Assembly: GCA_964348515.1 (NCBI GenBank) | Contig: CAYGDA010000001.1 | Span: 11,357-75,356, forward strand | Direction of reading: 5' to 3' | Origin: an uncultured Candidatus Saccharibacteria bacterium | GTDB lineage: Bacteria > Patescibacteriota > Minisyncoccia > Phycocordibacterales > UBA5272 | DNA: 64,000 nt | Shown here: positions 1 through 64,000 of the stretch, piece by piece | How positions within the stretch are numbered: the stretch's first letter is position 1 | Layout of the letters: each line of letters opens with the position of its first letter | The notes under the pieces: model-generated | Told to the model about the DNA's origin: nothing | Database searches by the model: none | Seen by the model: the letters and a program-made list of their open reading frames with translations, nothing else | Translations under genes and position numbers: made by a program

Positions 1-129
1 AAATTCAACTTCCCGTCTCCAAAGACAACCTCCGAAACGAAAGCCGCTTAGTGTCTCATTTGCGGGTTGTAACATAACGTGGAACAAATCCGCGTTTTTT
101 TAATTTACTATGTGCGGTATAATTTCCGT

Positions 130-1329
130 ATGGGAATTCTTTCCAAGTCCTTTTCTTCTGCGGGTAATTCTCTTCTCATTGACATAGAAAGCGGCGCCGT
201 TACTTTCGCTGTTTATTCCGAGGAAGCACTAAAAAAACGTTCAAAAGACGCGGTTCTTTTCGTTCGCCGTGTTTTTATACCGGAAGAAAAAATTTTTGAC
301 AGAACCAAAGTGGAAGAGGAAATGAACTCGGCTATGGCCGCATGCCGCGAAGGGACAGAGAAATTCGGCAAATTGTCCAACACTTATGTAAGCGTTGGTG
401 CGCCATGGGTATATGTAAAGACCGTTACCGCTTCAAAAACATGGGAAACCCCGGTGGAAATAACAGATGATATTGTAAAGAATGTCCTGCAGGAAGAAGG
501 GGAGAAAAAAACTCCATACCATGAATATTTCCGTAATTTTTTCGGCAACATAGTGGAACCGGTGCGTACTCTCCGCTCGTCAAAAGAGCAATATTTTATA
601 AACGGGTATCCTTTTCCGACTTATCATTATAAAAAAGGACGCGAACTTACGGTAGTTGAGGAAGATTATGTTTTTATTCAGTGGATTTTGAAACTTATAG
701 AGAAGGAATGCGAACGGTATAATTCTGCACCGCCGTTTATATTGTCTTATAACGCAATCATCCCGTTTTTTGAAAAGGAACTGGAATATTTGTTTGTAAT
801 GATGGGAGCTTACACGACGGAAGTCGGATACATAGACACTGTTTCCAGATCCGTGCGCTTTTTGGAGGAGTTTCCTATAGGTGAAAAGACCCTCGTCAAT
901 GCTGTTGAGAGGAGCGGTAAAAAAACAAGCGCTGAAGCTGAATCATTGATAAATATGCATGTAGAAAAAAGGCTGGATACCCAGTTATCTCCCGAAGACC
1001 GCCGGATATTAAGCAATGTAGAGGGGGAATGGGTTAAAGAATTTGAGAAAATACTCCATAAGTTTTCAGAAGAAGCTGAGATGCCCGCTACGGTGTTCGC
1101 CGTGCCGTTCGAGAGAGCCGGATGGCTCAATACACTAATTCGTTCGGAGTCTTTTACACAGCCCCGATTACCTGAAAAAGCCTTTAATGTTATACTAAGC
1201 GAAGCGTTCCAGGGAGACGAACTAACCTTTTTGGCGAACGTTCCGTATCCGCGCCTGGCTCTCCTGTTTATGTATTTGGCGCAGACGCTCCGGTCTTCAA
1301 TTTTGTCTGTACGCATTTATGGCTCCTGA
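130..1329 (+). CDS. hypothetical protein (possible actin-like ATPase fold, FtsA/PilM-like N-terminus)
   Basis: ORF 79..1329 (GTG at 79). The first in-frame ATG at 130 lies 7 nt downstream of a perfect TATAAT (118-123), suggesting a leaderless mRNA. N-terminal 'LLIDIESGAVTFAV' resembles the phosphate-1 motif of actin-like ATPases. No firm family assignment. Confidence 0.4.
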   Translation: MGILSKSFSSAGNSLLIDIESGAVTFAVYSEEALKKRSKDAVLFVRRVFIPEEKIFDRTKVEEEMNSAMAACREGTEKFGKLSNTYVSVGAPWVYVKTVTASKTWETPVEITDDIVKNVLQEEGEKKTPYHEYFRNFFGNIVEPVRTLRSSKEQYFINGYPFPTYHYKKGRELTVVEEDYVFIQWILKLIEKECERYNSAPPFILSYNAIIPFFEKELEYLFVMMGAYTTEVGYIDTVSRSVRFLEEFPIGEKTLVNAVERSGKKTSAEAESLINMHVEKRLDTQLSPEDRRILSNVEGEWVKEFEKILHKFSEEAEMPATVFAVPFERAGWLNTLIRSESFTQPRLPEKAFNVILSEAFQGDELTFLANVPYPRLALLFMYLAQTLRSSILSVRIYGS

Positions 1330-2602
1330 AGAAAAGAAAACAATACGCGATATACAAATTAAGCACAAAACGTCCAAGGATGGCGGTCGTTCGTTCTCTT
1401 TCTATGCACCCGGGGGAGGGATCCGCGAGGACATTGAACCAGTGGTATCCTCTACAGACAGGGACATCACCCCCCCAAGAGAAAAACGAAAACGAGGGCT
1501 TCTTTTTTACGCAGGGATTCCTCTTTTGGCGGTTGTTGCGATAATTATTGCGTTCACTTATTTTTTTGCCAGCGCCACTCTTACGGTCACCCCGCTCTCG
1601 GCAAAAGCTCCGCTTCAGGACTCTTTTGTTTTTTCAGCGGATGAAAAAGCTCTGCAAAAAATAACGGTTCAGGTGGAAGGAGAGAAAAAACTGGCGCGGA
1701 CGGTAATTAATAAGGTTGAAAAAAAAGCGTCCGGGACCATAACCATATACAATATTTATGACAACAAGTCCCAACGTTTGGTAAAAAATACCCGTTTTGA
1801 AACTGAAGACGGCAAAATTTACAGAATAGATTCGTCGGTTGTTGTGCCTCCAATGCGGGTAGTCCAAGGTGAAAAAATTCCGGGAACAGTTGATGCAGTG
1901 GCACACGCCGATACCGTGGGGGAAGCCTACAATATAGGGCCTTCAAAATTTACCATTCCTGGATTTAAGGGCACACCGAAATATACCGGTTACTATGGAG
2001 AATCAAAAGAATCAATGACGGGAGGTGCTTCCAAGGATAAATTGGTTGTTGCGGAGGAAGATTTTAAAAAAGCCGCAGCGGAAATAGACGCTAAACTTAA
2101 TGCGGATATAAAGAATTCTCTTATGGCAAAAGTCCCCGATGGATTTATCCTTTACGACAACGGGATACATTACTCTTTCGGCGGAAATGAAAATGAAGTT
2201 AATCAAAACGATTCTCTGCCTTACAAACGCACAGCTGTTGCCACAGCTTATGTATTTTCAAAAGATGCCCTTGCCCGCCTTATTGCCGCAAAGGTTTTGG
2301 AAAAATACAACAACGAGCCCGTAAATATAAAGAATTTGGCAAATCTTACATTTGCTTACGGACGCGAACCGGATTTTGTTAAAGATGACAGCGTTTCCGT
2401 TCTTCTTACGGGAACTGCAGAGGTCGTCTGGATTCCGGACACAAAAAAATTTATAGAAAATGTCGCCGGTAAACCAAAAAGCATAGTTCCTTCAATAATG
2501 AACACATTCCCTTCAATAAAGGAGGTCAAAGTCAGCCTTGTTCCATTTTGGAAAAGTGATTTTCCGGAAGACGTTTCCGACATAAAGGCGGTGGTGGAAT
2601 AA
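1319..2602 (+). CDS. hypothetical membrane-anchored protein (one N-terminal TM helix, large extracytoplasmic domain)
   Basis: 427-aa ORF whose start overlaps the upstream stop (ATGGCTCCTGA). Basic N-terminus, then hydrophobic helix 'LLFYAGIPLLAVVAIIIAFTYFFA'. No recognisable catalytic motif. Confidence 0.5.
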   Translation: MAPEEKKTIRDIQIKHKTSKDGGRSFSFYAPGGGIREDIEPVVSSTDRDITPPREKRKRGLLFYAGIPLLAVVAIIIAFTYFFASATLTVTPLSAKAPLQDSFVFSADEKALQKITVQVEGEKKLARTVINKVEKKASGTITIYNIYDNKSQRLVKNTRFETEDGKIYRIDSSVVVPPMRVVQGEKIPGTVDAVAHADTVGEAYNIGPSKFTIPGFKGTPKYTGYYGESKESMTGGASKDKLVVAEEDFKKAAAEIDAKLNADIKNSLMAKVPDGFILYDNGIHYSFGGNENEVNQNDSLPYKRTAVATAYVFSKDALARLIAAKVLEKYNNEPVNIKNLANLTFAYGREPDFVKDDSVSVLLTGTAEVVWIPDTKKFIENVAGKPKSIVPSIMNTFPSIKEVKVSLVPFWKSDFPEDVSDIKAVVE

Positions 2603-2618
2603 ACAATAATTTTTAAAT

Positions 2619-2647
2619 TTGACCAAAGAGGCTAAAGCTATTACTAT
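2619..2647 (+). promoter_or_regulatory. sigma70-like promoter upstream of infA (TTGACC-17 nt-TACTAT)
   Basis: TTGACC at 2619-2624, 17-nt spacer, TACTAT at 2642-2647, about 11 nt before the infA ATG. Predicts a very short leader. Confidence 0.35.
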
Positions 2648-2658
2648 AAAGCGACCAA

Positions 2659-2874
2659 ATGAGTAAAGAAAATAAAGAAGATCTGGCGGAAGGAAGGGTT
2701 ATAGAAGCCTTACCGAGCACTCTTTTCCGGGTGGAAACTGGCAGCGGGGAAATCATACTTTCATACTTAAGCGGTAAGATGAGGATTCATAGAATCAAAA
2801 TCCTTATAGGAGACAAGGTTGTCATAAAAAAAGACCCTTATGGGGGCAAAGGGCGCATAGTGAAGCGCCTATAG
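2659..2874 (+). CDS. infA: translation initiation factor IF-1
   Basis: 71 aa; '...TLFRVETGSGEIILSYLSGKMRIHRIKILIGDKVVI...GRIVKRL' is the IF-1 S1-like fold signature. Sits at the head of the rpmJ-rpsM-rpsK-rpsD-rpoA-rplQ cluster. Confidence 0.9.
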   Translation: MSKENKEDLAEGRVIEALPSTLFRVETGSGEIILSYLSGKMRIHRIKILIGDKVVIKKDPYGGKGRIVKRL

Positions 2875-2979
2875 GGGCCGGTGAGAATAGGCAGGCGGAA
2901 AAGGCCTTGCAATTTGTTTGCTTTCTGGTAGAGTCTTTACCTATGTGAGGCACACCCCTCATCTGTTTTTCTTTTGTAT

Positions 2980-3093
2980 ATGAAAGTACGATCTTCCGTT
3001 AAAAAAATATGCAGCAAATGCAAGCTTGTAAAGCGCAAGGGTGTGCTTCGTGTTATATGCATTCGGCCCAAGTGTAAACAGCGCCAGGGCTAA
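2980..3093 (+). CDS. rpmJ: 50S ribosomal protein L36
   Basis: Manually translated 37-aa ORF '[37 protein letters not shown]' with the C-x2-C...C-x-x-x-x-H-like L36 zinc-ribbon pattern. Canonical position between infA and rpsM. Below the 60-aa cutoff of the ORF track. Confidence 0.85.
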
Positions 3094-3112
3094 ATAAAAC
3101 CCAAATAAATCA

Positions 3113-3493
3113 ATGAGAATCGCAGGTATAACCATCCCGGATAAGAAACGCATAGAAATAGGCTTAACCGCCGTTTATGGAATAGGACGGGTACGTGCCA
3201 AGGAAATATTGAAAAAAGCCGGCGTTGACGGCGGGAAAAAACCGGCTGATTTAGGAGCTCAGGAAGAAAATGCCATACGTAAAGAAATTGAGAGTTTCAA
3301 GACCGAAGGCGATTTACGCCGCGAAGTAGCGCAAAACATAAAGCGTCTCAAAGATGTTAAGTGTTACCGCGGGGTGCGTCACCTGCGCCGTCTGCCAGTA
3401 CGCGGACAGCGTACGAAGACAAATTCCCGTACAGTGCGCGGGAACGTGAGGAAGACTATGGGCAGCGGACGCCGTAAGTTGGAAAAAACATAA
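3113..3493 (+). CDS. rpsM: 30S ribosomal protein S13
   Basis: 'MRIAGITIPDKKRIEIGLTAVYGIGRVRAKEIL...' is a classic S13 N-terminus. Conserved operon position. Confidence 0.95.
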   Translation: MRIAGITIPDKKRIEIGLTAVYGIGRVRAKEILKKAGVDGGKKPADLGAQEENAIRKEIESFKTEGDLRREVAQNIKRLKDVKCYRGVRHLRRLPVRGQRTKTNSRTVRGNVRKTMGSGRRKLEKT

Positions 3494-3497
3494 AATT

Positions 3498-3932
3498 ATG
3501 GGAAAGAAACGAATTATAAAAAAGAATGACTCGGGAGTAGACCAAGGACTAAAAAGCCGCTCTCTTTCGAAGATTTTCAAGAAAAAAATAGCTGCCGGCA
3601 CTTTGTATGTTGAATCGACATACAACAACACCAGGCTTTCTTTGTCTGACAAAAACGGAAACGTGTTGGCTTGGTCATCCAGCGGGGCATTGGGATTCCG
3701 CGGAGCGAAAAAAGGAACTCCATTTGCTGCCTCCAAAATAGGAGATTTGATGGGGGAGAAAGCCTCGGCTGCAGGCATTAAAGAAGTTGACGTTGTGGTC
3801 AAGGGGGTCGGTTCTGGGCGTGAATCAAGTATTCGTTCGTTTTCCGCACGCGGCATTGATGTAACTGCAATCCGGGACATGACTCCCGTTCCGCATAATG
3901 GTCCTAAAGCGAAGAAACCCCGTCGCATCTAA
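3498..3932 (+). CDS. rpsK: 30S ribosomal protein S11
   Basis: '...GTLYVESTYNNTRLSLSDKNGNVLAWSSSGALGFRGAKKGTPFAA...' is the S11 signature. Follows rpsM. Confidence 0.95.
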   Translation: MGKKRIIKKNDSGVDQGLKSRSLSKIFKKKIAAGTLYVESTYNNTRLSLSDKNGNVLAWSSSGALGFRGAKKGTPFAASKIGDLMGEKASAAGIKEVDVVVKGVGSGRESSIRSFSARGIDVTAIRDMTPVPHNGPKAKKPRRI

Positions 3933-3960
3933 TTTTTTATATTAAATTACACTAAACATT

Positions 3961-4581
3961 ATGGATGCCAAATGTAAAATTTGCAGACGTGCCGGAGAGA
4001 AGCTCTTTTTGAAAGGGGACCGTTGTTTTACGCCAAAATGCGCAATGGTTAAGCGCCCTTATGCCCCGGGTAAACTTGATTCCGAAAGGAAGCACAAGTC
4101 ACAGGTTACTGAATATGGCCTTCAGCTTCGTGAGAAGCAGAAGGTTCGTAACATATACGGAGTTTCCGAGAAACAATTCCGTAATTATGTGGATAAGGCC
4201 ATGGGGCACAAAGGTGTGGAGACTACGGGTCTTCTTTTTGAAAGCCTGGAAAGCCGTCTTGATAACGTGGTTTTTAGACTCGGCTTTGTACCGTCACGCG
4301 CTTTAGCGCGCCAAAGCGTTTCCCACGGCCATGTGTTAGTTAACGGAAAGAGAACAACTGTACCTTCATACAAGGTGCGCGTTGGAGATACAATCTCTTT
4401 CCGCGAGGGGAGCAAAGTAAGCAAGTTGTTCGCATTAGCAGCCGAGCGCGTAAAAAATATTACACCTCCGACCTGGCTTTCCCTGGATAAGGAAAAAATG
4501 GTCGCCGAGATTAAAGGGAAGCCCAAAGATACGGAAATTGTTTACAATCTTCAGTCTGTTGTGGAGTTCTATAGCAGATAA
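3961..4581 (+). CDS. rpsD: 30S ribosomal protein S4
   Basis: N-terminal Cys cluster 'CKICRRAGEKLFLKGDRCFTPKC' plus an S4 RNA-binding domain. Follows rpsK. Confidence 0.95.
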   Translation: MDAKCKICRRAGEKLFLKGDRCFTPKCAMVKRPYAPGKLDSERKHKSQVTEYGLQLREKQKVRNIYGVSEKQFRNYVDKAMGHKGVETTGLLFESLESRLDNVVFRLGFVPSRALARQSVSHGHVLVNGKRTTVPSYKVRVGDTISFREGSKVSKLFALAAERVKNITPPTWLSLDKEKMVAEIKGKPKDTEIVYNLQSVVEFYSR

Positions 4582-4650
4582 AAGATTGTCAATATTGCCA
4601 TAGAGCAAAAAGTAATGTAAGATTATAACCCTATTTTCCATAAAACAAAC

Positions 4651-5601
4651 ATGTCGCATTCAATACTTTTACCTTCGAAGCCGAGGGTGGTCAAAGAGGA
4701 GGGAAACACCGGTATCTACGAGATAGACGGGCTTTACCCCGGATATGGGCACACGCTCGGTAATTCACTGCGCCGTATAATTCTTTCTTCCATACCGGGG
4801 GCAGCTATCACTTCGCTTAAAATTGACGGGGTAAGTCATGAATTTTCAACTTTGCCAGGAATTGAAGAGGACGTAATCACCCTTCTTTTAAATCTCCAGA
4901 AGATACGTTTTCGTCTGTTTAGTGAAGAGGCTCAAAAAATTACCCTTTCGGTGAAAGGTGCTCGCGAAGTAACGGCTAAGGATTTAAAATGCCCTAGCCA
5001 GGTCGAAGTGGTAAACACAGACCAACATATAACAAACCTCACCGGCAAAGAGGCTTCTCTTGTTATTGAAATGACAATCGAAAAGGGCCTTGGTTATGTT
5101 CCAAAAGAAGCGCATTACAAAGAGAAGGTGGAGGTTGGGACTATCGCGCTTGATGCTTCCTTTACTCCCATCAAGCGCGCGAACTACGAAGTCGAGAATA
5201 TGCGTGTTGGAGACAGAACTGACCATAACCGCCTCAGGCTCTTCATAGAAACTGATGGTACAGTATCCCCGCGCGAAACCCTGGAACACTCCATAGGGCT
5301 TATGATTAAACAACTTCAGGCAGTTGTAGGTTTTAAAGAAACAGCTATAGAAACTAAGGAATCCTCCGAGGAAAAAGCCGAGTCTGTTCAAAAAGAAGAG
5401 GTGGATTTGGGTAAAGTAAAAGTGGAGGAACTATCTCTTTCAACCCGGACCCTTAACGCTCTTACGGAGGCCAGCATTAAATCTTTGGCCGGACTCGCCA
5501 GAAAAAAAGAGGAGGATCTCCTCGAGCTTGAAGGCCTGGGAGAAAAGGGTATTCAGGAAATAAAGAGGGCCTTAAGCAATTACGGACTAACGCTCAAATA
5601 A
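4651..5601 (+). CDS. rpoA: DNA-directed RNA polymerase subunit alpha
   Basis: '...[37 protein letters not shown]...' is the alpha NTD. C-terminal '[22 protein letters not shown]' is the helix-hairpin-helix CTD. Confidence 0.95.
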   Translation: [316 protein letters not shown]

Positions 5602-5631
5602 TATTAAGGGTCGTTACAGGAATTACTGAAA

Positions 5632-5988
5632 ATGAAACACCACAAGTCAACAAGAAAATTCGGAAGAGAAAAAGATGTTAGAAACGCGCTTATAAAAGGC
5701 TTGGCTCTCTCGCTGATAATTCATGGCGGAATAAAAACGACGGAAGCAAAGGCTAAGGAACTGCGTCCTTTCATAGAAAAACTTATCACCAGGGCAAAGA
5801 AGGATTCCGTGGCAAACCGCCGCATTGTGGCGGCTCACCTCGGTAACCGTTCGGAAGAAATCAAAAAACTCTTTGAGGAGATAGCGCCGTCTTTCAAGGA
5901 ACGCGCCGGCGGATACACACGTATTTTGAAATTCCCGGCTCGTAAAAGCGACGGAGCGAGCCTTGCCGCCATTGAATTTGTGCAGTAA
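5632..5988 (+). CDS. rplQ: 50S ribosomal protein L17
   Basis: 'MKHHKSTRKFGREKDVRNALIKGLALSLIIHGGIKTTEAKAKELRPFIEKLIT' is the L17 signature. Follows rpoA. Confidence 0.95.
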   Translation: MKHHKSTRKFGREKDVRNALIKGLALSLIIHGGIKTTEAKAKELRPFIEKLITRAKKDSVANRRIVAAHLGNRSEEIKKLFEEIAPSFKERAGGYTRILKFPARKSDGASLAAIEFVQ

Positions 5989-5999
5989 AACTAACCACC

Positions 6000-6344
6000 A
6001 TGAAATATACCATTGACGCAAAGGAAAAAAGTTTGGGAAGAATTGCCAGCGAAGCGGCCTCGGTTCTCCTTGGAAAGAAAACAATCCCTTTCAAAAAAAA
6101 TGTTGTCGCTGATATCGAGGTGGAAGTGATAAACGCGTCAAAAGTTAAAATAACTGGTAAAAAATTGGACCAAAAAAACTATGTGCGCTACTCGGGACAT
6201 CCGGGCGGATTGAAATCAGAAAAGATGAAAGTTTTGGCGGACCGTAAGGGATTTTCTGAAGTAATCAAAAACGCCATAAGCGGGATGTTGCCAAAAAATA
6301 AATTGCGTACCCCAAGATTGCTCAGGCTAAAAATTACCGAATAA
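6000..6344 (+). CDS. rplM: 50S ribosomal protein L13
   Basis: '...AKEKSLGRIASEAASVLLGKKTIPFKKNVVADIEV...' shows L13 family similarity. Forms the rplM-rpsI pair. Confidence 0.93.
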   Translation: MKYTIDAKEKSLGRIASEAASVLLGKKTIPFKKNVVADIEVEVINASKVKITGKKLDQKNYVRYSGHPGGLKSEKMKVLADRKGFSEVIKNAISGMLPKNKLRTPRLLRLKITE

Positions 6345-6348
6345 TATT

Positions 6349-6753
6349 ATGGAACCAAAAGCAAAAAATTACATAGAAACAATAGGTCGCCGCAAAAGCG
6401 CCACTGCCCGTGTCCGCATAACTCCTTCCGCCAAGACTCAAATTACGGTAAATGGCGATTCTTCCGACGATTATTTTAAAACCGGAGAGCTGAGGGCCAT
6501 CACCAAAGAATCAATCGAGAAATCGGGAATTCCCCAGAAGTTTATTGTGACAGCCAAAGTTTTAGGAGGCGGTACCCACGCTCAGGCTGAAGCAATACGG
6601 CTCGGCATTGCCCGCGGAATTGTGAAGCATGATCCGGAAACTAAAACCGCCCTTAAAAAGGCCGGGTTTCTCAAACGTGATTCGCGTAAAGTTGAACGTA
6701 AGAAGTTTGGTCTCAAAAAGGCCCGTAAGGCTCCGAAGTGGAGTAAACGCTAA
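6349..6753 (+). CDS. rpsI: 30S ribosomal protein S9
   Basis: '...IETIGRRKSATARVRI...' with the basic C-terminal tail '...KKARKAPKWSKR' ending in the S9-typical KR. Confidence 0.95.
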   Translation: MEPKAKNYIETIGRRKSATARVRITPSAKTQITVNGDSSDDYFKTGELRAITKESIEKSGIPQKFIVTAKVLGGGTHAQAEAIRLGIARGIVKHDPETKTALKKAGFLKRDSRKVERKKFGLKKARKAPKWSKR

Positions 6754-6832
6754 TTTATCGGCTCTTTTTCCGTGTTTGGTGCTTCCCTAAATCTTAACGC
6801 GCTTTGTTTTAAGGTGAGCGAATCAGTAATAT

Positions 6833-7429
6833 ATGAGCCCTCATCACTCCAAAAAAGAAGAAAATCCGAAAGAAACTAATGAAAGCAATGAGGTTGATTT
6901 TGAATTTGAAGGAGTTTCAGAAGACGGCGGTCTGGAATATGCCGAAAAACTTAAAAAATTAAGAGATAAGTTAAAGGAAACGGAGAGAGAAAAAGCTGAG
7001 TATCTTCTGGGGTGGCAAAGAGCCAAAGCTGACGCAATAAACCGGGAAAAGGAAATAGCCAAAGAAAGGGAGGTAGTCCGCCGTTTTGCCTCCGAGAATC
7101 TTATACTGGAAATCCTTCCGGTTCTGGACAGTTTTGAGATGGCTAAATCAAACGAAACGGCCTGGAACGCGGTAGACCCGTCATGGAGAAAGGGTATTGA
7201 ACATATTTTCGGGCAATTGTATACTACCCTCGCCGCAAATGGACTGAAACGATTTGGAGCTGTCGGAGAGAAATTTGATGTTACGCGGCATGACGGAACT
7301 GAAGAAGAAATAGTCACCGAACCTGATAAAGATCACATAATTACGCGAGTTTTAGGAAGCGGTTACGAGTTGGGGGGCAAAGTTATAAGGGGGGCCAAAG
7401 TATGCGTTGGTATTTATAAGAAAAACTAA
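6833..7429 (+). CDS. grpE: nucleotide exchange factor GrpE
   Basis: Acidic N-terminus, coiled-coil '...[37 protein letters not shown]...' and C-terminal beta domain '...[23 protein letters not shown]'. Immediately upstream of dnaK. Confidence 0.9.
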
Positions 7430-7445
7430 TCAGAACTTAACAATT

Positions 7446-9302
7446 ATGGCTAAAATCATTGGAATTGACTTAGGTACGACTAACTCTGCGGTTGCCATCA
7501 TTGAATCAGGCAATCCTAAAATAGTGGAAAATGTGGAAGGGGCGAGAACTACACCTTCCATTGTTGCTATGGCAAAAAACGGAGAGCGTCTTGTCGGGCT
7601 TTTGGCAAAACGCCAGGCTGTTACTAATCCTGAAAATACAATTTCCGGAATCAAGCGCTTTATGGGGCACAGGTTTGATGAGAAAGACATAGAAAAAGAC
7701 CGCGGAGTGGTTCCATTTAAGATACTACGCGGAAATGACGGCGGAGTTGAGGTTACAATGAGCGGAAAAGAATACCGCCCCGAAGAAGTTTCAGCGATGA
7801 TTCTGCAGAAAATTAAGCAGGATGTGGAGGCCAAACTCGGAGAAAGCGTCACGGAAGCAGTTATTACCGTCCCCGCATATTTCAACGACGCCCAGCGCAA
7901 GGCTACAAAAGACGCCGGGAAAATTGCCGGACTTGATGTTAAGCGCATAATAAACGAACCTACGGCTGCCGCACTAGCCTACGGTTTTAATAAAAAGAAG
8001 AACGAAAAAATAGCAGTTTACGATTTTGGAGGAGGAACATTTGATATTTCCATTTTGGAAGTAGGGGAAGATGTTGTTGAGGTAAAATCCGTCGACGGAG
8101 ATTCCCACCTGGGTGGGGAAGACATAGACCAGGTAATTGTCCGGTGGATTGCCGATGAGTTCAAAAAAGAGTCCGGAATTGATGTCACAAAAGACGCATT
8201 GGCTCTTCAGCGTCTGAAGGAATCCGCCGAGAAAGCAAAACACGAACTTTCCACCACACTGGAGACGGAAATAAATATTCCGTTCATCACCTCCGATGCA
8301 TCCGGACCAAGACACCTCCTCTTAAAAATGTCGCGGTCAAAACTGGAAAATCTGGCGAAGGAATTTATCGACCGCTCAATAATGATTACCAAGCGCGCCC
8401 TGGAAAATTCACCATTCAAAAAGGATGAAATACAGGAAGTGGTTATGGTCGGAGGACAGACCAGAATGCCGGCCATAATAGAAGCCGTAAAAACTTTCTT
8501 TGGTAAAGAACCTAACCGCTCCATAAATCCCGACGAAGTTGTCGCTTTGGGAGCGGCGGTACAGGCCGGAGTGCTCCAGGGAGACGTCAAAGATGTTCTA
8601 CTCCTGGATGTCATCCCTCTTTCCCTTGGGATTGAAACTTTCGGCGGAGTTGCCACAAAACTTATAGACAAGAACACCACTATCCCCACATCACGCAGCC
8701 AGGTATTTTCCACCGCGTCTGATAACCAAACCTCTGTTGAAATTCACATCACTCAGGGAGAACGCCCCATGGCCGCCGACAATAAAAGTCTGGGGAGGTT
8801 TATCCTGGACGGAATTCCTCCCGCCAGGCGCGGTATGCCCCAGGTCGAAGTGACTTTCGACGTTGACGCAAACGGAATTTTAAGCGTAACGGCAAAAGAC
8901 AAAACTTCCGGTAAAACCCAGTCAATCCGGATTGAAGCAAGTTCCGGTCTTACGGATAAAGATATAGAAAGAATGACCAGTGACGCCGAGATTCACGCTG
9001 AAGAGGATAAAAAGAAGCAGGAATTGGCTGAATCCAAAAACGCAGCACAAATGCTTATTTACACTGCTGAGAAAGCCCTGAATGACAGCAAGGACAAAAT
9101 AAGTGACGCTATAAAAGCTGAAGTAACCGAGAAAATAGAAAAAGTTAAATCAGTGCATCATGGCACCGACGCCGAAGCTATTGAAAATGCAAATAAAGAG
9201 CTGTCTGAGTCTATGCAGAAGATTGGAGAAGAACTGATGAAAAAGGGCGGGGGGGAAAACACGGAACCGGCACCGGAAGAACCAAAACCTGAAGGTAACT
9301 AA
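7446..9302 (+). CDS. dnaK: molecular chaperone DnaK (Hsp70)
   Basis: '[17 protein letters not shown]...' and 'DLGGGTFD' Hsp70 signatures. Start taken at the MAK ATG (7446) rather than the upstream in-frame ATG at 7407. Confidence 0.97.
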
Positions 9303-9375
9303 GACGACGGTAGCTCTCATTTGTCGTTCAAGATTCTTTCTGTTAAAGTTTCTATCCTAGCGTCTGACTTAAAGC

Positions 9376-10455
9376 ATGGCTACGAAAAACTACTACCAAA
9401 TATTGGGTGTTCCCAAGAGCGCTTCCAAGGATGATATAAAAAAAGCCTTCTATAAACTTGCTCATAAATATCATCCCGACAAAAAAGACGGCGACGAGGC
9501 AAAGTTCAAAGAAGTAAATGAAGCCTACCAGATACTTTCCGACGACCAAAAGCGCAAAGAATACGATACTTACGGGCAGACATTCAGCGGAGCGGGTCCC
9601 GGCGCAGCGTCGGGATTCCAGGGATTTGAAAATGTTGATTTCGGAGATTTTGATTTTGGAAATCTCGGCGACATCTTTTCCGAATTTTTCTCGCAGGGTG
9701 CGGGAGGGCCGGGGTTCGGACGCCGCGAAAGGCGCGGCCGGGATATGTCTCTTGAAATTGATATATCTTTCAAGGAAGCGATATTTGGCGGAGAAAGACG
9801 TGTGCTTATAAACAAACTTTCAAAATGTTCCGCTTGTCACGGTTCAGGCGCCAAAGAGGGAAGCAAAGTAATTCCCTGTACGCGCTGCAACGGCCAGGGG
9901 AAAATTCACGAAACGAAAAAATCATTTATGGGGGTATTTTCCGCCGTGCGTCCGTGTGATGCCTGCGACGGTACCGGCAAGGTTCCGGAAACATCCTGTA
10001 GCCCGTGTAAAGGAGCGGGGACTGTCAAAAAAAGCGAAGAGATTGTCATCAAAATTCCTCCGGGAATTGAGAACGGGGAAATTATCCGCCTTAGCGAAAT
10101 GGGAGAAGCAAAAGGACGCGGCGTTTCCGGCGATCTTTATATAAAAGTTTTTGTTTCGCCACACCCCGTCTTCAAGCGTGAAGGCCTTAATTTATCAATG
10201 ACAAAAAACATAAAGCTTTCTGACGCTCTCTTGGGCGGCTCTTACACAATTGAGACTCTGGACGGCGATATGACCGTAAATATTCCCGCGGGCACTTCTT
10301 CAGGAGATGTAATAAAATTGAAAGACCGCGGGGTTCCTGACCAATCACGCAGCCGCCGTGGCGACCTTTTAATACGTGTTGAAGTAAAAACTCCAAACAA
10401 ACTTTCCAAAAAAGCCAAGGATTTGGTTGAGGAACTGAAAAAAGAAGGATTGTAG
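9376..10455 (+). CDS. dnaJ: molecular chaperone DnaJ
   Basis: J-domain with HPD ('KYHPDKK'), G/F-rich region, and four CxxCxGxG zinc-finger repeats ('CSACHGSG', 'CTRCNGQG', 'CDACDGTG', 'CSPCKGAG'). Confidence 0.95.
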
Positions 10456-10463
10456 AAAAAAAC

Positions 10464-11897
10464 ATGACTGTACTAGGATCATCAGTACTTTTATATCTCG
10501 TGCTAATGATTCCGATAAGTTTTTATGCTTCACGCTTCGTAAAAAATTCGGCGGATTACGTGCTCGCGGGCCGCAACCTGCCTTTTTACATGGCCATGGC
10601 CACAGTCTTTGCAACGTGGCTCGGTTCGGATTCCATACTGGGAGCCAGTTCAAAAATGGCTGAAGGGGGATTCCTGAATGTCATGGCGGACCCTTTCGGC
10701 GCGGGGTTGTGTCTTATACTGATTGGCTTCTTTTTTGCGCCAAAACTTTATGCGCTAAGACACCTTACTTTGGGGGATTATTTTGAGGAACGCTATAACA
10801 GGACAATATCAGTGCTTTTAAGCATTGCCATAACTATTACTTATTTCGGATGGGTGGCCGCCCAATTCGTGGCTCTGGGACTTGTAATGCAGTACGTTTT
10901 CCACATGCCTTTCCTGTACGGAATTTTGATATCCGCGAGCATAGTTGTTATTTATACGTACATAGGGGGAATGTGGTCAGTCGTCATGCACGACCTGATA
11001 CAAACAACAATAATAGTATTGGGACTCCTGTTTATTTTTGTTGAAGTTTTGTATCAGGTTGGAGGAATGGGGCAAATAATCGCCCAGACTCCGCCGGAAT
11101 ATTTTAAACTTGTTCCTCCTCCTTCAGTTAAAGAGTGGCTACTATACATAGCCGCGTGGATAACGATGGGGCTCGGTTCAATCCCTCAACAGGATGTGTA
11201 CCAACGCGCCATGTCTGCAAAATCAGCGACTGTTTCCAAATGGGCATCGGTAGGCGGGGGAATTTTTTATTTCACAATTGTACTTATTCCTCTTTTCCTG
11301 GGATTAGCCGCCAGAATAATCCACCCGGAACTTTTGGCGGACGGAGCTGACTCGCAAATGCTCATACCAACTCTTGTCGGAGAGAACACTAACGTATTTG
11401 TGCAGGTAATGTTTTACGGGGCGTTGCTCTCGGCAATTATGTCCACCGCAAGCGCGGCAATTCTTGCCCCGGCGACCTTAGTGGCGGAAAACATAGTAAA
11501 ACCTTTTTATCCCCGTGTCTCCGACCGACGCCTTGTGCACCTTATTAAAATTTCGATATTGGGGGTTGCAGCAGGGGCAATTTTTTTAGGAATAAAACAG
11601 GGTAATATATATGATCTTGTCGGCAGTTCATATTCAATCACTCTGGTTTCCGCGTTTGTGCCTCTTGCCGCCGGGCTTTACTGGAAAAAGGCCAACAATT
11701 TGGGAGCAATGCTTTCAATTCTTTTTGGAGCTCTTGTTTGGCAGGGAATGGAACAATTGGCCCCGGAATCTTTCGTGGTACCGTCAATTATCGCGGGATT
11801 TTTGGCCAGCATTGCCGGTATGATTTTGGGGGTTTTCGCCATTCACGTGCATTCGAGAATAAAAAAAACAACTCCGGCTCCGGCCAGGATAGGGTAA
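10464..11897 (+). CDS. sodium:solute symporter family transporter
   Basis: Polytopic membrane protein. N-terminal 'YVLAGRNLPFYMAMATVFATWLGSDSILG' matches the SSF/PutP-type signature region. Confidence 0.75.
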   Translation: MTVLGSSVLLYLVLMIPISFYASRFVKNSADYVLAGRNLPFYMAMATVFATWLGSDSILGASSKMAEGGFLNVMADPFGAGLCLILIGFFFAPKLYALRHLTLGDYFEERYNRTISVLLSIAITITYFGWVAAQFVALGLVMQYVFHMPFLYGILISASIVVIYTYIGGMWSVVMHDLIQTTIIVLGLLFIFVEVLYQVGGMGQIIAQTPPEYFKLVPPPSVKEWLLYIAAWITMGLGSIPQQDVYQRAMSAKSATVSKWASVGGGIFYFTIVLIPLFLGLAARIIHPELLADGADSQMLIPTLVGENTNVFVQVMFYGALLSAIMSTASAAILAPATLVAENIVKPFYPRVSDRRLVHLIKISILGVAAGAIFLGIKQGNIYDLVGSSYSITLVSAFVPLAAGLYWKKANNLGAMLSILFGALVWQGMEQLAPESFVVPSIIAGFLASIAGMILGVFAIHVHSRIKKTTPAPARIG

Positions 11898-11958
11898 GAA
11901 AATTTACACTTACGCCTCCACAACCGACTAAAATAAAGGTACAATTAGAATTTAAAGA

Positions 11959-12645
11959 ATGATTCAGGCCGTTACCCCATATATTCTCCAGAACCTAATC
12001 TGGATACCAACACAGTTTTTTTTGAGAATATTCGCCCGTTTCGACGTGCGCGGCATTGAAAATCTGAAAGAAATCCGCGGTGGAGTAATTTTTGTCTCCA
12101 ACCATACAAGTGAACTCGACCCGATTCTCCTTCCGGCATCATTTTCGTTGTTTTCCCGTTTTTTACCGATGTTTTACGTTTCCAGGGAAAAATCGTTCTA
12201 TAACCCGACTTTTCTGAAACGCCTTTTCTATGGCGGGTTTTTCTTTGAATTATGGGGCGCGCATCAAACAGACGCGGGTCTGAACAACTACAAACTTTCC
12301 CTGAAAAATCACATTGAAATACTCAGGCGGGGAAATTCACTCCTGGTTTTTCCGGAAGGGGACAAGAGTTTTGACGGCAGTCTCCATGAATTTAAGGGGG
12401 GAGCGGCTTATCTTTCCCATACCACGGGTTCCCCCATTGTTCCGGTGGCAATAAAGGGTGTATTTAACACGAGCCCCGGCAGTTTCTTTACGCTTAAACA
12501 CAGAGTTACGCTCTCTTTTGGAAAGCCTATTTATCCGAATGATTTTTTTACAGGAAAAACAACAATTGAACCGCATGATTATAAAATTGCGATGAACCAA
12601 GTCGTAATGAAAGAACTTCGGACTCTTCTGGCTTCCTCACACTGA
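11959..12645 (+). CDS. plsC: 1-acyl-sn-glycerol-3-phosphate acyltransferase (lysophospholipid acyltransferase, PlsC family)
   Basis: H-x4-D catalytic motif 'NHTSELD' and 'FPEGD' acceptor-binding motif. Confidence 0.75.
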   Translation: MIQAVTPYILQNLIWIPTQFFLRIFARFDVRGIENLKEIRGGVIFVSNHTSELDPILLPASFSLFSRFLPMFYVSREKSFYNPTFLKRLFYGGFFFELWGAHQTDAGLNNYKLSLKNHIEILRRGNSLLVFPEGDKSFDGSLHEFKGGAAYLSHTTGSPIVPVAIKGVFNTSPGSFFTLKHRVTLSFGKPIYPNDFFTGKTTIEPHDYKIAMNQVVMKELRTLLASSH

Positions 12646-12736
12646 AATCCGGGGGGATATCATAAGGTGGGCACGTGAGACTTTAGACAAAAATCCTAGA
12701 AAATACCGCTTATTTGAAGTATACTTATATTCATAA

Positions 12737-13627
12737 GTGCGCCTTATGCGAAATATAATAACAGACAGCGATCCCAATATTGGTTACGAAACTAACGGGG
12801 CACTAAAAAGTGTTTTCAATGTTTTCTTCATACCGTTGTTGAACTCGTTGCCGTCCGGACTCCGTGAATTTGTAAAAAAAACCAACCAGCCCGCCAAGGA
12901 ACTTATAGAAAAAGCCACAAGCCACGCGGCCATAGAAATTCTTTACCAACGGGGGCAACCGCACAAAGTAAGGAATTTTTTGCAAAGATTTTTTCATTAT
13001 GTTTGGTTTAGTACCAATAATCCCAAAGCTGTGCGAAACAGGCTACGCCTGGTTGAACGGGAATTGATTAAGGCCATAAGAGAAAGTGTTTCAAATGAAG
13101 ATGAAATAAGTATTTTAAGCGTAGCTTCCGGATCAGCCAGAGCAATAATAGATTCAGTTTATAATCCTGAATTTTTGGATAGAAAAATTTCCGTCTCTTT
13201 TCTTGATAAAAACCCGCAGGCTCTGGAGTACAGTAAAAAACTGATATCGGATAAACATTTTCCCGATAATTATTCGTTCAGGTGGATTGAGGATTTGGCC
13301 AAAAAATTTCACACACATTACGAAGGTATTTCTCACCCAAATATTATAGAGACAGTCGGGCTGATGGATTATTTTGACGATCAGGCCGTGCTGGAATTTT
13401 TTTCGCACGTTTATACATATTTACGCCCAGGGGGGGTTTTTATTACGGCAAACATAGCCGACAACCCGGAAAGAAAATTTGTCACTAATTTAGTCGGCTG
13501 GAAGATGATTTACAGGCAACCGGAAGAATTTTATGAAATAGCCGTAAAGGCAGGCTTTAAAAAAGATAATATAAAAATATTGCTTGAACCTTTAAAAGTT
13601 CATTTTGTCATGATAGCTAAAAAATAA
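12737..13627 (+). CDS. putative class I SAM-dependent methyltransferase
   Basis: Glycine-rich 'ILSVASGSARAIID' (motif I-like) and 'YLRPGGVFI' (motif post-II/III-like). Weak assignment. Its stop lies 3 nt before the histidine kinase start. Confidence 0.4.
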   Translation: MRLMRNIITDSDPNIGYETNGALKSVFNVFFIPLLNSLPSGLREFVKKTNQPAKELIEKATSHAAIEILYQRGQPHKVRNFLQRFFHYVWFSTNNPKAVRNRLRLVERELIKAIRESVSNEDEISILSVASGSARAIIDSVYNPEFLDRKISVSFLDKNPQALEYSKKLISDKHFPDNYSFRWIEDLAKKFHTHYEGISHPNIIETVGLMDYFDDQAVLEFFSHVYTYLRPGGVFITANIADNPERKFVTNLVGWKMIYRQPEEFYEIAVKAGFKKDNIKILLEPLKVHFVMIAKK

Positions 13628-13629
13628 AC

Positions 13630-15234
13630 ATGTCCGTAGAATTATTCGCCTCATCAGGATTAATAAACTTTTTGGTGGCTGTAAGTCTTGGGGTGTTGGT
13701 TGCCTTTAAAAACTGGAGGGAACCAAGCAACAGATTGTTTTTTTATATGATAACGGCTTTTGCCGTATGGTCTTTTTCTTATTGGCGCTGGCTTTTGGCT
13801 ACAAACGCCGATTCGGCTCTTTATTGGGTTCATCTGCTTTCCCTGGGTTCTATCTTTATACCGATATTCTTTTTCCACTGGGTTGTTCACCTGACAAACA
13901 ATTTAAACCGTTATAAATTACTTATCTGGATTTCATACATTATTGGCCTGACAACGCTCTGTTTCAGCTTTTCACCTTCTTATGTCGTCGGAGTTACGCC
14001 AAAATTGTTTTTCCCGTATTGGCCAATACCCGGATTACTGTACACGATTTACCTTTTCGTTTTGTATATCTTTCTCATAGGCACATCTCTGGTTATATTG
14101 ATTAATAAGTACTTAAACCCGGTTTCTTTTGACCAAAAAGGACAGTTTCTCTATATAATTTTAGGAGCCGTAATCGGTTTTGGAGGGGGACTGACGAATT
14201 TTTTCCTGTGGTACGACATTCCATTCCCTCCGTATGGGAATTTCCTTGTGGCTGCCTTTCCGTTTTTCCTCGGATACTCAATAGTAAGACATCATCTTTT
14301 TAACGCCAAAGGAATTGCCACTGAAATTTTAGTTTTTTTTATTTCCGTAGCATCACTTGCGCAAACAGCCCTCTCAACGAGCTCCATAGAATTATTTTTA
14401 AGAGGGCTGTTCTTTACGGCCGTTGTTATTTTTGGATTTTTGATTATCAGAAGCGTGTATGGGGAAGTGGAACAACGGGAGAAAATAGAAAAATTAGCTT
14501 TGGAACTCGAGACCGCCAACGAAAGATTAAAAGTACTTGATAAACAAAAATCAGAATTCGTTTCTATCGCCTCTCATCAGCTAAGAAGCCCCCTTACCGC
14601 CATAAAAGGGTATTCTTCCATGTTGCTTGAAGGTTCTTTTGGAAAGCTAAGCGGTAAAACCAAGGGGGCCGTAAACATAATAATGGAATCAAGCGTACAC
14701 CTGGTGAATATAATTGAAGATCTTTTGAACATAACACGCATAGAACTCGGAGGAATGAAATATGAATTTGGGCCGGTTGATTTAAAAAAAATAGTGCAGG
14801 ATTTGCTGGCACAGCTAAAACCAAATGCAGACCAAAAACATTTGGCTTTGCTTTTCAGCGATGACGGTTCTTCGCAGTTTTTCGTACGGGCTGATCAGGA
14901 AAAAATACGCCAAGTCGTTATGAATCTTATAGACAACGCAACAAAATATACAGAAAAGGGATGGGTAAAGGTAACTCTCGGGAAAAGTTCCCCAAAGACA
15001 ATCAGACTTTCCGTGGCAGACACAGGCATAGGAATAACAAAAGAATTGGCGGGACGCCTCTTTGAAAAATTCAGCCGCGGAACAAACAGCACAAAATACC
15101 ACGCAAACAGCACCGGTCTTGGACTTTATGTGGCCAAGGAAATAGTTAAGGCTCATGACGGCCAAATCTGGGTCGAGTCGGAAGGGGATGGGAAGGGCTC
15201 TGTTTTCCAGCTGGAACTGCCGACTGTACATTAG
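13630..15234 (+). CDS. sensor histidine kinase with multi-pass membrane N-terminal sensor domain
   Basis: About 8 hydrophobic helices N-terminally. H-box 'SIASHQLRSPLTAIKGY', N-box 'MNLIDNATKYT', G-boxes 'DTGIGI' and 'GTGLGLYVAKEIV'. Confidence 0.85.
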   Translation: MSVELFASSGLINFLVAVSLGVLVAFKNWREPSNRLFFYMITAFAVWSFSYWRWLLATNADSALYWVHLLSLGSIFIPIFFFHWVVHLTNNLNRYKLLIWISYIIGLTTLCFSFSPSYVVGVTPKLFFPYWPIPGLLYTIYLFVLYIFLIGTSLVILINKYLNPVSFDQKGQFLYIILGAVIGFGGGLTNFFLWYDIPFPPYGNFLVAAFPFFLGYSIVRHHLFNAKGIATEILVFFISVASLAQTALSTSSIELFLRGLFFTAVVIFGFLIIRSVYGEVEQREKIEKLALELETANERLKVLDKQKSEFVSIASHQLRSPLTAIKGYSSMLLEGSFGKLSGKTKGAVNIIMESSVHLVNIIEDLLNITRIELGGMKYEFGPVDLKKIVQDLLAQLKPNADQKHLALLFSDDGSSQFFVRADQEKIRQVVMNLIDNATKYTEKGWVKVTLGKSSPKTIRLSVADTGIGITKELAGRLFEKFSRGTNSTKYHANSTGLGLYVAKEIVKAHDGQIWVESEGDGKGSVFQLELPTVH

Positions 15235-15274
15235 AAACCTTTTTTTGAAAGGTTTTTTTTGCTAATATGCCAAT

Positions 15275-16246
15275 ATGGCGAAAGAAACCCTTATTTCCGG
15301 CATAAAATCAACCGGAACTCTCCATATTGGCAACTATTTCGGCGCTATGCGTCAATTTGTTGAGCTCCAAAATGACTATGAATGTTTTGTGTTTGTGGCT
15401 GACCTTCATGCTTTAACCACGCTCCAAAACGCGGAAAAAATGCGGGAAACAATAACAGAAACGGTGGCCGGCTATATAGCCGTCGGACTTGATCCAAAAA
15501 AGGTGACGCTTTATAAACAGTCGGACGTACCTCAAGTAGCCGAACTCGCGTGGATATTCAACTGCCTTACCACCATGCCTTATCTTATGCGCGCGCATGC
15601 ATTCAAGGATGCGGAAGCAAAAAACAAAGAAATAAACGTCGGCATTTTTGATTACCCGATGCTTATGGCGGCGGACATACTTATACAAAAAGCGAATATT
15701 GTGCCTGTCGGTCTTGACCAAAAACAGCATATAGAAATTACCCGCGACACGGCGCTCAAATTCAACCGAATATTTGGGGACGTTTTTGCCCTGCCTAAAG
15801 AACGCATCCAGGAAGAGATGCAAACTATTGTTGGGACAGACGGGGAAAAAATGAGCAAGAGCCGGGGGAATATAATTCCCCTCTTTGCAGGTGACGAAGA
15901 AATTGACCGCTTGGTGCGGGGAATCGCGACTGATTCAAAGGGAATTGACGAACCAAAAGACACGGAAAACAATGTGCTTTTTTCATACCACAAACTTTTT
16001 AGCGTAAAAGATTTACCGGAACTGAAAAAACGTTACGAAAAAGGAGGCATAGGCTATAAAGAATCAAAGGATATACTGATAAAAAACATGATTGAAATGC
16101 TTTCTCCCATGCGTGAAAAATATCTTAATCTGATGAAGGACAAAAAGGCGATTATAGAAATACTGGACGACGGAGGGCAGCGCGCCCGCGAACGGGCCGA
16201 GGAAACAATTATGGAAGTCCGCAAAAAAGTCGGAGTAATTTTATAA
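15275..16246 (+). CDS. trpS: tryptophanyl-tRNA synthetase
   Basis: Class I HIGH-like 'TLHIGNYFGA' and 'KMSKSRGN'. Length typical of TrpRS. Confidence 0.93.
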   Translation: MAKETLISGIKSTGTLHIGNYFGAMRQFVELQNDYECFVFVADLHALTTLQNAEKMRETITETVAGYIAVGLDPKKVTLYKQSDVPQVAELAWIFNCLTTMPYLMRAHAFKDAEAKNKEINVGIFDYPMLMAADILIQKANIVPVGLDQKQHIEITRDTALKFNRIFGDVFALPKERIQEEMQTIVGTDGEKMSKSRGNIIPLFAGDEEIDRLVRGIATDSKGIDEPKDTENNVLFSYHKLFSVKDLPELKKRYEKGGIGYKESKDILIKNMIEMLSPMREKYLNLMKDKKAIIEILDDGGQRARERAEETIMEVRKKVGVIL

Positions 16247-16254
16247 AAACAATC

Positions 16255-16563
16255 ATGCCCAAAAACCCAGAAATCCAAGGTTCGCCGTTTTTGCCGGAAC
16301 AGCCTTACCGGAGCAGTTATCACAATGCCATGCAAGTGTCGTTAGCCAGCGAATATTACGATTTTGATGAAAAAACCCCGGAAGAGGAAAGGGACGCGTC
16401 CATGGACAGGTGGGTAAAAGAACACGCTGAAGGATACAGAAACGCCGTAGAAATACTGCGTGCTGTTTTTGCCGAAGATGGCCGTAACTTTGACGAATGG
16501 ATGGAGATGGAAGAAAACGTGGCAGAAGCCAGAGTGCTGATTAAAAAACAAATGGCCAGTTAA
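16255..16563 (+). CDS. hypothetical small acidic protein
   Basis: 102-aa ORF tightly packed between trpS and aspS. No recognisable motif. Confidence 0.45.
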   Translation: MPKNPEIQGSPFLPEQPYRSSYHNAMQVSLASEYYDFDEKTPEEERDASMDRWVKEHAEGYRNAVEILRAVFAEDGRNFDEWMEMEENVAEARVLIKKQMAS

Positions 16564-16572
16564 AATAAAAAA

Positions 16573-17961
16573 ATGGAAAGAACACTGATAAAAGATTTGG
16601 ATAAGCACACGGGAAAGGAGGTAAGTATCTCCGGCTGGGTTGATGTAAGGCGCGACCAGGGAAAACTTATCTTCTTTGATTTCCGTGATATGACAGGAAA
16701 GGTCCAAGGCGTTGTTCTCCCCGCATCTGCCGCGATGGAAACAGCCAAAGGAATCCGGGACGAATTTGTGGTTACCATAACCGGAAAAGTTAATGAGCGC
16801 CCAGAAAAAAACAGGCAGGCAGACAAACTGAACGGAGGCATTGAACTTGAAATTTTAAATATAACGGTTTTAAACACGGCTGAACCAATGCCGTTTGATA
16901 TACACAACGACACGCGCCAGATAAACGAAGAGGTCAGGCTTAAATACAGATATCTTGATTTGAGAAGCGAACGCATGCAAAAAAACATAAGAATGCGCGA
17001 CAAGATTATTTCATTTTTCCGTGAATACATGCACAAAAATGATTTTGTCGAAATTGAAACGCCGATGCTCATGAAAGGAACTCCGGAAGGAAGCCGTGAA
17101 TACGTTATTCCATCCAGGCTTCATCAGGGAAAATTTTACGTATTACCCCAATCACCGCAGCAATTCAAACAGCTTTCAATGGTGGCAGGATTTGAACGTT
17201 ATTTCCAAATCGCGCGATGTATGCGCGACGAAGACCAGCGTGGTGACCGCCAGCCGGAATTTACTCAACTGGACTTTGAGATGTCCTTCGTCGAGAGGGA
17301 AGATGTTCTTTCATATACCGAAGCAATGTTTATTGAGCTGGTCAAAAATCTCTACCCGGAAAAAGAGATAACGGAAACTCCCTTCCCGCGCCTTACATAC
17401 AAAGAATGTATGGAAAAATACGGAAACGACAAACCGGACATGCGAAAAGACAAAAATAATCCGAATGAACTGGCCTTTGCCTGGATTGTGGACTTTCCTA
17501 TGTTTGAAAAAACCGAAAACGGCGAGATACAGGCGGCGCATCACCCGTTTTGTTCCATCAACCCTGAAGACATGGAAAAATTTATGACGGGAAAAGACAT
17601 TTTTTCCATACGCGCGAACTCTTACGATTTAGTATTGAACGGATATGAATTATCTTCCGGATCTATCCGCATCCATGAGTCCGCTGTCCAAAAGAGAGTA
17701 TTTGAACTTTTGGAAATAAACGAGGAAAAACAACGCGCTAAATTTGGGCACATGCTTGATGCGTTCAAGTATGGAGCACCCCCGCACGGCGGCTTTGCCC
17801 CCGGAATAGACCGCATAGTCATGCTTCTGCAAAATGAGCCGAATATCCGCGAGGTAATAGCTTTCCCGAAAACGGGAGAGGGGAAAGACCTTATGATGAA
17901 CGCCCCGTCGGAAATAGAAGAAAAGCAGCTGAAAGAACTGGGACTTTCCGTCAAAAAATAA
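16573..17961 (+). CDS. aspS: aspartyl-tRNA synthetase, short (archaeal/eukaryal-like) type lacking the bacterial GAD insertion
   Basis: N-terminal OB anticodon-binding domain. 'RYLDLR' and 'FFQIARCMRDEDQRGDRQPEFTQLDFEMSF' (class II motif 2). Motif 3 'GGFAPGIDRIVMLL'. At 462 aa it is too short to contain the GAD domain. Confidence 0.88.
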   Translation: MERTLIKDLDKHTGKEVSISGWVDVRRDQGKLIFFDFRDMTGKVQGVVLPASAAMETAKGIRDEFVVTITGKVNERPEKNRQADKLNGGIELEILNITVLNTAEPMPFDIHNDTRQINEEVRLKYRYLDLRSERMQKNIRMRDKIISFFREYMHKNDFVEIETPMLMKGTPEGSREYVIPSRLHQGKFYVLPQSPQQFKQLSMVAGFERYFQIARCMRDEDQRGDRQPEFTQLDFEMSFVEREDVLSYTEAMFIELVKNLYPEKEITETPFPRLTYKECMEKYGNDKPDMRKDKNNPNELAFAWIVDFPMFEKTENGEIQAAHHPFCSINPEDMEKFMTGKDIFSIRANSYDLVLNGYELSSGSIRIHESAVQKRVFELLEINEEKQRAKFGHMLDAFKYGAPPHGGFAPGIDRIVMLLQNEPNIREVIAFPKTGEGKDLMMNAPSEIEEKQLKELGLSVKK

Positions 17962-17962
17962 A

Positions 17963-18676
17963 ATGGAAGCCGGATACACTGTAAAAACGGAAATATTCGA
18001 AGGACCGTTCGAGCTTTTACTGGAGCTGATAGAAAACCGTAAACTTTCCATAAATCAAATTTCGCTCTCTGCCATAACCGATGAATATCTTTCTTCCGTT
18101 AAAGCCATGGAAAATCTTCCAATCAAAGATTTATCGGCTTTTATTTTGGTGGCGGCGACACTCATGCTTATAAAGTCCAAGACACTCATTCCGGAACTTC
18201 CCATAACCGAAGAAGAAAGCGTGGATATGCGCTCACTGGAAGAGAGGCTTTTACTTTTCCAGAAGTTTCAGGCTTTGCAGCCAAACATCACCCGCGCCTT
18301 CAATAAAAACACCATGCACGACAAATCCGGAATGAAAGCGCCACCGGTTTTTTCTCCTGACCATAAGGTAACCAAGGAGACTTTAAAAGAAAATCTGGCT
18401 ATGGTTTTGGCGCTCGTCCCCAAAAAAGAAAAACTGCCGGAAACAGTGATAAAAAAGATGATACGAATTGAAGACATTATAGCTTCGCTTCTGACCAGGG
18501 TAGAAGCGGGAATGAGAACTTCTCTGCGCGAATTTTCCGGTGACAGAGAGGAAAAAAAGACTTATCTCATCGTGGGATTTCTTGCTATACTCGAACTTGT
18601 AAAACTGGGGAGTCTTTCGGCAGAACAGGAAGGCGACTTCGGTGATATTTTTATAGAAAAACAACGCCATGCTTAG
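17963..18676 (+). CDS. scpA: segregation and condensation protein A
   Basis: 'FEGPFELLLELIENRKLSINQISLSAITDEYL' is the ScpA N-terminal signature. Overlaps scpB start. Confidence 0.85.
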   Translation: MEAGYTVKTEIFEGPFELLLELIENRKLSINQISLSAITDEYLSSVKAMENLPIKDLSAFILVAATLMLIKSKTLIPELPITEEESVDMRSLEERLLLFQKFQALQPNITRAFNKNTMHDKSGMKAPPVFSPDHKVTKETLKENLAMVLALVPKKEKLPETVIKKMIRIEDIIASLLTRVEAGMRTSLREFSGDREEKKTYLIVGFLAILELVKLGSLSAEQEGDFGDIFIEKQRHA

Positions 18677-19199
18677 TCTTGCCGCACAAATTGAAGCTCT
18701 ACTTTTCTTCAGAGGTGACCCCGTCTCCATTTCCTGGCTTTCGAAGACTTTGCGCGTCCACGAAAACAAAATAGAACAGGCTTTGGATGAACTGTCAGAA
18801 GCCCTTGAGGGTCGCGGCGTAACGCTTGTCCGTTCTAAAGAATCAGTGACAATGACTACCCGTAAAGAAATGGCCGTCGTATTCGAAGAAATAAGGAAAG
18901 GAGAACTCGAAGAGGATTTGACGAAGGCGGCGGTTGAAGTTCTTTCTGTCATTATGTACTCCGACGGCGCGACAAAAAAAGAAATAGATTACGTGCGCGG
19001 AGTAAATTCTCAGATAAGTCTGCGCAACCTCGCATCCCGGGGATTAATACGGCGCGGGGAAGAGGGAAGGGGAACAAAATATGAACCGACCACAGATCTT
19101 CTCCGTTTCCTTGGCATATCGGAACTGAAGGAACTGCCTCAATTTGACGAATTTAATGCCGGAATAAAAGAAGCTGTCAGAATACAAATTCATGAATGA
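18669..19199 (+). CDS. scpB: segregation and condensation protein B
   Basis: 'QIEALLFFRGDPVSISWLSK' winged-helix ScpB signature. Immediately downstream of scpA. Confidence 0.85.
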   Translation: MLSLAAQIEALLFFRGDPVSISWLSKTLRVHENKIEQALDELSEALEGRGVTLVRSKESVTMTTRKEMAVVFEEIRKGELEEDLTKAAVEVLSVIMYSDGATKKEIDYVRGVNSQISLRNLASRGLIRRGEEGRGTKYEPTTDLLRFLGISELKELPQFDEFNAGIKEAVRIQIHE

Positions 19200-20121
19200 A
19201 AAACAATACCCCGTAATTAAAGAGCTCCCCGCGCTTCTTGTGGCAACGTCACTTCTTGCAGTTTTCTTTCTTATAGAAAATACCATGTCTCTCATGCGTT
19301 CACTGCCGGAAGAATCCCAGTCCAAAACCGCAGACCAGACCGTTTTCAACAATCTTGAACTGGAAGCGACCAGTTACTATGTGTACGACATTCTGCATGA
19401 AGAAAAAATTTCCGGATTAAATGAAGACAAACCTTTACCGCTCGCGTCAATCACCAAATTGATGACTGCCGTGGTTTCGCTTGAATCTTCTCCCGAAAAC
19501 ACAAGCGTAGCCGTACAGTCTGAAGAGTTACCAATACCAAAAAAGAAAAGTTCGTGGAGATGGAACTTGTCTGAACTTTTAAAGCTGACTCTCACAAACT
19601 CATCAAACGCAGGAGCTGAAGCAATCGCGGCGGCCGTAGGTTCTCAGGATTCTTTTGACCCTGAAAACCCCAAAGAATCATTCGTGAACGCGATGAACAA
19701 AAAAGCCGTAGAACTGAGCCTTAAAAGCCTCACTTTCTTTAACGCTTCGGGACTTGATTTGAATACAGATGAAGCCGGAGCCTACGGCGGGGCCAGAGAC
19801 GTTGCTCTTCTCTTCGGCTATGCCTGGAAAAAATACCCAGAAATAATAGACGAAACAGCAAGAAACAGTATCTCTGTTGCACCGGAAAACGGGCCGTCGT
19901 ATCTCATAAAAAACACCAACCAAAACATAGAATCGTTTCCCGGAGCACTTGGTTCAAAAACAGGATTTACTGATTTGGCTCCCGGCAACCTTGTGGCGGG
20001 GTTTGAACTTGAGCCCGGATGGCCGATTGTAATTTCAGTCCTTGGTTCCTCTAAAGAAGGACGCTTCACTGATGTTGAAAAGCTTTATACGGCAACCAGA
20101 AGCGCACTCTCTTCAAAATGA
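19192..20121 (+). CDS. D-alanyl-D-alanine carboxypeptidase (S11 family, PBP5/DacA-like)
   Basis: Signal/TM segment, SxxK 'SITKLMTA', SxN 'NSSN' and 'KTGFT' KTG motif. Confidence 0.75.
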   Translation: MNEKQYPVIKELPALLVATSLLAVFFLIENTMSLMRSLPEESQSKTADQTVFNNLELEATSYYVYDILHEEKISGLNEDKPLPLASITKLMTAVVSLESSPENTSVAVQSEELPIPKKKSSWRWNLSELLKLTLTNSSNAGAEAIAAAVGSQDSFDPENPKESFVNAMNKKAVELSLKSLTFFNASGLDLNTDEAGAYGGARDVALLFGYAWKKYPEIIDETARNSISVAPENGPSYLIKNTNQNIESFPGALGSKTGFTDLAPGNLVAGFELEPGWPIVISVLGSSKEGRFTDVEKLYTATRSALSSK

Positions 20122-21215
20122 AAAGTTTTTTTTCGATAGATAAACAATTTCTGGCGGCCCTTTTGTCTCTTTTGGTTCTGGGGCTTTTTTTCTTTTCTTC
20201 AGCGGCGCTAGGAATCCTGGCCAGGGAAGAAACAAAATTTTACAACATTCTCTTAAACCAGCTTATCTTTGCTTTTTTTGCAGGAATAGCCGCTTTTATA
20301 ATAGGCAGCTTTATCCCTTACAAAAAATGGCGCCAGTTCGCATATTTTATTTTTTTCTTAACCGCCGCCGCTACTCTCCTGGTTTTCATAAAAGATTTCG
20401 GTTTTGCCCACGGCGGAGCAAGACGCTGGATTTATATTTTCGGGATATCAATACAGCCGGGAGAATTTTTAAAATTTGGCACCATAATCCTTTTGTCGGC
20501 CTGGTTCGCCACCTACCGGCATAAAATAAACAGCTTTACTTACGGACTTTTTCCATTTCTGGCCATAGTGGGAATTCCGGCCGCGATATTCATGATGCAG
20601 CCGGATACCGGTACATTCCTTGTAATACTTGGTGCGGCAATAATTTTATATCTGGTATCCGGCGCGCCGTATTCTCACTTCTTTTCTTTGTCCGCCCTCT
20701 CCGTGGGTGGAATTCTCATACTGAGCGAATTGCGTCCGTACCTTAAAACGCGCCTCATGACTTTTTGGGACCCCACACAAGATCCATTGGGGGCGTCGTA
20801 CCAAATACAGCAATCATTGATTTCAATAGGTTCCGGCGGAATTTTTGGCCGTGGTTTTGGACAAAGTATACAAAAATTCAGTTATCTGCCGGAGCCGGTG
20901 GGTGATTCTATTTTTGCCGTAATAGGAGAGGAGGTTGGCCTTATAGGGGCGCTCTTCGTAATTACTCTTTTTATTTTTTTTGCCATGCGTTGCGTAAATA
21001 TAAGCAAAAATTCTCCGGACACGTTCGGGGCATTTCTCTCTCTGGGACTCGGAATGCTCATAACGGTGCAGGCCTTTCTCAACATAGGTTCAATGCTGGG
21101 GGTTACCCCCCTTACGGGAGTCCCGCTGCCATTCATAAGCCACGGGGGAACGGCCCTTCTCATGAATCTTTTTGAGGCCGGCGTTATTGCCAATGTTTCA
21201 AAGCATATTTCCTAA
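20118..21215 (+). CDS. ftsW: SEDS-family peptidoglycan polymerase FtsW/RodA
   Basis: 10-TM SEDS architecture, 'IQPGEFLKFGTIILLSAW' and 'PLPFISHGGTALL' conserved segments. Upstream of murG. Confidence 0.88.
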   Translation: MKSFFSIDKQFLAALLSLLVLGLFFFSSAALGILAREETKFYNILLNQLIFAFFAGIAAFIIGSFIPYKKWRQFAYFIFFLTAAATLLVFIKDFGFAHGGARRWIYIFGISIQPGEFLKFGTIILLSAWFATYRHKINSFTYGLFPFLAIVGIPAAIFMMQPDTGTFLVILGAAIILYLVSGAPYSHFFSLSALSVGGILILSELRPYLKTRLMTFWDPTQDPLGASYQIQQSLISIGSGGIFGRGFGQSIQKFSYLPEPVGDSIFAVIGEEVGLIGALFVITLFIFFAMRCVNISKNSPDTFGAFLSLGLGMLITVQAFLNIGSMLGVTPLTGVPLPFISHGGTALLMNLFEAGVIANVSKHIS

Positions 21216-21248
21216 TTTACGTTAAAATTGTTATAGTATAAGGGCTTT

Positions 21249-22394
21249 ATGAAAATCGCTTTCACCGGTGGGAACAGCGGCGGTCATTTTTTTCCCATAA
21301 TAGCCGTCGCCGAAAAAGTAAATGAAATTACAGATGAAAAGAAGCTTTTACGGCCAAGTCTGTATTATTTTTCAAATTCTCCATACAACAAAAAACTGCT
21401 TTTTGAAAATGATATGCATTTTGTGCAGACTCCTTCCGGAAAACTGCGTCGTTCTCCGGGATTAGGCGGCATATTATTAAACATATGGGACATGTGGAAA
21501 ACTATCGTAGGAGTAATCCGCGCTGTTCTTTCGCTGTTCTTCGTTTACCCAGATGTTGTTTTCGGTAAGGGCGGGGGAGCCAGTTTCCCGACTTTGTTCG
21601 CCGCCCGTATTTTAAGAATACCAGTAGTGGTGCACGAATCCGATTCACACCCCGGACGCGTGAATCTGTGGGCGGGAAAATTCTCCAAGCGGGTAGCCGT
21701 ATCATTCCCGGAAGCGGCTCAGTACTTTAACAAAGAAAAAGTGGCCGTAACCGGGCAGCCGGTCCGTAAGGCGCTCACGCACCCGCTCAAAGAGGGAGCT
21801 TTTGAATACCTTAAATTAGAGGCTGGCGTACCGGTAATTTTAATTCTTGGCGGCTCCCAGGGAGCAAAAACAATAAATGACATCCTGATAGAAGCGCTTC
21901 CCCAACTTGTCGAAAAATACCAGATTATCCACCAGACGGGCGCCAATAACCTAGATGAAGTTCAAAAACTGTCCGGGGTTGTTTTGGAAGGCTCAGGACA
22001 CGTGTCCCGGTACCATGTGTTTGGTTTTCTGGATGATCTGGCAATGCGAATGTCGGCTGGAGCGGCAACGCTTGTGATATCGCGCGCCGGATCGGGAATT
22101 TTTGAACTTGCCTTGTGGGGTATTCCGTCAATTGTAATTCCTATCTCAGACTCCCACGGCGACCACCAAAGAAAAAACGCCTACAATTTCTCGCGCAGTC
22201 ACGCCTGCGTTGTTATTGAAGAGAAAAATCTGACTCCAAACCTGCTTGTTAATGAAATCGGACGGCTTATACAAAACCCGACGACTCTTGAAACAATGGG
22301 AAAGGCCGCCAAAGAATTCGCCAAAGATACTTCCACCGCTTCGGAAACAATTGCCCGTGAGCTTATAAATATTTGTCTACAACATGAGCGCTAG
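21249..22394 (+). CDS. murG: undecaprenyldiphospho-muramoylpentapeptide beta-N-acetylglucosaminyltransferase
   Basis: 'IAFTGGNSGGHFFPIIAV' N-terminal G-loop. GT28 C-terminal domain '...GGSQGAKTIN...'. Confidence 0.9.
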   Translation: MKIAFTGGNSGGHFFPIIAVAEKVNEITDEKKLLRPSLYYFSNSPYNKKLLFENDMHFVQTPSGKLRRSPGLGGILLNIWDMWKTIVGVIRAVLSLFFVYPDVVFGKGGGASFPTLFAARILRIPVVVHESDSHPGRVNLWAGKFSKRVAVSFPEAAQYFNKEKVAVTGQPVRKALTHPLKEGAFEYLKLEAGVPVILILGGSQGAKTINDILIEALPQLVEKYQIIHQTGANNLDEVQKLSGVVLEGSGHVSRYHVFGFLDDLAMRMSAGAATLVISRAGSGIFELALWGIPSIVIPISDSHGDHQRKNAYNFSRSHACVVIEEKNLTPNLLVNEIGRLIQNPTTLETMGKAAKEFAKDTSTASETIARELINICLQHER

Positions 22395-23448
22395 CATTCT
22401 TTCCATACATTTTGCCAAGATTTTTTTCCCGGCCGCGCTTGCTTTTATTTTCGGAATATTAGCCACTCCGGGCTTCACCCATTTTTTCTACAAATATAAA
22501 ATGTGGAAAAAGGTATCACGGATATCGGGTGATAAAAGTGACGACTTCAAACAAGTTCATAACGAAACTGAAGAACTGCGGACTCCGCGCGTTGGAGGAA
22601 TGATAATCTGGACCAGCGTGATATTCATTACGGGAATTTTTGCCTTGGCTTCCGATTTTTTTCCGTCCTCTTTCGCGGAAAAAATGTCCTTCCTAAGCAG
22701 AAACCAAACATTGCTTCCTTTTGGAACACTTATAGCCGGAGCGGCCATAGGTTTGTTTGATGACTTCATGCAGATATTCAGCACGGGAGAATATTCAAAT
22801 GACGCCGTAGAAAACCGCTACATCAAAATCGGAGTTTTAGTGGCTTTGGGGGCGGCTGTCGGATTTTGGTTTTTTTCAAAACTGGATGTGCATTCAATCC
22901 ACATACCGTTTGTAGGACCTTTAGAATTGGGAATACTCTTTGTACCTTTTTTTGTAATCATAATGTTAGCGGTATTTTCGACAAGTGTCATAGACGGCAT
23001 AGACGGACTTTCCGGCGGTGTTCTTTCCTCTATTTTTGCGTCGTACTCGCTCATCGCTCTTTCCCGAGACCAAATAGACCTGGCGGCTTTTTGCGCCGTC
23101 ATAACCGGGGCAATTTTGGCATTTCTGTGGTTTAACATTCCGCCGGCACGTTTTTACATGGGAGAAACAGGGATGCTTTCTTTAACACTGACTCTTTCCA
23201 CAATAGCCGTGCTGACCGACACCATCCTTCTTCTTCCGATAATTGCTTTCCCGCTTGTAATGACATCTCTTTCCGTCATAGTACAAATGACTTCCAAAAG
23301 ATTCTTCGGGAAAAAGGTCTTCCGCGTAGCCCCTATACATCATCATTTTGAAGCAATCGGCTGGCCTCCGTACAAAGTCGTCATGCGCTTCTGGGTGCTT
23401 TCTGCAATGTGCGCAATAATAGGTTCTCTTGTAGCGATAGTAAGCTAA
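22384..23448 (+). CDS. mraY: phospho-N-acetylmuramoyl-pentapeptide-transferase
   Basis: Polytopic. 'DDFMQIF', 'VIDGIDGLSGG', 'FYMGETGMLSL' are MraY/WecA family motifs. Overlaps murG stop. Confidence 0.88.
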   Translation: MSASILSIHFAKIFFPAALAFIFGILATPGFTHFFYKYKMWKKVSRISGDKSDDFKQVHNETEELRTPRVGGMIIWTSVIFITGIFALASDFFPSSFAEKMSFLSRNQTLLPFGTLIAGAAIGLFDDFMQIFSTGEYSNDAVENRYIKIGVLVALGAAVGFWFFSKLDVHSIHIPFVGPLELGILFVPFFVIIMLAVFSTSVIDGIDGLSGGVLSSIFASYSLIALSRDQIDLAAFCAVITGAILAFLWFNIPPARFYMGETGMLSLTLTLSTIAVLTDTILLLPIIAFPLVMTSLSVIVQMTSKRFFGKKVFRVAPIHHHFEAIGWPPYKVVMRFWVLSAMCAIIGSLVAIVS

Positions 23449-23449
23449 T

Positions 23450-24817
23450 ATGAAAAACTCCGTAATCACACGTTTTGCTCCATCACCCACAGGACTCTTC
23501 CACGCCGGAGGTATACGCTCGGCTCTTTATAATTATCTTTTTGCCCGCAAACACGGGGGCACTTTCATATTGCGCTGCGATGACACTGATTCCGCCCGCT
23601 CAAAAAAAGAATATGAGGATTATTTTTTGGAAGTATTCAACTGGCTTAACCTTGAATACGACTCATACTTCCGGCAATCAGAACGTAAGCCCCTATACAG
23701 AACGTATCTTGAAAAAATGATTAAGGACGGGACTGCTTACATCTCTAAAGAAATTGAAACCGCGGAAGGGGAACGGGAAGAAGTTATACGCTTTAAAAAT
23801 CCAAACAAAAAAATTTCGTTTAAAGACGAAGTCCTGGGGGACATAACTTTTGATACCAAAGAACTAGGGGATTTCGTCATTGCCCGCGAAATGGATGATC
23901 CCTTGTACCATTTCACAACCGTTGTGGATGATTTTGAAATGAAAATAACCCACATAATCCGCGGACAGGAACATGTATCCAACACGCCAAGGCAAATCCT
24001 AATTCAGGAAGCCATAGGCGCACCGCGTCCGATTTATGCCCATGCCTCAATAATTTTAGACAAGGAACGCAAAAAACTTTCTAAACGGGATCCGAACGTT
24101 TTTCCCGTGCTTGAATACAAAAAGCTAGGGTATCTGCCGGACGCTCTCCTTAATTTTATGGCTCTCATAGGATGGAACCCCGGAACTGAACAGGAAATAT
24201 TTTCCAAAAAGGATTTAATTAATGCATTCAGCCTTGAAAAACTCCAAAAAGCCGGCGCTATTTTTGATCCGCAAAAACTGGAATGGGTAAACAGGGAACA
24301 CATAAAACTTCTTACAAAAGAACAGCAGATAGACATCAGTCTGGGATATTTCCCTAAAGAATTTTCAGAACATCCGTTATGGAACAATGAACTTGGAAAA
24401 AATTTAGCTTCACTCGCGCTTGAGCGCATACACCATTTTGGAGAGATAGAAATTCTGGCCGGGGAAGGGGAGTTCTCTTATTTTTTGGACGAGCCTAAAT
24501 ATGATACGGAACTTTTATACTGGAAAGGTGATAAGGAACTCGATGAAAGTAAAAAGAAAAACAAGACGAAACAGATATTAGAGTCTGTCAATACGCTGGT
24601 AAACGAATTAGAAGACGAAGCATTCAACTCTCCTGATGCCATAAAAGCCCTAATTTGGCCCCTTACAGAAGACTTAGGACGGGGAGACGTCCTTTGGCCG
24701 CTCCGCGTGGCTCTTTCAGGTAAAGAGCGTTCTCCTGATCCTTTTACTCTGCTTTTTATACTGAAAAAAAAGCGCTCTTTGGAGCGGATTGAACAGGCAA
24801 CTAAACTTTTAACATAA
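23450..24817 (+). CDS. gltX: glutamyl-tRNA synthetase
   Basis: 'RFAPSPTGLFHAGGIRSALYNYLFA' (HIGH region) and 'KLSKRD' (KMSKS). Confidence 0.9.
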   Translation: MKNSVITRFAPSPTGLFHAGGIRSALYNYLFARKHGGTFILRCDDTDSARSKKEYEDYFLEVFNWLNLEYDSYFRQSERKPLYRTYLEKMIKDGTAYISKEIETAEGEREEVIRFKNPNKKISFKDEVLGDITFDTKELGDFVIAREMDDPLYHFTTVVDDFEMKITHIIRGQEHVSNTPRQILIQEAIGAPRPIYAHASIILDKERKKLSKRDPNVFPVLEYKKLGYLPDALLNFMALIGWNPGTEQEIFSKKDLINAFSLEKLQKAGAIFDPQKLEWVNREHIKLLTKEQQIDISLGYFPKEFSEHPLWNNELGKNLASLALERIHHFGEIEILAGEGEFSYFLDEPKYDTELLYWKGDKELDESKKKNKTKQILESVNTLVNELEDEAFNSPDAIKALIWPLTEDLGRGDVLWPLRVALSGKERSPDPFTLLFILKKKRSLERIEQATKLLT

Positions 24818-24820
24818 GTC

Positions 24821-26155
24821 ATGCCCCAGAAACAGAAAACATTGGAGTATAAAATAGTTTTATTTACCGCTTTGGCATTTTTTGTTTTTCCGGGCATCTC
24901 CACCGCGCAAGACATTCAACCCGCAGACCCTGATGCTTCCGCCACAACCACTGATGAAGACATCATCCGTTTCAAAATAGATCTGCGAAATACCCAGATA
25001 AAAAACCTGCAGGAAGAAATAGATAAAAATCAAAAAGAACTTGATGCTTTGGGAAAAGAAAAAAATACTCTTCAAACTGCGGTTCAAAGATTGATTACCA
25101 CGCAAAAGAAACTTTTAAACGAACTCAAACTTACGCAGAAAAAACTTACAACCACGAACACGGCAATTTTAACCCTTGGCGAATCTATAGCCGACAAACA
25201 AAGCCGTATTGACGTAACGGAAGGAGCCCTAAGTAAAAGTATCCGCGAAATGCATCTTATAGACAGCTTTTCCATGCCGGAACTGATTCTCTCCAAAGAA
25301 AAACTGTCCGACGTCTGGATGGAAAAAGAACTGCTGAAAGGTTTCGGAAGCCGTCTTTCCGAACATGCCAAAGAGCTTTTAGCGGCAAAAAAAGACCTGG
25401 AACAGACAAAGGGAATGTATGAAGGCGCCAAAAAAGAGCTCAACACCCTAAATACGGAGCTGAAAGACCAAAAATACCTTGTGGATCAAAACACAAAGGA
25501 AAAAAATAAACTGCTCAAGGAAACTAAAAATAAAGAAACGGTCTACCAAAAAGAACTTGAAACTAAACTTGTTATAAAAAACTCCCTAGAAGATGAAATA
25601 CGCGAATATGAATCACAGTTAAAATTCACCCTTGATCCGAGCACTTTGCCTCCGTCAGGTTCACGTCCGTATTCCTGGCCTCTCGATTACGTAAAAATTA
25701 CCCAATTATTCGGCAAAACCGGGGCATCCGGGCGTCTCTACGCCAGCGGTACACACAACGGAGTTGATTTCAAAGCATCGGCCGGCACGCGCGTAAAATC
25801 AATGCTTTCAGGCATGGTTATAGGCACCGGAGACACGGATGTCACTTGTCCGGGCGCCTCTTTCGGCAAATGGATACTCATACGCTCATCGAACGGCTTG
25901 GCCGCCACATACGGACATCTTTCTCTCATAAAAGTCCGGGCCGGAGACACTGTTTCAACCGGACAAGTTATAGGGTACAGCGGGAATACAGGCTATTCTA
26001 CAGGTCCGCATCTGCATATTTCCGTTTATGCAGCGGGGGCCGTATCCGTGCAAACCCGCCCGAGTAAGACCTGCGGGGGCAGAATTTTCACCATGCCTAT
26101 AGCAGCCATAAACGCCTATCTGGACCCGATGCTTTATTTGCCTCCGTATAAATAA
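24821..26155 (+). CDS. M23-family peptidoglycan endopeptidase with N-terminal coiled-coil (EnvC-like)
   Basis: Signal peptide, about 230 aa of heptad-rich coiled coil, then M23 motifs 'HNGVDF' and 'GPHLHISVY'. Confidence 0.85.
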   Translation: MPQKQKTLEYKIVLFTALAFFVFPGISTAQDIQPADPDASATTTDEDIIRFKIDLRNTQIKNLQEEIDKNQKELDALGKEKNTLQTAVQRLITTQKKLLNELKLTQKKLTTTNTAILTLGESIADKQSRIDVTEGALSKSIREMHLIDSFSMPELILSKEKLSDVWMEKELLKGFGSRLSEHAKELLAAKKDLEQTKGMYEGAKKELNTLNTELKDQKYLVDQNTKEKNKLLKETKNKETVYQKELETKLVIKNSLEDEIREYESQLKFTLDPSTLPPSGSRPYSWPLDYVKITQLFGKTGASGRLYASGTHNGVDFKASAGTRVKSMLSGMVIGTGDTDVTCPGASFGKWILIRSSNGLAATYGHLSLIKVRAGDTVSTGQVIGYSGNTGYSTGPHLHISVYAAGAVSVQTRPSKTCGGRIFTMPIAAINAYLDPMLYLPPYK

Positions 26156-26175
26156 TACTAAAAAAACAAAATTAT

Positions 26176-28014
26176 ATGTGCGGAATAATCGGATATTTGG
26201 GAAATAAGAAAGAAAACAACGAAACCGTCACACGCGTGATGGCCCGGGCCATCACGCACCGCGGTCCGGATGATGAGGGATTTTTTACGCACGAAAAATT
26301 CAGTCTCGGCATGCGCCGTCTTTCAATCATTGATATTGAGGGAGGAAAACAGCCAATCATTTCAGAAAAAGGAAACGTCATTGTATTCAACGGCGAAATC
26401 TACAATTACAAAGAACTGCGGGCGGAACTAAAAGGCTATAATTTCAAGACCGAAAGCGACACAGAGACAATTTTGGCTCTTTACGAGACTGAAGGGATCG
26501 AATCAGTCAAAAAACTGCGCGGTATGTTTGTTTTTGCAATATATGATGCTAATACAGAAAAAATTTTTGTGGCACGTGATTATTTTGGTATAAAACCTGT
26601 TTACTACGCGGGTGACGGCAAAAAAATAATCGGTTTTGCTTCTGAAGTAAAAAGTCTTTTAAAAATTCCCGGATTGAGAAGGGAAGTGAATCCGGCCGCT
26701 TTCTATAACTATTTGAGCTATCAATACAACCCGCTGGAAGAAACTTTCTTTAAGGGAATTTACTCGCTTCCGCCGTCGACTTATCTGACCATAAACCCAA
26801 ATGATAATTCATTCACAAAAACAGAATTTTCTCATTTCAGCATAAGCCCAAACGAAAACATGGAGGAGAAATCCGGCGCTGAAGAGGCCCTTAAAATAAT
26901 TACAGACTCCGTAGAACATCACATGATAAGCGACGTGCCTGTCGGCGCGTTTTTAAGCGGCGGAATTGACTCGGCTTCCATAGTATCCCTGATGCAAAAA
27001 ATTTCAGGCGAAAGAAAAATAAAAACATTTACCGTTGGATTTGAAGGATTTTCAGAAGGGAATGCTTCAAAGGAAACGGCGGATATGCTTCAGACAGACC
27101 ACACGGAATATACTGTAAGTAAAAAGGAGTATTTCAGTGTTTTGAGCAACGCGGCATATCATTTTGACGAGCCCGTGGGAGACCCTTCGGCTATAGGGCT
27201 GTATTTTCTGGCTAAGGAAGCCCGAAAAAAAGTAAAAGTTGTGCTTTCCGGCGAAGGCGCCGACGAACTTTTTGGCGGGTACACCGTATACCGGGAAGCC
27301 TTGTCACGGGCAAATTTTGAGATGTTTACACCCAAATTAATCCGCACGGTCCTTAAATCATTTCTCCGCGTGCCGTTCGAATTCAAAGGAAAAAATTTCT
27401 TGCGGCGCTTTTTCACTCCGCTTGAAGAAAGATACATAGGCAACGCCAGAATCTTCACCGGGGACGAGCTTTCTGAATTATGGAGAGCCAAACCCGAAAC
27501 CAAGCATTCGCTAAAACATCTTTACGAAAAAGTGAAAAATCTTTCCGATATGGCCAAAATGCAGTACATAGACATACAAACCTGGCTCATCGGAGATATT
27601 CTCGCCAAGGCTGACAAAATGACAATGGTTCATTCATTGGAGCTGCGTGTGCCGTTTCTCGACAAGAAAGTCGCTGAGTTTGCATGTTCCATACCGGATT
27701 CGCTTAAATTCAAAAATGGCACCACAAAATACCTTTTGCGCGAAGCCATGAGCACATTAATACCTGAATCAACCCGTAAAAGACGAAAATTGGGCTTCCC
27801 GGTACCTTTAGCAGACTGGCTTAGAGAAGACGCCGGGAAAGCTGTTTTTGACGAAATTCGGGGAAGTGGTTTCCTAAAGGAATACCTGAATACAAAACAA
27901 ATAGAAAAACTTATAGACGAACACAAGCGGGGAAAAGATAACGCAAGAAAAATTTACGTGCTGTACCTGGCGCATCTTTGGTATCAGGTCTATTTTGTAA
28001 ATATTGATAAGTAG
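26176..28014 (+). CDS. asnB: asparagine synthetase B (glutamine-hydrolysing)
   Basis: 'MCGIIGYLG' Ntn-hydrolase N-terminus and PP-loop 'FLSGGIDSA'. Confidence 0.92.
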   Translation: MCGIIGYLGNKKENNETVTRVMARAITHRGPDDEGFFTHEKFSLGMRRLSIIDIEGGKQPIISEKGNVIVFNGEIYNYKELRAELKGYNFKTESDTETILALYETEGIESVKKLRGMFVFAIYDANTEKIFVARDYFGIKPVYYAGDGKKIIGFASEVKSLLKIPGLRREVNPAAFYNYLSYQYNPLEETFFKGIYSLPPSTYLTINPNDNSFTKTEFSHFSISPNENMEEKSGAEEALKIITDSVEHHMISDVPVGAFLSGGIDSASIVSLMQKISGERKIKTFTVGFEGFSEGNASKETADMLQTDHTEYTVSKKEYFSVLSNAAYHFDEPVGDPSAIGLYFLAKEARKKVKVVLSGEGADELFGGYTVYREALSRANFEMFTPKLIRTVLKSFLRVPFEFKGKNFLRRFFTPLEERYIGNARIFTGDELSELWRAKPETKHSLKHLYEKVKNLSDMAKMQYIDIQTWLIGDILAKADKMTMVHSLELRVPFLDKKVAEFACSIPDSLKFKNGTTKYLLREAMSTLIPESTRKRRKLGFPVPLADWLREDAGKAVFDEIRGSGFLKEYLNTKQIEKLIDEHKRGKDNARKIYVLYLAHLWYQVYFVNIDK

Positions 28015-28211
28015 GGGGCCCTCCACCGTATGTCCTTATTTAGAGGTGTATAGAGTCGCAAAAGATATATTGTGCGACGTTATGTATCCTTTTAAATAAG
28101 GCCCGCCGTGTCACGCACCGTTACTCCCCCTACCGCGGCTGCGGCAGTTTTACACGAAAAAGAAACATCTAAAAATTAGAAAATTCCCCCGGAAAATTCT
28201 CCGAGGCAAAA

Positions 28212-28748
28212 TTATTTTTTATCAGAGTAAATAAAATATTCCACCATCCCGCGCACCAACCCGCTTTGGTTGGCTTTTTCAAAACTTCTCACTAATTCCC
28301 CACCGAGAGACTCCGGTACTCTGCGGCTCGCGGTATTTTCCTTAACTACAGGATAAATGAGGTAATCATAATCAATATTTTTATCCGCCCAATCTTTTAA
28401 AGCGTGAATTGCTTCTTGCCCGTATTTGTAGCCATGCGCGCCTTTCTTTAACCAAATACCGATTTCCGGTGTTTTAGTATCTATGTGGTGAAGCCCGCAA
28501 CACCCAAGGAATTCACTGTTTTCTTTTTTGAGTATAACAGTAACTATCTCTTCCTTTTTTTGAACTTTTTCTAAAGTGGCCCGTATAAATTCTTCTGTTT
28601 CTGAAATTTCCTTTGGAGTGGACGGAAACATATAAAGAGTTATTTCATCCGTAAACTCCCTAAAAATAACTTCTTTATATTCCTGAGAAATAGGAACGAG
28701 AACAATCCTTTCCGATTCAATTTTAAAGTCTTCAATTTTTTGGACCAT
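28212..28748 (-). CDS. GNAT-family N-acetyltransferase (RimJ/RimL-like)
   Basis: 'LGCCGLHHIDTKTPEIGIWLKKGAHGYKYGQEAIHAL' is an acetyl-CoA-binding core typical of RimL-type GNATs. Confidence 0.7.
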   Translation of the reverse strand: MVQKIEDFKIESERIVLVPISQEYKEVIFREFTDEITLYMFPSTPKEISETEEFIRATLEKVQKKEEIVTVILKKENSEFLGCCGLHHIDTKTPEIGIWLKKGAHGYKYGQEAIHALKDWADKNIDYDYLIYPVVKENTASRRVPESLGGELVRSFEKANQSGLVRGMVEYFIYSDKK

Positions 28749-28836
28749 AGTAATGCAAATACTACTCCTTCAATTGAAATATTCCAGCCCGAAAAGAAGT
28801 TATACGAAACAGGTTCATTTTAGGTCAGGAGCAAAA

Positions 28837-29379
28837 ATGCCGAAACAAACACCGGAAAAAATCCTCATTCGCCGTGCCGAAGAGGACGATCTCAAAACTA
28901 TAGCCGCAATAAACTCCACCGTTTTTATAGGTGACCGTGACAAAGAAGAAAGTGCGGGCGAGTGGGTGAAATGCTGGTACAAAGCCTTCCCTCTATACCA
29001 GTACTTCGTTATCTTAGTGGACGACGTAGTTGCCGGCTACGCCGGCTGGCAAGTCCACGGTGGATTCCGCCGGGCAGAACCGGCCATTGAACTGGACCAA
29101 ATCGGCATAGACCCCGCCTTTCAGAAAAAAGGTCTCGCCCCCCTTCTTATGCGAAAGTGTATCCATGAACTTACAACATGGATACAGAATAAAAATGACC
29201 GCATAGAAAGTCATGTGACATTTGTCGTTTGGGTTTACACATTTAACTTCAACGCAATGAATGTCTACGCTCAACAATTTGGCGACGGGGTCTTGGGCTT
29301 CCGTACGCAGTTTGGAAACCGCGCGGAAAGCATGCTCCGCTTGCGCATGCCCATCATCCGCCCTGTACGCGACTACTAA
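28837..29379 (+). CDS. GNAT-family N-acetyltransferase
   Basis: 'QIGIDPAFQKKGLAPLLMRKCIHEL' is GNAT motif A (Q/RxxGxG/A-like). Start taken at the MPKQ ATG rather than the ORF-track ATG at 28753. Divergent from the other GNAT. Confidence 0.65.
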   Translation: MPKQTPEKILIRRAEEDDLKTIAAINSTVFIGDRDKEESAGEWVKCWYKAFPLYQYFVILVDDVVAGYAGWQVHGGFRRAEPAIELDQIGIDPAFQKKGLAPLLMRKCIHELTTWIQNKNDRIESHVTFVVWVYTFNFNAMNVYAQQFGDGVLGFRTQFGNRAESMLRLRMPIIRPVRDY

Positions 29380-29399
29380 TCCCCTTTCCGGGGATTTTT
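29380..29399 (+). terminator. intrinsic terminator hairpin (TCCCC-TTTCC-GGGGA + T5)
   Basis: Perfect 5-bp GC stem followed by TTTTT immediately after the GNAT stop. Sits between convergent genes. Confidence 0.5.
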
Positions 29400-29409
29400 A
29401 ATTTAACTA

Positions 29410-31254
29410 TTATTCTTCCTCATCACTTACTTTTTCTTCCACCACTTCATCATCAGCCAAAAATCCGCCGGCTTGAAGATTCCAAAGCTTGTTATACAAA
29501 CCTCCTTCACGTGTAGAAAGCTCATCATGTTTCCCGTCTTCCACAACTGTACCGTTATCCAACACCAATATGCGGTCCATTTTACGGATTGTAGAAAGAC
29601 GGTGAGCAATGACGATTGAGGTCTTCCCTTCCATCAGTTTATCCAGCGCGTCCTGAATCAAATACTCGGAATGCGAATCTAAGCTTGATGTGGCCTCGTC
29701 CAAAATAAGAATAGGCGCGTTCTTTAAAATGGCGCGGGCAATGGCAATACGCTGGCGTTCCCCTCCGGAAAGCTTAATCCCCCTCTCGCCAACATACGTT
29801 TCGTAACCATATGGGAGTCCTTTTATAAATTCATCGCAATGCGCCAAATCCCCCGCCCGTTTTACTTCTTCGTCAGTCGCGTCTCTGCGTCCATATCTTA
29901 TGTTTTCCAAAAGCGTACGGTGAAAAAGAATGGGGTCCTGCGGCACAAGGGCAATATTACCGCGTAGCGATTCCAAGGTGACGCTTTTTATGTCCTGCCC
30001 GTCAATTTTAATTTTACCGCCGGAGACATCATAAAGGCGCATAATAAGGCGCACGATGGTGGATTTACCGGAACCGGACGGTCCCACAAGCGCTGTTTTC
30101 TCACCTCCACGAATTTCCAAATTAAAACTTTTCAGCACTTCCCTGCCTTTCTTAAAAGTGAACGCGGCATCTTCAAAATACATATTCCCTTTAAATATTT
30201 TTAAAGGGCTTGCCTCCGGGGAATCTTTTATCTCCTGCGGCAAAACCAAAACATCCACCATTTCCTTGGCGTCGGCAAAACTCTGGTACAGATCGCGTAT
30301 TATCCGCGAAAAATCCCAAAGCTGCCCCCCTAAACTTATTATATAAGCTTGTATAAGCACAAATGTCCCAACAGTAAAAATACCGGCCTGCCAATATTTT
30401 ATGGAAAAGTAAAAAAGCGCAAGCTCGGCCACAATAAGAAAACCCGCCTGTACTGAGTCGGTAATTCCGTGTAAATTCCAAGTGAACCTGGTAATACGCG
30501 CCTGCTCTCCCGTTACTTCCCTGAAGTAATCCGTTTCCGCTTTCTCACCGTTAAAAAGCTGGACTGTGTTGTGATTAGTTATGGCATCAGAAAGCACGGC
30601 CGTGCTGAATGAATCGGCTTCAGCCCGTTCTATTTCATATTTAAGTTTCCAGCGCGTAAAAAAGTAATTAAAAATCATAAAAGCAAACACCAGCGCGATT
30701 ATGGAAAAAGTTATTACCGGTTCTATGAACCAAACGACTATACTCATCCCCGTTATGCGCACACCGAGCGGGATAATGCTCCAGAGAAGTCTGTCCGCTA
30801 GAACTTCAAAGCTTCTGGCGAAACGGTTAACTCTCTGGACAAGCGAACCGGTAAACCGACTGGCAAAAAAAGAATAGGAATGACCCAAAAGGTATTCAAA
30901 AGAAATCCTCTTTAAACCGGCCATAACTTTTGTCTGAAATCCGGCATTTACAAAACTGGCGCTCCGGAAAGCGGCCCATGACACTGCGTTTAACGCAAAA
31001 ATATAAAAAATAGTTTTAACAAGAACAGGGGTCGCCTGTACTTTGTTGTCTGAAGATGCGGTAAGCACATCAAAAAATTGTTTGTAAAAAACCGGAGTGA
31101 AAATACTTACCAGCCCCGTAATAACCAGAGCGGACGCGACAAAAACAGCCGACCAAACATGTGGATGTATGGCTTTCCAATATTCTTTTAGCACTTGGGT
31201 CTTTGTTGAGAGAGTTTCTTCCCTGTGTCTGGTTTTTTTATGCATTTTTTGCAT
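29410..31254 (-). CDS. ABC transporter, fused permease/ATP-binding exporter (MsbA/ABCB-like)
   Basis: Six-TM domain followed by Walker A 'GPSGSGKST', signature 'LSGGERQRIAIARA', Walker B 'ILILDEATS'. Start chosen at MQKMHKK. The long upstream in-frame extension is unlikely. Confidence 0.85.
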   Translation of the reverse strand: MQKMHKKTRHREETLSTKTQVLKEYWKAIHPHVWSAVFVASALVITGLVSIFTPVFYKQFFDVLTASSDNKVQATPVLVKTIFYIFALNAVSWAAFRSASFVNAGFQTKVMAGLKRISFEYLLGHSYSFFASRFTGSLVQRVNRFARSFEVLADRLLWSIIPLGVRITGMSIVVWFIEPVITFSIIALVFAFMIFNYFFTRWKLKYEIERAEADSFSTAVLSDAITNHNTVQLFNGEKAETDYFREVTGEQARITRFTWNLHGITDSVQAGFLIVAELALFYFSIKYWQAGIFTVGTFVLIQAYIISLGGQLWDFSRIIRDLYQSFADAKEMVDVLVLPQEIKDSPEASPLKIFKGNMYFEDAAFTFKKGREVLKSFNLEIRGGEKTALVGPSGSGKSTIVRLIMRLYDVSGGKIKIDGQDIKSVTLESLRGNIALVPQDPILFHRTLLENIRYGRRDATDEEVKRAGDLAHCDEFIKGLPYGYETYVGERGIKLSGGERQRIAIARAILKNAPILILDEATSSLDSHSEYLIQDALDKLMEGKTSIVIAHRLSTIRKMDRILVLDNGTVVEDGKHDELSTREGGLYNKLWNLQAGGFLADDEVVEEKVSDEEE

Positions 31255-31299
31255 AGTTTTTCTTTTCCGCCATAAACGGACACTCCCCGCCTTTTGGGC

Positions 31300-31324
31300 G
31301 AGGATATGATAGGGCATTATCCTC
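31300..31324. promoter_or_regulatory. inverted repeat GAGGATA-N11-TATCCTC in divergent promoter region
   Basis: 7-bp perfect inverted repeat between the ABC exporter (-) start and the 31409 (+) gene. Candidate regulator binding site. Confidence 0.25.
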
Positions 31325-31408
31325 CTTTTCTCCCAAAAAGAAAAGATAATTGCCACATAATACTTTTTGTTGTAGAAAATATTAAGACAAACATACCGAG
31401 GGGGCGAA

Positions 31409-31918
31409 ATGTACTTCAAAAGAGGTTCCAGCCGTCTTGTTCTGGTGGCCGGAAACACCGCGGTAAAGTTTGCGATGTTCCGCGGATTTTATTTTGTCCG
31501 CCGGTTTCTTTACTGGAAAAAACAGGGTCTGGTGTGGAAACGCATGCAAATGCACAACCCAAATATCCCTTTAGCCATACTGAAAGGGTTATTTTCCGGC
31601 ATCGTCGCGAATTTGACCGAATGGAAAATCAGCAGAGAACATCCGGACCTTCCTCTGGCAAAAACGCTTTTTTCGCTGGGATTGGTAAATATCCAGGAAC
31701 GGCCACTAAGAATGATCATGTCTCCGGAACTTCCCGACTGTCCGTTCAGAGAACTCCGGGATTGCCACACCAACACCGTGGATCTGAACAAACCGGAACA
31801 TTTTGGATGGCTCGGCGGCCGCATAGTTCTTGTTGACTACGGGACAGGTGAATTCAAACGGGCCCTGGGTGAACATTACCCGGAGGAAAACAGAGCGAAA
31901 GTTTTTTCACCACGCTAG
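31409..31918 (+). CDS. hypothetical protein (moderately GC-enriched)
   Basis: 169-aa ORF with strong SD 'GAGGGGG' 5 nt upstream and its own hairpin terminator. No recognisable family ('HFGWLGGRIVLVDYG' region is distinctive). Confidence 0.55.
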   Translation: MYFKRGSSRLVLVAGNTAVKFAMFRGFYFVRRFLYWKKQGLVWKRMQMHNPNIPLAILKGLFSGIVANLTEWKISREHPDLPLAKTLFSLGLVNIQERPLRMIMSPELPDCPFRELRDCHTNTVDLNKPEHFGWLGGRIVLVDYGTGEFKRALGEHYPEENRAKVFSPR

Positions 31919-31920
31919 AC

Positions 31921-31957
31921 GCGCAGCCAAGTTGGCTGCGTTTTTTAATTAAAAAAC
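31921..31957. terminator. bidirectional intrinsic terminator
   Basis: CGCAGCCAA-G-TTGGCTGCG hairpin followed by TTTTTTAATTAAAAAA. Usable on both strands between convergent genes. Confidence 0.55.
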
Positions 31958-31999
31958 AGCGCCATTTGTATTGGTACTGTTTGCCTCTCAGTCGAAACA

Positions 32000-32629
32000 C
32001 TACGAAGGCTTCATAAGACGCACAACCGCTTCCCCTCCGAGAACGACAACCATGTCCTGATTGCGGGCTTCGACAGAAAGGGTGACCCTTCTTTTTTCGG
32101 CATCGAGACCGGTCACTGTAACACGCGTGGTTATCCTGTCCCCGATGAAAACCGGGGCCTTGAAAAGGAAAGACTGGGACTCGTAGAGTGTCCCGGCGCC
32201 GGGTAATTCCTTGGACAAAAGCGCCGAAACGAAAGAACCGACGAGCATCCCATGGGCAATAGGACGCTTGAACCTGGTGCCGGCCGCATGAGCCTCGCTG
32301 AAATGCAGGACATTCCAATCGTCGCTTGCCCGTGCAAAATAAAGCAAAAGCTCCGGCTTTATCTCGGTCAGAGAAGAAGCCGTGTCCCCTATCCTCAGAA
32401 TGTTGAAAGGACGCGCGGGGCGGCTATCCTGGAAATACGGAGGAAAAGTCCTGTAGGCGACTTTCCCGACGAGGTCGGCGTGCAGCTCTATTGCCGCACG
32501 TCCAAATTCCCTTCCAAGCAACTGCGGGAACCCCCAGAAAGCGGCCCAAGCCGAGGCAACCAAATCTTCGGCACCGGGGCTGTCTGTTTGGGGAACTTCT
32601 GGAACTGTGGCACTTCCGGACTGGGTCAT
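32000..32629 (-). CDS. MaoC-like (R)-specific enoyl-CoA hydratase/dehydratase (hotdog fold)
   Basis: 'DDWNVLHFSEAHAAGTRFKRPIAHGML' is the MaoC hydratase motif (D-x-N-x2-H...A-H-G). Very GC-rich coding sequence with a 'GGGAGG' SD. Confidence 0.8.
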   Translation of the reverse strand: MTQSGSATVPEVPQTDSPGAEDLVASAWAAFWGFPQLLGREFGRAAIELHADLVGKVAYRTFPPYFQDSRPARPFNILRIGDTASSLTEIKPELLLYFARASDDWNVLHFSEAHAAGTRFKRPIAHGMLVGSFVSALLSKELPGAGTLYESQSFLFKAPVFIGDRITTRVTVTGLDAEKRRVTLSVEARNQDMVVVLGGEAVVRLMKPS

Positions 32630-32717
32630 GACGACCTCCCTTCAAGTAAAACTTACAAAATGCAGGAACCTCCTCTCTATATCGTACTCCGATAAAAATA
32701 AAACCCTAAGTGGATAA

Positions 32718-33098
32718 CTACTTCTTAAGATCTTCCCACCATTCGTACGTAGCGGCCATAAAAAAAGAGGTGATGAAATAAACCGGCCACAATATCACAT
32801 ATAAAATAGTAATTTTTCCGTTCAGCCCCTGCCACCATTCATTAGTGAAAGCCAAAAAGAAGGCCAGCGGAACATAGATGGGAAAAAGAACGGCATAAAC
32901 AGTTTTTCTCACTATCGGTAAAGAGTCTGTGCGGAACAAATGCCTGTGGTGGAACCACACGAAATCATGCCTGCCTACGGCCACGCTCAGTACCTTGCCG
33001 GTGCCATTCAGAATCTTCTTTGAATACCTGCGGCGTCGGCTTCCGGATTTTCCTCCCAGACGGTTTGCTGTTTTTTCAATTAAAAATCGGCGGAACAT
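32718..33098 (-). CDS. hypothetical small membrane protein with duplicated TM-'EWW' module
   Basis: Two hydrophobic helices each followed by 'NEWWQGL' / 'YEWWEDL'. Basic N-terminal tail. Start uncertain. Confidence 0.35.
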   Translation of the reverse strand: MFRRFLIEKTANRLGGKSGSRRRRYSKKILNGTGKVLSVAVGRHDFVWFHHRHLFRTDSLPIVRKTVYAVLFPIYVPLAFFLAFTNEWWQGLNGKITILYVILWPVYFITSFFMAATYEWWEDLKK

Positions 33099-33128
33099 AA
33101 TTGCAATCTTTATATTCTATCAAAAATA

Positions 33129-34367
33129 TCATTCATACCTAAGAGCTTCTATCGGACTCTTCCCCGCCGCTTTTCGGGCCGGGTAAATTCCAAATATAAG
33201 ACCCACGGCGCTGGAAACTCCTATGCCTATAAGCGCCGCATTGATGGGAAAACTGAATGTCCAGGCCAATCCGTACACATTACTTATTGCAAAAGAAATG
33301 GTAAAGGAAAGCAGGGCACCCAAAAGAATGCCTATTATTCCCCCAACCCCTGTTAACATAACCGCCTCAAAAAGAAACTGCGCAAGTATGTCCCGTCTTG
33401 TCGCCCCGATTGCTTTGCGCAAACCTATTTCCCTGGTTCTTTCCGTGACGGAAACGAGCATTATATTCATAATACCTATGCCCCCGACAAAAAGAGAAAT
33501 CGCCGCAACAAGCGCCAAAAACATTGTAAGAGTGGTCAGAATGGTGCCGACTGTCTTCATCGCGTCGGCCTGAGTTTCAATACCAAAATCATCTTTAGAC
33601 GGGTCGGTGATGTTGTGCATGGTGCGCAAAGTTGTTTTGATGTCTTCCACCGTCTGCAGGACGTTAGCTTCTGAATCCGCGCGCACGACTATGCGGTTAA
33701 AATGTTTTATACCGAAAATATAATTCTGTGCCGTCGTGTATGGAACCATAGCCAACTCGTCAAAATTCAAAAACGAAGATCCTCCCTTTTTTGGAAGCAC
33801 TCCTATGACAAGAAAACTGCGCCCTTTCATTTTTATACGCTGTCCCAAAATATCGCCGCCCGGATACAATTCCTCCGCAACCTTTGAACCCAAAATGGCC
33901 ACATCGGCCGACCCGCGCACATCATCTTCTGTTATATTGCGGCCACGTTCCGGAAAGGCGTTGTATATCTCCGCCATAAGTCCGGTTCCTCCGATAATAG
34001 TAAGCCTGTAAGTCTGACCTTCAAAAGAACTGCTTTCACTCCCGAAGACAACAGGCATAATATCCTGCGCGTACGGAACATTCTCCTTGCGGCTCAAAGC
34101 ATCCAAATCGCGCTGTTTCAAAGAAGCCGTTAGGGTTGCCAAAATATCCGTCGGTCCTTTCGGTTGTCGTCCCGGCACAATCCCTACAACTTTGGAGCCG
34201 ATGCTCTGTATTTCTCCCAAAATCAGATTCTGCGCCCCTTGCCCCAAAGAAACCACCATTATGATTGCCGTGACTCCTATGACTATGCCGAGCGTTGTCA
34301 AAGCTGAACGCGTTTTATTTGTTTTAAGTCCTGTTAATGCTGTGCGGATTGTGTGTCGGAGTGTCAT
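33129..34367 (-). CDS. ABC transporter permease, MacB/FtsX family
   Basis: N-terminal TM, large periplasmic domain, C-terminal FtsX-type 3-TM bundle. Starts 1 nt after the ATPase stop. Confidence 0.85.
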   Translation of the reverse strand: MTLRHTIRTALTGLKTNKTRSALTTLGIVIGVTAIIMVVSLGQGAQNLILGEIQSIGSKVVGIVPGRQPKGPTDILATLTASLKQRDLDALSRKENVPYAQDIMPVVFGSESSSFEGQTYRLTIIGGTGLMAEIYNAFPERGRNITEDDVRGSADVAILGSKVAEELYPGGDILGQRIKMKGRSFLVIGVLPKKGGSSFLNFDELAMVPYTTAQNYIFGIKHFNRIVVRADSEANVLQTVEDIKTTLRTMHNITDPSKDDFGIETQADAMKTVGTILTTLTMFLALVAAISLFVGGIGIMNIMLVSVTERTREIGLRKAIGATRRDILAQFLFEAVMLTGVGGIIGILLGALLSFTISFAISNVYGLAWTFSFPINAALIGIGVSSAVGLIFGIYPARKAAGKSPIEALRYE

Positions 34368-34368
34368 A

Positions 34369-35085
34369 TTATTTTTCAAAAATGCCGCCGGTCCGGCGAT
34401 TCGCGACCTTTGTGTCGCTCTCCACCGACCCGTCATAGATACGCACAATGCGTTCCGCGTATTCAGCCGTGTAGGTTTCGTGGGTAATCAATATGATAGT
34501 GTGGCCCTTTTCCGCATTCAATTTTTGGATAATCTTCATAATCAGGTCACCGGATTTTGAGTCAAGATTGCCCGTTGGTTCGTCGGCAAAAATGACCTGG
34601 GGGTTATTTACAAGAGCCCTGGCAATAGCCACGCGCTGTTTTTCACCGCCGGAAAGCTGAGAAGGCTCAAAATCCAGACGGTGAGTAAGCCCCACCGACT
34701 CAACGGCGTCGCGCGCCATTTTGTCCCACTCTTCCTCCCTAACACCGGAGTATACAAGCGGAAGTTTTACGTTTTCCAAAACCGTGGTACGCGGCAAAAG
34801 GTTGAATGATTGAAAAATAAAACCGAATTTTTTATTACGCACGCGCGCAATCTCTTCCTCTGAATATTCTTCCAGAGCCTTGCCTTCAAAGCGGTACTCC
34901 CCTCCCGTTGGCTTATCCAAAAAACCCAAAATATGAAGTATGGTGGATTTGCCGGAGCCCGACGGCCCCATAATGGCTATAAACTCTCCTTCATTTATGG
35001 AGAAAGTTACCTTCTTTAAAACATCCGTAGCCACCTGCTCATCATGATAAGTCTTCTCGATATTTTTAAGTTCTAAGAGAGGCAT
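34369..35085 (-). CDS. ABC transporter ATP-binding protein (MacB/LolD-type)
   Basis: Walker A 'GPSGSGKST', Q-loop, '[14 protein letters not shown]', Walker B '[11 protein letters not shown]', H-loop 'ILITHE'. Confidence 0.92.
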
Positions 35086-35101
35086 TTTTGAAATCTTTAC
35101 C

Positions 35102-36631
35102 TTACTCGCTTTTTACCATTTCTCCTTCGGATAGACCGCTTAAAATTTCAACATTGCCGTTTGAACCGCGCAGTCCGGTAGTAATCGTAACTTCGCGGAC
35201 AGATTCCCCTTCCACTACCGTAACGGTCTTTACGCCGGCTTTTGCCGTTATCACGCGTCCCGGAATGAAAAGAACGTCCTCTTTTTTCTCTCCGGCAATA
35301 TCTGTGTTGGCCGTCATACCGGACTTTATCCGCGGGTCATTTTCTTTGAACTGCAATTTTGTCGTGTAAGTCGGAACCCCGTCTATAACAGTTTCCGCCG
35401 GATTGATTTCGGTTATAACCGCCGTGAAGGCAACATCGCTTCCGTAAGCATCCAAAGTAACGCGCGCCAAGTATCCGATTTTTACTTTGGCAATATCGGC
35501 CTCGGGTATATTTGCCTCTATCTCATACAAAGCGTCGGAAATAACCGCAACCAAGGGAACGGCCGGGGAAGCAATTTCCCCGCGCTTGGCATCCTGTTTT
35601 GTCACAATCCCCAAAATAGGCGAACGGATAATTGTTTTGGCAAACTGAGCCTCCAAATTTGATACGCTGGCTTGCGCCGCGTCCAATCCGGCCTCCTGCG
35701 CCTTTATCTGATCAGCCGTTGAACCGGCAACTTTCAGAGATAATTTTGAGTTAGCGTTTGCCAATTTTTCTTCCGATGCTGAAATCGTACCCAAAGCGGT
35801 TGTTACGTTTGTTCTGGCCGTGCTTATGGCGGCTTTGTATGCGTCTATGGTGGTTTGGGAAAGAGTCGAACTTGTTGTGAGAGCATTAACTGCAAACGCC
35901 ACTTTATCAAGAAAAGCCTGGACTGAACGCAGGTTTGTTTTTGCCTCGATTATAAAACGGCTTACATCCGAAGTACCATTCAGCGCTGAAACTGAAGTTT
36001 TCCATGAAGTTAAAGTCCCTTCCAACATAAGACGGTTGCTTTCAATATCCGTCTTCAGTTGAAAATCATTAACGGCAAAAGAAAGCTGGGGGGTCGAACT
36101 GCGCGGATTAAGCATAAACTGGTCAACTTTGTTTCGTATTGCGTCATCTGCGCTCTGATAACCGTTCTTTATGTCATTGGTCGCGTCGTTCACCGCATTC
36201 TGCACTTCTGTGCGCGATATCTGCAGGTCTTCCTGGCGTGTTCCGCTCTTTAGCTCGGAAAGCTTTGCTTCTTCAGCCCTGACTATGGCTTTGGCCTGCG
36301 CCAGCTGCGCAGAAATATCTCCGTTTTCCAAAGCAACCAACGCCTCTCCGGCTCCCACCCTGTCTCCCACGCGGTGATAAACCATCGCTATGCGCCCCCC
36401 TTTTTCAAACGATAATTTGGCATCTTTTGCGGGTTTTACTTTCCCGGTCACAGAAACTGTCTGTTCGACGGTTCCCCTTATTACCTCTACTGTTTTAATT
36501 TCGGCTGTTTTGTTTGTCCCCCAGAAATACCAGCCGCCGGCCGCTAAAATTAAAGCTATAAAAGCTGAAACCCAAGGGCTCCCGGACACGAATGATTTAA
36601 TTCCCGTAAAAATTTCCGATATTTTTGCCAT
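35102..36631 (-). CDS. periplasmic adaptor subunit (HlyD/MacA family) of tripartite efflux system
   Basis: N-terminal TM anchor, lipoyl-like half '...RIAMVYHRVGDRVGAGEALVALE', long alpha-helical hairpin, beta-barrel C-terminal domain. Co-operonic with MacB-type ATPase and permease. Confidence 0.8.
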   Translation of the reverse strand: MAKISEIFTGIKSFVSGSPWVSAFIALILAAGGWYFWGTNKTAEIKTVEVIRGTVEQTVSVTGKVKPAKDAKLSFEKGGRIAMVYHRVGDRVGAGEALVALENGDISAQLAQAKAIVRAEEAKLSELKSGTRQEDLQISRTEVQNAVNDATNDIKNGYQSADDAIRNKVDQFMLNPRSSTPQLSFAVNDFQLKTDIESNRLMLEGTLTSWKTSVSALNGTSDVSRFIIEAKTNLRSVQAFLDKVAFAVNALTTSSTLSQTTIDAYKAAISTARTNVTTALGTISASEEKLANANSKLSLKVAGSTADQIKAQEAGLDAAQASVSNLEAQFAKTIIRSPILGIVTKQDAKRGEIASPAVPLVAVISDALYEIEANIPEADIAKVKIGYLARVTLDAYGSDVAFTAVITEINPAETVIDGVPTYTTKLQFKENDPRIKSGMTANTDIAGEKKEDVLFIPGRVITAKAGVKTVTVVEGESVREVTITTGLRGSNGNVEILSGLSEGEMVKSE

Positions 36632-36715
36632 AAATTAAGAGACAGGTTAGTTTTAATCCTTGAACTGAATTATAACATTTTTTGCGTTTTTTTCATCCGG
36701 CAATACAATGGGGAT

Positions 36716-37915
36716 ATGAAGACCTCTTTCACCGCCCTTGATACCTACGGAGTCTGTCCACTCAAATATAAATTTCAGGAAATAGAAAAGCTTGAAACAC
36801 CCAAACGCATAGATGCCGTATTTGGAACGCTCATCCATTCCGCGCTTAAATATATGTTCGAAGCAAGTCCCCTCTTCCCGGCCGAAGACGAAGTTGTAAA
36901 TTTTTTCTCCTCAAAATGGAACGACCGGAGAGGTACGGTCGTTTGGTCCGATGAATCGCGCAAGGAAAAAGAAGAAAAACTGTATTACGAGGAGGGCGTA
37001 AAGCTACTCAGAAATTTTTACCAAAAAAACCAGCCCTGGCGTTTTAATCCGGTGGCGCTGGAAAGCAGATTTTGGCTGGAACTTCCGGACGACAAAACCG
37101 GAGAAACACACACCATAGCCGGAGTGATAGACCGAATAGACAAAAACCTAACCGACGATTCTTTTGAACTAATAGACTACAAAACTGGGAAAAGGCTTCC
37201 GTCGCAGGATATGGTTAATGAAAACCTTCAACTTGGACTTTACGAGCTTGCTTTGGTTGATCGCTGGCCGGAAGCGGGTAAAAAAACGATACACGCGTCT
37301 CTTTTTTTCCTGAAACATAATGAAAAAATAACCGCCGCACCTACGGAATCAAAAGAAGAACGCCGAGCCCGGACACGGCAGACAATTCTGGAGAAAATCC
37401 GTGAAATAGAAATGCGTAAGGAAAAAGGCGACTTCCCTCCCCAACCGGGACCGCTGTGCGATTATTGCGGATTTAGAGCGATGTGCCCCATGTGGTCGCA
37501 CGAATACAAAAAGAAAGAAGGAGCAACCGAAGAAGAACTGAAGAAAGCCGTAGAACAATTTTTTGAATCAAAAAAAGAAGAAAGCGGGCTAAAAGAAAAA
37601 ATATCTGCAGCCAGGGATATTATTCTTGAATACATGGAGCGCGAAAATGTCGGACGCGTTTTTGGAGACGCCGGATTTCTGACTAAAACCGTAACTGAAA
37701 AAAGATCCTTCGACCTGGAAAAAGCAACCCCGCTTCTGGAGAAAGCCGGACTTATTCAAAAAATCTTGGAACCGGACGAAAAGAAACTGGCGGAAATTTA
37801 TGAGACTCTGCCTCAGGACGTTAAAGAATCTCTTTCCGTGGCAATAAAACAGAAAAAAACCACTATGCTAAAAGCAACCAAAAAAACAGGTAGCGAGGAC
37901 GACTCCGCGGAATAA
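36716..37915 (+). CDS. PD-(D/E)XK nuclease family protein, Cas4/AddB-like with 4-Cys Fe-S cluster and K/E-rich C-terminal tail
   Basis: 'YGVCPLKYKF' (first Cys, motif I), 'IDRIDK...FELIDYKTGK' (motifs II/III), 'LQLGLYELAL' (QxxxY) and 'CDYCGFRAMCP' (three C-terminal Cys). Confidence 0.75.
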   Translation: MKTSFTALDTYGVCPLKYKFQEIEKLETPKRIDAVFGTLIHSALKYMFEASPLFPAEDEVVNFFSSKWNDRRGTVVWSDESRKEKEEKLYYEEGVKLLRNFYQKNQPWRFNPVALESRFWLELPDDKTGETHTIAGVIDRIDKNLTDDSFELIDYKTGKRLPSQDMVNENLQLGLYELALVDRWPEAGKKTIHASLFFLKHNEKITAAPTESKEERRARTRQTILEKIREIEMRKEKGDFPPQPGPLCDYCGFRAMCPMWSHEYKKKEGATEEELKKAVEQFFESKKEESGLKEKISAARDIILEYMERENVGRVFGDAGFLTKTVTEKRSFDLEKATPLLEKAGLIQKILEPDEKKLAEIYETLPQDVKESLSVAIKQKKTTMLKATKKTGSEDDSAE

Positions 37916-37924
37916 AACCGGTGC

Positions 37925-38383
37925 TTACTTAACGCAGGAAGACGCCGGATGATACCCGGCGTTTTCAGCCTCTTCCTTAGAATTAAAATACACGCGGTTT
38001 TTTTCCTTTATTCTATTTACCCCGCTACACCATGAAAAATAATAGGAACGGGTCGTTCTTGTGCCGGTTATAGCCGCCCCTGCTCCTGCCGCTGAAGCCG
38101 TCTGGTTTACTGAGCCCTCGCCGGAGATATCCGCCGCCGGGGACAGATAAACATCGCTTGAAGTCGCCATTGTTATAACAACAGGCGGGCGCGGCGCCAG
38201 AACAGAAACCCTTCCCAGACCGAACGAGAAAAGCGCCGTTCCTATAAGGACCAAAACGACAAAAACATCGCGGGTTGTGGCATTTTCAAGCCCGGAGGCA
38301 AAAGATGCCAAATTACCCGTCCAACTCTTGATTTTTAAGCTAATCTTATGTAGTATGTCTGCCACATATAGATTATAGAACAT
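37925..38383 (-). CDS. membrane-anchored protein with C-terminal Ada-like metal-binding domain
   Basis: TM helix 'VFVVLVLIGTALFSFGLG'. C-terminal 'TTRSYYFSWCSGVNRIKEKNRVYFNSKEEAENAGYHPASSC' aligns with the Ada N-terminal Zn-binding domain (TTGIYCRPSC...NVxFFxSxxEAxxAGFRPCKRC), but only 2 of the 4 Cys are retained. Start uncertain; the ORF-track start would overlap rpmA. Confidence 0.45.
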   Translation of the reverse strand: MFYNLYVADILHKISLKIKSWTGNLASFASGLENATTRDVFVVLVLIGTALFSFGLGRVSVLAPRPPVVITMATSSDVYLSPAADISGEGSVNQTASAAGAGAAITGTRTTRSYYFSWCSGVNRIKEKNRVYFNSKEEAENAGYHPASSCVK

Positions 38384-38654
38384 GGCAACAAGAAAAGCGG
38401 CAGGAACCGCGAAAAACCTAAGGGATTCAAACCCGAAATATCTGGGAACCAAGCTTTACGCAGGAGAAGTGGCTAAAGCCGGTTCTGTTATTGTCCGCCA
38501 GCGCGGAACCAAGATTTTGGCCGGTAAAAACGTGGCCGTCGGAAACGACCACACTCTCTACTCTCTCAAGGCCGGAACGGTACAATACACGCACAAAAGA
38601 AAAATCCGTTTTGACGGAACAAAGGCAGTCCACAAAGTGGCAAACGTAATATAG
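38382..38654 (+). CDS. rpmA: 50S ribosomal protein L27
   Basis: '...VIVRQRGTKILAGKNVAVGNDHTLYSLKAGTVQY' is the L27 signature. Confidence 0.93.
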   Translation: MATRKAAGTAKNLRDSNPKYLGTKLYAGEVAKAGSVIVRQRGTKILAGKNVAVGNDHTLYSLKAGTVQYTHKRKIRFDGTKAVHKVANVI

Positions 38655-38660
38655 CTCCGA

Positions 38661-39101
38661 CTAAATCCCCTCAATGACGAGGGTGATTTTTTTATCCACC
38701 CCTCCGCGCTTTATCCTGAGTTCGTGTTTCCCCGTTTCCTTAACGTGCCCGGTTATTTCCAATTCTTCGGGGTTTATATAAATACCGCGCCTCTCAAGAG
38801 TTTCAATTATTTCCTTAATCGAAATGGCCGCGAACAGATGACCCTTTTCATTGGCTTTATGTTTCAAAATAAGCGGTGATATCTCCAGGGCGGAAAGCGC
38901 CAAAAGCAGAGATTCATTTCCTTCCGCTTCCTTCATTTTTCCGGCTTCTTTTGCCTTGGCAATTTCCGCAACGACTTTGTCGCTGGCCTCGCGCGCCAGT
39001 TTGCGCGGAATAAGAAAATTAAGGGCGTACCCGTCTGATACTTCTTTTATTTCCCCTCTGCGCCCTATGCGCGCTACGTCCTGTAAAAATATTACTTTCA
39101 T
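38661..39101 (-). CDS. rplI: 50S ribosomal protein L9
   Basis: '[36 protein letters not shown]' L9 N-domain. Start taken at MKVIFL. Confidence 0.88.
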
Positions 39102-39154
39102 CCCGATATCTTGCACCAAACAAGGCCGTGCGCGCAACCCCGCGCCGATAATCT

Positions 39155-40390
39155 TTATTTCCAGTTGTTCAAAATTTCAAACGCTTTCTTTTGCTGAGGG
39201 TCAAGTTCCTTTTCACCTTCCTTTGCGGGGGCAACGACAGTATCAGGAATAATTCCGCTCTCTGAAATAGAAACGCCGTCGGGAGTGAGCCATCTGGCTA
39301 TGGTGATTTTGAGCGATGTGTCGTCCGTCACCGGAACAAGTTCCTGCACCGAGCCCTTGCCGAAAGTTTTTTCACCCACAAGCTTAGCCCTGCCGTGTTC
39401 ATGCAATGCTCCGGCTAAAATTTCAGACGCCGAAGCGGAACCCCCGTTAACCAAAATAACCATCTTCAAATTATCGCCGAAAATATTGTAACCCTTGCTT
39501 CTGTAAATTTCTTCAGGCCTGTCTTTAAACGATTCACGGACAATTGTTTTCCCCGCCGGCAAAAACCAGCTGGCCATATCCACCGCCGCCTCCAGATAGC
39601 CGCCCGGATTTCCGCGTAAATCGAGTATTAGTTTGTCCGTCTTCGCTTCTGTAAACTTTTGCAGGGCAGCACGGAAAAGGTCCGGGGACTGGGCGGTGAA
39701 GCTGTAAAGGCGGACAATGAACACCCCGTCTTTGACTTCAGTATCAATTGTAGGTATCTGTATTATGTCGCGCACTATTGAAATATCGAATGGTTCTTTC
39801 CTGCTTTCACGGTAAAGGTTCAGCGTAACAGTGGTTCCCTTCTTGCCGCGGATGCGTTCAACAGCATCCTCAACCGAAAGATTCGCCGTCGTTTCTTTAT
39901 CTATCTTCAAAATTTTATCTCCGACTTTAACGCCGGCGAGTTCCGAAGGAGAACCTTTGAGCGGGGCTATGACGGTCAGTATTCTGTCGCGCATTCCCAC
40001 TTCCATCCCTACTCCGCTGAATTCCCCGGCTATGCTTTCCTTGAAAGATTTATTTTGTTCCGGCGGAAAGAAAACCGTGTAAGGGTCTCCCAAAGAACCG
40101 GCCAACCCCTGTATGGCTCCCCATACTTTTTCCTGATCCGTCACGGGCTTTGTTGAGGTGGCTTTTGCCGACGCGAACTTCTGGTCAAGCAGAGCCCAGG
40201 CATTCCAGAATGGGGCAAAGTCAGCCTGGGTCACCGGAAAAGCGGCGTCCTGATTTTTTATGGTAGGAGCATTTAAAATTATCGTGCTTTTTTTATGCCC
40301 CAGAGTATAACCGCCGATAAAGGCCCCTCCGACGGAGACAATAAAAAACACGGACAAAAACAAAATATGGAGGGGCTTTCTCTCTTGCAT
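39155..40390 (-). CDS. carboxyl-terminal processing protease (S41 family, CtpA/Prc-like)
   Basis: PDZ domain ('[12 protein letters not shown]'), 'LDLRGNPGG', catalytic '[14 protein letters not shown]' and 'TFGKGSVQ'. Confidence 0.9.
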
Positions 40391-40464
40391 TGGACAATTT
40401 TCTCATGAGAGAGCTTTCGCCGCAAGTTATTTTTTAAATTACGACGTGATATTATGTAATTATT

Positions 40465-41391
40465 ATGATATCAACCTATACCCACGACGGCCTGACCTGG
40501 ATAGATATAGAGTCTCCAACCCTGGACGAAGTAACTCCATTAATTAAAAGCCACAAAATACATCCGATTGTAAGTAACGAGATTTTATCCACAACTTTTC
40601 ATTCAAAAGTCGACTACTACAAAAATTACGTCTACCTTGTCCTGCACTTCCCGATGATTTCGGGACAAAACAGAAGCAGCAACGGAAACGACCCCACGGA
40701 CGAAATAGATTTTATAATAGGCAAAAACTTCCTGATTACGACTCATTTCGGGCGCATTCCCGCAATAGATATCTTTCGCAAATCCCTTGAGGCCTGCTCC
40801 GTTTTGGAACGCGGCTGCGGTTTCGACCACGCCGGCGCCCTTTTCTTTTATCTTCTGCGTGAACTCTACAAAGAAGTGGAAGCTCATCTGGCCATAACCA
40901 ACAGGCACCTGAAAATTGCCGAGGAAAATATTTTCAACGGTAAAGAAGGCGAGATGGTTACCACCATTTCTGAAATAAACCGCCAGCTTCTTGATTTCAA
41001 GGAGGTCACCCGCTTCCACAAGGAAGTTCTGGAATCATTCCAAAATGAGAGCAAGTCGCTCTTTGGAAAAGAATTCGGTCTTTATACTGAATCCCTTTTG
41101 AGCGATTATTACAAAATCTGGAACATAATAGAAAACCAAAAAGAAACTGTTCTTGATTTGCGGGAGACAAACGATTCCCTGCTTACAAGCAAGACCAACC
41201 GCTCGGTAAAAGTACTGACAGCCATAACAGCCATTCTTCTTCCGGCGGCGCTGGTGGTTGACGTATTCGGGATTAATTCAAAATTTATTCCGTTTGCCAA
41301 CAGCCAAAATGAATTCCCGATAGTGGTGAGCTTTATGATTCTCTCCGCTGTTCTGACTTACCTGATTTTAAGAAAATACGACCTCATCTGA
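40465..41391 (+). CDS. CorA-family divalent cation transporter
   Basis: Cytoplasmic alpha/beta domain, then two C-terminal TM helices 'LTAITAILLPAALVVDVFGINSKFIP' (GMN motif variant GIN). Confidence 0.65.
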   Translation: MISTYTHDGLTWIDIESPTLDEVTPLIKSHKIHPIVSNEILSTTFHSKVDYYKNYVYLVLHFPMISGQNRSSNGNDPTDEIDFIIGKNFLITTHFGRIPAIDIFRKSLEACSVLERGCGFDHAGALFFYLLRELYKEVEAHLAITNRHLKIAEENIFNGKEGEMVTTISEINRQLLDFKEVTRFHKEVLESFQNESKSLFGKEFGLYTESLLSDYYKIWNIIENQKETVLDLRETNDSLLTSKTNRSVKVLTAITAILLPAALVVDVFGINSKFIPFANSQNEFPIVVSFMILSAVLTYLILRKYDLI

Positions 41392-41392
41392 T

Positions 41393-42733
41393 ATGGACCT
41401 GCGTTTTTACAACACTCTGACCAGGCAAATAGAACCATTCACACCGCTTATTCAGGGCAAAGTGTCCATGTACCACTGCGGTCCAACCGTCTATGACTAC
41501 ACGCATATAGGCAACTTGCGCTCTTTTCTTCTGTCCGACCTTTTGCGCCGTGCCTGCGAGCTCTCCGGGCTTGAAGTTAAACAGGTAATGAATATAACCG
41601 ACGTGGACGACAAGACCATACGCAGAAGCCGCGAAGAAGGTGTGACCCTCCAGGAGCTCACGGAGCGCTATTTGAACGCCTTTATTTCCGATATCGGGTC
41701 AATGAACATACAAAGCGCCAAGCAAATGCCGCGGGCAACGGACAACGTCAATCTGATGATTTCCCTCATAGAAAAACTTCTGGAAAAAGGCTTTGCCTAT
41801 CAGGGAGAAGACGGTATTTATTTTTCAATAGAAAAAGACCAGCATTACGGAGTCTTGGCCGGACTCACTCTTGACCGCGAAATGCGCGAACGCATAAAAA
41901 ACGACGAGTACGACAAGGACAACCCGCAGGATTTTGCCCTGTGGAAATTTTACTCGGAAGAAGACGGGACTGTAGTTTGGGACGCTCCTTTCGGCCGGGG
42001 ACGTCCGGGTTGGCACATTGAGTGTTCAGCTATGTCCATGGATGCTCTCGGAGAAACTTTTGACATACACACCGGCGGAGTGGATTTGATATTTCCACAT
42101 CACACAAACGAAATCGCCCAGTCCGAATCGGCGACCGGAGTACCGTTTGTCAAAACATGGCTGCATAATAATTTCATACTTGTGGACGGAAAAAAGATGT
42201 CCAAGTCTCTCGGAAATATTTTGACTCTCCGCGAACTCGGCGAAAAAGGTTTTTCTCCTCTTTCCTACCGCTACCTTCTTTTGACAGCCCACTACCGCAC
42301 ACTTCTCAACTTCACGTGGGAATCATTGGAGGCCGCAAACAACGCCCTCAGTAAACTGACCGCGACATCCGCACAGCTTCCCGACGAAGGCGCCGTTGAC
42401 CTGACTTACAAAACAAACTTTGAACATTTCATGGGAAATGACCTGGACACACCAAGAGCAATCGCCCTGATGTGGGATATGCTAAAAGACGAAAATATTT
42501 CCCTGCCTGATAAAAAAGCTACTCTGCTTTATTTTGATAAAATTTTTGGTCTTAGTCTGCACAGCGCCCGCAAGCCTGAGATACCGGAAGAAATCCTTGA
42601 GCTGGCCCAAAAACGCGAACATGCCAGAAAATCAAAAGACTGGGCTCTTTCAGATGAACTGCGTGAAAAAATAGAATCCGCCGGTTATTCCGTACGCGAC
42701 ACTGACAATGGTCCGAAAGTTGATAAAAGATAA
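41393..42733 (+). CDS. cysS: cysteinyl-tRNA synthetase
   Basis: '[16 protein letters not shown]' (HIGH), Zn ligands, 'KMSKSLGN'. Confidence 0.95.
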
Positions 42734-42766
42734 TCTTATCCCCCGCTTCTCCCCATACTATTCCAC

Positions 42767-42792
42767 AAAACCCTTTAAAATAAGGGTTTTTT
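42767..42792 (+). terminator. intrinsic terminator after cysS
   Basis: AAAACCCTT-TAAAAT-AAGGGTTTT followed by TT. Located 34 nt after the cysS stop. Confidence 0.5.
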
Positions 42793-42821
42793 GATTACTT
42801 GCATATGGTACAATAACCCCC

Positions 42822-44210
42822 ATGGCAAACGATCCTCTTTACGCAGCAAGCAGAATACCCCCGCAAAGTCTCGACTCCGAGAAAGCACTTTTGGGTTCCA
42901 TAATGCTACGCCCCGAAGCAATCTTCGACATCATCGACCTAATCCGTCCGGAATCTTTTTACGCCGAAAAGCACAGAATTATTTTTCAAAATATGCTTGA
43001 GCTCGCCAACAAGCGCGAGCCGATTGATTTGCTTTCACTCTCCACCAAACTGCGCGAGAAAAAACAATTGGACATGATAGGCGGCGGCGGATACTTGGCT
43101 GAACTCGTTAACTCAGTTCCTTCAGCCTCAAACTTAAGCTATTACGCCGATTTAGTTTTTAAAAAATCTGTACTGCGAAGCCTAATTGAAGCGGCAAACC
43201 ACATAGGCGAACTCGGATACAGCGAAGAACGCGAACTTGAGCACATTCTTGAAGAAGCACAGAAAAAAATTTATAACGTCACAACTTTAAGCAAGGGGCA
43301 GAAATTCCAGGAGATGAAAGACTTGCTCCACGATGCCTGGGAGCGCATAGACAAGCTTCACAAAGCGGGAGCGGAACTGCGCGGCGTACCGACAGGCTTC
43401 CCGGAATTGGACAACAAACTATCCGGCCTCCAAAAATCGGATCTTATAATTCTGGCGGCGCGCCCTTCAATGGGAAAGACTTCCCTGGCGCTCGACATTG
43501 CCCGCCACGCCGCGACTCAAAATAATATACCTGTCGGCGTGTTCTCTCTTGAAATGAGTTCGCAACAGCTTGTTGACCGCATGGTCTCGGCAGAGTCGCG
43601 CGTTGATGCCTGGCGGCTGCGCACGGGACGGTTGAATCTTGACGACGAATTTACAAAGCTCGGCGAAGGAATAGAGAGATTAAATAAAGCGCCTCTTTTC
43701 ATAGACGACCAGCCGGCAAGTTCGGTACTCCGCATGCGAAGCATTGTCCGCCGCTTTCAGGCGGAACAAGGCAAAGAAATCGGACTCATTGTCGTTGATT
43801 ACCTTCAGCTTATGTCCACTTCCCGTATCTACGACTCAATGGTAAACCAGGTCACCGAAATTTCCCGCTCTCTGAAAGGAATGGCCAAGGAGTTTAATGT
43901 CCCCGTTCTTGCCCTCTCCCAGCTCTCCCGCGCAGTGGAAGCGCGCGGAGGCAAACCCCGCCTCTCCGACCTCCGCGATTCAGGTTCCATTGAACAGGAC
44001 GCCGACGTTGTTATGTTCATACACCGCGAAGACAAATATCAGGACAACCCGGACAAACCGAATGTGGCGGAAATAATGATTGAAAAGCACAGAAACGGTC
44101 CGACCGGAAAAGTTGAACTTTACTTTGACGATAAAAAATCAACATTCCTCTCCATCGAAAAAAGTGAGTTCGGAGATTTTACTCCGCCTTCTTTAGCCCA
44201 GGATTTTTAA
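42822..44210 (+). CDS. dnaB: replicative DNA helicase DnaB
   Basis: N-terminal DnaG-interaction domain ('SEKALLGSIMLRPEAI'), Walker A 'ARPSMGKTS', Walker B 'LIVVDYLQLM'. No intein. Confidence 0.95.
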   Translation: MANDPLYAASRIPPQSLDSEKALLGSIMLRPEAIFDIIDLIRPESFYAEKHRIIFQNMLELANKREPIDLLSLSTKLREKKQLDMIGGGGYLAELVNSVPSASNLSYYADLVFKKSVLRSLIEAANHIGELGYSEERELEHILEEAQKKIYNVTTLSKGQKFQEMKDLLHDAWERIDKLHKAGAELRGVPTGFPELDNKLSGLQKSDLIILAARPSMGKTSLALDIARHAATQNNIPVGVFSLEMSSQQLVDRMVSAESRVDAWRLRTGRLNLDDEFTKLGEGIERLNKAPLFIDDQPASSVLRMRSIVRRFQAEQGKEIGLIVVDYLQLMSTSRIYDSMVNQVTEISRSLKGMAKEFNVPVLALSQLSRAVEARGGKPRLSDLRDSGSIEQDADVVMFIHREDKYQDNPDKPNVAEIMIEKHRNGPTGKVELYFDDKKSTFLSIEKSEFGDFTPPSLAQDF

Positions 44211-44228
44211 ACAACCGCACCAAAACCG

Positions 44229-44834
44229 ATGGACAGTTTCAACAAACTTGTAGAATTTTTTAAGCAGTTTCCCGGCACGGGACCGCGCCAGGCGCGCCGT
44301 TTTGCTTATTTTCTGCTTGCCCAGGACAAAGAAACCCTCAGCCGTTTCTCCAAGGAAATAGAAACCCTCAAAGATTCGGTTTCGCAGTGTCCCGATTGTT
44401 TCCTGTATTTCACCCGTAAAAACGGTCCGCTGTGCGCCGTATGCTCCGCCAGTTCAACCGACCGCAAGACATTAATGATTGTGGAGAAAGACGTTGACCA
44501 GGAAGCGTTACGTAAAAGCGACACATACAAGGGACTTTATTTCATACTGGGCGGGCTGCTCCCTATTCTTGAAAAAGATCCGGCGGAGAAAATCCGAATC
44601 CGCGAACTTGTGGCAAGAATTAAAAAACTGTCTGAAAACGGACTGACCGAAATAATAATAGCCCTCTCCGCCAATCCCGAAGGCGAAAATACGGCGGAGT
44701 ATGTGCGCAGAACTATCGCCCCGCTCGCCCCTAAGGTCAAAATAACGACTCTGGGACGCGGTCTTTCCACGGGCACGGAACTTGAGTACTCCGACTCCGA
44801 TACTCTCTCCCACGCCCTGAAAAACCGCGGATAA
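44229..44834 (+). CDS. recR: recombination protein RecR
   Basis: HhH 'FPGTGPRQARRFAYFLL', C4 zinc finger 'CPDCFLY...CAVC', Toprim domain. Confidence 0.93.
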   Translation: MDSFNKLVEFFKQFPGTGPRQARRFAYFLLAQDKETLSRFSKEIETLKDSVSQCPDCFLYFTRKNGPLCAVCSASSTDRKTLMIVEKDVDQEALRKSDTYKGLYFILGGLLPILEKDPAEKIRIRELVARIKKLSENGLTEIIIALSANPEGENTAEYVRRTIAPLAPKVKITTLGRGLSTGTELEYSDSDTLSHALKNRG

Positions 44835-44845
44835 AACCGCCAATG

Positions 44846-44873
44846 AAAAATCCCGGCTTGTTCCGGGATTTTT
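44846..44873. terminator. bidirectional intrinsic terminator between recR and rplU
   Basis: AAAAATCCCGG-CTTGTT-CCGGGATTTTT. Perfect 11-bp stem flanked by A-run and T-run. Confidence 0.65.
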
Positions 44874-45270
44874 ACTTTATCGAAACTATTTCCACTTTAA
44901 AGAATGGCTGGCGATGGCCGCGTTTCTTGTAATAACGGCTCTTGGCTTTGTATTTAACAACGGTAACTTTGGCCTCCCTTCCTATTTCCTTCAGTTTGGC
45001 CTCTATTTTCGCGCCGGAAATGTACGGAGTGCCGATGGAAGTATCGGTGCCGTTGTCCACGAGGAGTACCTTATCAAACTCGATTTTGTCGCCAACGGTG
45101 AAAGCACCCTTTATTTTCTCAACGGAAACCGTTTCGCCGGGAGAAACCTTATATTGCTTCCCTCCGGTCTCAAAAATAGCGAATTCGTCGGCAATTACCT
45201 TGGCTTTCGGTTTCGCCTTAACTTCTTTAGCTACTTTGGTCTCTTTAGTTGTTTTCTTGGTTGTGGCCAT
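44872..45270 (-). CDS. rplU: 50S ribosomal protein L21 with lysine-rich N-terminal extension
   Basis: 'FAIFETGGKQYKVSPGETVSVEKI' L21 core, preceded by about 30 aa of K/T-rich extension. Start taken at MATTKK. Confidence 0.88.
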   Translation of the reverse strand: MATTKKTTKETKVAKEVKAKPKAKVIADEFAIFETGGKQYKVSPGETVSVEKIKGAFTVGDKIEFDKVLLVDNGTDTSIGTPYISGAKIEAKLKEIGREAKVTVVKYKAKSRYYKKRGHRQPFFKVEIVSIK

Positions 45271-45373
45271 AAACAAAACCTGAGCCTCTTAGGCTGGTTA
45301 TACCCCACATATTAACCTACTTCCCGTAAAAAGCAACGTTTTTAACCCCTTTACGGGAGTGCCGGCAAACCCA

Positions 45374-45402
45374 TTGACTTTTCACTCTAAATATGCTTTA
45401 AT
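45374..45402 (+). promoter_or_regulatory. sigma70-like promoter of GC-rich cassette A (CATTGACTTT -35 box, 17-nt spacer, TTTAAT)
   Basis: TTGACT 45374-45379, TTTAAT 45397-45402. Then the CCGG-ATTT-CCGG hairpin (45426-45437), the GAGGAGAAT SD (45463-45471) and the ATG at 45476. Same scaffold as at 53557. Confidence 0.5.
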
Positions 45403-45475
45403 GAGGGTCGCTGTATAGGGGTAGTCCGGATTTCCGGCCTGCCATTGAAATACTTTTTCCAAGAGGAGAATTCTG

Positions 45476-46078
45476 ATGAACGCAGTCATCTCGGAAGTGC
45501 CCGGCCTCAGCCTGCAGGGTCAAGACCAGTTTCTGGTGAAGTTTTTTTTCACCAACCCGAAGCATATCCCCGACGGTATCCCGTCGGTGGAACGCAAAGC
45601 CGAGGGCATCATCGCCGGAACCCACAAGCTCCAGGCGATGAAAGCCGGTCAATCCGACCTGGCGGAAACCGGCCGCGTGCGCAACGGCATGACGGACACC
45701 GGCACGATGGTGTACCAGAACATCGAAGCCTGCCACGCCGGCTTCATACGCCGCGGCCTCGTCAATTCCGGCTTCGCGCTGGAATCGTTGCACCACTACG
45801 TGCAGCGCAAGGAAGACCGCGCGCCGAAGTTCGTGGTCGTGCTTTCGTTCGTCCGCGGCGCCAACAAGCTGCCTCTTCCCCGCAAGGTGGACGAGGCGCT
45901 GCGCGCCCTGGCGAAATCCACGTGGTTCGGCCATGTCTGGGACAACTCAGCCGTGGGCAATCCCGCCACGATTAACTTCGTGGGCAAACAGGAGCGCCAG
46001 CCCCTGAACGCCCTCGTCGTACGCGGCGGCCGCCTGGAAGTGGTCATCGCAAGCCAGTCGACCATCGACGAAGCCTGA
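45476..46078 (+). CDS. hypothetical protein, GC-rich foreign-looking cargo gene
   Basis: 200-aa ORF in an island of about 60% GC with promoter, SD and terminator. No motif I recognise. Antisense and alternative-frame ORFs here are GC artefacts. Confidence 0.6.
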   Translation: MNAVISEVPGLSLQGQDQFLVKFFFTNPKHIPDGIPSVERKAEGIIAGTHKLQAMKAGQSDLAETGRVRNGMTDTGTMVYQNIEACHAGFIRRGLVNSGFALESLHHYVQRKEDRAPKFVVVLSFVRGANKLPLPRKVDEALRALAKSTWFGHVWDNSAVGNPATINFVGKQERQPLNALVVRGGRLEVVIASQSTIDEA

Positions 46079-46110
46079 ACGCCTTCTCCCCTTCGCGGAC
46101 TCATTTCCGC

Positions 46111-46143
46111 ACCCCCGCCTTTCGACGGGGGTTTTATTTTTGT
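46111..46143. terminator. intrinsic terminator (ACCCCCG-CCTTTCGA-CGGGGGT + TTTTATTTTTGTTT)
   Basis: 7-bp GC stem plus T-rich tail directly after the 45476 gene and 1 nt from the truD (-) stop. Confidence 0.6.
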
Positions 46144-47580
46144 TTAGTTTTCTTCGCCGATTAACTTTTCAAAAATATTATCTCTTTTTGTATGAAGCAC
46201 TTCTTTGAAAAATTCTATGGCGCTTTCCGAACTTCCCTCTCCTAAAAGCGATTTTGTGTCCACAACTATATCAGGAATTTCTTCCGGCGGTTTTCCCGAA
46301 AGCAAAACAAAAAGATGCGCCAGAAAAGTCGTGGCGTATTGTCCTTTGTCCAAAGTGAAAGAAAGAGCCACTCCTTCATTTGTAATTTTTACGCTGTGCA
46401 TTTTTGCGTCAACTTTTGTGTCCACGGTTCTGTGCATAAGGCGGATTGCCGGAAACGGTTTCAGATTGCGGAAAGGAGGCGGATACATATGGTTGTCCTC
46501 AAGAATGTTCCTGTACGGTTCCAAATCTTTTCTGTCAAAACTAAGAAACAGAGGAAGTTCTTTGGGCAAAGGTCCGCCGACTTGGGCGTATATTGAAAGT
46601 TTTTCGTTGAAAAGCCATGAAGAGACAGCGTAGACCCAAAGCATTATCTGCTCGGGAATTTGCTGAAGCGCCCCCACATAATCCCCTTCGTGATTCAAAA
46701 GATGGCGCAGAATCCTGAGTTCGCAGTCAAAAAGCACCGGGAACGGTTCAAAATATTCTATGCACTCCCGCCATGAACCCCATCTGGCCAAAACCTCATT
46801 GCGCAAAAATTGAACATAAGGAAGTTCGTTGGGAGAACTCTCGGTCAGATATTGCTTTACCGCTTTTCCGTAATCGCCCTTGATAATGCTGTACGCCCAG
46901 CGGAAGTTTGAGAGACGCGGCGTGCCGAAACGCTGAAGATAATAAAAATTATAAACCTCGCCGTGGGTCACCCGTTCAACGGCCTGCATAAAAATATCTT
47001 TCTTCTCAGTTTTCTCAAGAGGCGCGGGCAAGCGCATAAAAATGGTGAAGCGGTTTCCTGTCAGCTTTCCGCGGTCCATAACGCCAACACCCGCGGTAAC
47101 GTCTTTCAGAAAAAAGTGCGCGGAGGACGCGGAGCGTATTTTCTCCGGGGATACTCCCTTTATTGAAATGCGCTGGGCGGTAATGGCGTCTTTATCTTTT
47201 ATCCCGGCGTAACGGATATTTTCTTTCGGGCAGTCCAGCAATTCCGCCAAATCCCGTATGGCTTCTTCAGTCTGAATACCGCATTTAACGAGAGTGGCAA
47301 AATAACTCTGCGCTTCGGGCAAATCAGCTTCCGAAGCCAGATTTCTGCGTTCAATCGTGCAAACCTCGCCTTTTTCGTCCACTTCCTCAACAATGAAATC
47401 CGACGGAGTGAATTTCAAAAATCCCTGAGGCAAAACATCTTTGTACGGAATGCGTATACCAAGCGGCTCCAAGAGTTCGGCGTCTTCAACAAAAGTGTGG
47501 AGTTTAAACAAATCCGGATGGGTTGAATAAACTTTTGCCAAATTCCGGATTTCAATTTCCTTGTCCTCTACTCGGGTCAT
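46144..47580 (-). CDS. truD: tRNA pseudouridine synthase TruD/Pus7 family
   Basis: 'FLKFTPSDFIVEE' N-terminus and catalytic-Asp motif 'AGIKDKDA'. Confidence 0.82.
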   Translation of the reverse strand: MTRVEDKEIEIRNLAKVYSTHPDLFKLHTFVEDAELLEPLGIRIPYKDVLPQGFLKFTPSDFIVEEVDEKGEVCTIERRNLASEADLPEAQSYFATLVKCGIQTEEAIRDLAELLDCPKENIRYAGIKDKDAITAQRISIKGVSPEKIRSASSAHFFLKDVTAGVGVMDRGKLTGNRFTIFMRLPAPLEKTEKKDIFMQAVERVTHGEVYNFYYLQRFGTPRLSNFRWAYSIIKGDYGKAVKQYLTESSPNELPYVQFLRNEVLARWGSWRECIEYFEPFPVLFDCELRILRHLLNHEGDYVGALQQIPEQIMLWVYAVSSWLFNEKLSIYAQVGGPLPKELPLFLSFDRKDLEPYRNILEDNHMYPPPFRNLKPFPAIRLMHRTVDTKVDAKMHSVKITNEGVALSFTLDKGQYATTFLAHLFVLLSGKPPEEIPDIVVDTKSLLGEGSSESAIEFFKEVLHTKRDNIFEKLIGEEN

Positions 47581-47587
47581 TTATTTT

Positions 47588-48658
47588 TTAATCGTCGCTT
47601 GCGGGTTTATCAAGCAAATTAGGTTCGTAGCCGAGACCGTCGGTTCCCGTAATTTTTATAATATCTTTATCAACCTTCTTCAGTTCCTTGGAAGCCAAAT
47701 TGTACTGATTGACCGTAGTGCCTAAGGCATTACCGACTTTGCTGAAATAGCTTTCATACGCATTCAAATGCTTCATCAATTCCCCTACACGCTGGCCTAT
47801 TTCCACCGCCTTCTCTTCAATTTTGAAAGCTTTGAAACCATACAAAACGGACTGCAGGTATGCCGCGAAAGTCGTAGGGGAAACAATAACAACTTTCTTT
47901 TCGTTGTAAGCGTAGTCCAGAAGGCTTCTGGTATTTACCTTAACAGCCCCGACTTCATTTATAAGCAGATCATAGTAAATGCCTTCTGCCGGAATAAACA
48001 TAAAAGCAAACGGCAGAGTCCCCTCTTCGGTGCGTATATATTTTGCCGTCTCGTCTATGCGCTTTTTCAAATCGTTCCTGAAATCTTTTTCCAAATCCGC
48101 TTTTCTGTCTTCGTCTTTCTCATTAATTATGCGGTTGTAATTGTCCAGAGAATATTTTGCGTCAACGGGTATAATCCCCTCTTTGGTGACAATCACCGCG
48201 TCCACCGCGTCGCCGTTTGTAAACCTGTGCTGAATTTTGTAAGCTCCCGGCGGAAGAATATTTGAAAGAATAAGTTCAAGCGATGCCTCGCCCAAGTTCC
48301 CGCGCTGTTTCTGGTGCTTGAGCACTTTCTCAAGATTCTGCAATTGTTCGGTTATTGAAAAAACCTGCTTGTTGGACTCGTTAACTTCGGTCAGTTTCTC
48401 CGTTATATCCTGAATGAGTTTCTGCGACTCGGAGAACTGTCTATGTACCTGCGTTTGCATATCACGGTTTGATTCCGCGAATTTTGAGTCCAGACGGGTA
48501 AGATTGTGGTCAAAACGGTTGGCGATTGATTCCAGCTGGTGCTGAATCATAAGTATCGTGTCGGTCTCTTTCCCGCCACCCTTTCCCCGCAATACAAAAA
48601 ATATAACGGCGACCAATACCGCGCCTATTAAAACGCCAACAATTATTCCCGTATACAT
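47588..48658 (-). CDS. rmuC: DNA recombination protein RmuC
   Basis: N-terminal TM, long coiled coil, '...KQRGNLGEASLELILSNIL...' and C-terminal '...MFIPAEGIYYDLL...' RmuC conserved region. Confidence 0.85.
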   Translation of the reverse strand: MYTGIIVGVLIGAVLVAVIFFVLRGKGGGKETDTILMIQHQLESIANRFDHNLTRLDSKFAESNRDMQTQVHRQFSESQKLIQDITEKLTEVNESNKQVFSITEQLQNLEKVLKHQKQRGNLGEASLELILSNILPPGAYKIQHRFTNGDAVDAVIVTKEGIIPVDAKYSLDNYNRIINEKDEDRKADLEKDFRNDLKKRIDETAKYIRTEEGTLPFAFMFIPAEGIYYDLLINEVGAVKVNTRSLLDYAYNEKKVVIVSPTTFAAYLQSVLYGFKAFKIEEKAVEIGQRVGELMKHLNAYESYFSKVGNALGTTVNQYNLASKELKKVDKDIIKITGTDGLGYEPNLLDKPASDD

Positions 48659-48691
48659 ATTAGAGATTATAACACAGCACTAAACGCCCAT

Positions 48692-49486
48692 TTACCCGAA
48701 GAGAGTCTGGATTTTTGGAGGTTCGCCTTTGCCTGTTTTTTTCTCAACCGCCGACACGGCCTCCCTGTAATTGCAATAATCACAATCTTCACTTTGCTCC
48801 GGAATCTTATCCGAGTCTAAAGTTTCCTTAATTTTGAAAAGTACCGGCTCTACCCAATCGGAATTGCCTGTGTAAGGAATTATTTTTATATCAAACTCTA
48901 GCTTGGCATCAAACGCTTCCCTGTCGGAATCCGCGTTGGCATAAACAAAATACCCCGTGTCGGAAACATCAAAGCCATTACGGCGGAAAAGCCACTGATA
49001 AACTTCCATCTGCCTCTTGTAACCGTCCTGCCACTCGGCGTCCAGATTTACTTCCGTCTTTTTGCTCGTCGCTTTGTAGTCGGCAATGATAATTTTGCCG
49101 TCAGCCCCCTTCCACACATCATCAACCCCACCGCGCACCAGAAACCCGGTCGGTTCGTGCAGAAATTGTATTCCATGCCGAAGCGAGTCGCGCCAAGCAT
49201 CCAGTTCTTCATGCGAAAACGGCACAGCGTCAATCCCATATTCTTTCATCAGCGGATGCGCCTCGCCTTTTGCCCTGTGCACATCAAACTCGCGCTTCAA
49301 AAGCTCATCAACGGCGCTGTTTAAGTTAAAGGGAAATCCCGGCGGGCGCGCCACCCCAAGCTTATTGTCCGTATAAAAACACCGCGGACACTCCATAAAA
49401 AGATCTATCTTTGAACGGCTCAGGCGGAAATTTTTTCCTCCGTAATTCCAGTCGGGCTTCCTGTTTGGCTTGTAATACTGCGACAT
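48692..49486 (-). CDS. PD-(D/E)XK nuclease family protein, Cas4-like with 4-Cys cluster (paralogue of 36716..37915)
   Basis: 'CPRCFY' N-terminal CxxC, 'GGVDDVWK...IIIADYKATSKK' (motifs II/III), 'YKRQMEVYQW' (QxxxY), 'CDYCNYR' C-terminal CxxC. Start uncertain (MSQYY at about 49486, or upstream ATGs up to 49546). Confidence 0.7.
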   Translation of the reverse strand: MSQYYKPNRKPDWNYGGKNFRLSRSKIDLFMECPRCFYTDNKLGVARPPGFPFNLNSAVDELLKREFDVHRAKGEAHPLMKEYGIDAVPFSHEELDAWRDSLRHGIQFLHEPTGFLVRGGVDDVWKGADGKIIIADYKATSKKTEVNLDAEWQDGYKRQMEVYQWLFRRNGFDVSDTGYFVYANADSDREAFDAKLEFDIKIIPYTGNSDWVEPVLFKIKETLDSDKIPEQSEDCDYCNYREAVSAVEKKTGKGEPPKIQTLFG

Positions 49487-49534
49487 AATTCTCTGCATCC
49501 TACCACGAAACGGCCGTGTTATAATAACCCGCAT

Positions 49535-49990
49535 ATGACAATACAAGAGAAAATAAAAGAAGATTTAAAGGAAGCGATGAAAGCCAAGGATGAAATCAGA
49601 ATGCTTACCCTGCGGGGACTTATTTCCGGATTCACGAACGAACTTGTGGCTACAAAACGCATGCCAAACGAGTCTATTCCCGACGAGGACGCCTTAAATG
49701 TAATACGCCGTGCCACAAAACAGCGCAAAGACGCCATAGAACAGTTCACCGCCGGCGGGCGTCCCGAACTTGCCGACAATGAACGTAAAGAGTTAGCGAT
49801 TCTTGAAGTATATCTGCCGAAAATGATGAGCGAGGACGAGGTCATGGCTTTTGCCGAAAAGAAAGTGGCCGAACTCGGCGGGGATAAATCTAAAGCGGGA
49901 CTTATAGTAGGCGCTTTAATGAAAGACTTAAAAGGCAAAGCTGACGGAGCGGTTGTAAAGGCTGTGGTTGATAAGCTGTTGACAAACTGA
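49535..49990 (+). CDS. yqeY: GatB/YqeY domain-containing protein
   Basis: 'IKEDLKEAMKAKDEIRMLTLRGLISGF...' and '...AGLIVGALMKDLKGKADGAVVKAVV' are the YqeY family signature. Confidence 0.85.
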   Translation: MTIQEKIKEDLKEAMKAKDEIRMLTLRGLISGFTNELVATKRMPNESIPDEDALNVIRRATKQRKDAIEQFTAGGRPELADNERKELAILEVYLPKMMSEDEVMAFAEKKVAELGGDKSKAGLIVGALMKDLKGKADGAVVKAVVDKLLTN

Positions 49991-50028
49991 CAAACGTTGT
50001 AGAATTATAAACAGAACAGTACCAAGAC

Positions 50029-50610
50029 ATGAATCAGCCCCCAAACCCAATCGAGGAGCCAAATATGGACGAGAGACCGGTTCCTCCCTTGGAAGCTTAC
50101 CAGGAGGAATCAGAAAGGTTAGAAAGCCAAAACCCGGCGAAGAGACCCCCGGAAAGTTTCGGCGTACCCACTCTGCCAATGCCTGATACAACGGGTATGC
50201 CGGAATCTATGAAGGAGATAATCCGCAAGCGCCACGCCCCGCCGGTTGATGTCGGGAGTCTTCCAATGCCCGAACCACTTCCCGATGAAGCTTGGGCAGA
50301 CTCTGCGGGAAATCTTTTTCCCCCGGAGAACGACGACCCCCACCAGGGCGAACCCGAAGGATTAGAAGGTACGCCTGCGGGAATGGAGCACACCGTGGCT
50401 ATAGCGGAAGAAGCCGCCCATCCTACCGAGAGTGTCCGCCAAGCGCTTCCCAATCGTGAAGGCCGGAAAGCCGAGAGAGCCCACGAAGCGGCCAAAGCCG
50501 AAGACCCGACAAAAGGCACCCGGCTGTGGTGGAAAGAGCAGGAGGAACACGAGGACGAAACCGCCGAATTGAGAAAGAGAGCGGAAGGAAGCGGAAAGTC
50601 CGGATCATAA
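50029..50610 (+). CDS. hypothetical acidic, Pro/Glu-rich intrinsically disordered protein
   Basis: 193-aa ORF with low-complexity P/E/A composition in a moderately GC-enriched segment. No TM and no motif. Confidence 0.4.
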   Translation: MNQPPNPIEEPNMDERPVPPLEAYQEESERLESQNPAKRPPESFGVPTLPMPDTTGMPESMKEIIRKRHAPPVDVGSLPMPEPLPDEAWADSAGNLFPPENDDPHQGEPEGLEGTPAGMEHTVAIAEEAAHPTESVRQALPNREGRKAERAHEAAKAEDPTKGTRLWWKEQEEHEDETAELRKRAEGSGKSGS

Positions 50611-50890
50611 CGCGAGGGATTCCCCCGAGCGTTTTTTAATTACAGGAAGGACAACTTATTAAAAAAGCCGCTTTCAAAAGTGGCTTCGCCGTCAGTTATT
50701 TCAGGTTCTGTTTCTTTGCGTCAGGATTGCTTGAGCTTGTTACCTTTTTTCCACCGGTGAAAATCGGTTCAATAAGGGACCACGCCCAATCATCAAACCT
50801 GTCCAGAAGCTTTTTCAGTATTTGCATGAATAACCCTCAAGGCCGGAAAATCAGTCAAAAAGAATTTTCTGCCGTCAGTCTATCCTATTT

Positions 50891-51151
50891 TTAAGATTGA
50901 ACAAATCTAGCCCCCTCATTTTTCAATAATTCCATTTTCTGTTTCATCCCTCTGTTGTAATCCCCTATTTTTCCGTCAGAACGCACAACCCTGTGGCACG
51001 GAATTTTCGGGTCGTAGTTTTTATTTAAAATATTCCCGACCGCCCTGTAAGCATTAGGCTTCCCGGCTTTCTTAGCAACTTCCTTATAAGTTAAAGTCTT
51101 ACCCCTGGGGATTTTACGGACGACCGCGTAAACTTTTTGGGAGAAGGTCAT
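50891..51151 (-). CDS. stand-alone methylated-DNA-protein-cysteine methyltransferase (Ogt/MGMT C-terminal domain) protein
   Basis: 86 aa. HTH 'TYKEVAKKAGKPNAYRAVGNIL' and active-site 'PCHRVV' motif of O6-alkylguanine alkyltransferases. Confidence 0.75.
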   Translation of the reverse strand: MTFSQKVYAVVRKIPRGKTLTYKEVAKKAGKPNAYRAVGNILNKNYDPKIPCHRVVRSDGKIGDYNRGMKQKMELLKNEGARFVQS

Positions 51152-51330
51152 TTATTACGGAAATCAGCCCAGAGGGAAATTATGCCTAGAGCCAGGAAAA
51201 GAGCGGATTCAATCCAGTTCCCTTTTTGGAATGCTTCTATAAGGGCTATTCCGAAAAAGATTACGAATACTGTGAGGTTTGGAAAAGATATTTTTTGCAT
51301 GTATGTCTTTACATATACTCTAACATTCAG

Positions 51331-51359
51331 TTCAATTTTTGAAAAAATGGTGTTAGAAT
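51331..51359 (+). promoter_or_regulatory. putative tRNA promoter (TTCAAT-17-TGtTAGAAT, extended -10)
   Basis: TTCAAT 51331-51336, TG at 51351-51352, TAGAAT 51354-51359. Predicted TSS about 6 nt before the mature tRNA 5' end. Confidence 0.35.
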
Positions 51360-51371
51360 CGGCCTGTTTAA

Positions 51372-51443
51372 GGCCCTATCGTCTAACGGTTAGGACGAGA
51401 GCTTCTCAAGCTCTAAATCCGGGTTCGATTCCCGGTAGGGTCA
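51372..51443 (+). tRNA. tRNA-Glu (anticodon CUC)
   Basis: 72-nt cloverleaf folded by hand. Acceptor GGCCCTA/TAGGGTC, D-arm GTCT/GGAC, anticodon stem AGAGC/GCTCT with loop TTCTCAA, T-arm CCGGG-TTCGATT-CCCGG, discriminator A. CCA not encoded. Confidence 0.85.
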
Positions 51444-51489
51444 CAAGTTGCTAATCTGGCACGTTTCCACGACTAGACAACAAAAATTA

Positions 51490-52020
51490 ATGAAGCATCG
51501 AGAACTAACAGATCATATAAAAGGTTCCTTTTTGAAAAGACAATACCTAGAAGCTTTCCTTGTTCAAAGTGCATATATAGAAAGTCTTCTGAAACTATCA
51601 GCAGATTACAGCTTCTTTTTGGCTACATCGAAAGTTAGGAAACCTTCTCCTCCCAAAATTCTTGAAGTAGTAAGTAGAAACTTAGAACGAATGGCTCTTA
51701 ATGATTTAATCAATTTTCTGTACAAAGCTGAGGTAATTACAAAAAAACAGAAAGATCTATTAGACGAATACAGAATAAGGAGAAATAAAATGCTTCATGA
51801 TCTTATTACTGAAATTCAGAAAGATAAATTTGAGGTTGAGTTGAGGGAAATTTGTGAAAAAGGTACGTTGATAATTGAGGATCAAGCATTTATTGAAATG
51901 GCGGATTTGATTGATTTTTTGGAGAAGCCACAATCTACTGAAAACGTAGACCAGACTTCTCAAGCTAAACTACCCGCTGTCCCCAATATTGAAAATAATA
52001 GAAATAAAGAAACTACCTAA
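51490..52020 (+). CDS. hypothetical alpha-helical protein with canonical HEPN motif (R-N-x3-H)
   Basis: 176 aa from the ATG at 51490 (the ORF track starts at a TTG at 51448). 'YRIRRNKMLHDL' contains R-N-K-M-L-H, the R[NHQD]xxxH HEPN RNase signature. AT-rich (about 32% GC) and directly 3' of the tRNA. Confidence 0.5.
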   Translation: MKHRELTDHIKGSFLKRQYLEAFLVQSAYIESLLKLSADYSFFLATSKVRKPSPPKILEVVSRNLERMALNDLINFLYKAEVITKKQKDLLDEYRIRRNKMLHDLITEIQKDKFEVELREICEKGTLIIEDQAFIEMADLIDFLEKPQSTENVDQTSQAKLPAVPNIENNRNKETT

Positions 52021-52059
52021 GAATCTCTTAAGGTCTGAATGTAATCTTCGCTCAATTTT

Positions 52060-52278
52060 CTACTCATCCTTCATATCCCACCTCCGCTTATTGATTTCCT
52101 CCATTTGTTTGTAGGAATGGACGTATTTCTTCCGGTGCTTACTCTCCCTAATCTCTTCCAACTGCTCCTTTGTTAGTAAGGGTGTTTTCAGTTTGCCAAT
52201 CTGTTTAAGAAGACTCTTGGCGAAAGTTCGAGGTCTGTCCCGATACGGTTCACAAATGGAAATCTCATAATTAACAAA
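52060..52278 (-). pseudogene. degenerate C-terminal fragment of a tyrosine recombinase/integrase (no start codon)
   Basis: Stop-to-stop frame translates to '...RDRPRTFAKSLLKQIGKLKTPLLTKEQLEEIRESKHRKKYVHSYKQ...'. This resembles integrase box II (R-H-T-F-A-x-x-L-L ... G-H ... R-Y-x-H) with the Tyr about 35 aa after the Arg. No ATG near the 5' end. Confidence 0.3.
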
Positions 52279-52330
52279 TTACAAAAACTTGACTTACAAA
52301 TGTTTTATTATAGTCTGAGGGAAAAGAAGC

Positions 52331-52933
52331 ATGACTAGTGTCTCCACAACCACACAATTATTATTGCTCCAACAGAAAATTGATTCTTTTGATTGGATAA
52401 TCACTGAAACCACCTTAACCCTGACTTTTTTAATTGCGTTATTTGTGGCCATTCAATTTGTTTACTCACGCAAACTTCAAGTAAAGGACATCGAAAAACT
52501 TAAATTAAATCTTACTAATTTCATTACTAACAAGGTAGATGATAAAGCGCTCGATTTACAGTCGCTAATTAGACAAACTACAGAGGAGTTGAGATCAAAC
52601 ATAAAGGAAGACCAAATCACCCTAACGGCCGAAATTTCAAGAAGTTATGCCCTTCATAACGAACAACTAGGGGCCTTCGAAAATGCCTTTGAATGGTGGT
52701 TAAAGGCCGCAAGATTTTACAAAGAATCAAAAGAAGAAGACCTATTCCGGATATCGTTTGATTCCGCGCTTGATTCTATTACTAAGCTCGATATTACCAA
52801 TAAAGGCGCCTTAAAACTTTTACTCAAACACATGCCTGTTATAGAAGGGTACTTAAATTTTTTGAGACCTTTCAATAAGATTGAAATAGAGATTTTAGAA
52901 AAAAAACTAAAAGAAAAATTAGAGACTCTCTAA
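52331..52933 (+). CDS. hypothetical membrane-anchored helical protein (island gene)
   Basis: 200 aa. One TM helix 'WIITETTLTLTFLIALFVAIQFVY', then helical/coiled-coil. AT-rich. Confidence 0.5.
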   Translation: MTSVSTTTQLLLLQQKIDSFDWIITETTLTLTFLIALFVAIQFVYSRKLQVKDIEKLKLNLTNFITNKVDDKALDLQSLIRQTTEELRSNIKEDQITLTAEISRSYALHNEQLGAFENAFEWWLKAARFYKESKEEDLFRISFDSALDSITKLDITNKGALKLLLKHMPVIEGYLNFLRPFNKIEIEILEKKLKEKLETL

Positions 52934-53517
52934 CTTACTTGGTTAAAAAAACGCCCCCGGAATGTAAGCGCCGCAATGACGGAGGAACCTATAATTGTGT
53001 AAACAGGAAAAAGCAGATTGTAAGCGGTAAAATCTGTAGTCGCCACAACTTCCGAAGTGACCCCCACAACGTATAAAACCCAAAGCGTGGAAGGTTCTGA
53101 TGTCGGGTCTTGGTAAGTTTTAACGATTGTCGGAACCGTCACGGATAAATCGGCAATCATACTGAATATAATTGCCGTTAACGGTTCTCTGGTAATGGCC
53201 CAAAGAGTAATAGCCAGTATGCCAAGCACAATGCATATGCCGTCGGCACGAGTCCACACCGCACGCCCCAAACGCAGTGCCGTGAAAGCTATGATGGTCG
53301 TACTAAGTGTTGAAATAAGAGGCACCGCGAGCGACCAGTCTATTCCTTTAGAAGCTTGCGCAACTGTGGCTATGGCAAACAAAAGCGCCCAACCAAACCA
53401 CGACACAGCGCTTGGCCTGGTGGTGCTGGAAATAATGCTTTTTATATAGGGAACGATAAGCGCAAGCAATAATATGCTTGCGCCGGTTCCAAGCCACACG
53501 TGCCAGTCAAAATTCAT
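52930..53517 (-). CDS. hypothetical polytopic membrane protein (about 6 TM)
   Basis: 195-aa ORF of host-like composition. Six hydrophobic segments. No motif. Confidence 0.5.
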   Translation of the reverse strand: MNFDWHVWLGTGASILLLALIVPYIKSIISSTTRPSAVSWFGWALLFAIATVAQASKGIDWSLAVPLISTLSTTIIAFTALRLGRAVWTRADGICIVLGILAITLWAITREPLTAIIFSMIADLSVTVPTIVKTYQDPTSEPSTLWVLYVVGVTSEVVATTDFTAYNLLFPVYTIIGSSVIAALTFRGRFFNQVS

Positions 53518-53556
53518 ATATGTTTTAAGGATATCATTTCAGTACCAATATTATCA

Positions 53557-53585
53557 TTGACTTTCCTACTTTTTTGTAGTATAAT
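53557..53585 (+). promoter_or_regulatory. consensus sigma70 promoter of GC-rich cassette B (CATTGACTTT ... 17 nt ... TATAAT)
   Basis: TTGACT 53557-53562, 17-nt spacer, perfect TATAAT 53580-53585. Then the GGGG-ATTT-CCCC hairpin (53612-53623), the GAGGAGAAT SD (53649-53657) and the GTG at 53661. Confidence 0.6.
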
Positions 53586-53660
53586 ACGTGTCAGAAATTT
53601 AGAGAAGATTCGGGGATTTCCCCTTAACTAAACCCGCAGTACATTAACGAGGAGAATCAC

Positions 53661-54461
53661 GTGATTGGATCCCCCATCAGCCTGGCGGAAATGCGCGAAA
53701 TTGGCTATCTGGCAGGCGGAATCATGAAGACCTACTTCACCCACTTCGGGATGGAAAGGGTCGTCAAAACCGACACCACCCCGCTTACCAAAGCGGACAC
53801 CGAAATCAACGACATGGTCATCGAGCACGTTCGGCGCATAGCGCCGGAAATCGACATCATCGGCGAAGAGCGCAGCGCCCGCCTGAACAGCCCCTGGCAA
53901 ATCGTCTGCGACCCCGTGGACGGCACTTTCCCCTACTCTTGGGGAATGCCTGTGGCAACGTTCATGCTGGGAGTGCTCTACAAGCACCAGCCTATGGCGG
54001 GCGTCATCTACGACCCGTTCACCGACAGGATGTATTCGGCGGAGGTCGGCAAAGGCGCCTGGATGAACGACAAGAAGCTCAGGGTTTCCAAGGTCAGCAA
54101 AAAGGAAGACCGTCCCATCGTCGGCTACGTCTCCTGGCCGGGCTGCCCGTTTAACGTCATCGGGGCATGCGCGTTTCTGGAGTCGCGGGGAGTTACGCTC
54201 GTGAACATCTGTTCCATCGGCTACCTCGAAGTGGCGGTGGCAAACGGAGAATTCGCGGGTACGATTTTCCCCGGCACGGCATACCACGACACGGCTCCGG
54301 GACACGTCATCGTGGAGGAAGCCGGCGGACTGGTCACTGACATTCTGGGAAACCCCCTCAAGTACGAGGACGGAAAAATCCAGGGCCACATCATGTCCAA
54401 CGGCAGGATTCACGAGCTCCTGGTGAGCGGTATGAGGATTGCGCAGTCGCACACACGCTAG
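53661..54461 (+). CDS. inositol monophosphatase family protein (IMPase/SuhB/CysQ-like)
   Basis: 'DPVDGT' metal-binding motif, 'IDIIGEE' and 'HDTAPGHVIVEEAGG' (WDxAAG-like) motifs. GTG start. About 60% GC. Confidence 0.82.
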   Translation: MIGSPISLAEMREIGYLAGGIMKTYFTHFGMERVVKTDTTPLTKADTEINDMVIEHVRRIAPEIDIIGEERSARLNSPWQIVCDPVDGTFPYSWGMPVATFMLGVLYKHQPMAGVIYDPFTDRMYSAEVGKGAWMNDKKLRVSKVSKKEDRPIVGYVSWPGCPFNVIGACAFLESRGVTLVNICSIGYLEVAVANGEFAGTIFPGTAYHDTAPGHVIVEEAGGLVTDILGNPLKYEDGKIQGHIMSNGRIHELLVSGMRIAQSHTR

Positions 54462-54472
54462 AGGCTTGCGCG

Positions 54473-54513
54473 GGCGCGGACGGTTTCAACAAACCGGACG
54501 CGCCTTTTATTTT
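54473..54513 (+). terminator. strong intrinsic terminator (two-tier hairpin GGCGCG-GA-CGGTTT-CAAC-AAACCG-GA-CGCGCC + TTTTATTTT)
   Basis: Perfect 12-bp interrupted stem followed by a T-rich tail, 12 nt after the IMPase stop. Lies inside the 5' extension of ORF 54439, so that extension is not coding. Confidence 0.7.
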
Positions 54514-54528
54514 GCCTTTAAATTGGCT

Positions 54529-55563
54529 ATGCTTTCCCTAACAAATAAACACGAAATGGCTTACTCGCAAAAACCTCTTATAGATTTGATGAAAAAAGGG
54601 CAAGTCCCGGGAGAAAGCGGAATCCCCCGCCACATTGAAACCGTGATTTCAAATGTTTTTCTTTTTGACAAAAACGCCTACAAAATCTACAAAAACGATA
54701 ATGATTTTTTCAACAAAGAGTTCCGCGACATTTCAGGCAAAGAGGAGCGCTTCACCTTCACCCGCGGAGACTTCGCATGGAACAACAAACTCAGTCCGTC
54801 CATCTATTTAAAGCTTATGGGGATACGCGTAGCCGCCGGAGAAATAGAATTCCTTGAACCTGTGGACGAAGCCGATGACCTGGTCATTTTTATGAACCGT
54901 GTTGATTCAAAAGATTTCCTGGTTGAAAAACTTATGCGCGGCGAAATCACAGAAAAAGACGCCTTCTCCATAGGCAGACAGCTTGGAGAAACTTTGGGTC
55001 ACTTAAAGGCGCCGAAGGTGGAAGGGCAAAATTATTACGAACTTTTTGAGAGCAGGATTAAAGACATGCGGGAATGGATAAAGATGGTGAACGAATATAT
55101 AAGCGAGGAAGAATCCGGCGCGTACTGTGATTTTCTGGAAAATTTCCGCAACAAAAACAAGGGTCTGCTTGAAGGCACGATGAGCGATGAACTCGCCCAC
55201 AGCGGAGATTTGCACAGCCATAACGCGGTTTTTACGGGCGGAAAGCTTCACCTGGTGGACACCTTCCCTCCCAAAGAAGAATGGCTCATACAGCACCGTA
55301 TGATATCAGTGTACAGAATGGGTTCGGACATCTGGGCTTTAAGCGGAGACAAAAACCTGTTTGAGTCTTATATAAAAGGATACGAAGAAGGGAGCGGGAT
55401 AAAAGTGGACAGAAATCTTGATGTTCCGTTTGTTATATACGCTTCTTCTATAATGGTTTCTTATTTGTATATGCTCCAGAGAACCGACCCTAAAAACAAA
55501 GAATCGGCTCTGCGCTTCCACAAATTCATACGCGAATATTTCGCGGAGGTAAAAAATAAATAA
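54529..55563 (+). CDS. putative phosphotransferase of the protein-kinase-like (APH/choline-kinase) fold
   Basis: 'SGDLHSHNAVF' (HGDxxxxN catalytic loop-like) and 'LHLVDTF' (DFG/DxE-like). Start placed after the terminator (MLSLTNK at 54529 or MAYSQ at 54556). Confidence 0.5.
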   Translation: MLSLTNKHEMAYSQKPLIDLMKKGQVPGESGIPRHIETVISNVFLFDKNAYKIYKNDNDFFNKEFRDISGKEERFTFTRGDFAWNNKLSPSIYLKLMGIRVAAGEIEFLEPVDEADDLVIFMNRVDSKDFLVEKLMRGEITEKDAFSIGRQLGETLGHLKAPKVEGQNYYELFESRIKDMREWIKMVNEYISEEESGAYCDFLENFRNKNKGLLEGTMSDELAHSGDLHSHNAVFTGGKLHLVDTFPPKEEWLIQHRMISVYRMGSDIWALSGDKNLFESYIKGYEEGSGIKVDRNLDVPFVIYASSIMVSYLYMLQRTDPKNKESALRFHKFIREYFAEVKNK

Positions 55564-55572
55564 ATCCCCGGT

Positions 55573-57285
55573 TTATCTGTCGGGCGGGATTTCGTAATAA
55601 TTCAGGAGGAACTTTGTGATTTTTAAAAACGGGTCGGTGAGAGTCTCGGACGAATAGCGCGCCCCTTTTGGATATACCTGATAAAGGAACACCATAAACC
55701 TCGGACTGTACGCGGGGAAATAGCCAAAGAATGAGTGCAGGAACCTGTCTTCATAATAGTTGCCTCCTGGACCGACGATTTGCGCCGTGCCTGTCTTTGC
55801 CGCAACGCTGTATTTGGGAATGTTGTGCCCTCCGCCGGCAAGCGCGGTATCAACCACGTTTACGAGCATTCTGGTCACGGCTTCCGTGCTTTCCGGCTTC
55901 AAAATCTGCACGCCGTCATCAGGCACGATTTTCTTGGAAAATCCGCCCTTATATTCAATACGGCTGACAATGTACGGGTTAACGAGTTTTCCTCCGTTGG
56001 CAAGCGAAGACAAGGCCCGCACAGTGGCAATAGGCGTCATAGCTATGCCCTGCCCGAAAGCCGTAGTCGCCCAGTCAACATCCACGACACTGTCCAAATT
56101 CTTCACTAACCCCGGAATTTCCCCGGGCAAATCAATCCCCGTTTCCTCTCCCCAGCCATAACCCCTCATATATTTTTGAAATTTCTCCCGCCCGAGGCTT
56201 TGCGCCACAAAAACTGAACCGGTATTGAGCGACTGCGCAAGAATTGTCTGCATATCAACATAACCGCGGCCTTTACCGTCAAAATTTCTGACCTTTTTCC
56301 CCGAGAGCATCACAAACCCTTCGTCATTGTATTTGGTGGTTGGCTTAACCGCACCCCCGTCAATTCCCGCGGCCATTGTAAGCGGCTTTATGATAGAACC
56401 CATTTCATAGATACCTTCAACTAGCGGATTTCCGTATACATGCGGATTCTCCACAGACCCGAAAGCGTTCAAATCAAAACTGGGAGACGTGCCAAAACCG
56501 TAAATACGGCCGTCTCTTGTATCCATAATAATCCCGCCGACAAGGTCGCTCCCCCATTTCGCCCTGACTTCATCAAGCGTATCCTCCAGGTATCTCTCAA
56601 CGTTCGGTTCAATGGTAAGCACCAGGTCTCCGTCGCGTTCGCGGGAATTTGAAAAAATATTTTTACTCAGGTCAGAAAACACCTCGGCAAAGAAATTCGT
56701 ATAGACAGACGACGGGTCGCGGGAAAGGACGTCGTTGTAATAACGCTCCAGGCCGTAGCGCCCCATGAGATCGTTGCCGTTATAGGCCACGAATCCGATT
56801 GTTTGCGCCGCCAAATTTTTATAAGGATATGAACGCCAGCGTTCCTGAGAAACGGAAACTCCTGGAATCTTAAGCGCGCTTATTTTCTTTCCGTCTTCAT
56901 CGCTTATTCGGTGGATTATTTCTTCGTATGTATCATTCTTGCGCGCGGCTTTATCCAGAAAAGTTTTTTCGTCAATTTTTACTATGTTGTTTAAATCGCC
57001 GTAAGCTTTTTGCGCGTCTGTTATTTGTTTCGGATTGATTGTGACAAAAGCGCCGGTCGCCAAACCCGCGGCAAGACTCGTGTTCCCCTCCTTATCCTCA
57101 AGGTAAATGGAACCGCGGTCAAAAGAAGATTTTACCGGCACGCTGTACTGTCTGTCCGCCAGAGCTCTATATGTGTCATTGTGATATACCTGGAGATAAA
57201 CAAGCCGCAGCCCGAATATAACGAAAACGCCCCCTAAAAAGAGGGGTAGTACCCACGAACGAAAAAGTTGATTCTTTCTCGACAT
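55573..57285 (-). CDS. ftsI: penicillin-binding protein, class B transpeptidase (FtsI/PBP2-like) of the mraZ cluster
   Basis: N-terminal TM, dimerisation domain, 'GSIIKPLTMAAGI' (SxxK), 'SLN' (SxN) and 'KTGTA'. Confidence 0.88.
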   Translation of the reverse strand: MSRKNQLFRSWVLPLFLGGVFVIFGLRLVYLQVYHNDTYRALADRQYSVPVKSSFDRGSIYLEDKEGNTSLAAGLATGAFVTINPKQITDAQKAYGDLNNIVKIDEKTFLDKAARKNDTYEEIIHRISDEDGKKISALKIPGVSVSQERWRSYPYKNLAAQTIGFVAYNGNDLMGRYGLERYYNDVLSRDPSSVYTNFFAEVFSDLSKNIFSNSRERDGDLVLTIEPNVERYLEDTLDEVRAKWGSDLVGGIIMDTRDGRIYGFGTSPSFDLNAFGSVENPHVYGNPLVEGIYEMGSIIKPLTMAAGIDGGAVKPTTKYNDEGFVMLSGKKVRNFDGKGRGYVDMQTILAQSLNTGSVFVAQSLGREKFQKYMRGYGWGEETGIDLPGEIPGLVKNLDSVVDVDWATTAFGQGIAMTPIATVRALSSLANGGKLVNPYIVSRIEYKGGFSKKIVPDDGVQILKPESTEAVTRMLVNVVDTALAGGGHNIPKYSVAAKTGTAQIVGPGGNYYEDRFLHSFFGYFPAYSPRFMVFLYQVYPKGARYSSETLTDPFLKITKFLLNYYEIPPDR

Positions 57286-57293
57286 TTCGCGTT

Positions 57294-57641
57294 CTAGCGC
57301 CTCACGTACGCGACGTTTTCAGAACTGCGGGAGACAAAAGCCTGCGGATCCGTTTCCTTAAAACCAAGTCTGGTTCCCTCCGCCGAAAGAGCCGAGGCAA
57401 GATTCAGATATTGCGCTTCCTTCTCGGACAGAATACCTGAAACTGTCTTTATTTTGCCCTCGTAGCTTTTGCGCTCAACTATATTGCTTATGGTCGCGAC
57501 AACAGTATATAAATAAATTCCAAAAGAAAGCGCCACCATGAAAAACGCCGCCTCCGTAAGCCGTTCGCGGAAAGAGTCAGCCGCGTCTCCTGAAATTGTT
57601 CTGGTCCCTGTTCCTCTCGTGATGCTTATTGTTCTTGACAT
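57294..57641 (-). CDS. ftsL: FtsL-like small bitopic cell-division protein
   Basis: 115 aa with a single TM 'AAFFMVALSFGIYLYTVVATI'. Conserved position between rsmH and the PBP. Confidence 0.55.
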   Translation of the reverse strand: MSRTISITRGTGTRTISGDAADSFRERLTEAAFFMVALSFGIYLYTVVATISNIVERKSYEGKIKTVSGILSEKEAQYLNLASALSAEGTRLGFKETDPQAFVSRSSENVAYVRR

Positions 57642-57649
57642 GGTGATGC

Positions 57650-58552
57650 TTAATTAATTCTTTTAATAATTCTCAATTTGGCGCTGCGGGCGCGTGGATT
57701 ATTTTTTGTTTCTTCGCGGCCGGGCACAATCGGTTTTTTGGTCAGGAGTTCAAAATCTCCCTCCCTGCACAATTCCTGAAAATATCTCTTGGCTATGCGG
57801 TCTTCAAGTTCGTGGAAAGAAATCACGGCTATGCGGCCTTTTGGACGAAGCAGCGTTGCCGCCGCTTTCAGCCCTTCTGTTTCCGCCCCGAGTTCATCGT
57901 TTACGGCAATGCGTATGGCCTGGAAAGTCTTTGTAGCCGGATGGATTTTGCTGTATCCGAATTTCGGACTGGCCTTCTTCACTATTTCCGCCAATTCCAT
58001 GCTTGTTTTAATCGGTTTGAGCGCGCGGGCTTCAACTATCGCTTTAGCTATGCGGCGGGCGTTTCTTTCCCCTCCGTAACCCCAGATGATGTCTGCCAAC
58101 GTTTTTTCCTGCCAAACATTTACGATGTCCGCGGCTGTGACGGAATCCTCTGCCGGCGCGGAATTGAGCGTCATAAGAAGAGGTTCATCGCGCATAAAAC
58201 TGAATCCCCTTCCTGATACTTCCAATTCCTCGCTGCTTATTCCAAGGTCAAACAGAATCTTGTCGGCGCCGTCGATGTGCAGCGTTTCCAGAAGATTTTC
58301 AATGTTGCGGAAATTTTCCTGACAAAGATGTATTTTCGGACGTACGGCTTTCGGTATGGCAAAAAGTTTTTCTTTCGCTTCTTCAAGCGCGGTGCGGTCA
58401 AGGTCCAGGCCTATGTAAGTTCCTTTGGCCCCCGCCTGCGTGGCAAGAGTTACACCGTGACCGGCGCGGTTTACTGTGCAGTCAAGCACTGTTTCCCCCG
58501 GGGAAACGCTCAATCCTTCCGTTATTTCTTTTAAAAGAACAGGTTCATGCAT
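57650..58552 (-). CDS. rsmH: 16S rRNA (cytosine1402-N4)-methyltransferase RsmH (MraW)
   Basis: 'HEPVLLKEITEGL...VLDCTVNRAGHG', 'DLGISS' and 'ISFHELEDRIAK' are RsmH signatures. Confidence 0.9.
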   Translation of the reverse strand: MHEPVLLKEITEGLSVSPGETVLDCTVNRAGHGVTLATQAGAKGTYIGLDLDRTALEEAKEKLFAIPKAVRPKIHLCQENFRNIENLLETLHIDGADKILFDLGISSEELEVSGRGFSFMRDEPLLMTLNSAPAEDSVTAADIVNVWQEKTLADIIWGYGGERNARRIAKAIVEARALKPIKTSMELAEIVKKASPKFGYSKIHPATKTFQAIRIAVNDELGAETEGLKAAATLLRPKGRIAVISFHELEDRIAKRYFQELCREGDFELLTKKPIVPGREETKNNPRARSAKLRIIKRIN

Positions 58553-58556
58553 GATG

Positions 58557-58991
58557 CTAGAGAAGGCCGGCACTGCTTAGCTTTTCCGCCAGAGTGTCAG
58601 CTTCCCCGCTCACTTTCCTCGTGTACGCTTTCCAACGCGCCTCGTCCCAAATCTCAACGCGGTTTTGTACGCCGGCCAAAACAACTTTCTCTTTCAATCC
58701 GGCGAATTCTTTCAAAAAATCCGGTATGAGAATGCGTCCGGCGGAATCAACTTCTGTTTCTTCTGCTCCGGAGAGTATGAAGCGGTTGAAATCGCGGGTG
58801 TTGGGACTCCCAATTCCCAAACCTCCCAATCCTTCGGCAAACTTTTCCCATTCCTCTTTCGCGTAAACGAAAATACATTGATCAAGACCATTAGTAAGAA
58901 CAACTTTCTTACCAAGTTCCTTCCGGAACTTGGCTGGCAGCGAAAGACGTTTCTTGGGATCTAAGGTGTGGAGGTGTTGACCTATTAGCAT
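58557..58991 (-). CDS. mraZ: transcriptional regulator MraZ
   Basis: Duplicated SpoVT/AbrB-like halves 'DPKKRLSLPAKFRKEL' and 'DSAGRILIPDFLKEF'. ATG at 58991 with an AAGGAAA SD. The track start at 59015 is a TTG. Confidence 0.88.
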   Translation of the reverse strand: MLIGQHLHTLDPKKRLSLPAKFRKELGKKVVLTNGLDQCIFVYAKEEWEKFAEGLGGLGIGSPNTRDFNRFILSGAEETEVDSAGRILIPDFLKEFAGLKEKVVLAGVQNRVEIWDEARWKAYTRKVSGEADTLAEKLSSAGLL

Positions 58992-59084
58992 GTGATTGAT
59001 TTCCTTAGTGAGCAAAGCGAACTTTTGGAAATCATCATCCCGCTTTTTGCAAAAAGACGGGGCGAAACTTCACTTTTTTTATAT

Positions 59085-59131
59085 TCCACTTTGTCCCACT
59101 TAAACTATATTGTACTCCACTTTGTCCCACT
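59085..59131 (-). promoter_or_regulatory. tandem MraZ-box operator (two 16-nt direct repeats, each TGGGA-N5-TGGAG/A)
   Basis: On the coding strand of mraZ, 'AGTGGGACAAAGTGGA' occurs twice (59116-59131 and 59085-59100). The internal TGGGN-5 nt-TGGN periodicity matches the 10-bp-spaced TGGGN MraZ boxes described for E. coli. The first copy occupies the promoter spacer. Confidence 0.5.
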
Positions 59132-59137
59132 TTCCAA
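59109..59137 (-). promoter_or_regulatory. putative mraZ promoter (TTGGAA-17-TACAAT)
   Basis: Minus-strand TTGGAA (59132-59137) and TACAAT (59109-59114). The 17-nt spacer is the first MraZ box pair. Predicted leader about 110 nt. Confidence 0.4.
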
Positions 59138-59220
59138 AAGTGGAGTTATCCACACCCGCCAAACTTACCCGCGGTACCCCAAAGGGCAAAACCCGGCCCA
59201 AAAAACGCTCAAAAACCCAA

Positions 59221-59245
59221 ACAAAAAAGCCCTTTTACGGGGCTT
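59221..59245 (-). terminator. intrinsic terminator after the 59235..59558 gene
   Basis: Minus strand AAGCCC-CGTAAAA-GGGCTT followed by TTTTTTGT. Overlaps the stop codon. Confidence 0.5.
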
Positions 59246-59558
59246 GGTTGGCGGTTCCTCCGGCGGCTCCGATGATGGAGTTAATCGCCTCATTGGCCAC
59301 TTTCTCGAATGCCTGGAAGAGGCGCTCGCATTCTTCGCCGAGTTCCGCTTCCGGCTCGACAATCTTCCTCTCCGTCGCAAAACAGGCGTTGTGCGCGTGG
59401 ACTATCACTTCCACGTAAAGGTCCCTGATTCCCTTCTCCCTGATGAAAATACGGGGCAGGATGTTCGTGGGACCGAGCGGCTCAATTGCGGCCAGTTCGC
59501 AGTGCAAAAGCGCCATGAGAAGGCACGTGACCTTCTCATCAAGTTCCGAAACTTTCAT
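59235..59558 (-). CDS. hypothetical protein (GC-enriched; co-transcribed with lysS?)
   Basis: 107-aa ORF with 'AGGAGGG' SD. Sits 13 nt after lysS and is followed by a terminator. No motif. The overlapping 204-aa plus-strand ORF was rejected. Confidence 0.55.
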   Translation of the reverse strand: MKVSELDEKVTCLLMALLHCELAAIEPLGPTNILPRIFIREKGIRDLYVEVIVHAHNACFATERKIVEPEAELGEECERLFQAFEKVANEAINSIIGAAGGTANQAP

Positions 59559-59571
59559 CGTTCGAACCCTC

Positions 59572-61038
59572 CTAGCTTTTCGGTTTTAACGTCGGAAACA
59601 ATATAACTTCTCTTATGTTTTTAACATTAGTTAAGAGCATTGTCAAGCGGTCTATTCCTATACCCACACCGCCCGCCGGCGGTATTCCGTATTCCATACA
59701 TTCCAGAAAGTCCTCATCAAGCGATTGTGCCTCTTTGTCCCCCAGTTTCTTGCTCTTCTCCTGTTCCTCAAAACGCGCGCGCTGGTCTATTGGGTCATTA
59801 AGCTCGGAAAAAGCCTTTACCATCTCCATTCCGCCTATAATAAGCTGAAAAGCGTCAACGAGTTCGGGATTATCAATTTTTCTCTTGGCGAGCGGGAGCA
59901 TTTCTGCCGGGTAATCTATGATAAATGTCGGTTGTATCAGTTTCGGGCGGCAATGTTTTTTGTAAATATTATCCAAAATTTTCATTGCGTTATCCCCCGG
60001 GGCAACTTCGGCTCCCAGACGCTTGGCCTCAACTTCCAGTTCCGCCTGCTTCATCTTTTCCGCCGAGTTCAATCCGGCAAATCTTTTAAACAAATCAAAA
60101 TAAGAAACAACCGCGAACTTTTTGCTGAAATCTATTGATGTATCTTCAAACTTCACCTGCGTGTTTCCCAATACTTTTTTCACAATGGTCTTCAGCATTT
60201 TCTCGACAAAGACCCTCTCTGAATCCGCCGTCTCATATGCCGCGTAAAACTCCAGCATAGTAAATTCCGGACTGTGGGTAACATCTATCCCCTCATTCCT
60301 GAAATTGCGGTTTAATTCAAAAACTTTAGGCATACCTCCGGCCATAAGGCGCTTTAGATAGAGTTCAGGGGAAATACGCAGATAAAAATCAGTTTCAAGG
60401 GCCTTGTAATGAGTTGTGAAAGGAACGGCCGACGCGCCTCCATAAAGAGGCTGGAACATAGGAGTTTCAACTTCCACAAACCCGTCCTTTTCCAGGAATT
60501 GTCTGATGCCGGAAATTATCCGGGAACGAACAAGGAAGCGTTCTTTCACTTCCCCGTCCATGACCAAATCAAGATAACGGCGGCGGAATCTTTCTTCGGT
60601 ATCCTGAAGGCCGTGCCACTTGTCCGGAAGCGGGCGCAGACTTTTTACGAGCATCTTCCAGCGTTTTACAAGAAGCGTCTTTTCTCCGCGCTTAGTCAGA
60701 AAAAGCGAACCTTCAGCCTCTATAAAATCGCCAACGTCGGCCGACTCCGCAAATGAGGAAAGTGCCTCTTCGGGCGTATCTCCTTTCTGGAGGGCCCCCT
60801 GAAAACTTCCCGTTCCGTCATCAAGATTAAAAAAGATAAGACCGCCCTGCCCGCGTATGGCGCGTATTCTGCCTGAAAGTATTATCTTCTTTTTTTTCTG
60901 CAATTTTGACCACAAAGACAGAAGCTCACTTACGGTGTGAGTTCGTGATGTTTCAGAAGGATACGGATTTTCTCCTTTTTGGCGGAGAGCCTCCGCTTTT
61001 TGTAATCTAAGGGCCCTTAGTTCTTCAAGTGAAGCCAT
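59572..61038 (-). CDS. lysS: lysyl-tRNA synthetase (class II)
   Basis: OB-fold N-domain, 'RRRYLDL', motif 2 'FRNEGIDVTHSPEFTMLEFY', motif 3 'GGVGIGIDRLTMLL'. Confidence 0.93.
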   Translation of the reverse strand: MASLEELRALRLQKAEALRQKGENPYPSETSRTHTVSELLSLWSKLQKKKKIILSGRIRAIRGQGGLIFFNLDDGTGSFQGALQKGDTPEEALSSFAESADVGDFIEAEGSLFLTKRGEKTLLVKRWKMLVKSLRPLPDKWHGLQDTEERFRRRYLDLVMDGEVKERFLVRSRIISGIRQFLEKDGFVEVETPMFQPLYGGASAVPFTTHYKALETDFYLRISPELYLKRLMAGGMPKVFELNRNFRNEGIDVTHSPEFTMLEFYAAYETADSERVFVEKMLKTIVKKVLGNTQVKFEDTSIDFSKKFAVVSYFDLFKRFAGLNSAEKMKQAELEVEAKRLGAEVAPGDNAMKILDNIYKKHCRPKLIQPTFIIDYPAEMLPLAKRKIDNPELVDAFQLIIGGMEMVKAFSELNDPIDQRARFEEQEKSKKLGDKEAQSLDEDFLECMEYGIPPAGGVGIGIDRLTMLLTNVKNIREVILFPTLKPKS

Positions 61039-61057
61039 TTCCCTATTCTACCCCCTA

Positions 61058-61513
61058 CTATTCAATACTGCGAATAATATACTGGACGACTCCTTTAGGG
61101 GTTTTAATGTTAACTTTGTCTCCTTTCTTTTTTCCGAGAAGAGAGGAGCCTATCGGCGACTGGTGAGAAATTTTTCCCTCTTTCATGTTTGATTCTTCAG
61201 AACCGACAATTTGGTACTTTTGTTCTTTCCCTGAACCGTCTTTTTCTATAGAAACTGTCACTCCGACTTCAACAATTCCGCCCGTGTGCTTGCCCACAAC
61301 TTCAGCCCCTTGGAGTAATTTTTCAAGTTTGCTTATGCGGTCTTCGGTCCTGGCCTGATCTTCACGCGCCTGATTATATTCGGCGTTTTCGGAAATATCC
61401 CCCAAAGCCTTGGCGTATTCAAGCTGTTCCGCTATCTCTTTGCGCTTTTTGGTTTTAAGCTCTTTGAGCTCTTTTTGCAGTTCTTCGTACTTTTCTTTTG
61501 AAACGTATTCCAT
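61058..61513 (-). CDS. greA: transcription elongation factor GreA
   Basis: N-terminal coiled-coil with 'DISENAEY' acidic tip. C-terminal FKBP-like domain '...VNIKTPKGVVQYIIRSIE'. Confidence 0.9.
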   Translation of the reverse strand: MEYVSKEKYEELQKELKELKTKKRKEIAEQLEYAKALGDISENAEYNQAREDQARTEDRISKLEKLLQGAEVVGKHTGGIVEVGVTVSIEKDGSGKEQKYQIVGSEESNMKEGKISHQSPIGSSLLGKKKGDKVNIKTPKGVVQYIIRSIE

Positions 61514-61583
61514 AAATAGTCAGGAAACTATAACATGCATTGGCTATCTGATAAAGTGTTCATCTGTTTGACAAAAACCATTC

Positions 61584-63338
61584 TCATTGTGTTTTTGAAG
61601 TGCTTGTGGCGGACGTTGTTGTGGCAATCATAGGCTGTCCGGTGTATTCCCTTTTTTCTTTTATGAGGTACCACAAGAGCGGCTGTACGGCGAACTGCGC
61701 GCCTTCGGTATTTTCCGGAGACCCTTGCTCCAAAACCACCGCAAACGCGTATTTTGGCTCATCATAAGGGAAATAACCGGTAATCCAGGAGTTCACATAT
61801 TGTTTGCGCGCCCCCACCTGCGCGGTACCGCTTTTTGCCGCCACCCGGAACCCCGGTATGGATAATCCCTGAACTGTGCCTTCCGTTACAGCTTTGCGCA
61901 TTCCTTCGCGTACGACTTTGAGATTGTTTTCTTTAAATGTAAGAACTACCGGCTTTTCCCCCGTGTCTGGGGCGGAGAGATTTACCCGCGGGGTTAAGAG
62001 CTTTCCTCCGTTTGCAATCGCCGCCACAGCGCGCACGAGTTCAATCGGAGTCATTTGGAAACCGTACTGACCGATTGCCGTGTGGTACGTATCACCAACA
62101 AGCCACTGCTCGCCGTCAAACATTTTTGCCTTCCACTCTTCGCCGGGGATTGTCCCCGAAGATTCACCGGGTAAATCAACTCCGGTTCTTTGACCAAAAC
62201 CAAACATCGTTGAATATTGCTCCAGTCTCTTTATTCCAAGACCTTTCTGGTCTTTGTAACCGCCTCCGATTTCATAGAAATAAACATCGGACGACACGGC
62301 TATTGCCTGTCTCATGTTTACCAAGCCGTGCGCTTTCCAATCTTTGAAAATGGTTTCCTCTCCTTTCTTGAAAGGATTGGGTATGGAAATTTGACCAGTG
62401 CTCAAAATCTGTTTTTCCGGCGTTATTACATTTTCTTCAAGCGCCGCCAAGGCAAAGAACGGTTTAACCACCGAACCCGGAGTGTATAGCCCCGCTATGG
62501 CGCGATTTATGAACGGTTTACTCTTGTCGGCAAAAGGATCAACTTTTTTGATTTTGTATGACTTGAATGAGTTGTCGTATTCGGGAAAACTGGTGAGCGC
62601 CAAAATCTCGCCCGTGTTCACGTCCATAATGACTCCGGCACCGCCGGAAAAACGCGCGCGTTCAGCCAGCGCTCTTATGTCTCTGTACAGTTCCTCCTGC
62701 ACGCCGGCATCTATGGAAAGAGTAAGAGTCTCCCCGTCACGCGGGTAAGTAACTGTATTTTCCGAAACAATTCCGCCGGAAGCATTTGTTTCAATCAGAC
62801 GGCGCCCCGATACCCCTTTCAAATATGAGTCATATGTTTTTTCTATCCCATCCTTCCCTATGTAATCGTTCTGCCAAAAAAATCCTGAAGAGTCGCGCTT
62901 GGGATAACTCACATATCCGAGAATGTGAGAAAAGCCCGGGCGGTCATAGTAGACACGTTCCGGCGGAGCGTGTTCGTCTCCTTCCACGAGTTCATTCGAA
63001 ATCAATACCGTTTTGTTTCTGTCGTAAACAATGCCCCGGTTGCTGAAAATCGGCTCCTGACGGACATGGTTAACCCGGCTGCGCTCCGCATAAACCGCGC
63101 CACTTATAACCTGGAGATAAAACGCCCTACCGACATACCCCAAAAAAAGACACCCAAAAATAAACCCGACAAAAATCAAAGCCCCGCGTTTTATGGGTTT
63201 TTCAAAGCGCCCTTCAAACTGCTGATTATCAAATTTTGGGATATTAGATGAATCCAAAAATATCTCATCCGGATCCAAATCAAAAAGCGACGGTTTACGC
63301 GACATACGAATAAAGCATTCTTCGTTTAAAAAACTCAA
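61584..63338 (-). CDS. mrdA: penicillin-binding protein 2 (elongasome transpeptidase, MrdA-like)
   Basis: TM anchor, 'TPGSVVKPFFALAAL' (SxxK), 'SSD' (SxD variant) and 'KSGTAQ'. Immediately downstream of mreC-mreD. Exact start uncertain because it overlaps mreD. Confidence 0.85.
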   Translation of the reverse strand: MSFLNEECFIRMSRKPSLFDLDPDEIFLDSSNIPKFDNQQFEGRFEKPIKRGALIFVGFIFGCLFLGYVGRAFYLQVISGAVYAERSRVNHVRQEPIFSNRGIVYDRNKTVLISNELVEGDEHAPPERVYYDRPGFSHILGYVSYPKRDSSGFFWQNDYIGKDGIEKTYDSYLKGVSGRRLIETNASGGIVSENTVTYPRDGETLTLSIDAGVQEELYRDIRALAERARFSGGAGVIMDVNTGEILALTSFPEYDNSFKSYKIKKVDPFADKSKPFINRAIAGLYTPGSVVKPFFALAALEENVITPEKQILSTGQISIPNPFKKGEETIFKDWKAHGLVNMRQAIAVSSDVYFYEIGGGYKDQKGLGIKRLEQYSTMFGFGQRTGVDLPGESSGTIPGEEWKAKMFDGEQWLVGDTYHTAIGQYGFQMTPIELVRAVAAIANGGKLLTPRVNLSAPDTGEKPVVLTFKENNLKVVREGMRKAVTEGTVQGLSIPGFRVAAKSGTAQVGARKQYVNSWITGYFPYDEPKYAFAVVLEQGSPENTEGAQFAVQPLLWYLIKEKREYTGQPMIATTTSATSTSKTQ

Positions 63339-63555
63339 CAGTAATTATAATGACGGCGCACAATAAAGCGTAGCGGAAAGAAAAAAGGGCGTTGATTCCG
63401 GCAAAGCCGTACCACCCATCCGCAAAAAATCCTATTGCTATCCCTTCCCAATACGCCGGAAAAACCACGGCAAAAACGATGACGCAGGCAAGCGCTACGT
63501 TTGGCATGTACCAAAACAAAGTAAGAAGTACAAAAAAAGAAATCAGACGTTTCAT
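63295..63555 (-). CDS. putative rod shape-determining protein MreD-like small membrane protein
   Basis: 86 aa with three hydrophobic helices, sandwiched between mreC and PBP2 as in mreBCD-mrdA loci. Assignment by context only. Confidence 0.4.
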   Translation of the reverse strand: MKRLISFFVLLTLFWYMPNVALACVIVFAVVFPAYWEGIAIGFFADGWYGFAGINALFSFRYALLCAVIIITVEFFKRRMLYSYVA

Positions 63556-64000
63556 TGATGCTTCAATATAAAAACCTGACGCACGGCCACCGGGTCAATC
63601 AACCCGCCTATAAAAATCGTTTTAAACGGATCCTGCGGACTCTCCGTCAAATCAACAACTTTTCCAACAATACCCTCGCTGTCTGTTGAAAGAACCACGG
63701 TTTCCCCCGTCACAACAGGCGTATCATGGGGAATTTTTACAAAAAAACCATTTGGACCGAGTCCGGTTATTTTTTCTATGAATTTTGATTCCGTGAAATA
63801 CGCTTCCGTCTCAGCGTACGGAGACGACAACAGTTCCACGGTGGATGTTTCCGACGAAACTTCTTTAACCACGCCTACGGCGCTCCGCGTTCCGGCATAA
63901 ACAATATCCCCCGCGGTAATCCCCGCCGTACCGCCGGCGTCTATTACAAAGGAGTGATAAAGGGAAAGACGCGGGGAAGAAATTATCCGCGCCATAATCG
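63552..64000 (-). CDS. mreC: rod shape-determining protein MreC (C-terminal part; gene runs off the window edge)
   Basis: 'AGDIVYAGTRSAVGVVKEV...GETVVLSTDSEGIVGKVV' are the beta-barrel domains typical of MreC. The reading frame stays open to position 64000. Confidence 0.6.
   Translation of the reverse strand, partial: IMARIISSPRLSLYHSFVIDAGGTAGITAGDIVYAGTRSAVGVVKEVSSETSTVELLSSPYAETEAYFTESKFIEKITGLGPNGFFVKIPHDTPVVTGETVVLSTDSEGIVGKVVDLTESPQDPFKTIFIGGLIDPVAVRQVFILKHQ

Follow-up and report, generated by a model that had tools for sequence, protein, structure and literature searches.

The GC-rich single-gene unit that lies between rplU and truD in the window analysed here (one whole stretch of DNA of 64,000 nucleotides) carries an undescribed gene of the Patescibacteria, probably of the Paceibacteria. 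On the reading that we favour, with about as much doubt as confidence, this local copy was inherited vertically rather than inserted as a mobile element. The gene, called gene A below and its unit cassette A, is a complete single-gene unit in its anatomy; it keeps its place beside truD, diverges together with truD, and has a base composition that is decoupled from that of its hosts. Its expression signals suggest that it would be highly expressed. The original prediction suggested that this unit, together with a second one (cassette B, carrying an inositol-monophosphatase or IMPase gene), belongs to a family of mobile or laterally acquired cassettes or to a shared regulon. The first idea is borne out in part for cassette B, whose promoter-to-stop unit has been exchanged between genomes, and is not supported for cassette A, which on the favoured reading was inherited along with truD. 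The coordinates of both units are collected in Table 1.

Table 1. Features of cassettes A and B and of their neighbours, in window coordinates
Feature	Position	Strand	Description
rplU	44872..45276	-	Upstream neighbour of gene A; adjacency not kept in other lineages
Gene A promoter (predicted)	45374..45402	+	-35 TTGACT at 45374-45379; 17-nt spacer; TG at 45394-45395; -10 TTTAAT at 45397-45402
Gene A leader hairpin	45426..45437	+	CCGG-ATTT-CCGG = CCGGATTTCCGG; within a leader of about 66 nt, roughly 45409-45475
Gene A Shine-Dalgarno sequence	45463..45471	+	GAGGAGAAT; ATG 4 nt downstream; two copies only in the window
Gene A	45476..46078	+	Basic alpha/beta protein of 200 aa, family uncharacterised; GC 62.7%, GC3 0.83
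Gene A intrinsic terminator	46111..46142	+	ACCCCCGCC-TTTCGAC-GGGGGT, then TTTATTTTTG; terminator-like site listed first in an 18-kb scan
truD (tRNA pseudouridine-13 synthase)	46144..47580	-	PF01142, E 1.7e-57; invariant convergent partner of gene A
Cassette B promoter (predicted)	53557..53585	+	TTGACT-17-TATAAT, 11/12 matches
Cassette B leader	53612..53657	+	GGGG-ATTT-CCCC (53612-53623), 25 nt, Shine-Dalgarno GAGGAGAAT (53649-53657)
Cassette B gene, inositol-monophosphatase family	53661..54461	+	GTG start; 58.9% GC, GC3 0.79; PF00459, E 3.4e-41
Cassette B terminator	54473..54513	+	14-bp interrupted stem GGCGCGGACGGTTT/AAACCGGACGCGCC, loop CAAC, tail TTTTATTTT; passed over by the terminator scan on account of two internal mismatches
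hyp374-family gene	54556..55563	+	Always beside the clade-specific IMPase gene; composition that of the backbone

The neighbourhood of gene A is made up of dnaB, recR, rplU, truD, rmuC and a PD-(D/E)XK nuclease gene, and the truD product belongs to its family by a wide score (PF01142, 195.6 bits against a cut-off of 27). Within this setting gene A is a sharp-edged outlier. The genome and the window as a whole are 45.5% GC; positions 45501-46000 reach 62.6%, with 45.8% and 47.4% on either side, and a maximal-segment scan of all 64 kb ranks 45568-46131 first (65.1% GC) and 53671-54504 second (59.7%). The GC-rich segment that had been noted between rplU and truD is thus confirmed, and the proposed comparison of codon usage with the backbone shows an anomaly: GC3 is 0.83 in gene A, 0.52 in rplU and 0.48 in truD, with a median of 0.47, and truD has backbone composition throughout (45.7% GC). 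The codon usage of gene A is unlike that of its host, with a GC shift in all synonymous codon classes, so the gene displays both the atypical base composition and the atypical codon usage by which genomic islands are recognized. Ordinary translational selection is unlikely to be the sole cause of the high GC content, since no comparable shift occurs in the ribosomal-protein genes and since, at four-fold sites, codons ending in G are enriched along with those ending in C.

Position and ancestry tell against an island. Gene A is convergent with truD, tail to tail, in 13 of 13 lineages, every other neighbour being different, and the truD-adjacent homologues reach down to about 25% amino acid identity; genomic context could be placed for 12-13 of the more than 300 clusters of the protein family. 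The nearest neighbours in the identity matrices of gene A and truD agree at 8 of 12 loci (permutation p=5e-5), so the patchy presence and discordant phylogeny of a recent island are not found, and the suggestion that cassette A is mobile or was recently acquired is not supported. That said, not every measure favours vertical descent. The Mantel correlation between the two matrices is weak (r=0.29, p=0.06), and the nearest neighbours differ at three loci (L041, L045 and L046), with a near-tie at L015. Between the window and locus L006, moreover, gene A is 66% identical at the amino acid level and truD 51-52%, while in the other pairs gene A is equally or more diverged; alignment of these two loci at the DNA level is confined to gene A. 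The greater similarity of gene A in this pair fits a later transfer or replacement.

The composition of gene A is stable too. At all 12 loci its GC content lies between 58 and 66%, whereas that of truD follows the host and spans 36-68%. In the sister pair L042 (41% GC host) and L015 (64% GC host), the four-fold GC of truD is 0.60 and 0.92, respectively, and that of gene A 0.79 and 0.84. Between the window and L006 the four-fold sites of gene A are saturated (0.41 identical, 0.36 expected), and yet four-fold GC remains 90% and 74% in gene A, compared with 55% and 49% in truD. All five hosts with a low- or mid-GC truD have a GC-rich gene A, and an ameliorated copy is found in none. Because the GC content stays high despite complete synonymous turnover, some gene-specific force must hold it there; high GC is a property of the gene A lineage, not of a recent donor. 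The maintaining force may be selection, for GC-rich codons or for mRNA stability, or else GC-biased gene conversion.

An alternative that we consider less likely is recurrent lateral replacement, in which whole promoter-to-terminator units at the truD locus would be swapped for GC-richer Paceibacterota alleles by natural transformation and homologous or homology-facilitated recombination, each residing too briefly for amelioration. The process is seen directly at cassette B. Its IMPase lineage is clade-specific and always paired with an uncharacterised protein of 335-374 aa, the hyp374 family, which finds no family match in profile searches. Between loci L010 and L017 the stretch that runs from the IMPase promoter to the stop codon shows 17 differences in 867 nt (98% identical), while the DNA upstream cannot be aligned and the adjoining hyp374 proteins are 34% identical. 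Such near-identity beside such diverged neighbours marks a real lateral exchange, and the histories of the two genes disagree wholly (nearest-neighbour agreement 0/13, Mantel p=0.8); together these results indicate that the promoter-to-stop unit of cassette B has been exchanged between divergent genomes. Exchange within the Patescibacteria is reported as frequent and as dominating their horizontal gene transfer, in a study that holds nothing on gene A or the IMPase genes (PMC12455944). For gene A itself, the excess similarity and gene-confined DNA alignment of the window-L006 pair would be explained by replacement, as would a four-fold composition that is indistinguishable from that of GC-rich Paceibacterota genes, which is what an import would show and which counts against vertical descent. 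The co-divergence with truD, however, speaks against repeated swapping. No allele closer than 68% to the protein of the window was found among 5.8 billion proteins, the synonymous sites are saturated even in the closest pair, both members of which reside in sister low-GC hosts, and an ameliorated copy is missing from all five hosts with a low- or mid-GC truD. For replacement to occur, DNA would also have to recombine across flanks whose encoded proteins share only about 50% identity.

The product of gene A is a protein of a previously undescribed family, without a relative in sequence or solved structure. The open reading frame at 45476-46078 had been noted as holding no placeable motif and as a candidate for a new family, and both statements are borne out. 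The family numbers 308 clusters at E<=1e-3, and its members share the motifs VKFxF, GRxRxGxVDTG, RRGL, W..N and T.N, the GRxRxGxVDTG residues, N157 and N167 being invariant; a profile search with a 12-sequence alignment returned 4 metagenome loci. None of 98 members matches Pfam at E<=0.01, the protein has no match in NCBIfam, PHROGs or PADLOC, and a profile of the 98 sequences finds no PDB sequence at E<=1. The predicted structure is of high confidence (pLDDT 93.6, pTM 0.89), and no structural neighbour of the model was found in the PDB. Identity to the L006 gene is 75%, 77% and 48% at the first, second and third codon positions, respectively, a pattern that reflects purifying selection on the plus-strand frame. 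The tail-to-tail arrangement with truD in every lineage examined, taken with the co-divergence, suggests a functional tie to TruD, and the protein might act with or on the TruD/tRNA pathway, for instance as an RNA- or nucleotide-binding partner.

Gene A would form a self-contained transcription unit, with its own promoter, leader, coding sequence and intrinsic terminator. Transcription would start from a sigma-70 promoter close to the consensus, whose -10 is extended (TG) in most gene A orthologues, and run through a leader of 65-110 nt that carries a small hairpin and, in the window, a strong Shine-Dalgarno (SD) sequence. At the sequence level all the expected elements are present: sigma-70 hexamers with 17-nt spacing, an SD 4 nt from the start codon (4-8 nt expected), and a GC hairpin followed by a T-run. 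A promoter, leader and terminator of its own accompany gene A in all seven orthologues whose flanks were examined, and about half of these have a clear SD-like motif. The orthologue promoters all fit (A)TTGAC(A/T), a 16- or 17-nt spacer and (TGn)TAtAAT, and in all orthologues a hairpin with a T-run lies inside the 49-125 nt that separate the gene A and truD stop codons.

Such units are rare in this DNA. The 64 kb hold two intergenic near-consensus sigma-70 promoters only, that of gene A and that of cassette B, which are also the promoter-like sites listed first in an 18-kb scan; within the window only these two units combine such a promoter with a long leader and GAGGAGAAT. Both are indeed compositional and regulatory outliers, and their motif combination does not occur upstream of backbone genes. 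Among the latter, SD 4-mers occur in 7 of 63, which is the random rate (11.3%), and -10 boxes are enriched in the 25 nt next to the start codon (p=9e-4). The hyp374 gene, whose probable true start is the ATG at 54556, has a -10-like box 4 nt upstream, and the leaderless pattern recurs in other Paceibacterota loci. Almost all other genes of these genomes are thus without an SD, and many are leaderless, so the two cassette genes would make up a distinct expression class: small, leadered, SD-dependent in the window and probably strongly expressed. For Patescibacteria, a literature search found no papers that deal with outlier genes of high GC content, with the use of SD sequences or with leaderless genes.

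The resemblance between the two cassettes is real but narrow. As originally predicted, both have a 17-nt spacer from -35 to -10, and the shared -35 and SD strings, CATTGACTTT and GAGGAGAAT, occur exactly twice each in the window, at the cassettes only. The coordinates also verify that exactly 25 nt lie between the SD and the end of either hairpin, CCGGATTTCCGG at 45426-45437 or GGGGATTTCCCC at 53612-53623, and that a GC hairpin followed by the tail TTTTATTTT closes both genes. The flanks had been called near-copies, which they are not: 69 of 144 upstream alignment columns are identical (48%), the identities being confined to the -35, -10, 8-mer and SD blocks, and the downstream flanks are unrelated save for the T-tail. 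What had seemed a standardised portable scaffold is accounted for by the phylum consensus promoter (ATTGAC-17-TGnTAtAAT), a strong SD and an intrinsic terminator, with no shared DNA. Nor does conserved pairing of the stem hold up. The two stems are non-homologous sequences, the leaders fold no better than shuffled ones (z -1.5 for A, -0.8 for B), and the hairpin, whose conservation in relatives had been proposed as a check, is missing from most orthologous leaders; of eight leaders folded, that of L015 alone beats its shuffles. The leader motifs also have imperfect matches in inverted orientation, at 49316-49340 and 50460-50473, which were put down to chance.

There remains an 8-mer, GGATTTCC, whose spacing from the shared 9-mer SD is identical in the two leaders, a coincidence that by our own estimate is unlikely by chance (about 1e-3 to 6e-3). 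It could point to a shared regulon, in which the mini-hairpin 25 nt before the identical SD is bound by one regulator, or sequesters the SD, or has a stabilising role, the two genes then being co-regulated. We regard this as improbable, and it would be compatible with vertical inheritance of gene A rather than exclusive of it. Related G(A/T)TTCC-type motifs are found between -36 and -48 in four IMPase leaders (L010, L017, L018 and L020), where AGTTCCTTACCA occupies the same place, and in the leader of a distant gene A orthologue, L045 (ATTTCC at -48). Such motifs are found in 6 of 12 gene A leaders and 6 of 13 IMPase leaders, with a background of 0.2 per 110 nt, but these counts are not independent, given the shortness of the motif and the partial homology of the leaders. 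Half of the orthologous leaders lack the motif, the window shows no enrichment of GGATTTCC (6 observed, 4.3 expected), and an Rfam search of the whole window matched one tRNA, with no rRNA and no known cis-regulatory RNA; the folds, as noted, are no stabler than those of shuffled sequences.

A recent, one-off acquisition of cassette A as a mobile single-gene cassette on a portable promoter-hairpin-SD-terminator scaffold, as first proposed, is now very improbable. The sharp compositional edges, the complete promoter-to-terminator unit and the 10-mer, 8-mer and 9-mer held in common with cassette B at collinear positions all speak for it, but they have to be set against the constant position beside truD in all 13 lineages, the dissimilarity of the two sets of flanks outside the consensus blocks, and the identical arrangement in four same-species contigs (independent assemblies, at least 99.8% identical, with too few differences for SNP analysis). 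The machinery of mobility is missing as well. No integrase, recombinase or IS element was found among the neighbours of gene A, no copies of gene A or the IMPase gene were found on viral contigs, plasmids or phages, and PHROG and PADLOC profiles gave no match. A repeat search of 45100-46400 and 44800-55000 for attC-like inverted repeats returned short, chance-level repeats only; the 3' hairpin of gene A is an intrinsic terminator with a T-run, not an attC-like site. A flanking direct repeat, CCCATTGACTTTTCA/CCGATTAACTTTTCA (45370 and 46157, 13/15 matches), was rejected, since L006 lacks it and since it is one of 14 similar repeats and no better than chance, and an analogous similarity to the right of cassette B proved to be the promoter of the next gene. 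The sole tRNA of the window (51372-51444) is 5 kb off and tied to a different low-GC stretch.

That an overlapping antisense gene or a structured RNA in the same DNA accounts for the high GC content can be dismissed as next to impossible: long antisense frames do exist at 45398-45934 (178 aa) and, opposite the IMPase gene, at 53628-54452 (274 aa), but an open frame is what the avoidance of TTA, CTA and TCA codons would be expected to leave, the in-register frame is broken in many orthologues (81 of 199 codons in L006, 120-140 of about 265 in L012, L016 and L021), Rfam offers no structured RNA here, and it is the sense frame that has the confident structure and the large family.

If gene A is indeed a vertically inherited gene, several consequences follow. 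Atypical GC content together with a private promoter is usually read as recent import; here gene A is stable and the IMPase gene 8 kb away is the one exchanged, and composition-based detection of horizontal transfer in Patescibacteria would misclassify genes like gene A. The GC "homeostasis" of gene A, across hosts 30 GC points apart, amounts to a natural experiment on selection, biased conversion and mutation, in which each genome supplies its own control in the neighbouring truD or hyp374 gene. As a widespread, unannotated family with a rigid link to truD, in a phylum most of whose genes are uncharacterised, protein A is a target for new tRNA-modification or RNA biology, and rare SD-led genes in a leaderless genome suggest a distinct translational regime that matters for gene finders and expression models. 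Only tentatively would we go further and propose that Patescibacteria possess a small class of "compositionally autonomous" genes, stand-alone SD-led units with strong promoters in genomes that are otherwise leaderless, held near 60% GC in hosts of 36-68% by a single-gene force so far undescribed in bacteria, be it selection on mRNA or codons or localised GC-biased conversion, at least one of them a module traded at a fixed locus, and that gene A encodes an obligate TruD partner with a new fold.

Several known systems offer partial parallels. In a model reportedly due to Lawrence and Ochman, genes or islands of atypical composition are acquired horizontally and then ameliorate. Gene A resembles such islands in its GC and GC3, its own regulatory signals and a codon usage that departs from that of the host, and differs from them in its synteny and co-divergence with truD across the clade, in having no integrase, tRNA, IS element or flanking repeats, and in an outlier composition that outlasts synonymous saturation without amelioration. 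Integron cassettes are promoterless, end in an attC site and lie beside an intI integrase. Both units share with them a single gene and defined ends, and cassette B is exchanged at one fixed chromosomal position, but both own a promoter (TTGACT-17-TG-TTTAAT for gene A) and a terminator, and neither an attC-like repeat nor a nearby integrase was found.

A parallel for cassette B is locus-specific allelic replacement by homologous recombination, as occurs at capsule, O-antigen and other "switching" loci. The near-identical IMPase units amid highly diverged flanks, always beside the same partner gene, fit that pattern. Unlike those loci, cassette B comprises one gene for a housekeeping-type enzyme, delimited by its promoter at one end and its stop codon at the other, and homology can be recognised on one side only; no such exchange was seen for cassette A. 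The enzyme is a full-length PF00459 member (142 bits, cut-off 27, DPxDGT motif included), as are SuhB, CysQ, HisN and FBPase/IMPase, but it does not reach any of the NCBIfam equivalog cut-offs.

GC-biased gene conversion, or selection on GC3, is said to operate in bacteria (reportedly the subject of work by Lassalle et al. in 2015 and Hildebrand et al. in 2010), and the effects described are genome-wide and modest. Gene A shows the same synonymous enrichment against the mutational bias of its genome, in all codon classes; here, though, the GC3 shift is 0.3-0.5, concerns one or two genes and stops at transcription-unit boundaries. Finally, rpsU of the Flavobacteriia is an exceptional SD-led gene in genomes that avoid SD sequences. 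The two cassette genes recall it, in that a strong SD is found on very few genes and the others have SD motifs at the chance rate, but they have no known autoregulatory logic, and their products are an orphan protein and an IMPase rather than a ribosomal protein.

The original prediction of a GC-rich segment between rplU and truD is borne out by base composition. The window as a whole has 45.5% GC; the 500-nt bin 45501-46000 reaches 62.6%, vs 45.8% and 47.4% in the bins beside it, and in a log-odds maximal-segment scan of the whole window the two leading segments fall at gene A and at cassette B, an inositol-monophosphatase (IMPase) gene with its own promoter, leader and terminator (see table). 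Backbone GC3 is 0.27-0.60, with none of the others among the approximately 65 ORFs of the window near the values of A or the IMPase. The GC-ward shift in A affects every synonymous codon class. The fraction of C among pyrimidine-ending two-fold codons is 0.81 in A, 0.47 in the backbone and 0.83 in GC-rich Paceibacterota genes, and the fraction of G+C at four-fold codons is 0.90, 0.53 and 0.90, respectively; the shift is smaller for Lys/Glu/Gln codons, whose G-ending fractions are 0.56, 0.31 and 0.83. The third GC-richest segment encodes a protein without a match in a family search and owes its richness to amino-acid composition, its GC3 being only 0.56; a promoter-like site lies nearby. The fourth is a MaoC-like dehydratase gene, among the few backbone genes with a GGAGG before the start codon. 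Two outliers in low-GC Paceibacterota loci of other assemblies (L044 and L021) could also belong to the GC-rich class, unless they are spurious.

Features of the window and of related loci (L handles: loci from other assemblies carrying homologues of A or the IMPase)
Feature	Position	Strand	Remarks
ORF A	45476-46078	+	200 aa; 62.7% GC; GC1/2/3 0.64/0.41/0.83
rplU	44872-45276	-	neighbour of A; GC3 0.52, backbone-typical
truD	46144-47580	-	neighbour of A; GC3 0.48, backbone-typical
Top GC segment	45568-46131		65.1% GC
Second GC segment	53671-54504		59.7% GC; cassette B
Leader hairpin, A	45426-45437		12 nt, CCGGATTTCCGG
Leader hairpin, B	53612-53623		12 nt, GGGGATTTCCCC
IMPase gene (cassette B)	53661-54461		inositol-monophosphatase family, PF00459, E 3.4e-41
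hyp374-family gene	54556-55563		335 aa; called as 374 aa from TTG 54439; conserved N-terminus M-x-Y-S-Q-K-P
Third GC segment (ORF)	50029-50610		Pro/Glu-rich, acidic, low-complexity protein
Promoter-like site	49979-50008		TTGACA-18-AATTAT
Fourth GC segment (MaoC-like gene)	32000-32629		56% GC; GC3 0.60
Inverted copy of B leader motif (GGGATTTCCCCTTAACTAAAC)	49316-49340		25 nt, 84%-complementary; inside PD-(D/E)XK nuclease gene
Complement of A hairpin	50460-50473		14 nt; inside Pro/Glu-rich ORF
Backbone genes with TAtAAT box (examples)	47588-48658, 49535-49990, 42822-44210, 61584-63338		box 5-12 nt 5' of start
tRNA-Glu(CUC)	51372-51444		followed directly by 33-35% GC stretch up to 52933
ORF in low-GC stretch	51448-52020		weak DUF4145 and weak PADLOC CARF_HEPN matches
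ORF in low-GC stretch	52331-52933
OMP-decarboxylase gene	L044 2997-3770		moderate outlier; GC3 0.59 vs median 0.33
131-codon ORF	L021 6953-7348		just upstream of IMPase; GC3 0.65 vs 0.30
IMPase unit	L010 4920-5786, L017 ~7902-8770		17 differences in 867 nt
Conflict-system-type gene block	L010 1-4565		CTD10, MC6, DUF2326 domains

The suggestion that A represents a new protein family holds against the databases searched: none of 98 family members matches Pfam, and NCBIfam, PHROG, PADLOC and the PDB sequences (the last searched with the family profile) yielded no match. An initial search of 5.8 billion proteins turned up only 12 relatives, of which one was labelled Candidatus Paceibacterota; among 1.84 billion cluster representatives, a profile search gave 308 clusters at E<=1e-3, 189 of them at 1e-10 or better. 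The plus frame is the coding frame, since codon positions 1, 2 and 3 are identical at 75%, 77% and 48% between A and its 66%-identical orthologue at L006. Nearly invariant in the family are K22, P32, G66, R69, D74-T75-G76, L145, N157 and N167; the protein is basic, with an acidic C-terminal tail conserved in the closest 12 sequences. AlphaFold2 gave a pLDDT of 81 with those 12 sequences, and 93.6 (pTM 0.89) with 98, modelling an alpha/beta fold of eight strands and five helices.

Much of the predicted expression architecture common to A and B could be confirmed. Within the 64 kb, the motifs CATTGACTTT and GAGGAGAAT have just two copies each, one per cassette; the -35 and -10 hexamers are 17 nt apart at both; the leader hairpins end exactly 25 nt 5' of the Shine-Dalgarno (SD) sequence; and both genes are followed by a GC hairpin and then TTTTATTTT. 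That said, the flanks are not the near-copies they were taken for: the upstream alignment has 144 columns, of which only 69 match, clustered in four functional blocks, and downstream the T-tail alone is common. A and B are not copies of one portable scaffold.

These signals are nonetheless exceptional in their setting. When both strands of the window were scanned for promoters (a -35 hexamer matching at 5/6 positions or more, a good -10 hexamer and 16-18 nt between the two), two of the ten sites found were intergenic and correctly placed, those of cassettes A and B. In an 18-kb scan the B promoter (11/12 matches) was listed first among promoter-like sites and the A terminator first among terminator-like sites. 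SD 4-mers precede 7 of 63 backbone genes, the same as the 11.3% for random positions, and TAWAAT-type boxes are found no more than 25 nt from the start codon for 7 genes out of the 63, vs 2.5% at random (p=9e-4); typical start regions read ...gttataatctctaatATG and ...gttataataacccgcatATG, and many backbone genes carry a TAtAAT box close to the start. SD-like motifs are found before 0/12, 5/13, 3/13 and 1/16 genes at related loci, low and high GC alike. Judged by such start regions, the window genome and its relatives are largely leaderless and SD-independent. The exceptions are A and the IMPase gene, each with a strong SD and a long leader, predicted at about 66-70 nt here, so the motif combination is not a mere local consensus found upstream of many ordinary genes.

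Wherever its context could be recovered, A is convergent with truD; this covers the window (same as L001-L004), L005/L006, L007/L008, L009, L013, L014, L015 and L041-L046, or 12-13 of more than 300 family clusters. The arrangement persists in members about 25% identical to the window protein, with a stop-to-stop gap of 49-125 nt (about 560 nt at L043), and the other neighbours of A differ between lineages. All orthologues whose flanks were examined have a predicted promoter of their own, (A)TTGAC(A/T)-16 or 17-nt spacer-(TGn)TAtAAT, followed by a leader of 65-110 nt, and a downstream hairpin with a T-run. The A and truD identity matrices share the nearest neighbour at 8 of 12 loci (permutation p=5e-5), with a weak Mantel correlation (r=0.29, p=0.06), host relationships here being judged by a single neighbouring gene rather than a species tree. 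Universal convergence and shared nearest neighbours imply that A has long accompanied truD, mostly through vertical inheritance. Its homologues are thus ordinary as far as synteny goes, and the idea of a mobile cassette fails for A. From its rigid linkage to truD, its basic nature and its invariant motifs rich in Arg, one may suppose, rather doubtfully, that protein A binds RNA or nucleotides within the TruD/tRNA pathway.

The composition of A does not follow that of its host. At the 12 loci compared, A has 0.58-0.66 GC and GC3 0.70-0.87, while the adjacent truD tracks its host (0.36-0.68 GC, GC3 0.30-0.90); where truD GC3 is 0.30-0.51 (window, L006, L042, L044, L045), A exceeds it by 0.27-0.40. 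Between the sister hosts of the window and L006, each 46% GC, four-fold sites of A are essentially saturated (0.41 identical vs 0.36 expected from composition), and four-fold GC is 90% and 74% in A vs 55% and 49% in truD. L042 and L015, from hosts of 41% and 64% GC, are mutual nearest neighbours in truD; in A, L042 is nearest to L015, and L015 to L006 in a near-tie over L042. Their four-fold GC is 0.60 vs 0.92 in truD, and 0.79 vs 0.84 in A. None of five copies of A in hosts with low- or mid-GC truD is ameliorated. The saturation without amelioration, the L042/L015 contrast and these five copies argue against a simple recent import.

Cassette B has a different history. Its protein falls under all NCBIfam equivalog cut-offs and belongs to a clade (58-73% identity) from MAGs labelled Paceibacterota, Kaiserbacteria and Moraniibacteriota, plus others whose labels are probably unreliable. 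The gene adjoins the same uncharacterised hyp374 gene (335-374 aa) in 13 of 13 lineages, with nothing further common to the loci; the window copy of hyp374 has no Pfam, NCBIfam, PHROG or PADLOC match, and the two probably form a functional pair. IMPase GC is 0.51-0.61 irrespective of the backbone (0.37-0.60), hyp374 tracks the backbone (GC3 0.23-0.75), and distant IMPases (33-41% identity) match their hosts. With nearest-neighbour agreement at 0 of 13 loci and a Mantel p of 0.8, the history of the IMPase is uncoupled from that of hyp374, in contrast to A and truD. Starting a little 5' of the -35, the DNA of L010 and L017 is 98% identical as far as the stop codon, and about 84% identical through the terminator; upstream DNA is unalignable, and the hyp374 proteins are 34% identical. 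The pattern indicates recent transfer of a promoter-to-stop-codon unit between divergent genomes, which both carry it at the same locus. The only artefact able to mimic it, a double-junction assembly chimera, is unlikely because both L017 flanks differ from L010. L010 and L011 carry a conflict-system-type block upstream of the IMPase that is absent from the other loci; in the window, an apparent low-GC island beside a tRNA gene (51372-52933), its ORFs without firm family, lies just upstream of cassette B.

A and the IMPase thus appear to form a small class of stand-alone leadered genes in leaderless genomes, SD-led in the window, probably strongly expressed by prediction, with coding sequences that, on composition, stay near 60% GC regardless of host. 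For A, universal synteny, co-divergence with truD, saturation without amelioration and the L042/L015 contrast favour, with about even confidence, vertical inheritance under a gene-specific force that maintains GC. The main rival, recurrent replacement from GC-richer relatives, seems improbable on balance; it invokes a process demonstrably at work on cassette B, and one study reports most of the HGT detected in groundwater Patescibacteria to be intra-phylum (PMC12455944), in agreement with that behaviour. In its favour, A is more conserved (66%) than truD (51-52%) between the window and L006, unlike in other pairs, alignment of these two at the DNA level is confined to A, and the A and truD matrices are discordant at three or four loci. 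As for the force behind a vertically inherited A, the remaining "high-expression" features (consensus promoter, 5' hairpin, strong SD, strong terminator) would be in keeping with selection on the stability or structure of the mRNA; GC-biased conversion acting locally is a possible alternative. Ordinary translational selection is unlikely, since ribosomal-protein genes are unshifted and the enrichment extends to G-ending four-fold codons.

A and the IMPase may share a leader element or a regulon. In both leaders the GGATTTCC hairpin precedes the SD, itself identical, by the same distance, which is unlikely by chance (our estimate, 1e-3 to 6e-3), and G(A/T)TTCC-related motifs are seen again in leaders of the IMPase and in that of one very distant A orthologue. 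The hairpin motif is short and missing from half of the leaders, and the element gave neither a fold nor an Rfam signal. Inverted copies of the leader motifs elsewhere in the window are probably due to chance.

In a literature search, no account of such GC-rich leadered genes came to light for Patescibacteria. Unlike an integron-type cassette, the A unit has its own promoter and lacks attC and an integrase; unlike a recently acquired island, it is neither patchy nor flank-discordant and is without mobility hallmarks. It resembles codon-usage outliers, recombination-associated GC enrichment and locus-specific allelic replacement, and differs from all of these in its magnitude, its confinement to one transcription unit and its persistence.

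What the first reader, a model, noticed from the sequence alone, without database searches (positions are those of the whole stretch)
51372..52933. tRNA-Glu-adjacent AT-rich island: HEPN-motif protein, integrase remnant and membrane-anchored partner (candidate defence/toxin module)
Immediately 3' of tRNA-Glu(CUC) the composition drops to about 30-33% GC for roughly 1.5 kb. The island contains three elements. First, a 176-aa all-helical protein whose 'RIRRNKMLH' matches the canonical HEPN RNase motif R-[NHQD]-x3-H. Second, a stop-bounded, start-less 72-codon frame on the opposite strand resembling the box II/Tyr region of tyrosine recombinases (RTFAKSLL...KH...KYVHSY). Third, a 200-aa protein with one N-terminal TM helix and a coiled-coil body. 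tRNA 3' ends are classic integration sites. A decayed integrase plus HEPN plus a membrane partner is the signature of a degraded integrative element carrying an abortive-infection or toxin-antitoxin-like system. I recognise neither protein as a described family.
Basis: partly seen in the sequence, partly recalled or inferred. Interest (0 to 1): 0.7.

Follow-up and report, generated by a model that had tools for sequence, protein, structure and literature searches.

The report
Stand-alone HEPN RNase gene beside tRNA-Glu
Right after a tRNA-Glu gene, this Patescibacteria-type contig carries a foreign-looking gene for a small HEPN-fold RNase from a rare, uncharacterised family that often sits just behind tRNA genes; the proposed integrase remnant and membrane partner are not supported.

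Summary
The features exist where stated: tRNA-Glu(CUC) at 51372..51444, a 176-aa ORF (51490..52020), a start-less 72-codon minus-strand frame (52063..52278) and a 200-aa ORF (52331..52933). Together they form the most AT-rich 1.5 kb of the window (34.9% GC against 45.5%).

The HEPN call holds.
- The family (37 close homologues, 128 clusters at 50% identity in 1.84 billion representative proteins) keeps Y-R-x2-R-N-x3-H-D-L and an almost invariant N-terminal helix.
- Members give sub-threshold DUF4145 and CARF_HEPN matches.

The rest of the interpretation does not hold.
- The 72-codon frame shows no recombinase similarity.
- There is no repeat of the tRNA 3' end.
- The 200-aa protein is a near-orphan membrane-anchored TPR-like protein, absent from all 15 other homologue loci.

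The HEPN gene is a solitary accessory gene of Patescibacteria. It is more AT-rich than its flanks in 11 of 12 loci and sometimes sits in mobile elements. A same-strand tRNA (Glu, Gln, Leu or Val) ends 2-46 nt upstream in 5 loci. The most likely function is a single-gene toxin or abortive-infection-type RNase. It is a new member of a known kind.

The parts
51372..51444 (+). tRNA-Glu (anticodon CUC). The HEPN ORF starts 46 nt after its 3' end on the same strand.
   Evidence: ARAGORN; Rfam RF00005, 64.3 bits. By my own reading, a TGnTAGAAT extended -10-like sequence lies at 51351..51359. The promoter scan, which needs both hexamers, did not flag it.
51445..51489 (+). 46-nt tRNA-to-ORF spacer. It has no promoter-like site, no terminator-like site and no obvious Shine-Dalgarno sequence.
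   Evidence: The scan found no promoter or terminator here. The fold shows only a weak imperfect hairpin with no T-run. Most homologues also lack a Shine-Dalgarno sequence upstream of the conserved ATG (sequence inspection).
51490..52020 (+). Stand-alone HEPN-fold protein, 176 aa. It is DUF4145-like and belongs to a family so far found almost only in Patescibacteria. GC is 33%, GC3 0.26.
51523..51594 (+). Codons for the nearly invariant N-terminal helix (G12..K35, GSFLKxQYLEAFLVQSAYIESLLK).
   Evidence: Invariant columns in alignment A1. Synonymous sites vary freely among 13 loci, so the constraint is on the protein and not on a DNA or RNA element.
51741..51747 (+). A7 homopolymer inside the ORF (ACA AAA AAA CAG), in frame here. 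Two other lineages carry a 1-nt deletion in the homologous tract.
   Evidence: L009 and L010/L019/L020 have A8 where A9 would restore the frame leading into the RNxxxH motif.
51769..51804 (+). Predicted catalytic motif Y94-R95-x2-R98-N99-x3-H103-D104-L105 (HEPN Rx4-6H).
   Evidence: Y94 and N99 are invariant. R95, R98, H103, D104 and L105 are conserved in at least 90% of 36 sequences. The motif is retained in most of the ~300-aa fusion relatives. It lies in model helix 85-108.
52063..52278 (-). Stop-bounded 72-codon frame with no usable start. Possibly a frameshifted small gene or a relic. It is not a recombinase fragment.
   Evidence: No Pfam Phage_integrase match at E<=1. No homologue. No recombinase in PDB at E<=10. 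Coding-like, host-like GC pattern of 0.44/0.29/0.51. An ATG-started 26-codon frame overlaps its 5' part in another frame. The sequence is identical in three other assemblies.
52331..52933 (+). 200-aa near-orphan protein: N-terminal STTTQLLLLQQK motif, one TM helix, a long helix, then a TPR/SNAP-like C-terminal domain. GC3 is 0.35. No demonstrated link to the HEPN gene.
52930..53517 (-). Multi-pass membrane protein with host-like composition (GC 47.6%). It marks the right-hand edge of the AT-rich patch.
   Evidence: ORF list; GC by codon position; no family assigned.

Best explanation
ORF 51490..52020 encodes a minimal, stand-alone HEPN-fold ribonuclease. Its family is small and uncharacterised, resembles DUF4145, and has so far been found almost only in Patescibacteria (CPR).

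Shown:
- HEPN-type helical fold.
- A family-wide conserved R-N-x3-H motif and N-terminal helix under protein-level selection.
- Sporadic distribution.
- Composition much more AT-rich than the host, both here and in nearly all other loci.
- No conserved neighbouring gene.
- Recurrent placement directly 3' of a same-strand tRNA gene, or inside mobile elements.

Inferred:
- As in other HEPN RNases, two protomers pair so that R98/N99/H103 from each form a composite, metal-independent active site. That site would cut single-stranded RNA (tRNA, rRNA or mRNA).
- The gene is a horizontally moving single-gene toxin or abortive-infection-type defence factor.
- It is transcribed by read-through from the tRNA promoter and weakly translated, since it has no Shine-Dalgarno sequence. 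It stays harmless until a trigger changes its oligomeric state. This is analogous to the single-protein DUF4145 RNase RAZR.

The minus-strand 72-codon frame and the 200-aa membrane TPR-like protein are co-located strays in the same variable tRNA-proximal patch. They are not parts of a module.
For: Fold:
- The model is of moderate confidence: pLDDT 75.7, with the core blocks at 86-95.

Motif and sequence:
- Y94 and N99 are invariant; R95, R98 and H103 are at least 90% conserved.
- DUF4145 is the commonest Pfam match, in 16 of 36 members with best E 4e-4. HepT-like, HEPN_Swt1 and RiboL-PSP also appear.
- PADLOC CARF_HEPN models match 13 and 7 members, with best E-values of 5.7e-6 and 3.4e-5.
- Synonymous sites vary, so the gene is a real protein-coding gene under selection.

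Accessory and mobile character:
- Only 128 clusters at 50% identity in 1.84 billion representative proteins.
- 4 loci among 185,579 species genomes, three of them CPR and one labelled Gammaproteobacteria.
- The gene's GC is 5-18 points below its flanks in 11 of 12 loci. GC3 is 0.26 against a host value of 0.48.
- Mobile or defence-type contexts: L030 lies between a large serine recombinase plus NERD and T4CP plus relaxase genes. L010 is next to PemK and T4CP genes. L005 sits among R-M genes and an integrase. L016 is near PIN and AAA_15 genes.
- Two lineages carry frameshifted copies.

tRNA linkage:
- A same-strand tRNA ends 46, 2, 39, 25 and 5 nt upstream in the window, L003, L009, L026 and L027 (Glu, Gln, Leu, Gln, Val).
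- It lies 0.6-1.6 kb upstream in L002, L007, L015 and L018.

Precedent:
- DUF4145 is a HEPN family found in defence contexts (PMC3710099).
- RAZR/PD-T7-4 is a single-protein DUF4145 abortive-infection RNase that cleaves ssRNA (PMC13017515).
Against: - No RNase activity, toxicity or defence phenotype has been tested.
- No member reaches Pfam's DUF4145 gathering score: 16.5 bits here against a cut-off of 23.1.
- The window protein itself matches no PADLOC model.
- The protein has no evident sensor domain, antitoxin or partner, so how a toxic RNase would be restrained is unknown.
- About half the loci have ordinary housekeeping or metabolic neighbours, for example NrdAB/FKBP, HIT/rhodanese and RibD_C.
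- About 15 relatives of ~300 aa fuse the domain to Sigma70_r4 and DnaA_C helix-turn-helix domains. One of these sits right after rplM-rpsI, which looks regulatory rather than defensive.
- No relatives were found in viral contigs, phage records or plasmid records.
- An empty site in a sister genome could not be examined.
Confidence: 0.55

Rival explanations
1. The three elements form one degraded integrative element inserted at tRNA-Glu. It would carry a two-component abortive-infection or toxin-antitoxin system (HEPN toxin plus membrane-anchored partner) next to a decayed tyrosine integrase.
For: - tRNA adjacency and the lowest GC of the window.
- Both ORFs have low GC3.
- The HEPN fold and motif are confirmed.
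- Some homologues do lie in integrated mobile elements.
Against: - The 72-codon frame has no recombinase similarity in Pfam at E<=1, in the protein index, or in PDB at E<=10. Its GC3 is host-like.
- There is no direct repeat of the tRNA 3' end.
- The 200-aa protein is absent from all 15 other distinct HEPN loci. Its only relative sits between an aaRS fragment and a YHYH gene, with no HEPN nearby.
- The two ORFs are 310 nt apart with an opposite-strand frame between them.
Confidence: 0.07
2. The protein is a non-defence HEPN RNase or RNA-binding factor tied functionally to tRNA loci. It would be co-transcribed with tRNAs and act in tRNA or rRNA processing, turnover or regulation in CPR bacteria. 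The longer relatives would be transcription or replication regulators that use the same domain.
For: - A tRNA lies immediately upstream in five loci, with four tRNA identities.
- No promoter or terminator lies between the tRNA and the ORF.
- There is no antitoxin-like partner.
- Fusions to Sigma70_r4 plus Bac_DnaA_C exist, one directly downstream of ribosomal protein genes.
- A recurring GIY-YIG - tRNA - HEPN order is seen.
- HEPN RNases with processing roles are known, such as Las1 and Ire1/RNase L. Anantharaman et al. (PMC3710099) cover RNA-processing roles of the superfamily; the named enzymes are from my own knowledge.
Against: - The family is very rare and patchy for a processing factor.
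- Composition is foreign to the host in 11 of 12 loci.
- Copies are frameshifted in two lineages.
- Some copies are cargo of mobile elements.
- The tRNA identity is not conserved.
Confidence: 0.2
3. The protein has a HEPN fold but is catalytically inert. It would be a ligand- or protein-binding adaptor, like MtlR or the substrate-binding domains of nucleotidyltransferases. The R-N-x3-H residues would then serve binding rather than RNA cleavage.
For: - Two members replace H103 by Q and R98 by K (P0026, P0031).
- One fusion relative has lost the H (P0101).
- The domain is fused to DNA-binding domains.
Against: - N99 is invariant, and R98 and H103 are kept in at least 90% of members across 40-70% overall identity.
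- This is the pattern of catalytic HEPN families. According to Anantharaman et al., DUF4145 mostly keeps the motif (about 80%), against about 60% for MtlR (PMC3710099).
Confidence: 0.13

Closest known systems
DUF4145 (Pfam PF13643), a HEPN-superfamily family in clan CL0291 (Anantharaman et al. 2013, PMC3710099)
   Same: It is the best and most frequent Pfam match. Residues 70-115 align to profile positions 37-81, the C-terminal part of the model, and those residues include the query's R-N-x3-H motif. 16 of 36 members match. Both have a helical HEPN fold and a conserved Rx4-6H. DUF4145 proteins also occur fused to sigma-type HTH domains, as some relatives here do.
   Different: No member reaches the curated threshold (best about 20 bits against 23.1). 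This family is a bare domain with its own invariant N-terminal helix. It lacks the restriction-endonuclease, helicase, zinc-ribbon or AbiJ-NTD modules typical of DUF4145 proteins. It is nearly confined to Patescibacteria.
RAZR / PD-T7-4 (zinc finger + DUF4145 HEPN; single-gene abortive-infection RNase; PMC13017515)
   Same: Both are single-gene systems with a DUF4145-type HEPN and no antitoxin. In RAZR the R and H of the motif are essential, and the enzyme cleaves ssRNA once activated. RAZR offers a working model for how a lone HEPN can be kept silent.
   Different: The protein here has no N-terminal Cys4 zinc-ribbon sensor; it contains a single Cys. No PADLOC PD-T7-4 hit was found. Nothing is known here about higher-order oligomers or a trigger.
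HepT/MntA (HEPN-MNT) type II/VII toxin-antitoxin toxins (PDB 5yep, 7ae2, 8xdj)
   Different: No adjacent MNT nucleotidyltransferase gene was found in the window or in the other loci examined. The motif is R-N-x3-H-D-L. The Y two residues after H, part of the Rx4HxY signature of these toxins, is absent. That signature is from my own knowledge of the HEPN-MNT literature.
HEPN domains of CARF-HEPN CRISPR ancillary RNases (Csm6/Csx1)
   Different: There is no CARF sensor domain. No CRISPR-Cas genes were seen among the annotated neighbours of any locus. The window protein itself is below the reporting threshold.

Membership tests
HEPN superfamily | All-alpha, four-helix up-and-down core fold | tested here: met
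HEPN superfamily | Conserved Rx4-6H motif, usually R-[NHQD]-x3-H | tested here: met
   R98-N99-x3-H103. N99 is invariant; R98 and H103 are at least 90% conserved in 36 sequences. The motif is kept in most of the distant ~300-aa relatives.
HEPN superfamily | Significant profile match to an established HEPN family | tested here: inconclusive
   The window protein scores E 0.009, 16.5 bits, against DUF4145, below the cut-off of 23.1. Among 36 members, 16 match DUF4145 (best 4e-4), 3 HepT-like, 1 Swt1-HEPN and 1 RiboL-PSP. 13 match PADLOC CARF_HEPN, best 5.7e-6. The matches are consistent in direction, but none passes a curated threshold.
HEPN superfamily | Dimer with a composite active site and metal-independent RNase activity | not testable with these tools
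   Only single-chain prediction was available, and no biochemistry.
Pfam DUF4145 (PF13643) | Score at or above the gathering threshold of 23.1 bits | tested here: not met
   16.5 bits for the window protein. Three of 10 distant relatives tested gave sub-threshold matches (best 20.3 bits); the other seven gave none. The family should be called DUF4145-like, not a DUF4145 member.
HEPN-MNT (HepT/MntA) toxin-antitoxin | Adjacent minimal nucleotidyltransferase (MNT) antitoxin gene | tested here: not met
   No NTP_transf_2-type neighbour was found in the window or in the other loci examined.
RAZR / PD-T7-4 | N-terminal Cys4 zinc-ribbon fused to the DUF4145 HEPN | tested here: not met
   The HEPN core starts at residue ~12 and the protein contains a single Cys (sequence). 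No PADLOC PD-T7-4 match.
Tyrosine recombinase (for the 72-codon frame 52063..52278) | Detectable similarity to the Phage_integrase catalytic domain (box II, H-x-x-R ... Y) | tested here: not met
   No Phage_integrase hit at E<=1. No homologue of any kind. PDB matches at E<=10 are unrelated coiled-coil proteins.
tRNA-inserted integrative element / genomic island | Insertion at the 3' end of a tRNA gene, with atypical composition | tested here: met
   The AT-rich patch starts at the tRNA 3' end and is the lowest-GC 1.5 kb of the window. GC3 is 0.26 and 0.35 against 0.48 for the host.
tRNA-inserted integrative element / genomic island | Direct repeat of the tRNA 3' end (attL/attR) bounding the element | tested here: not met
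   The 20-mer occurs once in 64 kb with up to 3 mismatches allowed. Only 11-nt chance-level repeats occur in 51300..54000.
tRNA-inserted integrative element / genomic island | Integrase or recombinase gene, or a recognisable remnant | tested here: not met
   None in 50.5-54 kb.
tRNA-inserted integrative element / genomic island | Empty site in a related genome | not tested
Exact-protein look-ups returned only the same strain.

The most novel reading that the evidence does not exclude
The family may be a tRNA-gene-associated cassette with its own logic of expression and mobility.
- The HEPN ORF starts 2-46 nt after a tRNA and has no Shine-Dalgarno sequence. Its mRNA could be made only as a tRNA-mRNA co-transcript and released by tRNA 3' processing.
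- Output could be gated by slippage at an internal A7-A9 tract. The same-site 1-nt deletion occurs in two lineages.
- In several genomes a small GIY-YIG nuclease gene abuts the 5' side of the same tRNA. This suggests a GIY-YIG - tRNA - HEPN unit that targets or exploits tRNA genes, for example homing next to tRNAs or cleaving tRNA.
Probability: 0.12. Interest if true: 0.65.

Novelty: new member of a known kind. Interest (0 to 1): 0.35.

Why it matters
Patescibacteria have tiny genomes, and very little is known about how they resist phages or use toxins. Current Pfam, NCBIfam and PHROGs models do not capture this protein, and PADLOC models reach only some of its relatives. A lineage-specific, single-gene HEPN RNase would therefore add one entry to the catalogue of CPR accessory or defence genes. 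It would also be a very small test case for how a lone HEPN is kept in check.

The practical value is modest. HEPN RNases are a large and well-described superfamily, and one more divergent family is not surprising. The recurrent placement immediately behind tRNA genes and the shared poly-A frameshift site are the only features that could lead somewhere new.

Tried and rejected
1. att sites. I searched for the tRNA 3' 20-mer with up to 3 mismatches and for direct and inverted repeats in 51300..54000. Only the tRNA itself and chance-level 11-mers turned up, including CTTCTCAAGCT, which is shared by the anticodon arm and the ORF tail. About one such exact 11-mer pair is expected by chance in 2.7 kb.
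2. Integrase remnant. Pfam, NCBIfam, PHROGs and PADLOC at E<=1, the 5.8-billion-protein index, PDB sequences at E<=10, and tblastn against all fetched loci gave nothing recombinase-like.
3. Conserved partner. All-against-all BLAST of ORFs within about +/-3.5 kb of 12 homologue loci, plus Pfam scans of 20 neighbours, found no gene shared beyond the HEPN itself. The exceptions are a dnaX-like AAA gene and a small GIY-YIG gene near tRNA-Gln in some loci.
4. N-terminal conservation. I asked whether the extreme conservation reflects an overlapping DNA or RNA element, prompted by contig breaks at that spot in several assemblies. Synonymous sites vary freely, so the constraint is on the protein.
5. 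Phage or plasmid origin. No relatives in IMG/VR contigs, INPHARED phages or PLSDB plasmids.
6. Other RNA genes in the island. Rfam at E<=1 found only the tRNA.
7. Solved relatives by sequence. A profile search against PDB gave only chance-level matches to CENP-N and UvrD.
8. The afdb50 fold library was unavailable.
9. Empty site. Exact-protein look-ups of flanking genes returned only the same strain from sister samples. Those contigs break inside the tRNA or in the conserved 5' part of the ORF, which is uninformative.
Full report
**What is in the sequence.**
ARAGORN finds a single tRNA in the 64-kb window: tRNA-Glu(CUC) at 51372..51444 on the + strand. Rfam confirms it at 64.3 bits. Three reading frames lie downstream:
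- A + strand ORF ending at 52020. It is listed from TTG 51448, but its conserved start is ATG 51490, giving 176 aa.
- A stop-bounded 72-codon frame on the - strand at 52063..52278. Its only canonical start codon is an internal TTG that leaves about 33 codons.
- A + strand ORF at 52331..52933 (200 aa).

The stretch 51445..52933 has 34.9% GC. It is the lowest of all 1.5-kb windows in the sequence (mean 45.5%, sd 3.0). The deficit is visible at third codon positions. GC3 is 0.26 for the first ORF and 0.35 for the 200-aa ORF, against 0.479 +/- 0.064 for 39 other genes. The 72-codon frame instead has a host-like, coding-like pattern of 0.44/0.29/0.51.

**The 176-aa protein is a HEPN-fold protein.**
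- *Family size.* A search of 5.8 billion proteins returned 37 homologues of 145-212 aa, none with a precomputed Pfam domain. A profile search of 1.84 billion cluster representatives found 128 clusters at E<=1e-3.
- *Conservation.* The alignment shows an almost invariant N-terminal helix (G12, S13, L15, K16, L20, E21, F23-Q26, A28-E31, K35). It also shows a conserved Y94-R95-x2-R98-N99-x3-H103-D104-L105 motif. N99 and Y94 are invariant, and R95, R98 and H103 are at least 90% conserved.
- *Protein-level constraint.* Codons for the invariant helix differ freely at synonymous sites among 13 loci, so the constraint acts on the protein.
- *Structure.* An AlphaFold model built on this alignment has pLDDT 75.7, with core blocks at 86-95. 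It is all-helical with a disordered tail from residue 150.
- *Sequence matches.* They point the same way but are weak. The window protein scores E 0.009 (16.5 bits; cut-off 23.1) against DUF4145, over residues 70-115, which include the motif. Of 36 members, 16 match DUF4145, 3 HepT-like, 1 Swt1-HEPN and 1 RiboL-PSP. Thirteen match a PADLOC CARF_HEPN model, best E 5.7e-6.
- *Membership.* No member passes Pfam's threshold, and more distant relatives do not either.

I therefore call it a DUF4145-like HEPN family that current models do not cover.

**The other two elements.**
The 72-codon frame matches no recombinase:
- No Phage_integrase hit at E<=1.
- Nothing in NCBIfam, PHROGs or PADLOC beyond noise.
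- No homologue in the protein index.
- Only unrelated coiled-coil proteins in PDB at E<=10.

An ATG-started 26-codon frame overlaps its 5' part in another reading frame. The sequence is identical in three other assemblies. It may be a frameshifted small gene of unknown kind.

**Genomic contexts of the HEPN family.**
I obtained DNA for 15 other distinct loci (L002, L003, L004, L005, L007, L008, L009, L010, L014, L015, L016, L018, L026, L027, L030; L014 is only 1 kb). They came from exact look-ups and pattern scans.
- *Taxa.* The named genomes are Moranbacteria, Saccharibacteria and 'Patescibacteria group', plus one MAG labelled Gammaproteobacteria.
- *Other collections.* No relatives occur in viral contigs, phage records or plasmid records.
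- *No shared partner.* All-against-all comparison of neighbouring ORFs finds no partner gene. The window's 200-aa protein and 72-codon frame occur only in other assemblies of the same strain.
- *Neighbours.* They range from housekeeping genes (NrdAB, FKBP, YceG, ClpP, HIT, rhodanese, RibD_C) to clear mobile or defence genes.
  - L030 lies between NERD plus a large serine recombinase and a T4SS coupling protein plus relaxase.
  - L010 lies next to a PemK toxin and two coupling-protein genes.
  - L005 lies among HinfI/DpnI-type R-M genes, PIN_12 and an integrase.
  - L016 lies near PIN and AAA_15 genes.
- *Composition.* The gene's GC is 5-18 points below its flanks in 11 of 12 loci.
- *Decay.* Two lineages carry frameshifted copies.

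Together with the rarity of the family, this describes a dispensable, horizontally moving gene rather than an ancestral core locus.

**Association with tRNA genes.**
In five loci a same-strand tRNA ends just upstream of the conserved ATG:

| Locus | tRNA | Distance to ATG |
|---|---|---|
| window | Glu | 46 nt |
| L003 | Gln | 2 nt |
| L009 | Leu | 39 nt |
| L026 | Gln | 25 nt |
| L027 | Val | 5 nt |

L026 and L027 were chosen because their predicted proteins carried tRNA-like N-terminal extensions, so they are not an unbiased sample. Among 12 loci taken without regard to this, 3 have a tRNA within 50 nt and 7 within 1.6 kb. From general knowledge of CPR genomes (about 45 tRNAs per Mb), I estimate that roughly 3-4% of genes would have a same-strand tRNA immediately upstream. 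The excess looks real, although shared synteny (dnaX-like gene ... tRNA-Gln ... HEPN in L003, L007, L018 and L026) reduces the number of independent events.

In the window, no promoter-like or terminator-like site lies between the tRNA and the ORF. Most family members lack a Shine-Dalgarno sequence. Read-through transcription from the tRNA promoter is therefore plausible but unproven.

**Mechanism proposed.**
- *Shown:* fold, motif, protein-level selection, composition, distribution, lack of a partner, and tRNA proximity.
- *Inferred from the biology of HEPN RNases (PMC3710099; PMC13017515):* the protein dimerises so that R98/N99/H103 of two chains build one metal-independent active site that cuts single-stranded RNA. 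It acts as a single-gene toxin or abortive-infection-type factor.
- *Closest functional precedent:* RAZR/PD-T7-4 is a one-protein DUF4145 HEPN RNase that stays inactive until phage ring proteins reshape its oligomer. RAZR senses its trigger through a zinc ribbon, which is absent here, so the trigger and the restraint are unknown for this family.
- *Confidence:* about 0.9 for 'HEPN-fold protein with a catalytic-type motif', and about 0.55 for the whole statement including a toxin or defence role.

**Rivals.**
- *tRNA-linked processing or regulatory role (0.2).* In favour are the tRNA adjacency and the ~300-aa relatives that add Sigma70_r4 and DnaA_C helix-turn-helix domains. One of these sits directly after rplM-rpsI in Minisyncoccia MAGs. 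Against it are the rarity of the family, its foreign composition, the pseudogenes and the mobile-element contexts.
- *Inert HEPN-fold adaptor (0.13).* The conserved motif argues against it.

**Novelty and score.**
This is a new member of a known kind: a lineage-restricted, minimal HEPN family outside current profile libraries. A specialist would not be surprised by it. The tRNA-proximal placement, the GIY-YIG - tRNA - HEPN arrangement and the shared poly-A frameshift site are the only unusual points, and they rest on few loci. Interest is 0.35.

Noticed in passing
window 51741..51747; L009 6001..6485; L010, L019 and L020 (6001..6479 in L010): The HEPN ORF contains an A7-A9 run about 35-40 nt 5' of the RNxxxH codons. 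It is in frame in the window (A7) and in L005 and L016 (A8). L009 and the L010 type both have A8 where A9 would keep the frame, which is the same-site 1-nt deletion in two lineages. The L010 type is identical in three independent assemblies. Possible causes are phase variation, -1 ribosomal frameshifting on A_AAA_AAA, transcriptional slippage, or homopolymer error.
   Followed up: partly
L003 9673..10462; L027 5751..6606; L007 4140..6498; L015 4305..5600: A small GIY-YIG nuclease gene (81-106 aa; the copies are 37-53% identical to each other) ends at the 5' edge of the same tRNA that the HEPN gene follows. This gives a compact GIY-YIG - tRNA - HEPN order with tRNA-Gln (L003, L007) or tRNA-Val (L027). 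In L015 the order is tRNA-Gln, GIY-YIG, HEPN. The window has no GIY-YIG copy.
   Followed up: partly
proteins P0066, P0070, P0076, P0079, P0083, P0084, P0091, P0099, P0101; locus L028 6001..6942: About 15 relatives of ~300 aa carry the same HEPN-like N-terminal domain, mostly with RNxxxH retained, followed by Sigma70_r4 and Bac_DnaA_C helix-turn-helix domains. P0066 is annotated only as 'helix-turn-helix domain-containing protein'. It sits directly after rplM-rpsI in two Minisyncoccia MAGs, with a tRNA-Gly on the opposite strand about 450 nt downstream.
   Followed up: partly
window 53661..54461 (+): The inositol-monophosphatase-family gene just right of the AT-rich patch is a compositional outlier in the opposite direction. 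Its GC is 59% and its GC3 0.79, against a host GC3 of 0.48. This suggests a separate foreign acquisition, so the whole tRNA-proximal interval may be a variable region.
   Followed up: no
window 52331..52400; P0039 (L013 175..822): The 200-aa protein and its only detectable relative share an identical N-terminal STTTQLLLLQQK stretch immediately before the transmembrane helix, although they are only 36% identical overall. It may be a sorting or processing signal.
   Followed up: no
window 50891..51300 (-): Upstream of the tRNA lie a stand-alone 86-aa MGMT DNA-binding-domain protein (PF01035, E 7e-31; short and possibly ATL-like) and a 50-aa hydrophobic ORF. Both have below-average GC (42% and 39%).
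   Followed up: no
L023, L024, L025, L011, L012, L001 (other assemblies of the same strain): Independent assemblies of this strain break either inside the tRNA-Glu gene (about 51394-51418) or in the conserved 5' part of the HEPN ORF (about 51524-51562). This probably reflects sequence shared with other community members, and it means the island is often split across contigs.
   Followed up: partly
L030 976..9423: The HEPN homologue P0016 lies inside what looks like an integrative mobilisable element of a CPR genome. The element carries a large serine recombinase, NERD, a TrwB-type coupling protein, a Replic_Relax relaxase and DUF932.
   Followed up: no

What the first reader, a model, noticed from the sequence alone, without database searches (positions are those of the whole stretch)
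53557..54513. GC-rich cassette B: inositol-monophosphatase-family gene in the same scaffold as cassette A
This is the second instance of the scaffold: a perfect TTGACT-17-TATAAT promoter, a GGGG-ATTT-CCCC hairpin, GAGGAGAAT, a GTG start, and a strong two-tier terminator ending TTTTATTTT. It carries a roughly 60%-GC IMPase/SuhB/CysQ-like gene. The terminator lies inside the annotated 5' extension of the downstream ORF, which therefore must start later. Cargo of recognisable but non-essential function is typical of laterally acquired cassettes. Together with A, it argues for a reusable regulatory module.
Basis: seen in the sequence. Interest (0 to 1): 0.7.

Follow-up and report, generated by a model that had tools for sequence, protein, structure and literature searches.

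The report
GC-rich phosphatase gene unit in Paceibacteria
A stand-alone, GC-rich inositol-monophosphatase-family gene with its own promoter, ribosome-binding site and terminator sits in a mid-GC candidate-phyla-radiation (Patescibacteria) chromosome; it belongs to that phylum rather than being an import from another, and its relatives are GC-rich in every related genome sampled, which is the odd part.

Summary
These are TTGACT-17-TATAAT, the GGGG-ATTT-CCCC hairpin, GAGGAGAAT, a GTG start, an 801-nt IMPase-family gene and a strong hairpin plus TTTTATTTT terminator. GC3 is 0.79 against 0.47 ± 0.06 for 58 other genes (z = 5.6).

- All close homologues (56-73% identity) come from Patescibacteria or Paceibacteria, not Actinobacteria or Proteobacteria.
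- The gene is almost always next to the same downstream gene, X, which has an aminoglycoside/choline-kinase fold.
- There are no mobility genes and no convincing flanking repeats.
- The 5'-UTR hairpin is absent from orthologues.

In 17 of 17 orthologous loci the gene is GC3-richer than its host, by up to +0.47. Eighteen more distant paralogues are host-like. The codon usage resembles that of GC-rich Paceibacteria.

The shared "scaffold" marks a gene class. These genomes mostly use leaderless or Shine-Dalgarno-less starts. The few Shine-Dalgarno-led genes, including cassettes A and B, are the GC-rich ones (p about 1e-5).

My best reading (about 0.45) is a phylum-internal GC-rich allele pool. 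It would spread by recombination or replacement from GC-rich relatives and then partly ameliorate. The main rival (about 0.3) is vertical inheritance with gene-specific maintenance of GC.

The parts
53557..53585 (+). Sigma-70-type promoter: TTGACT (-35), 17-nt spacer, TATAAT (-10).
   Evidence: This is an 11/12 consensus match. It is one of only two such sites in 64 kb; the other precedes cassette A.
53592..53660 (+). Inferred 5' UTR of about 69 nt. The transcription start is not mapped.
   Evidence: Inferred from the position of the -10 box. Folding is not better than shuffles (z = -0.42). Rfam gives no match.
53613..53624 (+). Small hairpin GGGG-ATTT-CCCC in the leader.
   Evidence: A CCGG-ATTT-CCGG counterpart sits at the same 36-nt distance from the Shine-Dalgarno sequence in cassette A. 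It is not conserved in 16 orthologous leaders.
53649..53657 (+). Shine-Dalgarno region GAGGAGAAT.
   Evidence: Predicted pairing to the anti-Shine-Dalgarno sequence is -8.9 kcal/mol. It is one of few strong Shine-Dalgarno sites in the window.
53661..54461 (+). IMPase-family phosphatase gene, 266 aa, GTG start, GC 0.589, GC3 0.787.
   Evidence: Pfam PF00459 at 3.4e-41 and PDB IMPases. No NCBIfam equivalog cut-off is reached. The conserved N-terminus in orthologues supports the GTG start.
54473..54513 (+). Intrinsic terminator: two-tier hairpin GGCGCGGACGGTTT/AAACCGGACGCGCC followed by TTTTATTTT.
   Evidence: -31.2 kcal/mol, z = -4.65. The outer stem GCGCGGAC...CCGCGC is conserved in 11 of 17 orthologues, with a varying inner stem that still pairs.
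54556..55563 (+). Linked gene X: small-molecule kinase of the aminoglycoside-phosphotransferase/choline-kinase fold, with host-like GC (GC3 about 0.51). Its own -10-like box lies close upstream.
   Evidence: Adjacent to the IMPase gene in 14 of 17 loci. Named APH family by JGI. AlphaFold model has pLDDT 94.7. Foldseek hits APH(2''), glucosamine kinase and choline kinase at probability 1.0.
53628..54452 (-). Codon-aligned antisense ORF of 274 aa. It is not a gene.
   Evidence: It exists because the sense gene has no TTA, CTA or TCA codons. The orthologues carry 1-6 such codons each, so the antisense ORF is not conserved.
45374..46145 (+). Cassette A, the sister unit: TTGACT-17-TTTAAT, hairpin CCGGATTTCCGG, GAGGAGAAT, ATG 45476 to 46078 (200 aa, unknown fold, GC3 0.826), and a terminator at 46111-46145.

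Best explanation
Cassette B is a monocistronic, leadered transcription unit for a Paceibacteria-specific subfamily of IMPase-fold sugar-phosphate phosphatases. The substrate is unknown.

A near-consensus sigma-70 promoter drives a roughly 70-nt leader. Translation starts from a strong Shine-Dalgarno sequence at GTG 53661. A very stable hairpin with a U-tract ends the transcript before the next gene. That next gene, X, encodes a kinase of the aminoglycoside/choline-kinase fold, and the two genes form a conserved phosphatase-kinase pair.

The gene is not cargo from another phylum. Its GC-rich codon usage is a trait of the whole subfamily. I infer that the subfamily forms a GC-rich allele pool centred in GC-rich Paceibacteria. 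Alleles would move between lineages by natural transformation and homologous recombination, including recombination within the gene, and would replace the resident copy at the same locus. In low- and mid-GC hosts they would then drift part of the way toward host composition.

The promoter, Shine-Dalgarno sequence and terminator are the standard equipment of the minority of leadered genes in these genomes. Most other genes there use leaderless or Shine-Dalgarno-less starts. This equipment is not a portable module.

Shown: the anatomy, family membership, phylum-internal phylogeny, linkage to X, the family-wide GC excess, and the link between Shine-Dalgarno use and GC3. Inferred: promoter and terminator activity, recombination as the vehicle, and the direction of transfer from GC-rich lineages.
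For: **Anatomy and family.**

**Phylum-internal relatives.**

**Family-wide GC excess.** The orthologue's GC3 exceeds the host median in 17 of 17 loci, by +0.04 to +0.47. Eighteen paralogues at 31-46% identity are host-like, with mean difference -0.02.

**Donor-like codon usage.**
- Both C/(C+T) and G/(G+A) at third positions are raised.
- Relative codon usage of the window IMPase gene and of A correlates at 0.75-0.88 with GC-rich Paceibacteria, and at 0.18-0.39 with the window's own genes.

**Partial drift toward host composition.** At variable amino-acid columns, the first-plus-second-position GC of the IMPase gene shifts only 0.03 between low- and high-GC hosts. X shifts 0.09. Third positions shift 0.10 against 0.34. 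Both classes of site have therefore moved about one third of the way, as expected for limited residence time. Orthologue GC3 ranges from 0.52 to 0.84, including nearly host-like copies.

**Incongruence with the host.** The L054 IMPase is 92% identical to that of L004. Yet L054's neighbourhood, eight shared genes at 48-79% and X at 77%, matches L009, whose IMPase is only 73% identical.

**Mosaicism within the gene.** The PHI recombination test gives z = -5.4 on all sites and z = -2.1 (p = 0.03) on third positions; X gives no signal. L017 is closest to the window over the first 150 nt and closest to L004/L054 over the rest.

**Recombination at this locus.** A co-occurring strain contig is 96-100% identical on both sides of a divergent stretch inside X.

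**Mechanism is available.** Natural transformation with homologous recombination has been demonstrated in Patescibacteria, and com genes are conserved across the group (PMC10633639).

**Gene class.** Genes with a strong Shine-Dalgarno sequence average +0.14 GC3 above their locus median against 0.00 for the rest (n = 140, p about 1e-5). Control upstream zones show no effect. A peak of -10 boxes 6-7 nt before start codons shows that leaderless promoters are common.
Against: - Conserved adjacency to X, and of A to truD, is explained most simply by vertical descent.
- Upstream flanks differ between genomes, so two-sided homologous replacement has no obvious anchor.
- No donor closer than 73% identity (68% for A) exists among 5.8 billion proteins, although the genes look barely ameliorated.
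- Window A and its L057 orthologue are saturated at synonymous sites. Both are still GC-rich, in hosts that are both mid-GC.
- X is hypervariable, so the lack of correlation between IMPase and X identities (r = -0.09) is weak evidence.
- The polarised excess of GC-to-AT changes is confounded by near-saturated outgroups.
- The PHI signal at third positions is modest.
- No orthologue is AT-richer than its host. This requires one-directional flow.
Confidence: 0.45

Rival explanations
1. The gene is inherited vertically and its GC-richness is actively maintained. The IMPase gene, like cassette A, has stayed at its locus since early in Paceibacteria evolution. A gene-specific force keeps its synonymous sites G/C-rich whatever the host mutation bias. 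That force could be selection for a long-lived, strongly expressed, structurally insulated mRNA (leader hairpin, GC-rich body, very stable terminator), selection for particular codons, or GC-biased gene conversion.
For: - IMPase-X linkage holds in 14 of 17 loci, in three different orientations, and A-truD linkage holds in 4 of 4 genomes.
- All 17 orthologues are GC3-richer than their hosts, and none is poorer.
- Window A and L057 A are saturated at four-fold sites (0.41 observed, 0.36 expected). Both still have GC3 of 0.75-0.83 in hosts at about 0.45.
- L009 and L054 are related low-GC hosts. Their IMPase identity of 73% is in line with their other shared genes, and both copies have GC3 of 0.72-0.75.
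- No close donor has been sampled.
- These genes carry the strongest promoters, Shine-Dalgarno sequences and terminators in the window.
- The window IMPase gene prefers C over T in two-fold codons (0.91) much more than G over A (0.52), which looks partly like translational selection.
Against: - Ribosomal-protein and RNA-polymerase genes in the same loci show no GC3 excess.
- The implied selection strength would have to range from about 0.2 to 2 logit units and be greatest in the AT-richest hosts.
- Some orthologues (L024, L025, L006) are almost host-like, so a high GC content is not required.
- Amino-acid composition at variable sites is also only partly host-shifted.
- G-ending four-fold codons are enriched too, which fits a GC-rich-genome signature better than tRNA-driven selection.
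- No mechanism is known that links Shine-Dalgarno-led initiation to GC-rich coding sequence.
Confidence: 0.3
2. The unit is a mobile expression cassette recently captured from a high-GC phylum such as Actinobacteria or Proteobacteria. It carries non-essential cargo inside a reusable promoter-hairpin-RBS-terminator scaffold.
For: - GC3 is 5.6 sd above the genome mean.
- The upstream layout is shared with cassette A.
- A tRNA-Glu gene and an AT-rich islet lie 1-2 kb upstream, which suggests a variable region.
Against: - All close homologues are Patescibacteria.
- Linkage to X is conserved.
- There are no integrase, transposase or attC-like sites and no convincing direct repeats.
- The hairpin is not conserved in orthologues.
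- Nothing related is found on viral contigs.
Confidence: 0.04
3. The GC-rich block is an assembly chimera, or it encodes a second, antisense protein (ORF 53628-54452 on the minus strand) that constrains its composition.
For: A 274-aa antisense ORF spans the whole gene.
Against: - The same gene with its flanks was recovered in three independent assemblies.
- Orthologous GC-rich islands with the same neighbour occur in many MAGs.
- Orthologues contain 1-6 antisense stop codons, so the antisense ORF is a by-product of high GC3.
Confidence: 0.02

Closest known systems
Inositol monophosphatase / FBPase / SuhB / CysQ / HisN superfamily (Pfam PF00459)
   Same: The full-length domain matches, with the DPxDGT and EE metal-binding motifs invariant across the subfamily alignment.
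   Different: It reaches no equivalog cut-off for SuhB, CysQ, HisN or archaeal FBPase/IMPase. It forms a Patescibacteria-only subfamily tied to a kinase-fold neighbour. The substrate is unknown.
Compositionally atypical genes from horizontal transfer that then ameliorate (Lawrence-Ochman model), including orthologous or xenologous replacement by recombination
   Same: There are sharp GC3 boundaries at the gene ends, donor-like codon usage, a partial shift toward host composition, and some gene-versus-neighbour incongruence and mosaicism.
   Different: The anomaly affects a whole gene family in many lineages at a conserved locus. It always goes in one direction, GC-richer than the host. No donor has been sampled and there is no mobility machinery.
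Integron gene cassettes
   Same: It is a single ORF followed by an imperfect inverted repeat, and a second similar unit lies nearby.
   Different: Integron cassettes normally lack promoters, end in attC sites and sit in arrays next to an integrase gene (intI). Here each unit has its own promoter. The 3' repeat is a hairpin with a U-tract, that is, an intrinsic terminator. The two units are 8 kb apart among housekeeping genes, and no intI is present.
Leadered versus leaderless gene classes, as described in Actinobacteria, Deinococcus and archaea
   Same: There are many -10 boxes 6-7 nt before start codons, and a minority of Shine-Dalgarno-led leadered genes.
   Different: I found no prior description of this in Patescibacteria in the searchable literature. 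The link between Shine-Dalgarno use and high GC3 is not a known feature of those systems, as far as I know.

Membership tests
IMPase superfamily (PF00459) | Full-length match to the family profile above the curated cut-off. | tested here: met
   142 bits against a cut-off of 27, residues 17-256. PDB IMPases match down to 3e-20.
IMPase superfamily (PF00459) | Metal-binding motifs: acidic EE, DPxDGT, and a C-terminal Asp motif. | tested here: met
   E69, E70, D84, P85, D87, G88, T89, D210 and G214 are invariant in 26 subfamily sequences.
Specific IMPase-fold enzymes (SuhB, CysQ, HisN, archaeal FBPase/IMPase) | Score at or above the NCBIfam equivalog cut-off. | tested here: not met
   The best hit is HisN at 109.5 bits against 275. 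The others fall further below their cut-offs.
Recently acquired foreign gene or genomic island | Composition distinct from the host genome. | tested here: met
   GC3 is 0.787 against 0.468 ± 0.057. Codon usage is unlike the host's.
Recently acquired foreign gene or genomic island | Closest relatives lie outside the host lineage. | tested here: not met
   All named close relatives are Patescibacteria.
Recently acquired foreign gene or genomic island | Mobility genes, att sites or flanking direct repeats. | tested here: not met
   Neighbours are a membrane protein, kinase X and a PBP. Only short repeats of chance quality are found.
Recently acquired foreign gene or genomic island | Gene tree incongruent with the host or neighbouring genes. 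| tested here: inconclusive
   The L054/L004/L009 conflict and the PHI signal point to transfer. However, X is hypervariable and few genes are shared between loci.
Recently acquired foreign gene or genomic island | Presence/absence polymorphism, or an empty site in close relatives. | not testable with these tools
   The only close relative recovered (L060, 1.26 kb) carries the gene's 3' end.
Integron gene cassette | An attC recombination site, an adjacent intI/attI, and a promoterless ORF in an array. | tested here: not met
   The unit has its own promoter. Its 3' element is a terminator with a U-tract. No integrase is found in 64 kb.
Intrinsic (Rho-independent) terminator | A GC-rich stem-loop directly followed by a U-tract downstream of the stop codon. 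| tested here: met
   Hairpin 54473-54504 plus TTTTATTTT, z = -4.65. All 17 orthologues have equivalent hairpins at -21 to -38 kcal/mol. Activity was not measured.
Known cis-regulatory leader RNA (riboswitch, thermometer, ribosomal-protein leader) | A match to a curated family, or a conserved and stable leader structure. | tested here: not met
   No Rfam match at E ≤ 5. Fold z = -0.42. The hairpin is absent from orthologues.
Aminoglycoside-phosphotransferase/choline-kinase-fold small-molecule kinases (neighbour X) | A bilobal kinase fold with a catalytic D-x-H-x-x-N loop and a downstream metal-binding Asp. | tested here: met
   The model has pLDDT 94.7. Foldseek probability is 1.0 to APH(2''), glucosamine kinase and choline kinase. 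D218, H220, N223 and D235 are invariant. There is no Pfam hit.

The most novel reading that the evidence does not exclude
Paceibacteria genomes contain two classes of genes. The majority are leaderless or lack a Shine-Dalgarno sequence and follow the host's AT-biased composition. The minority are Shine-Dalgarno-led, carry their own promoter and terminator, and include this IMPase gene and cassette A. In this reading the GC-rich coding sequence of the minority class is actively held far above genome composition across many lineages at conserved loci. That would imply an unrecognised gene-specific constraint or GC-biased process tied to how these mRNAs are translated or stabilised.
Probability: 0.25. 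Interest if true: 0.75.

Novelty: new variant of a known kind. Interest (0 to 1): 0.5.

Why it matters
Compositional islands are normally read as recent foreign DNA that fades with time. Here the same gene is GC-rich in 17 of 17 related genomes whose own GC3 ranges from 0.28 to 0.75, it keeps the same neighbour, and its relatives lie within the host phylum.

Two readings follow. Either ultra-small Patescibacteria exchange alleles of particular genes across deep lineages often enough to keep a distinct shared composition, or some genes resist genome-wide AT drift. Either reading bears on how these streamlined, naturally transformable episymbionts evolve.

There are practical consequences too:
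- GC-based calls of horizontal transfer, and "donor by GC" guesses, are unreliable in this phylum.
- Gene finders extend leaderless neighbours through terminators.
- The Shine-Dalgarno-led, GC-rich class supplies candidate strong expression signals for the new Patescibacteria genetic systems.
- A conserved pair of an uncharacterised phosphatase and an uncharacterised kinase is flagged for biochemistry.

Tried and rejected
- **Antisense gene.** Rejected, because orthologues carry 1-6 antisense stop codons.
- **Known RNA element in the leader.** No Rfam match, the fold is not significant, and the hairpin is not conserved.
- **CGCGGAC shared by the A and B terminators as a motif.** It is not enriched in the window: 9 found against 7 expected.
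- **Boundary direct repeats.** Only 10-13 of 12-15 matches were found. The right copy at cassette A lies inside the truD coding sequence, so this is probably chance.
- **IMPase-versus-X distance incongruence as proof of transfer.** Downgraded after X proved hypervariable or mosaic between co-occurring strains.
- **Polarised counts of GC-to-AT against AT-to-GC changes as a test of amelioration.** Judged inconclusive, because the outgroups are near saturation and GC-rich. That biases parsimony, and GC-rich-host control lineages also give about 3:1.
- **"Lag" model**, in which a lower mutation rate at this gene preserves ancestral GC. The rate difference seen against X is about 2.4-fold, too small to explain GC3 of 0.73 in a host at 0.29.
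- **Translational selection alone.** Ribosomal-protein and rpoBC genes are not GC3-rich.
- **Phage carriage.** No relatives on IMG/VR contigs.
- **L010 against L011 as a short-timescale test of synonymous constraint.** Too few differences to use.
- **Literature.** Searches found nothing on leaderless or Shine-Dalgarno usage, IMPase, or GC3 heterogeneity in Patescibacteria.
Full report
**Observation.**
- TTGACT at 53557, a 17-nt spacer, and TATAAT ending at 53585.
- GGGGATTTCCCC at 53613-53624.
- GAGGAGAAT at 53649-53657.
- GTG at 53661, opening an 801-nt ORF that ends at 54461.
- A hairpin at 54473-54504 followed by TTTTATTTT.

The promoter-like site is the best of its kind in 44-58 kb. With at most one mismatch, the pattern TTGAC-N18-TATAAT occurs only twice in the 64-kb window. 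Both sites lie about 100 nt upstream of the two GC3 outliers, cassettes A and B. GAGGAGAAT also occurs only at these two genes. The terminator folds at -31.2 kcal/mol with z = -4.65 against shuffles.

The protein is a full-length IMPase-family member: Pfam PF00459 at 3.4e-41 and solved IMPase/SuhB/FBPase chains down to 3e-20. It reaches no NCBIfam equivalog cut-off, so its substrate is unknown.

GC3 is 0.787, against a mean of 0.468 (sd 0.057) for 58 other genes, giving z = 5.6. Cassette A has GC3 0.826, z = 6.3. GC rises at the start codon and falls at the terminator. The window itself is ordinary chromosome, with dnaB, recR, L21, truD, rmuC, mraW, a class II tRNA synthetase and two PBPs.

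**Where the gene belongs.** The closest homologues are 56-73% identical. All that carry names are Patescibacteria: Paceibacterota, Kaiserbacteria, Moranbacteria and "Patescibacteria group". The next tier, at 36-46% identity, is also mostly Patescibacteria. An Actinobacterial or Proteobacterial donor is therefore not supported.

In 14 of 17 orthologous loci the gene sits beside the same gene, X, in three different relative orientations. The wider neighbourhood differs from genome to genome. In the window X runs from 54556 to 55563.

X has no Pfam match. JGI names it an aminoglycoside-phosphotransferase-family enzyme. A high-confidence model (pLDDT 94.7) matches APH(2''), glucosamine kinase, N-acetylhexosamine kinase and choline kinase at probability 1.0. 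D218, H220, N223 and D235 are invariant. The unit is therefore one half of a conserved pair: a phosphatase and a small-molecule kinase.

Orthologues place the X start at ATG 54556. This confirms that the mechanical ORF starting at 54439 wrongly runs through the terminator.

**The compositional anomaly is family-wide.** I compared each orthologue's GC3 with the median GC3 of ORFs in its own 3-20 kb locus. The orthologue is richer in 17 of 17 cases. The difference runs from +0.04 to +0.47 and is largest in the AT-richest hosts; for example, 0.75 against 0.28 in L054. X is at or slightly below host level everywhere. Eighteen more distant IMPase-family genes (31-46% identity) are host-like, with a mean difference of -0.02 and 6 of 18 positive. 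The excess is therefore specific to this subfamily and is not an artefact of the method.

Cassette A behaves the same way. Its family is rare, with 12 homologues, all from Paceibacteria. It is convergent with truD in all four genomes examined. It has GC3 of 0.75-0.83 in the two mid-GC hosts and is at host level in the two GC-rich hosts.

**What the "scaffold" is.** The A and B upstream regions align better than 998 of 1000 shuffles. The shared elements are CATTGACTTT, GGATTTCC and GAGGAGAA(T), at nearly identical spacing. Neither region resembles other upstream regions in the window.

It does not, however, look like a portable regulatory module:
- The hairpin is absent from all 16 orthologous leaders, and one orthologue (L054) has a leader of only about 24 nt.
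- The leaders fold no better than shuffles (z = -0.4 and -0.7).
- Rfam gives no match.

What is conserved in every orthologue is a strong TTGAC[AT]-17-TAnnnT promoter, a Shine-Dalgarno sequence and a very stable terminator (-21 to -38 kcal/mol). Eleven of 17 orthologues share the outer stem GCGCGGAC...CCGCGC around a variable inner stem that still pairs.

The context explains why this stands out. Most genes in the window and in related loci have no Shine-Dalgarno sequence, and many have a -10 box ending 6-7 nt before the start codon. That spacing indicates leaderless transcripts.

I pooled 140 genes from the window and four low- or mid-GC relatives. Genes with a strong predicted Shine-Dalgarno sequence (n = 21-22) average +0.14 GC3 above their locus median. 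The rest average 0.00 (Mann-Whitney p = 4e-6 to 9e-6). Control zones further upstream show no effect.

In the window, the four clearest Shine-Dalgarno-led genes are also the four GC-richest. They are A, B, a Pro/acidic-rich ORF at 50065-50610 with its own promoter and terminator, and a MaoC-like gene at 32000-32629 on the minus strand.

**Why is it GC-rich?** Several ideas can be set aside.
- The full-length antisense ORF is a by-product of the lack of TTA, CTA and TCA codons. It is broken in every orthologue.
- An assembly chimera is excluded by three independent assemblies and many syntenic MAGs.
- Ordinary translational selection is unlikely, because ribosomal-protein and rpoBC genes are not GC3-rich.

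Two explanations remain.

*For an origin in GC-rich relatives with limited residence time:*
- C- and G-ending codons are both enriched.
- Codon usage of the window IMPase gene and of A correlates at 0.75-0.88 with GC-rich Paceibacteria and only 0.18-0.39 with the window's own genes.
- At variable amino-acid columns and at third positions, the IMPase gene has moved only about one third as far toward host composition as X has.
- Orthologue GC3 spans 0.52-0.84, including nearly host-like copies.
- The L054 IMPase is 92% identical to that of L004. Yet L054's neighbourhood (eight shared genes at 48-79%, X at 77%) matches L009, whose IMPase is 73% identical.
- The IMPase alignment is mosaic. The PHI recombination test gives z = -5.4 on all sites and z = -2.1 on third positions, with no signal in X. 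L017 switches its nearest relative after the first 150 nt.
- A co-occurring strain contig (L060) shows a divergent tract inside X between flanks that are 96-100% identical. Recombination with diverged DNA therefore happens at this locus.
- Natural transformation with homologous recombination has been demonstrated experimentally in Patescibacteria (PMC10633639).

*For vertical descent with maintained GC:*
- Both A and B keep their neighbours.
- No donor closer than 73% identity (68% for A) has been sampled.
- Window A and L057 A are saturated at four-fold sites, yet both remain GC-rich in mid-GC hosts.
- The difference from the host is positive in every case.

Three of my own tests turned out weaker than they first looked:
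- The IMPase-versus-X distance comparison is confounded by the hypervariability of X.
- The polarised substitution counts are biased by near-saturated, GC-rich outgroups.
- The L010/L011 pair is too similar to be informative.

**Verdict.** The unit is a leadered, insulated, monocistronic gene for a Patescibacteria-specific IMPase-subfamily phosphatase, paired with a kinase-fold neighbour. It is not a mobile cassette from another phylum.

I favour, at about 0.45, a shared GC-rich allele pool. It would be centred in GC-rich Paceibacteria, spread by recombination or replacement, and partly ameliorate in each host. At about 0.3 I place vertical descent with gene-specific maintenance of GC.

The most novel reading not excluded is a two-class genome. 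In that reading, Shine-Dalgarno-led genes are held GC-rich against the genomic drift toward AT. I found no description of this in the searchable literature.

Noticed in passing
window 54556-55563 (especially 54640-55480) compared with L060: Kinase-fold gene X is hypervariable between co-occurring strains from the same sample. The flanks, including the IMPase 3' end, the terminator and both ends of X, are 96-100% identical. The interior of X falls to 52-90% identity, with 59 synonymous and 53 non-synonymous codon differences. The changes are not A-specific, so this does not look like a diversity-generating retroelement (DGR). The pattern suggests allelic replacement or diversifying selection.
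   Followed up: partly
whole window; loci L054-L059: Most genes lack a Shine-Dalgarno sequence. TAnnnT boxes pile up 6-7 nt before start codons, which indicates widespread leaderless transcription in these Paceibacteria. X itself looks leaderless in many loci. I found no published description of this for the phylum.
   Followed up: partly
window plus L054-L057 (140 genes): Genes with a strong Shine-Dalgarno sequence are GC3-richer than their neighbours, by +0.14 against 0.00 (p about 1e-5). Control upstream zones show no such link. Many of these genes are short hypothetical ORFs with no Pfam family.
   Followed up: partly
window 49979-50640 (+) and 32000-32700 (-): There are two further Shine-Dalgarno-led units with raised GC. 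The first is a 181-aa acidic, Pro-rich protein with TTGACA-18-AATTAT, a leader of about 55 nt, GAGGAG and its own terminator. The second is a MaoC-like dehydratase preceded by GGGAGG.
   Followed up: partly
window 51372-52933: A tRNA-Glu(CTC) gene at 51372-51444 is followed directly by two AT-rich genes (GC 0.33-0.35; one has a weak DUF4145 hit). This is a low-GC islet 0.6-2 kb upstream of cassette B. The 50-55.5 kb stretch is therefore a compositional patchwork.
   Followed up: no
[not shown]
   Followed up: partly
window 54473-54513 and orthologous 3' ends (L004, L007, L009, L010, L014, L017, L018, L024, L054, L056): The terminator's outer stem, (A)GCGCGGAC(G)...(C)GYCCGCGC, is conserved in sequence across lineages whose synonymous sites are near saturation. 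The inner stem varies but still pairs. This is more conservation than a generic terminator needs.
   Followed up: partly
window 45370-45384 and 46157-46171: A 13/15 direct repeat, CCCATTGACTTTTCA and CCGATTAACTTTTCA, brackets cassette A. The right copy lies inside the 3' coding end of truD, so it is probably chance.
   Followed up: partly
window 53628-54452 (-) and 45398-45934 (-): Long antisense ORFs lie across both GC-rich genes. They are artefacts of high GC3 and could be miscalled as genes.
   Followed up: yes
L005, L006, L009 and L015 record titles: Several MAGs that carry this Patescibacteria-type locus are labelled "uncultured Bdellovibrionales" or "Saccharibacteria" in their records. 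These labels may be taxonomic mislabels or binning errors.
   Followed up: no
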